Source: Bdellovibrionota bacterium FG-2 (lineage in GTDB: Bacteria > Bdellovibrionota > UBA1018). Taken from it: a stretch of 12,913 bases of DNA. The translations under genes and the position numbers were made by a program. The notes beneath the pieces are model-generated. The model ran no database searches. It was not told the origin of the DNA and was given only the letters and a program-made list of their open reading frames with translations. Positions 1 through 12,913 of this stretch are shown here, in pieces (positions within the stretch are counted from its first letter, which is position 1; every line of letters begins with the position of its first letter). The DNA lies in contig JBBCAV010000068.1 of the NCBI GenBank assembly GCA_051382305.1, forward strand, positions 1-12,913, given 5' to 3'.

Positions 1-191
1 TTAATATATTTCTCAAAATCATAGGCTATTGGAAGAGTCTAACTACCCCAAAGTCCTGAGTCAACGAAATGTGCCTATTTGTTATGATGTTGCACAAAAT
101 TCTGAGCCGAGCTCTAGCAAAAATGAGAACGATTCAACGCGAAGCGTTCTTCACCTGCGAAACGAGACTCGCTTTTTTTTTGCCCGCTTCG

Positions 192-231
192 CGCCAGTCC
201 TCAGTTCAAAAACCATGTGACCACTGGGATC
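192..231 (-). pseudogene. Relic fragment homologous to an internal part of fur
   Basis: 33/40 nt identical to 1050..1089 with no gaps. Translates as DPSGHMVFELRTG versus DPSGHMVYELNTG in Fur. Confidence 0.6.
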
Positions 232-277
232 GCCCGAAGAGATGGTGAGAGCCGCGCCTGTGGCTAGCTGCTCCCCA

Positions 278-856
278 TTAACGGCACTTCATTCCGCCTT
301 GAACCCAAGCGTCGACTTCCTCTTTCCATTGCTCCAATCCTCCGGTCACAAGATCATTTTCAACCTTGCCTTCGGGCAGCCTTCCACTATTGGGTGTGGC
401 GTCCGCTATACCCCACAGTACACGAGGACTACCCAAGAGATGCTGAGTCAGATCCCGGGCAAGCTTATCTTTATGTTTAAACGAGGCGTGCATCCCTGCA
501 AGCACCGTCTCGCAAGTTTGTTGAGCATTCATGTCGGAGGTATAGAGTCCGGGGCGTGTGAACCATTCGTCAGCAGTTGCAAATCCGGTAACCTCCTGCT
601 TATGACACTCAACACATTTTTCAGCAGTGCGATCAATATGGGTGGTAAAAGAAAGTCCACCCAACCTTTTTTCGTAAAAATCATGACATCCAATGCAGCC
701 CTTGGCTTGAAACTTGGGAAAAAGATAAGTGCTAAAGAGCGATCCATCCGGCTGGACCGCGGCCTTCCAAAAAGTAGTACTCAGGAGCATTACTAAAAGG
801 ACACCCACCCCACCGGCAAACAAGAACTTGAGATATTTATTCATAACCCATCTCAC
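278..856 (-). CDS. Membrane-anchored or exported di-heme c-type cytochrome
   Basis: N-terminal hydrophobic anchor and two CXXCH motifs (CIGCH, CVECH). GTGA overlap with the fur stop; alternative ATG at 844. Confidence 0.75.
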   Translation of the reverse strand: MRWVMNKYLKFLFAGGVGVLLVMLLSTTFWKAAVQPDGSLFSTYLFPKFQAKGCIGCHDFYEKRLGGLSFTTHIDRTAEKCVECHKQEVTGFATADEWFTRPGLYTSDMNAQQTCETVLAGMHASFKHKDKLARDLTQHLLGSPRVLWGIADATPNSGRLPEGKVENDLVTGGLEQWKEEVDAWVQGGMKCR

Positions 857-1440
857 CGACGCTTTGCTTCTCGCTCCGCGTGCGAAGCGCGCTCCTTAAA
901 CAGACACTTCGCGTAGATCACATGCCGATGCTGAACGACCTCAAAGCCCATCTCCATGGCCAACGAGTCTTGCAATACTTCGAGTTTTTCGCTGTTGAAT
1001 TCAAAAATTTCACCGCAGTCTTTGCAGACAATATGATCGTGATGATCTTCGCCGGTGTTCAGCTCATAGACCATGTGACCGCTGGGATCTCGCATGGACT
1101 CATGAAGAATTTTGGCATCACAAAGAGTTTTGATATTGCGGTAAACCGTCGCAGCACCGATTTCGGGGTATTTTTTCCGCACTCGCTCAAGGATTCCCTT
1201 GGCATCCAGATGAACCCCTGAAGAGACGATGAGTTCGGCGATCTGAAACCGCTGCTTGGAGTGTTTCAAGTCTTCTTTAGCAATGTAGGCTTCTAAAGTT
1301 TCGCGCCACTTGGAAACCCTTGCCTTCTCTTGCCCCTCACAGCGAGTTTTTTTTCGCCCGCAAGGCAACATGCACGCGCACTTCTCGGTGCTGCATTTTA
1401 AATTATTTTTGGGAGATCCCGCCATGTTTAAGCTCATCAA
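853..1440 (-). CDS. fur: Fur-family metal-dependent transcriptional regulator
   Basis: SKQR, HLDA, IGAATVYRNIKTL (recognition helix), HHDHIVCKDCGEIFEF, HRHVIYAKC. Start uncertain (TTG 1440, ATG 1437, 1425 or 1371). Metal specificity (Fur/Zur/PerR) cannot be fixed from the sequence alone. Confidence 0.9.
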   Translation of the reverse strand: MMSLNMAGSPKNNLKCSTEKCACMLPCGRKKTRCEGQEKARVSKWRETLEAYIAKEDLKHSKQRFQIAELIVSSGVHLDAKGILERVRKKYPEIGAATVYRNIKTLCDAKILHESMRDPSGHMVYELNTGEDHHDHIVCKDCGEIFEFNSEKLEVLQDSLAMEMGFEVVQHRHVIYAKCLFKERASHAEREAKRR

Positions 1441-1460
1441 ACTCCATTGAGGAGTTTGAT
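1436..1460. promoter_or_regulatory. Perfect 10-bp inverted repeat covering the fur RBS and start codons
   Basis: ATCAAACTCC-ATTGA-GGAGTTTGAT. In the minus-strand mRNA the 3' arm is GGAG-U-UUG-AU(G). The repeat is directly visible; its function is inferred. Confidence 0.6.
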
Positions 1461-1461
1461 A

Positions 1462-1791
1462 TTATGCAAAATGGACAGAGCGTCTGCGACGAGATTTGTC
1501 TTTGCGATTGTCCGAAATTCCCTTGGATAATCCAACTCCGCCGCCTGCGATTGCGCCGGCAACTTTTGCCAAAACAGTCGGAATGATCGTCGCTTCAAGC
1601 AAAGCTCCCACACCAGTTGCACCAAGAGTTACCACGACAAAGCCAATCCCGATGCCAGCCATGGTCTTAGCCCCGAGCAGAAGCGCGTCTTCGGTATTAA
1701 GCGACTTCTCCAAATCGATTTCTGGCCCAGCGCCAAGTCCTTTGTTGGATTTAATTTCAAAATTTTCTGTCTCAAATGTACTGCTGCTCAT
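1462..1791 (-). CDS. Small glycine-zipper membrane protein
   Basis: AAGGGGAG RBS. Acidic N-terminus, GIGIGFVVVTLGATGVG...AGAIAGGGVGL hydrophobic core, basic tail (RKDKSRRRRS). Confidence 0.75.
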   Translation of the reverse strand: MSSSTFETENFEIKSNKGLGAGPEIDLEKSLNTEDALLLGAKTMAGIGIGFVVVTLGATGVGALLEATIIPTVLAKVAGAIAGGGVGLSKGISDNRKDKSRRRRSVHFA

Positions 1792-1823
1792 TGAATACTC
1801 CCCTTGTTACGTCTTCTGTTAAT

Positions 1824-2288
1824 TCAATAATTCTCAAACGAGAACTCATTATCCCGTTTCTTCCCACACGAACCAAAAACTGATGATAAAGAACAATCCC
1901 CATCGCAAGATTCAACGGCAGTCCCTTTTTTCGAACGTTTGCCCAGTTTCATCGCAGTCGCAATCCCCGCGCCCGCAATCGCAGCGCCTACCATAAGAGG
2001 TGAAGCTATGGCAGCCAAGGCGCCTCCCGCCAAAACCGTGCCCACAAACCCACTGCTAGAACCAATTACGGCGCCCACCGCTGCTGAATAGCTCGCGTCA
2101 CGAAACATTTTATCTCGTTGTTCACGCTCAAGAATTGCAATGGCTTCTTTTTTATCAAACGTCGCAAGCCTGCGATGTTTAGTCTTGGCGAGTTTTTCGG
2201 CAACCGCCATGTGCCTGCGATGCATCTTGCAGAGCTCGGGGCTGTAGCCTCTAAATTCGCAGACTTTGCAATCTCTGATAAATGCCAT
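1824..2288 (-). CDS. Membrane protein with N-terminal CxxC-x9-CxxH motif and Gly/Ala-rich hydrophobic hairpin
   Basis: GGAG RBS. CKVCEFRGYSPELCKMH, glycine-zipper-like AAVGAVIGSSSGFVG...GAAIAGAG, C-terminal CDGDC...CG. Confidence 0.75.
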   Translation of the reverse strand: MAFIRDCKVCEFRGYSPELCKMHRRHMAVAEKLAKTKHRRLATFDKKEAIAILEREQRDKMFRDASYSAAVGAVIGSSSGFVGTVLAGGALAAIASPLMVGAAIAGAGIATAMKLGKRSKKGTAVESCDGDCSLSSVFGSCGKKRDNEFSFENY

Positions 2289-2311
2289 TGCCGCTCCAAA
2301 TAGTAAATTCG

Positions 2312-3181
2312 CTAAACTCCAACAAACCCAACCGTGATATCACCGATTCGTTGTTCCTTTGCCCGAATCAGCCGACACACTTTTTGTTCCAACTCACCCG
2401 TTTCCTCCGCCGTCAACTCCGGCGCCACTTTAAGCTCAAGGTCAACTTTACAAACCTGACCCATCGAACGGGTTTTTAAACTTGGTATGTCTATAATCTC
2501 GGGGATCTGTTTTAGCAAGATTTTAATGCGCAATGGCAAACCATCATCCATCGAATAATCCATCAATCCCTGAACTGCGCGGATAAGATTTTCTCCGACA
2601 ATCTTAAATAAAATCAATATGATACAAATTGCCACGACCGGGTCCAGGTGCTGAATGCCCAAGCTCGTACCGATGATGGCCAACAAAACAACCAATGAAG
2701 TGAGGGCATCCGTTCGAACCGCCCAGGCGGCGGACATAATTGTGGGAGAGTTCATCTCAGAACCCACACACCTAAAATATCGAAACAGAAATTCATTTGC
2801 GATCACTGAAGTCGCCGCCACCACCGCAGCCGTTACGTGAGGAACATGATGCAACTCCTCTAATAGCGCTCTCACATTAGAGACCAAGAAAAGCGACATC
2901 ACGACAAGGATCGAAGTGTTCACCAATGCTGAAGCCACAAACTCGATTTTTCCGTACCCGTAAGGATAGCGCTCATCAGGTTTTCTTCCCGCAAAATATT
3001 GGGTAAAAAGAATCGAGGCCGATGAAACAAGGCAAACGGTCGAATGAATCGCCGCGGCCATGACGCCAGCCGACCCCCCAACCCAACCGATATAGTATTT
3101 CATTAAAGCCAAAACAAAACTGATGCCCACCCCAATCCAGGCGGCCTTCACTGCACATTCTTGACACTGCGGCTGTTTCAT
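2312..3181 (-). CDS. mamM: Magnetosome CDF transporter MamM
   Basis: N-terminal C6xxC9, WIGVGISFVLALMK..IGWVGGS, PYGYGKIEF, LLEELHHVPH, RCVGSEMNSP, GLMD and a CDF C-terminal domain. Second CDF of the cluster, closer to MamM than to MamB as I recall those sequences. Confidence 0.8.
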   Translation of the reverse strand: MKQPQCQECAVKAAWIGVGISFVLALMKYYIGWVGGSAGVMAAAIHSTVCLVSSASILFTQYFAGRKPDERYPYGYGKIEFVASALVNTSILVVMSLFLVSNVRALLEELHHVPHVTAAVVAATSVIANEFLFRYFRCVGSEMNSPTIMSAAWAVRTDALTSLVVLLAIIGTSLGIQHLDPVVAICIILILFKIVGENLIRAVQGLMDYSMDDGLPLRIKILLKQIPEIIDIPSLKTRSMGQVCKVDLELKVAPELTAEETGELEQKVCRLIRAKEQRIGDITVGFVGV

Positions 3182-3879
3182 ACGGTTTCCCTCGCAAAAT
3201 AATGAATCGCACGTCGACCAACACTATCGGCCGCGTAAATGTTCATCCCACTTCCAATCGCCAATCCCAACAGTGGGAGCCTCTTGACAACTCCCTTGAG
3301 CAAGGTGCTCGAAACAAGGGCTCGTCTAATCACACCTTCTTCAACTCCGGCAACAAGTCTGCCTGCCAAAACCTTCGAAACCATGCGGTCCACAGCTTTG
3401 GTCACGGTTTTTCGCAGCATCGAAGTCCTAAGCGTTTTTCCAAGATCAGGACTCGCCAATTCTTCACGCCCCACCAATCCTAGCGCGACATCAAATCCCA
3501 CTGCCTCGGGTGAGAAGCCATAGATGTTTCCGATCCGAAGCACCATGACAAACAAGGAGCGCAACACATACAATTCTTCAGGAATGATGCTCCCATAGGC
3601 GATGCCCACGCCAATCCCCGGAATCATCGAAACACTGGCGGCTGTCAAACCCGCCCCCCCACATTGCTTGATGCAGGTATTGACCACACTTTTTGCGCGC
3701 CTCCTCTGGCTCCAGTCGGGATTTTTAGCGCTCAAGGCAAGAGTTTCAGAAACTATCTCATCGTGCGAAATCCCGCCATAAACGCCACGTACACTGGCAG
3801 CAAGCTTCTGATTCAGTCCGGAGAGAAAATCTGAGTCCTGATCCTCTAGGCTTTCACTCGACTTCGCATTCTCACTCAC
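3178..3879 (-). CDS. EcsC-like protein of unknown function
   Basis: GGAGLTAASVSMIPGIGVG...VLRIGNIYGF and KRLPLLGLAIGSGMNIY...VGRRA..YF resemble the EcsC family. GTG start, ATGA overlap with mamM. Confidence 0.6.
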   Translation of the reverse strand: MSENAKSSESLEDQDSDFLSGLNQKLAASVRGVYGGISHDEIVSETLALSAKNPDWSQRRRAKSVVNTCIKQCGGAGLTAASVSMIPGIGVGIAYGSIIPEELYVLRSLFVMVLRIGNIYGFSPEAVGFDVALGLVGREELASPDLGKTLRTSMLRKTVTKAVDRMVSKVLAGRLVAGVEEGVIRRALVSSTLLKGVVKRLPLLGLAIGSGMNIYAADSVGRRAIHYFARETV

Positions 3880-3897
3880 GCATCACGCTCACGCTTC

Positions 3898-4167
3898 TCA
3901 TTCAACATCTAGCCGCTTCTGGTTCTTGCGCCGCTCTTTTTCCAGTAGCTTTTTAAGATGGCGAATGCGTTCAAAAAAGAGCTCTTCTTTTCGAAACACA
4001 AAATAATAACCACACAAAAACCCCGCAGCGAAACAGGAGAAGATTAAGAATATGCTCCTAAAATGAGCCTTCCCAGTCAGAAAAACCACTGGAACGTGCG
4101 AGGAGTTTTGAACGACGAAAAGAATCAGGAGAAAAATTCCGATAATGTAGAACACTTTTTTTACCAT
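3898..4167 (-). CDS. mamL: Magnetosome membrane protein MamL (LapA/DUF1049-like)
   Basis: 89 aa with two hydrophobic segments linked by FVVQNSSHVPVVFL and a strongly basic C-terminal tail (RIRHLKKLLEKERRKNQKR). GAGGAG RBS. Context upstream of mamM. Confidence 0.75.
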   Translation of the reverse strand: MVKKVFYIIGIFLLILFVVQNSSHVPVVFLTGKAHFRSIFLIFSCFAAGFLCGYYFVFRKEELFFERIRHLKKLLEKERRKNQKRLDVE

Positions 4168-4198
4168 CTCAGTCGTCTCCTCTTAGCTTTCAAAATCT

Positions 4199-4630
4199 TC
4201 ACGGCTTAGCCACTGAATGCATCAACTCCCCACACACAGGACAAATCGGAAGTCCAATGCGCCCGCATTCAGGACAAACAAACATGCCGTTTCCAAGGGG
4301 TTGCATGATCTTTTTACAGGTTCCGCACACAGGGTAGCCATGGGTGTGATCTTTGTCACAGACCACAGAACCTTCGACTGACCGCTGAGGGATGACATCT
4401 TGAGCATTAAACGCGACTTTATCGCCTCGTGGATCGCCTTTACCATCAGCTGGGCCATCCACAGGGTGATGCCCTTTTCGCAAATCATCGGCGTTAATGG
4501 TTCTCTTGCTGCCCGAAAGCACAAAGCTCACGGCCAAAACGACCACCAATGCGATGAGGCCCAGAATGCCCCAGATTTTGGTACTATCCGAGCCGCTGTT
4601 TGGCCCTTCGCTTGAGCCGCTATTTGACAT
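4199..4630 (-). CDS. Single-TM protein with multiple CxxC motifs (Mad-type accessory protein), 143 aa
   Basis: Start moved from 4765 to the ATG at 4630 (MSNSGSSEG), giving an 11-nt overlap with the upstream gene instead of 146 nt. TM IWGILGLIALVVVLAVSFVL, then CDKDH, CGTC, CPEC, CPVC. Confidence 0.8.
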   Translation of the reverse strand: MSNSGSSEGPNSGSDSTKIWGILGLIALVVVLAVSFVLSGSKRTINADDLRKGHHPVDGPADGKGDPRGDKVAFNAQDVIPQRSVEGSVVCDKDHTHGYPVCGTCKKIMQPLGNGMFVCPECGRIGLPICPVCGELMHSVAKP

Positions 4631-5018
4631 AAATAACGTCCATCTTATGTCTGCAAACCTGGCAGACGGGATCGCCATTAACCGCATAATCAGGCAAACC
4701 CGTCGCGCCACAGACCGGGCAGACATATTGCCCCGCCTGTTTTGATACGACAGTTTTCTTGGCAACCGGCACAGGCTGAAGAATCTGTAAAACGCGATCT
4801 ACGGTGTTGGCTTGAGGCGCTGCTGCTGGTACGCCGCCAGCAGCTTGCAAGTATACGGCAGCATCCTTCATATCGCCTTTCCACTTATCGTAGCCATTGA
4901 TCGTGACATAAAGCCCCGTGGTCAGAAGAGTTACGACAAAAACTACGATTAACCAAAGTCCTGTCTTACCCTTCACGGCCAATAAAGAATCCGACGGCGT
5001 TGATTCATCTCGCTTCAT
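4620..5018 (-). CDS. Single-TM protein with C-terminal 2xCxxC metal-binding module (Mad-type accessory protein)
   Basis: AGGAGA RBS, TM (LWLIVVFVVTLLTTGLYVTI), Ala/Pro linker, YVCPVCGATGLP...PVCQVC. Confidence 0.8.
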   Translation of the reverse strand: MKRDESTPSDSLLAVKGKTGLWLIVVFVVTLLTTGLYVTINGYDKWKGDMKDAAVYLQAAGGVPAAAPQANTVDRVLQILQPVPVAKKTVVSKQAGQYVCPVCGATGLPDYAVNGDPVCQVCRHKMDVIYVK

Positions 5019-5046
5019 GATCTGTCTCCTTCATATCTCACAAATT

Positions 5047-6024
5047 TCATTGCGCTGTTCCCCAAGCTTCTTTGGCAAAATTAATTGGAACCGCAAAACC
5101 AATCCCTGTAAAATTCCCACCCTGCACATACGAAGCAAAAGTAATCCCGACCACTTCACCATCTGCGTTGACTAAAGGACCGCCCGAATTGCCATCGTTG
5201 ATCGTGGCATCGGTCTGAATGGCCCCCTGAACCAGCATCCCATTTACGGTCACATCCTTTTTGCCGCTGACAATTCCGGAGGTCACGGTGCCAGAAAGTG
5301 AAAAAGGATTACCGACCGCCATCACAACATCGCCCGTACGAAGGCGATCAGAATTTCCCATTCGGGCAAAAGGAAATTTTTCGGTCGAACGAATTTTCCC
5401 AATCACAAGTGGTGAATCAGGATCTCGCGCAATAATGCGCGCCGTAAATTGATTTTGACCTGCGCGGTAGAGCACAACCTGCAAATTATTGTTATCGCCT
5501 ACAACATGCTTCGTCGTGATGAACAGTCCCTTCGAATCAATGATCACACCTGATCCCACGGCCATGTTCGAGTTCATAACGAATGGATCGCCCATCTTGA
5601 TGCCCGTATTGGGGTCTGTCCCGGTCCTTTGATTAGGCACCACAATGATCTTAATTACAGCAGGCCGCACCAAACTCACAACCTGGTGCAGGCTTTCGTC
5701 AATCGCGCCTCCATCACCCGGTTGGGGAACTTGAAGCGCGACTCCTTGGGGTTCCACCGCGGGTTCCATGCGACGCTCGAACCTCGGTTCCATTCGAAGT
5801 TCTACCCTGGGCTCCATTTGCGGTTCCAACTGCTGCTCAACTTCACCGACAATCGGCATCCGAGCACTCGTTCGCGGCGCAGGCTTCGTCGGCCACATCG
5901 CTCTTACGAAAAATCCTGCCACAAATGCGACGACGAGAAACTTAAGGATAAACACCCAAGTCGCGGATTGCGCGATGTTCTCCTTCGTAATGCGAAAGTC
6001 TTTTATTTTATCAAATCCCGCCAC
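5047..6024 (-). CDS. mamE-Nter: Membrane-anchored trypsin-like protease domain, MamE-Nter-like, possibly inactive
   Basis: TM, Pro/Glu repeat linker, GSGVII, TTKHVV, IQTDATINDGNSGGPL. The expected DLA motif reads SPLV. GTG start with GAGGTGA RBS, 14-nt overlap with the upstream gene. Name from gene order. Confidence 0.6.
   Translation of the reverse strand: MAGFDKIKDFRITKENIAQSATWVFILKFLVVAFVAGFFVRAMWPTKPAPRTSARMPIVGEVEQQLEPQMEPRVELRMEPRFERRMEPAVEPQGVALQVPQPGDGGAIDESLHQVVSLVRPAVIKIIVVPNQRTGTDPNTGIKMGDPFVMNSNMAVGSGVIIDSKGLFITTKHVVGDNNNLQVVLYRAGQNQFTARIIARDPDSPLVIGKIRSTEKFPFARMGNSDRLRTGDVVMAVGNPFSLSGTVTSGIVSGKKDVTVNGMLVQGAIQTDATINDGNSGGPLVNADGEVVGITFASYVQGGNFTGIGFAVPINFAKEAWGTAQ
5746..5829 (-). 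repeat. Degenerate 12-bp coding tandem repeat (7 tetrapeptide units)
   Basis: LEPQ-MEPR-VELR-MEPR-FERR-MEPA-VEPQ. On the + strand gg(t/c)tcca recurs at 5750, 5762, 5786, 5810 and 5822 (multiples of 12 bp). Confidence 0.8.
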
Positions 6025-6736
6025 GCATCACCTCGGCTGCAAAGCCCATTGCCACATCCATTGGAATCGCAAATCCCTGCCCAGAAAATGCTCCGCTCTC
6101 CGTATTCACAGCCAGTATCGCGGTATTGATTCCCACTACCTCGCCACGAAGGTTAACCAGGGGCCCCCCACTGTTTCCCTGATTGATCGGCGCATCCGTT
6201 TGAATCAAGCCTTCATAATTTAATGCTCCCACCGAAAGCGATCGGGAGGTGTTCCCCACGATGCCACTCGTAACGGTGTGACCCAGCCCAAAGGGGTTGC
6301 CGATGGCGAGAACCCGATCCCCAGTCCGCACTCGCAGTTGAGTGTTAAACTTAGCCGTCGCAAAGCGCTCGCCATTACGCGGTCTGATTCGAATCAACGC
6401 AAGATCTCGCTTCTTATCTGAATGCACGATGCGCCCGATGTATTTTTGCTCTTTCGCTTTCCAAACCGTTACCTCAATACTTTGCGAATCGCCCACGACA
6501 TGATCATTGGTCAAAATATAGCCATCATCCGAAACCAAAACTCCCGAACCGATACTTTGATAAAAAGCGCCTCCATTACCACGAAGCGCCCGGATACTGA
6601 CCGTAGCAGGTCTGACCGCCGCAACCGCTTCTTTGGTCTTGATCCCCATGGCTTTCGGACCCGCAAAAACGGAGGACGCGCCAAAACAGGCAAAACTCAA
6701 AATCAGCAAAATTGCGCGAATCCATCTACGAATCAA
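6011..6736 (-). CDS. mamEO: Trypsin-like (HtrA/DegP-type) serine protease domain with intact triad, MamEO-like
   Basis: Signal peptide-like N-terminus. GSGV, TNDHVV (His), RDLALI (Asp), IQTDAPINQGNSGGPL (Ser). No PDZ. TTG start with AGAGGTGA RBS. The family call is firm; mamEO versus mamE-Nter rests on gene order only. Confidence 0.6.
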   Translation of the reverse strand: MIRRWIRAILLILSFACFGASSVFAGPKAMGIKTKEAVAAVRPATVSIRALRGNGGAFYQSIGSGVLVSDDGYILTNDHVVGDSQSIEVTVWKAKEQKYIGRIVHSDKKRDLALIRIRPRNGERFATAKFNTQLRVRTGDRVLAIGNPFGLGHTVTSGIVGNTSRSLSVGALNYEGLIQTDAPINQGNSGGPLVNLRGEVVGINTAILAVNTESGAFSGQGFAIPMDVAMGFAAEVMRGGI

Positions 6737-6740
6737 AAGA

Positions 6741-8342
6741 TCACCTCTTTTCAGCCGAACCCAACACCGCCACGCTTGGCTTTAACTTTCCCTCGCGAAA
6801 CGCTTGCACCACATCCGCCAGAGACCCAAATGTTCCCGCATAAACCGCGACTTTCGCACCTGTTAAGGCATCAAAAGCCCTGGGCCCAATACGGCCTGCA
6901 ATCACCGCGTCCACATGGTTCTTCAAAAGCCATTTGGCCGTAATAATCCCCGTTGCATCCGAGTTTGGATTAAGAAGGGTCGTGATAGAGTTTGATTTCA
7001 AATCAACGATCTGAAAATAAGGGCTCTTTGAAAACATAGGAGACACCTGCGAAGAGGCTCCGGAGCTCATGGACGCAACGGCCACATATTTCATTCCGTT
7101 ATCAACGGGCAGCATCTGCGCCACTTGTGAAGCAGCTGCAGAATTCGGCAATTGGTTGCCCTGACGATCGACTCCAGGAGCCGCAATCGTCACGAAGCGA
7201 TGCCTACCTCCGCGCCACACATCAACCATCGCGCCCCGAGCGCCTTCTGTTGCTTCCGCAAATTGTCTCAGCGTCGTCGTTGGCATTCCGTTTACCGCGA
7301 CAATCACATCGCCCGCCTGAAATCCCGCATCGAATGCAGGGCCAATTGAAATTCCATCCACGGCAATCCCTTTAGTACCTGAGGGCAAGCCCAATTCTTT
7401 AGCTTCTAAAGGATCCAGCGGAACCACGGTCAAGCCCAACCAACTCGCTTCAACTTCAATGTCCGCGCCAGGCAACGCCGGAGGTTCACCCACAGCCGCT
7501 ACCGGCATTGTTGATGCCGTCACAAGAACATCCAATGCATTGCCGTTTCGATAGACGTCAAGCTTGAGGCTATCACCTGGTTTCTTATTTAACAAAACTT
7601 CGGATAATCCAATTCGGTCATTTACAGGAGTCTTATCGATATTACGAATAATGTCGCCCCTGACTAACCCACTTTGTCCCGCAGGCCCCCCCGGGAAAAC
7701 ATGCGAAACAATCACGCCGCGCGAATCCGGAAGCTTCAGCTGGCGAACCATTACGGCATCCAAAGACTGAACATCGATCCCGATCCAGGCGTCTGCATCC
7801 ATATTTGCGGCTACGACTTTTGCCGTCATTTTTTGTTTAATTTTGTCTTGGGTGATCTTCAGGGACAGCTTGACGTTTAAGGATTGCTTGGCGTCGTTGC
7901 GCATGACCCTGATCTTGATTCGATCTCCATCTTTTTTCGCGGCAAGCAAAGCGGCAAGCTCCGCAACACTTGTGATTTTAGTCGCGTCCACACTCGTAAT
8001 CACATCGTCTCTTTTAAGACCGGCCAATTCGGCTGGAGAATCGCGTTGCACTTTTTGAACATACACACCCTGAGGTGCATGCAGTTCAAGCTTTGTCACC
8101 ATGTCAGGAGTGATGTCCTCGACATCAGCGCCCAACCAAATCGGACCCCCGTTTGCTGCACCAACAGGCTGATTTAGGGCAATCTGAATCGGAGTCTCTT
8201 CGTTTCTTTTTGCGTTAGGCTTATCGACAAAATAGATGAGCGATCCAATCACAACGGTGATTGAGACCGTGACGATGAGAAGGGTTCGTACGTCGAGGTT
8301 TTTCCAAACACTATTTCTTTCATTGTTATTTTGGCTACTCAA
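6741..8342 (-). CDS. mamE-Cter: MamE-Cter-like protein: TM, 3 PDZ, NifX/NifB-like domain
   Basis: N-terminal TM and three HtrA-type PDZ units starting WLGADV, WIGIDV, WLGLTV. C-terminal VAVAS...SPYFQIVD...VDAVIAGRIGPRAF. No protease domain and no Cys. TTG start with AGGAG, TTGA overlap with the mamP stop. Confidence 0.7.
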   Translation of the reverse strand: MSSQNNNERNSVWKNLDVRTLLIVTVSITVVIGSLIYFVDKPNAKRNEETPIQIALNQPVGAANGGPIWLGADVEDITPDMVTKLELHAPQGVYVQKVQRDSPAELAGLKRDDVITSVDATKITSVAELAALLAAKKDGDRIKIRVMRNDAKQSLNVKLSLKITQDKIKQKMTAKVVAANMDADAWIGIDVQSLDAVMVRQLKLPDSRGVIVSHVFPGGPAGQSGLVRGDIIRNIDKTPVNDRIGLSEVLLNKKPGDSLKLDVYRNGNALDVLVTASTMPVAAVGEPPALPGADIEVEASWLGLTVVPLDPLEAKELGLPSGTKGIAVDGISIGPAFDAGFQAGDVIVAVNGMPTTTLRQFAEATEGARGAMVDVWRGGRHRFVTIAAPGVDRQGNQLPNSAAASQVAQMLPVDNGMKYVAVASMSSGASSQVSPMFSKSPYFQIVDLKSNSITTLLNPNSDATGIITAKWLLKNHVDAVIAGRIGPRAFDALTGAKVAVYAGTFGSLADVVQAFREGKLKPSVAVLGSAEKR

Positions 8343-9619
8343 AGTGTTCTCCTTCTCCCGGGACCGACGGGAGCAATCGGAGCCGTACCCAGCCCACCCT
8401 GAGCATTACCCGTGGTAGCTTCCCTCAAAGATCCTTGTTTGAAGGCAGCAATGGCGCCCTTCACGTCTCCACTTACGCCAGGATACATTTTGATCCCTAA
8501 AGAAGTGAGACTCGCTGAAGCCCCTTGGCCGATATAACCACAAATAACCGCTTCAACCCCCATGTCCATCAAATCCTGAACAACTTGAGGTCCGGTCCCG
8601 CCCGCATTTTGCACGACTTTGTACGAATTGCGTTTGAGATCCACGATCACAAAATAAGGTGATGTTCCTAGATCATTTGCAACGACCGCATTCACATCTT
8701 TGCCGACCGCCGCAATCGCAACGATTGTTGAATCGGGCGTTGGATCAGCGACCGCTGTATTAGGATCCACCTGGGCGACCGTCATCGCGGCCACAGGTTG
8801 ACCAGGCAGTGCGCCGTTTGGAACGCCTTCAGCAGCCTGAGCCGCAATATCAGGGATTGCTAACCTAAATATCTTCTCGCGTCGCTCGCGCCACACGCTG
8901 AGACGAATCACATCGCCGGCCGCAAACGCGCCCAACGCGCGCTCTAGTTCCGCAATCGTTTCCACCTTGCGATTATCCACGGTGAAAAACATGTCACCAT
9001 TCTGCATTCCGAGATCTTCGGCTAAACTTCCGGGAAGCACTTTGGTGATGATCGGACCCTTTTTATCGGGAAGATTAAGTTTCGTCGTCAAAGTCGCATC
9101 TGCTTCAATTAACTCCAGGCCAAAAATACTTCGGGGATCAATCGTCTTCAGTGCAACGGGTTTTCCTGCGGCATCAACGACCTTGTGGCACACATTGCAA
9201 GGACCCCAATAAGGATGGGGCATATTCGCCGTAATGGGGATCGTCCCCCCCTCAATCGGCGCGCGACTTTTGGGCCCGATCACCTGGTGACATTTGGCAC
9301 AGTCTTGTCCGAAGTTTGGATGGGTTACGACATCACTTAATTTAATCGGAGGAATTCCCCCATTGGCTGCCGCCACTGCCTGGCCCTGCATCGGAGTACC
9401 CAGGGCCACAGGAGTTCCCACGGCCACTTGCGCGCCCGCCTCCTTCGTTTTCGGATGGTGAAGAGCCCGATGATACCGGGCCGCATAGGCCGGGTCTCGC
9501 TTCATTTGAATCTCGTGGTAGGTGATCCACCCCACAGTGAGGAGAACCACTGCGACCAGGGTTACCAACAGCGGTCGCAGCTCTTGCTGACAAAACTTTT
9601 TATTGAGGTCTTTGCTCAT
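8339..9619 (-). CDS. mamP: MamP-like protein: TM, 2 magnetochrome domains, PDZ, NifX/NifB-like domain
   Basis: PPIKLSDVVTHPNFGQDCAKCH and TIPITANMPHPYWGPCNVCH fit the magnetochrome pattern. PDZ (FGLEL...VLPGSLAEDLGMQNGD). C-terminal VAIAA...SPYFVIVD...GVEAVICGYIGQGA resembles a NifX/NifB-like domain. Confidence 0.8.
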   Translation of the reverse strand: MSKDLNKKFCQQELRPLLVTLVAVVLLTVGWITYHEIQMKRDPAYAARYHRALHHPKTKEAGAQVAVGTPVALGTPMQGQAVAAANGGIPPIKLSDVVTHPNFGQDCAKCHQVIGPKSRAPIEGGTIPITANMPHPYWGPCNVCHKVVDAAGKPVALKTIDPRSIFGLELIEADATLTTKLNLPDKKGPIITKVLPGSLAEDLGMQNGDMFFTVDNRKVETIAELERALGAFAAGDVIRLSVWRERREKIFRLAIPDIAAQAAEGVPNGALPGQPVAAMTVAQVDPNTAVADPTPDSTIVAIAAVGKDVNAVVANDLGTSPYFVIVDLKRNSYKVVQNAGGTGPQVVQDLMDMGVEAVICGYIGQGASASLTSLGIKMYPGVSGDVKGAIAAFKQGSLREATTGNAQGGLGTAPIAPVGPGRRRTL

Positions 9620-10713
9620 GATTCAGCCCCTAAGAATGGTTTGAGTCGCACACTGATTTCGCCGTCAAATTCAAGTTTCGATCGCACGGCTTGCGATACG
9701 GCCTTTTTGAGTTCATCGAACTGGGCCACTTTAAGTGTCTTATCCACAAAGACGGTCACATCAACTTCAGCTCTCGAACCCAGCTCCCGAGTCCGCACAT
9801 GCTCGATGCCTGAAACGCCCGGAATCCCCATCACAACATCTCGAATCGTTTCGATCTTCTCGCCGTCCATCGAAACATCCATAAGCTTGGTCACTGATTC
9901 AACCAGCATGTCCGCAGCCGACTTCAAAATCATAATCGCCACGATCACCGCAAAAATCGAATCGATCACCGGAAACGAAACTTTTGCGCCAATAATCCCC
10001 ACCAAAACCGCAGCAGACGAATACGTGTCTACTCGACTCTCCAATGCCACTGCCGCGACCGAGGGTTTATTAAATCGCACATCAACGCACTGCCCTTGGC
10101 GCGCCATGATCTCGTTGACGATAATCGAAATCAACGCACCCCACGCAGTCACAAAGTGTGGCGCCACATATCGGCCACTGACTAGATCGCGGATACCATC
10201 GATTAAAATGAAAACACCCAAGACCACCAAAAATGCGGCGATCAAAAGGGCCGCAATGTATTCGACTTTACCGCGTCCGTAGGGGTAGTCCTTGCCTTGC
10301 GGCCGATCCGCCACCTTCAGCGCAATAAACATCATGAAACTTGCGAGCAAATCGCCCAAAGAGTGAATCGCATCAGCAAAAAGAGCCTTGGATCCCCCGA
10401 CAATCCCGAGATAAGCCTTGATCGCAACGAGAAAAATATTTCCGGCCACGTTGACGGTCGCAACGTAACTCAAACACTTATGGCACTTCTGAGGCGGGAT
10501 ATACCTGCCGTCCGCATCATAATAACCGGCTTTCTGGCCGCAGTCCTTTTGACAGGTCTTCTCACAGCCCGCTTTTTGATGCTGACAGCACGCTTGGCCA
10601 GAGTCGGGTGAATCGCCAGATTCTGATGACTCGCTTGCTTCAGACAATTCGGCCGAATCGTTCAAGTCATCGTTCTCGGTGTCGTCTTTGTTTTTCTTTG
10701 GGGATCCATCCAT
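9616..10713 (-). CDS. mamB: Magnetosome CDF transporter MamB with N-terminal extension
   Basis: CDF motifs (GGSKALFADAIHSLGD, YPYGRGKVEY, LMDVS, C-terminal dimerisation domain), pre-TM1 CxxC (CHKC), and MamB-like segments SGRYVAP...IVNEIM.R...CV and SSAAVLVGII....FP..D. ATGA overlap with the next gene. Confidence 0.85.
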   Translation of the reverse strand: MDGSPKKNKDDTENDDLNDSAELSEASESSESGDSPDSGQACCQHQKAGCEKTCQKDCGQKAGYYDADGRYIPPQKCHKCLSYVATVNVAGNIFLVAIKAYLGIVGGSKALFADAIHSLGDLLASFMMFIALKVADRPQGKDYPYGRGKVEYIAALLIAAFLVVLGVFILIDGIRDLVSGRYVAPHFVTAWGALISIIVNEIMARQGQCVDVRFNKPSVAAVALESRVDTYSSAAVLVGIIGAKVSFPVIDSIFAVIVAIMILKSAADMLVESVTKLMDVSMDGEKIETIRDVVMGIPGVSGIEHVRTRELGSRAEVDVTVFVDKTLKVAQFDELKKAVSQAVRSKLEFDGEISVRLKPFLGAES

Positions 10714-10727
10714 GATCTTTTTCCCGT

Positions 10728-10868
10728 CTATTTACGTTTATTATAAGGATCTTCGGACTCACGCGTCTCACGATCCTGCGCATTGAGCCGCTCTTCTAAA
10801 GCGAGCTGTTTCTTGTAAACTAGGATAATACCAACAAAAACCCCGATCAATAACAGCAAAGCTAACAT
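10728..10868 (-). CDS. Small 46-aa single-pass membrane protein (absent from the ORF track)
   Basis: Read by hand: ATG at 10868 preceded by AAAGGGGAcgct, TAG at 10728-10730. Translation MLALLLLIGVFVGIILVYKKQLALEERLNAQDRETRESEDPYNKRK. Fills the only large gap in the operon. Confidence 0.8.
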   Translation of the reverse strand: MLALLLLIGVFVGIILVYKKQLALEERLNAQDRETRESEDPYNKRK

Positions 10869-10895
10869 AGCGTCCCCTTTGTTTTACTCTGGTCC

Positions 10896-11366
10896 CTAAA
10901 AAACATAGTGTCCTTTCAATAACGAAAAACACAAGACGATGAACATGAACATCTGTGTGTGCAGAAAATACAGCCCCTTGCGAACATTGGGGGGGTATTT
11001 AAATCGCAAAATGGCTCCGCCAAAAGTCAGCCATCCCATAATGATCAGGCCGGCCCAAAGCCAGTTGTTGTGCCAATGTGTAACATAGCAGTGGATGCAC
11101 ATGGCGATGAATCCTGCGACATTAAGCCAACAGTGAACACGCAAGAATTTTGCAAAAAAGATATCGTCCTTGAGCATGAACCACAGACGCAGATGCTTGG
11201 CGGGAAGATAAGATTGGGCTGCGATAAAAAGCAGCATACAAAGGTTTCCCGACCCGGTCGCCAGATTGTAGTCACTCCAAAACGCAAACAAAACGCAAAA
11301 CACAATAAAAGCGATCAAAAGAATCACTTTAAGTCTCATGTCTGAGGTTTTAAACACTGCTTTCAC
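10896..11366 (-). CDS. mad2: Polytopic membrane protein, probable Mad2
   Basis: About 5-6 hydrophobic segments with several membrane-proximal His (RVHCW, CIHCY, FLHTQ, KGHY). GTG start with GGAG upstream. Position between mamQ and mamB matches my recollection of mad2; the name rests on synteny. Confidence 0.6.
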   Translation of the reverse strand: MKAVFKTSDMRLKVILLIAFIVFCVLFAFWSDYNLATGSGNLCMLLFIAAQSYLPAKHLRLWFMLKDDIFFAKFLRVHCWLNVAGFIAMCIHCYVTHWHNNWLWAGLIIMGWLTFGGAILRFKYPPNVRKGLYFLHTQMFMFIVLCFSLLKGHYVF

Positions 11367-11405
11367 GTTTCGAGCTCCATCTCTCCACAGCTTATCGGGC
11401 TGTGT

Positions 11406-12146
11406 CTACTTTGGGTTAAAATCCAAGGGTGCAAATTCAGTCGCACTTTTCTCAGGTTCAAAATACGGCAAGGGTTTAAAACGAAAGGCAACCGCGAAAA
11501 AATTACCAGGTATCGTAGCTAATGCCGTCGTATAATTATCAACACTCACGTTGTAGCGTACCCGGGCCGCGGCCAGTTCTTTTTCGGCACTTTCAATGGT
11601 CGCGACCAAGAAATGAAACTCGGCACTGAGCTTGAGATCTGGGTACTGCTCCGCGATCCCGAAAAACTTACCCATAAGCTCGCTTGATTTTTTATCACTT
11701 TTCTCGACTAAGGCCTTTTTCATATCCGGGGTCATCCCAACCATCATCGTTCGGAATTCCATTACGTTTTTGAAAATATCCCGCTCATGCTGAGCATAGG
11801 CAATGACGGATTTTTCGAGATTGGCCGAAAGATCCCGTCGCATTTGCATATAGACATTCACCGAAGCGGCGTCTCTCTGGGCATAAGAGCGAAGAAACCA
11901 AAAATTATTGTAATAATACACGGAGATTGCCACGACGGCGGTCAATGAAACGACCACCCACCATTTTCGCAGGACATAGCCAAGGCGCCAGGCGACTGCA
12001 TAGATCCCTTCGCGTGGGTTTCCATGCTCGTCGTATGAACCCGCCCCCTCTGGACCATCGGTTTCATCGTCAGAATCCTCAAGTTCTGCTCGTTCCGACT
12101 TATCTTGCGAAATCTTCCGAATGATATGCCTCACGCGCCCAGGCAT
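11406..12146 (-). CDS. mamQ: Magnetosome LemA-family protein MamQ
   Basis: Single TM (WWVVVSLTAVVAISVYYYN) followed by LemA motifs (QMRRDL, YAQHE, AEQYPDLK, RVRYN, PGNFFA..F.F..LPYF). Acidic N-terminal region. TAATG overlap with the mamA stop. Confidence 0.9.
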   Translation of the reverse strand: MPGRVRHIIRKISQDKSERAELEDSDDETDGPEGAGSYDEHGNPREGIYAVAWRLGYVLRKWWVVVSLTAVVAISVYYYNNFWFLRSYAQRDAASVNVYMQMRRDLSANLEKSVIAYAQHERDIFKNVMEFRTMMVGMTPDMKKALVEKSDKKSSELMGKFFGIAEQYPDLKLSAEFHFLVATIESAEKELAAARVRYNVSVDNYTTALATIPGNFFAVAFRFKPLPYFEPEKSATEFAPLDFNPK

Positions 12147-12904
12147 TAATCGAGCTCCTCGCTACTTTCAAGCTCAAGAACCTTCTTAAAGCACTTGCCT
12201 GCTTCTGTCGCGTCCCCTGACGCCTGAAGCACAAATCCAAGATGCTGATAATACTTGGCGACATCAGGCTTTAGCTCAATGGCTTTCCTAAACTCCGGAA
12301 TCGCCTTATCAAGCTCCCCTTTTTTGTCATGCGCGATCCCCATCTTGTAATAAAGCTCGCTATCGCCGGGGTTTACCGCTGCTGCCTCACCTAAAACTTT
12401 AAGGCATTTGTCATAATCTTTGGTACGCAAATAAGTTGAACCCAGCTGAGACAGCGCATCCTTATTGTTAGGAACCAGACTCAAGGTCTTTTCAAAGCAT
12501 TCAACCGCTTTGTCGAGCTGATTGTTCTTAAAATAAGCTTTACCCGCCAAATAGAAAATCTGCGGGGACTTCGTCCCTTGCTTCATCACATTTTCAAACG
12601 CATCGATGGCTTTTTCGTATTCGCCACGCTTAAGGTATTTTTTCCCAAGGTTCTCGTGAATCTGGGTTTTGTCTTTTTGATCGATGGAGAAGATATTATT
12701 GTAGCCCTCAACCGTCTTGGCCAAGAGTTTTCCTGCCATCAACATCGTCACATGAACAAAATAATCAAAACCAACAACGAACGAGGTCTTGTCCATACTC
12801 TTTTCGGACTTACCTTCTGGGTCTCTCTTCTTTTTAGCCTTTGGCTCGGGTTGATCGAGGTCTATTTTCTTATCGCTTTCGTTGTTCATATTATTCGTCG
12901 TCAT
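12146..12904 (-). CDS. mamA: Magnetosome TPR protein MamA
   Basis: Five consecutive ~34-aa TPR units (e.g. SELYYKMGIAHDKKGELDKAIPEFRKAIELKPDV) after a charged N-terminal segment. Lies next to LemA, CDF and magnetochrome genes. The start is 9 nt from the window edge, so the RBS cannot be assessed; M6 is an alternative start. Confidence 0.9.
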   Translation of the reverse strand: MTTNNMNNESDKKIDLDQPEPKAKKKRDPEGKSEKSMDKTSFVVGFDYFVHVTMLMAGKLLAKTVEGYNNIFSIDQKDKTQIHENLGKKYLKRGEYEKAIDAFENVMKQGTKSPQIFYLAGKAYFKNNQLDKAVECFEKTLSLVPNNKDALSQLGSTYLRTKDYDKCLKVLGEAAAVNPGDSELYYKMGIAHDKKGELDKAIPEFRKAIELKPDVAKYYQHLGFVLQASGDATEAGKCFKKVLELESSEELD

Positions 12905-12913
12905 GTTTTGCTG

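Follow-up and report, generated by a model that had tools for sequence, protein, structure and literature searches.

The window, meaning the whole stretch of DNA analysed (12,913 nucleotides), is the entire contig C68 (12913 bp) of a 433-contig MAG with a completeness of 85%. It holds 18 minus-strand genes, all co-oriented and spanning 278-12904, and no gap between them exceeds 39 nt, the distance that separates mamQ from mad2. All 18 ORFs are intact, with lengths that match those of their orthologues. The original prediction had given the same gene number and gap limit, and both hold once a conserved 46-aa ORF is counted along with the 17 ORFs of 89-533 aa; if it is left out, there is a gap of 182 nt between mad2 and mamB. 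The features are given below in operon order, mamA end first, and the first 16 genes, ahead of fur and the cytochrome gene, are referred to as g1-g16.

12891..12913, minus: second mamI-like gene, only its stop and the 7 codons before it (3' end); the remainder is at the end of contig C227
12146..12904, minus: mamA, TPR protein of 252 aa with five TPR_2 stretches (Pfam)
11406..12146, minus: mamQ, LemA family, 246 aa (LemA 107.5 bits, Pfam)
10896..11366, minus: mad2, 156 aa, hydrophobic, with several His within hydrophobic stretches
10868..10728, minus: conserved ORF of 46 aa with a single TM, located between mad2 and mamB; it brings the gene count to 18
9616..10713, minus: mamB, CDF transporter of 365 aa (Cation_efflux and ZT_dimer) with a Cys-rich N-terminal extension of ~75 aa
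8339..9619, minus: fmpB/mamP-like, 426 aa, 2 magnetochrome CxxCH repeats, PDZ and a NifX/NifB-like (Nitro_FeMo-Co) domain
6741..8342, minus: fmpA/mamE-Cter, 533 aa, three PDZ_2 and a NifX/NifB-like domain (Nitro_FeMo-Co 58.3 bits)
6011..6736, minus: mamEO-like trypsin/HtrA protease, 241 aa (Trypsin_2 114 bits; MamE model 166.8 bits)
5047..6024, minus: mamE-Nter, 325 aa, trypsin domain preceded by a TM segment at the N-terminus and a repeat-rich linker
4620..5018, minus: TM protein of 132 aa, adjoining mamE-Nter, whose C-terminal part has a zinc-ribbon-like motif (CxxC...CxxC)
4199..4630, minus: second TM and zinc-ribbon protein, 143 aa, three CxxC motifs; probable start Met46 of a 188-aa ORF
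3898..4167, minus: mamL-like (LapA_dom 29.4 bits); the 89-aa product has two hydrophobic stretches and ends in a basic tail
3178..3879, minus: lineage-specific gene of 233 aa, EcsC-like, separating mamL from mamM
2312..3181, minus: mamM, second CDF, 289 aa (MamB 199.6 and MamM 197.6 versus MntE 89 bits, NCBIfam)
1824..2288, minus: 154-aa protein, N-terminal part with Cys residues, hydrophobic core rich in Gly and Ala
1462..1791, minus: 109-aa protein, hydrophobic segment rich in Gly, basic tail
853..1440, minus: fur paralogue, 195 aa (FUR 108.4 bits), Cys-rich N-terminal extension of ~50 aa
278..856, minus: dihaem c-type cytochrome, 192 aa from GTG, directly after fur; CxxCH motifs CIGCH (residue 54) and CVECH (residue 81)
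193..279, minus: short remnant similar to fur, downstream of the cytochrome gene

The domains that had been named beforehand (TPR, LemA, two CDFs, magnetochrome/PDZ, split trypsin and PDZ, MamL-like, Fur and cytochrome) were all detected with Pfam and NCBIfam. MamA scored 193.2 bits on the NF040959 MamA model (cut-off 200), with the next TPR family at 85.8 bits, and the sole NCBIfam match of mamQ was NF040966 MamQ, at 75.7 bits under a cut-off of 250. MamB and MamM were the top NCBIfam models for both CDFs, mamB itself scoring 237.7 bits on the MamB model versus 125 on FieF. The scores for MamA, MamQ, MamB, MamM and MamI were all under the curated equivalog cut-offs of models that were presumably built mainly from Alphaproteobacteria.

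Comparison with Desulfamplus magnetovallimortis BW-1 gave a consistent picture. With BW-1 proteins as queries, MamB found the window's mamB at 234 bits versus 162 for the second CDF, MamM found mamM at 186 bits versus 159 for mamB, and MamQ found mamQ at 95.5 bits versus 69.7 for the genome's other LemA protein (contig C120); reciprocal best hits hold for all three. In a CDF tree of 19 rows, from which alphaproteobacterial and Nitrospirota MamB/M were left out, the first CDF of the window forms a clade with BW-1 MamB (support 86/90) and the second with BW-1 MamM (90/94), and the genome's only other CDF falls among generic CDFs, beyond a 100/100 branch. Support on the Mam side is moderate (86-94), with a BW-1 non-cluster CDF and one unnamed CDF in an unresolved fork there. 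Grouping of the CDF, LemA and TPR proteins with housekeeping homologues was checked by NCBIfam, BW-1 matches and the CDF tree, and did not occur. Among the 125 homologues of mad2, one is titled "magnetosome protein Mad2" and another is a BW-1 protein (48% identity) whose annotation gives as its homologue DMR_41120 of RS-1, a gene that the available text of PMC4287615 equates with mad2. The mamL-like protein is 33% identical to the product of a 109-aa BW-1 gene directly upstream of mamM (LapA_dom 25 bits).

The genes between mamB and the zinc-ribbon pair make up a split mamE. The domains of the fmpB product are those given for RS-1 FmpB (DMR_41100; magnetochrome, PDZ and NifX/NifB) in the part of PMC4287615 at hand, and the BW-1 homologue likewise has MCR (one stretch by Pfam), PDZ and Nitro_FeMo-Co. 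The BW-1 fmpA homologue (33% identity over 510 aa) has the same domains, with its Nitro_FeMo-Co match, at 22.2 bits, below the cut-off. For both proteases the MamE model came second, behind a generic Do/HtrA model (NCBIfam). The mamEO-like protein, in which candidate catalytic His, Asp and Ser motifs can be spotted by eye in the translation, shares 43% identity with the protease portion of a BW-1 protein but lacks the TauE half, whereas BW-1 has a fused 734-aa trypsin+TauE protein. MamE-Nter is 43% identical to the 308-aa BW-1 protease that comes after mamEO.

The smaller genes range from shared to lineage restricted. Upstream of the 46-aa ORF lies a GGAG-like site, and the encoded protein is kept in three of three related genomes compared, staying conserved while the copies differ at the nucleotide level; BW-1 has merely a positional analogue, a 51-aa TM ORF without detectable sequence similarity. 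Another candidate nearby, a 54-aa ORF overlapping mad2 (10768-10932), is unlikely to be a real gene. The 132-aa zinc-ribbon protein, for which the Atlas held no usable match, has a counterpart after mamE-Nter in BW-1 (28% identity over 107 aa). The second such protein, without a BW-1 match, was seen only in Bdellovibrionota relatives, and its start is placed at Met46 because the LJ_bin-4497 and FG-1 homologues begin near that Met. For the EcsC-like gene, which has no BW-1 counterpart that we could find, there were 4 word-based homologues (own copy counted) and 108 profile matches at E<=1e-3, just 6 of them at E<=1e-30; nine of ten remote matches hit PF12787 EcsC, five of the ten above its cut-off. 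The 154-aa protein is 32% identical over 90 aa to a 137-aa BW-1 ORF downstream of mamM, and the 109-aa protein has a weak homologue in the next BW-1 gene (50% identity over 30 aa, E 5e-4) and identities of 95, 65 and 72% to Kiruna3_bin-3974, LJ_bin-4497 and FG-1.

The operon is therefore largely colinear with that of BW-1: BW-1 has sequence homologues of 14 of the 18 genes, their relative order unchanged, which does not fit the "non-standard gene set" of the original prediction. Its assignment to a deep-branching, Desulfobacterota-like type of magnetosome cluster with split mamE agrees with the NCBIfam matches, the BW-1 comparison and the CDF tree. It had also noted that mamA abuts mamQ without an intervening mad1, and this is so, unlike in BW-1, where a mad1-like gene and mamI lie between the two; a mad1-like gene is nevertheless present upstream of mamI on contig C227 (203 aa, one CxxCH, 51% identity over 87 aa to that of BW-1).

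An assembly break cuts the operon 9 nt before mamA begins, and the magnetosome cluster is spread across at least 6 contigs, so that its completeness and gene order beyond the window were inferred through synteny with relatives. Contig C227, with two mamI-like genes and the mad1-like gene, abuts the window: its tail and the end of C68 map 8 nt apart on Kiruna3_bin-3974, and a reading frame runs across both contigs. Apart from the mamI-like fragment listed above, mamI, mamK and the TauE gene are, as predicted, not in the window. The MAG's further contigs include C227 with mamI (the first copy scoring 55.2 bits on NF040963 MamI) and C158 with FeoB and a third MamI-like gene. Contig C305 has a TauE gene with MamO C-terminus as its best NCBIfam match, C389 has a mad-like cluster, and C7 has a Volactin-family (Mad28-like) actin 44% identical to the product of a BW-1 gene ~40 kb downstream of its mamM. 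MamK was not found, the best NF040964 match in each of 4 genomes being MreB (79-82 bits versus a cut-off of 400), and neither mamK, mad6 (NapH-like) nor the PDZ+CitMHS (mamN-like) gene of BW-1 had a match in this genome.

Among relatives, g1-g16 are in the same order in Kiruna3_bin-3974 (83-99% aa identity), which by its kinship label shares a genus with the host, and in FG-1 (41-80%), and also in LJ_bin-4497 (64-88%) except for g15 (15th gene), located elsewhere. MamA, for example, is 93, 82 and 63% identical to its counterparts in Kiruna3_bin-3974, LJ_bin-4497 and FG-1, and 28% to BW-1 mamA. The closest genomes carry Oligoflexia or Bdellovibrionota labels, in keeping with an earlier impression of such an affinity, and the suggestion of a poorly sampled lineage was true until recently. 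The novelty that was suggested falls away because the same gene order is found in FG-1, a described magnetotactic bacterium. The lineage, whose class is called UBA1018 or "Bdellonasia" in the literature, and its clusters are already described in ISME Commun 2026 (PMC13200544); the available text of that report gives bullet-shaped magnetite in FG-1/FG-2 cells, images of FG-1 cells with magnetite chains, synteny conserved across the class with mamK absent and mad28 present, and Kiruna3_bin-3974 as a carrier. The host is a predatory-type Bdellovibrionota bacterium. We conclude that the window is very probably the core mamAB-type operon of a magnetosome gene cluster in a Bdellovibrionota MAG, a genus-mate of Kiruna3_bin-3974 within this class.

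It is unlikely that the operon is a relic or an incomplete transfer in a host that has lost, or has never had, the ability to form magnetosomes. With the host represented by a MAG, its magnetosome formation is predicted from genes; the missing mamK, mad6 and mamN-like genes, the patchy occurrence of Mad2 (6 of 401 sampled genomes of the phylum, own genome counted), which fits gain and loss, and the local rearrangement shown by the fur-like remnant past the last gene would all suit such a history. Against this, no ORF is broken, dN/dS versus Kiruna3_bin-3974 is 0.015-0.109 in all 15 genes tested, other contigs carry accessory mad, feoB, tauE and actin-like genes, and the imaged chains of FG-1 go with the same g1-g16 order and no mamK (PMC13200544, available text). 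Mis-binning of a contig from a Desulfobacterota magnetotactic bacterium of the same sample is very improbable: the contig is short (12.9 kb), carries cluster genes only and has a BW-1-like gene set, but its GC (0.46-0.54) brackets that of the genome (0.498), aa identity is 41-99% to the three related genomes versus 26-48% to BW-1, and those relatives carry the orthologous operon on contigs of 159.8, 88 and 39 kb with flanking genes that have counterparts, at 55-97% identity, elsewhere among this MAG's contigs. A chance cluster of housekeeping paralogues (CDF efflux pumps, LemA, TPR, HtrA) unrelated to magnetosomes is scarcely credible, since, although the Pfam domains are all generic and the Mam scores under their cut-offs, the reciprocal hits and tree part the Mam copies from the genome's other CDF and LemA, Mad2 is limited to 3 of 57 other family genomes, and there are magnetochrome repeats, Mad2 and MamI-like proteins, for which we know of no housekeeping role.

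If the window is the core of a magnetosome cluster, a mechanism can be proposed by analogy with homologues in RS-1 and Alphaproteobacteria; RS-1 mutant phenotypes exist, in the available text of PMC4287615, for mamB, mamQ, mamL, mad1, mad2, fmpA, fmpB and tauE. The membrane compartment would be built by MamQ (LemA), MamL and MamB with the MamI proteins of the adjoining contig, and Fe(II) would be imported into it via the CDF pair MamB/MamM. FmpB (magnetochrome-PDZ-NifX), Mad2 and the Mad1-like haem protein may balance Fe(II) and Fe(III) for magnetite nucleation, with the three-PDZ FmpA and the two HtrA-type proteases of the split MamE predicted to organize and process magnetosome proteins, and MamA (TPR) forming a putative coat on the organelle. 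Because no MamK was found, chain alignment is tentatively assigned to the Mad28-like actin and coiled-coil Mad proteins from other contigs.

Of the whole operon just the tail, Fur with its Cys-rich extension and the dihaem cytochrome, looks lineage-specific, and plausibly these two couple iron or redox sensing to the operon. The fur paralogue, with no BW-1 match at E<=1e-8, is absent from the cluster in FG-1; in Kiruna3 (93%) and LJ (74%), whose copies keep the extension, it adjoins magnetosome genes. The cytochrome, for which ATG at 844 is a likelier start than GTG, resembles small hypothetical cytochromes; its homologues are found in 3 of 61 family genomes, all three cluster-bearing, and it sits outside the cluster in two of them. 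In the fur-like remnant, a stretch of 42 nt matches an internal segment of fur in Kiruna3 at 83% identity, and tblastn with the window's own Fur aligned 15 of 29 residues identically, including a 13-residue stretch with 2 differences.

All credible genes of the window lie on the minus strand. Seventeen open reading frames (ORFs) encode proteins of 89 to 533 aa, and an 18th, encoding 46 aa, occupies what would otherwise be a gap of 182 nt. Once it is counted, all gaps within the operon are ≤39 nt, and six of the junctions overlap by 1 to 14 nt. The short ORF closes the one wide gap, and therefore the original prediction of 18 co-oriented genes with gaps of 39 nt or less is right in both count and spacing. 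Its product may be a magnetosome-operon micro-protein that annotation has missed. The window is the whole of a 12,913-bp contig, C68, and the MAG to which this contig belongs comprises 4.34 Mb in 433 contigs with a GC content of 49.8%, an estimated completeness of 85%, and contamination of 4.4%. The genes, assigned with Pfam and NCBIfam models, are listed here.

Genes of the window operon, from mamA to the cytochrome (minus strand)
mamA: TPR protein; 193.2 bits to the NCBIfam MamA model (cut-off 200)
mamQ: LemA protein; MamQ is its sole NCBIfam match
mad2: 125 homologues, one of them named "magnetosome protein Mad2"
10868..10728, minus strand: 46-aa single-TM ORF between mad2 and mamB, with a GGAG-like site upstream; protein conserved in all three related genomes
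mamB: CDF protein; 237.7 bits to MamB versus 125 to FieF; Cys-rich N-terminal extension
fmpB/mamP-like: two CxxCH magnetochrome repeats, a PDZ domain, and a NifX/NifB-like domain
fmpA/mamE-Cter: three PDZ domains and a NifX/NifB-like domain
mamEO-like and mamE-Nter: two trypsin/HtrA proteases
two TM proteins: C-terminal CxxC zinc-ribbon-like motifs
mamL-like: 89 aa
EcsC-like: 233 aa, between mamL and mamM
mamM: second CDF protein
two small proteins (154 and 109 aa): Gly/Ala-rich hydrophobic segments
fur: Fur-family regulator with a Cys-rich N-terminal extension
cytochrome: 192 aa, two CxxCH motifs

A search with MamB reached two MAGs titled Oligoflexia, Kiruna3_bin-3974 (93% identity) and LJ_bin-4497 (79%), and "Bdellovibrionota bacterium FG-1" (67%); their kinship to the window genome is labeled "same genus" for Kiruna3 (genome G266) and "same family" for LJ_bin-4497 and FG-1. 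Lengths agree for all orthologues compared. Against Kiruna3, all 15 genes tested gave dN/dS values of 0.015 to 0.109 at dS values of 0.32 to 0.91; against LJ_bin-4497, the values were saturated in five genes. Rfam and tRNA scans found no Rfam families or tRNAs in the window, and promoter-like sites were at the level of shuffled sequence (13, compared to 12.1 ± 4.0 in shuffles). Terminator-like sites numbered 26, compared to 15.1 ± 4.3 in shuffles, and none of the 26 follows the last gene. Judged from its sequence, the window is a real, intact, deep-branching-type mamAB operon of a magnetotactic-type Bdellovibrionota.

The placement of these genes in Mam clades was examined by reciprocal searches and a tree. 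The CDF pair MamB and MamM is present, these two models being the best NCBIfam matches for the window CDFs. With MamB of Desulfamplus magnetovallimortis BW-1, a magnetotactic member of the Desulfobacterota, as the query, the best match in the MAG is the window MamB at 234 bits, followed by the window MamM at 162 bits; with BW-1 MamM as the query, the order is reversed (186 and 159 bits). BW-1 MamQ likewise finds the window LemA protein first (95.5 bits) and the other LemA protein of the MAG second (69.7 bits). In a 19-row maximum-likelihood tree, the clade of the window MamB joins BW-1 MamB with support of 86/90, and that of the window MamM joins BW-1 MamM with 90/94. The sole other CDF of the MAG, on contig C288, is set apart by a 100/100 branch and groups with CDFs of Pseudomonas and Phenylobacterium; on the Mam side, a fork that the tree does not resolve contains a non-cluster CDF of BW-1 and one unnamed CDF. 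This tree covers only two magnetotactic lineages, with no alphaproteobacterial or Nitrospirota sequences, because the searches reached no distant Mam loci. A Fur query against genome contigs returned one relevant locus, and a MamB-alignment search returned four lineage relatives, the fourth being Kiruna_bin-06382, and two generic CDFs, with no distant Mam loci in either search. A homologue search with MamB residues 76-365 gave 42 proteins, none of them named MamB.

Other members of the core set are also present in the MAG. MamA, MamQ, MamL-like, and MamI-like proteins all occur, with NCBIfam scores below the equivalog cut-offs; the MamL-like protein is 33% identical to its BW-1 counterpart, and MamI-like genes (55.2 and 52.8 bits) lie outside the window on contigs C227 and C158. 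MamE-type parts are spread over four genes (two magnetochrome repeats with PDZ, three PDZ, and two trypsin genes), and the split mamE runs mamE-Cter (fmpA), mamEO, mamE-Nter, in order and homology as in BW-1. The mad genes comprise mad2 in the operon and mad1-like, mad28-like, and feoB-like genes on other contigs, the Mad numbers other than Mad2 being putative, from position and the published list. MamK was sought in the MAG and three relatives, and in all four genomes the best match to NF040964 is MreB, at 79 to 82 bits against a cut-off of 400; a BW-1 MamK query found no match in the 85% complete MAG.

The remainder of the cluster was located by querying the MAG with the flanks of the three relatives. 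Several contigs were recovered, and the end of one of them, C227, maps 8 nt from the end of the window on the Kiruna3 contig.

Cluster features at the window end and on other contigs of the same MAG
C227 (5.5 kb): ParA-like ATPase; 176-aa protein; 135-aa protein with a hemerythrin-like N-terminal motif (by eye); 203-aa secreted Cys-rich protein with one CxxCH; 68-aa MamI (NF040963, 55.2 bits)
C227, end: start of a second MamI-like gene
window, 12913..12891, minus strand: last seven codons of the second mamI-like gene, continued from C227
C305: starts inside a TauE gene whose best NCBIfam match is the MamO C terminus
C7, 1880-3031 (locus L028): 383-aa actin-like protein (Pfam Volactin, 243.7 bits; MamK model, 29 bits), adjoining a MinD-like ATPase
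C158: FeoB-like gene and a third MamI-like gene
C389: mad-like array including a second actin-like protein, kept in FG-1
C389, 1350-1951: candidate toxin-antitoxin pair

The actin-like protein of C7 is 84% identical to an FG-1 protein and 44% identical to one encoded about 40 kb downstream of mamM in BW-1, and we infer that this Volactin-family actin is the Mad28 of PMC13200544. It was synteny with LJ_bin-4497, together with the Volactin model of Pfam, that led to this candidate. A search with MreB_Mbl (PF06723) had given weak matches in the MAG that proved to be FtsA, DnaK-like proteins, and an Hsp70-like protein, and 367-aa candidates in the relatives proved to be PilM of type IV pilus operons. 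Genes of the LJ_bin-4497 mad region have homologues on C389, C7, C158, C305, and C194, with ParA/MinD, AAA (ClpB-like), receiver, and actin-like domains; their Mad numbers are putative. No BW-1 counterpart of the second actin-like protein of C389 was found.

The MAG thus holds, besides MreB and FtsA, at least two actin-like proteins, the Volactin-family protein of C7 and a 399-aa MreB-like_C protein on C389. A third is 372 aa long in LJ_bin-4497 and is represented in the MAG by two ORFs of 110 and 221 aa, a split that could reflect either a frameshift or an error in the assembly; the observations on C389 are sited at 3627-4826 and 2053-3059 (locus L030). A three-gene set occurs twice in the MAG, at C227:1924-3788 and C264:10953-12826, encoding a ParA-like ATPase, a protein of about 177 aa, and the 135-aa protein with the hemerythrin-like motif (by eye). 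The C227 copy adjoins magnetosome genes, and beside the C264 copy lie an integrase-like region and what looks like a toxin-antitoxin pair. The N-terminal Cys motif of the mad1-like 203-aa protein (C227, 4462-5073; locus L026) resembles those of the two zinc-ribbon proteins of the window; it has a single CxxCH repeat, compared to two in the BW-1 protein.

The operon, and even the phylum, was correctly recognized from sequence alone, and the impression that the Fur resembles Bdellovibrionota/Oligoflexia homologues fits the titles of the nearest genomes. The operon is, however, already published for the same genus. The text of PMC13200544 (ISME Commun 2026) describes FG-1 ("Bdellonasus magneticus") and FG-2 as magnetotactic Bdellovibrionota of GTDB class UBA1018, for which the name "Bdellonasia" is proposed. 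The cells have about five bullet-shaped magnetite crystals, and magnetosomes seen by TEM are reported there for FG-1 and FG-2 cells only. The same text lists 21 more cluster-bearing Bdellovibrionota MAGs and a genus, CAIRTR01, holding FG-2 and three cluster-bearing MAGs that include Kiruna3_bin-3974. It gives the Bdellonasia clusters as having mad17, 23, 25, 27, 28, 29, and 30 and no mamK, and it notes toxin-antitoxin genes near a Bdellonasia-type cluster. Four cluster-bearing Bdellovibrionota genomes from stratified lakes appear in a 2024 preprint (10.1101/2024.04.27.591411), which cites a 2020 study that reconstructed six.

The order of the 16 genes from mamA to the 109-aa gene is identical in Kiruna3 (83 to 99% amino acid identity) and in FG-1 (41 to 80%), and LJ_bin-4497 keeps it except for the 15th gene, which is placed elsewhere. 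The same synteny thus occurs in the described magnetotactic FG-1 and in a same-genus MAG (PMC13200544), so the novelty first proposed for the gene set is gone. The window genome and the UBA1018 ("Bdellonasia") clusters also have in common an upstream mad1-like gene and mamI genes, the lack of mamK, a Mad28-like actin, and response-regulator arrays nearby. Of 401 genomes sampled across the phylum, 6 have Mad2, counting the window genome, and within the family it occurs in 3 of the 57 other genomes, in agreement with the patchy distribution that PMC13200544 reports. The window contributes a map of the operon gene by gene, with the 46-aa ORF, the EcsC-like gene, the relocated mad1-like gene, the unfused TauE, and the fur-cytochrome tail.

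For comparison, the BW-1 locus was reached through BW-1 Mad2 and then extended. BW-1 Mad2 is annotated as a homologue of DMR_41120, which is mad2 of Solidesulfovibrio magneticus RS-1, another magnetotactic member of the Desulfobacterota, according to the text of PMC4287615. The BW-1 order begins mamI, mamA, mad1-like (two CxxCH repeats), mamI, mamQ, mad2, a 51-aa TM ORF, and mamB; it continues with fmpB-like, fmpA-like, mamEO (trypsin fused to TauE), mamE-Nter, a small ORF, and a homologue of the 132-aa zinc-ribbon gene; these are followed by a NapH-like gene (mad6 by the RS-1 description in PMC4287615), an acidic 149-aa gene, mamL, mamM, a PDZ+CitMHS gene, and homologues of the 154- and 109-aa genes, with mamK further on. 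For 14 of the 18 window genes, BW-1 has a homologue by sequence (26 to 48% identity), and their relative order is unchanged. The 46-aa ORF and the 51-aa ORF of BW-1 share their position but no detectable sequence similarity. Both genomes have the magnetochrome-PDZ-NifX and three-PDZ(-NifX) architectures. In line with the original prediction on Desulfobacterota clusters, BW-1 has its mad1-like gene between mamA and mamQ, together with a mamI, whereas in the window genome the mad1-like gene lies upstream of mamI. TauE is fused to mamEO in BW-1 but is separate, on C305, in the window genome. BW-1 has mad6, the acidic 149-aa gene, the PDZ+CitMHS gene, and mamK, and queries with the BW-1 mad6, PDZ+CitMHS, and mamK products found no match in the whole MAG; the window lineage, in turn, adds a second zinc-ribbon gene, the EcsC-like gene, fur, and the cytochrome, which BW-1 does not have. 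RS-1 was compared by the text of PMC4287615, where the locus-tag order mad1 (DMR_41150), mamQ, mad2, mamB, fmpB, fmpA matches, FmpB has magnetochrome, PDZ, and NifX/NifB domains, and tauE is a separate gene; RS-1 differs in having mamK and mad6 and in an FmpA described as three PDZ domains without a NifX-like domain. The NifX-like domains were set aside as a novelty: RS-1 FmpB is described with one (PMC4287615), and both BW-1 homologues have one, that of the fmpA-like protein scoring 22.2 bits, below the cut-off.

The core shared with the Alphaproteobacteria (Magnetospirillum AMB-1 and MSR-1), as given by best NCBIfam matches, comprises mamA, mamB, mamM, mamQ, mamL, mamI, a mamE-type protease, and magnetochrome. 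Compared to the alphaproteobacterial set, the window genome has no full-length mamO, mamK, mamJ, mamN, mamP, mamS, mamT, or mamR; its mamE is split into three genes, it has mad genes, and its NCBIfam scores do not reach the equivalog cut-offs.

For the 233-aa gene, which lies between mamL and mamM, there are four word-based homologues, itself included. With a full profile search, 108 proteins were retrieved at E ≤ 1e-3 but only six at E ≤ 1e-30, and among 10 remote matches scanned, Pfam EcsC matched nine, five of them above the cut-off. By these profile matches, the protein is a divergent EcsC-like protein, and an EcsC-like gene at this position is restricted to the window lineage. Its AlphaFold model (mean pLDDT, 46.8) was too poor for use, and the 132-aa zinc-ribbon protein had no usable Atlas match.

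The fur-cytochrome tail looks to be the only unreported feature of the operon. The fur gene follows the 109-aa gene in the window genome and Kiruna3, lies at the head of the mad cluster in LJ_bin-4497, and is not at the cluster in FG-1, where the only Fur is 43% identical and on another contig; BW-1 gave no Fur match at E ≤ 1e-8. The Cys-rich N-terminal stretch of Fur, C-x-C-x3-C-x6-C, is kept in Kiruna3 and LJ_bin-4497; a second Fur of the MAG (C140, 45% identical) is without it. The dihaem cytochrome follows fur in the window genome only, a response regulator taking this position in Kiruna3. Cytochrome homologues occur in 3 of 61 sampled family genomes, the window genome included, and all three are cluster bearing; the gene is outside the cluster in Kiruna3 and LJ_bin-4497 and was not found in FG-1. 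The Atlas clusters that match it are all labeled "hypothetical protein"; in one of them, 38% of the members have Paired_CXXCH_1. One further feature lies downstream of the cytochrome:

193-279, minus strand: short fur-like remnant, in which a 42-nt stretch matches an internal segment of Kiruna3 fur at 83% identity

This remnant points to a local rearrangement that would have placed the cytochrome behind fur. Rather improbably, the Cys-extended Fur borne by the cluster in the subclade of the window genome, Kiruna3, and LJ_bin-4497, joined by the cytochrome in the window genome, might be a dedicated iron/redox sensor tuning the magnetosome genes. To our knowledge, the control of magnetosome formation in deep-branching magnetotactic bacteria is little understood, and a cluster-linked Fur, if it were a dedicated regulator, would offer an entry point to it. 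No cluster-borne regulator of this kind is described in the literature searched. The main text of PMC13200544 does not contain the word "fur"; the figures and supplements of that paper may already show the fur-cytochrome tail and the EcsC-like gene and assign the Mad names.

In LJ_bin-4497, the trio of the 154-aa gene, the 109-aa gene, and fur heads the mad cluster, some 28 kb upstream of mamA, and this module seems to move within the cluster. The trio lies at 453-1889 of locus L013 (G002:C15) of that MAG, while another copy of the 109-aa gene remains in place behind mamM, at 18406-18735 of its locus L002. The Cys-rich N-terminal extensions of Fur (1290-1440, minus strand) and MamB (10490-10713, minus strand) are both conserved in close relatives; the MamB ORF of BW-1 encodes 293 aa without such an extension.
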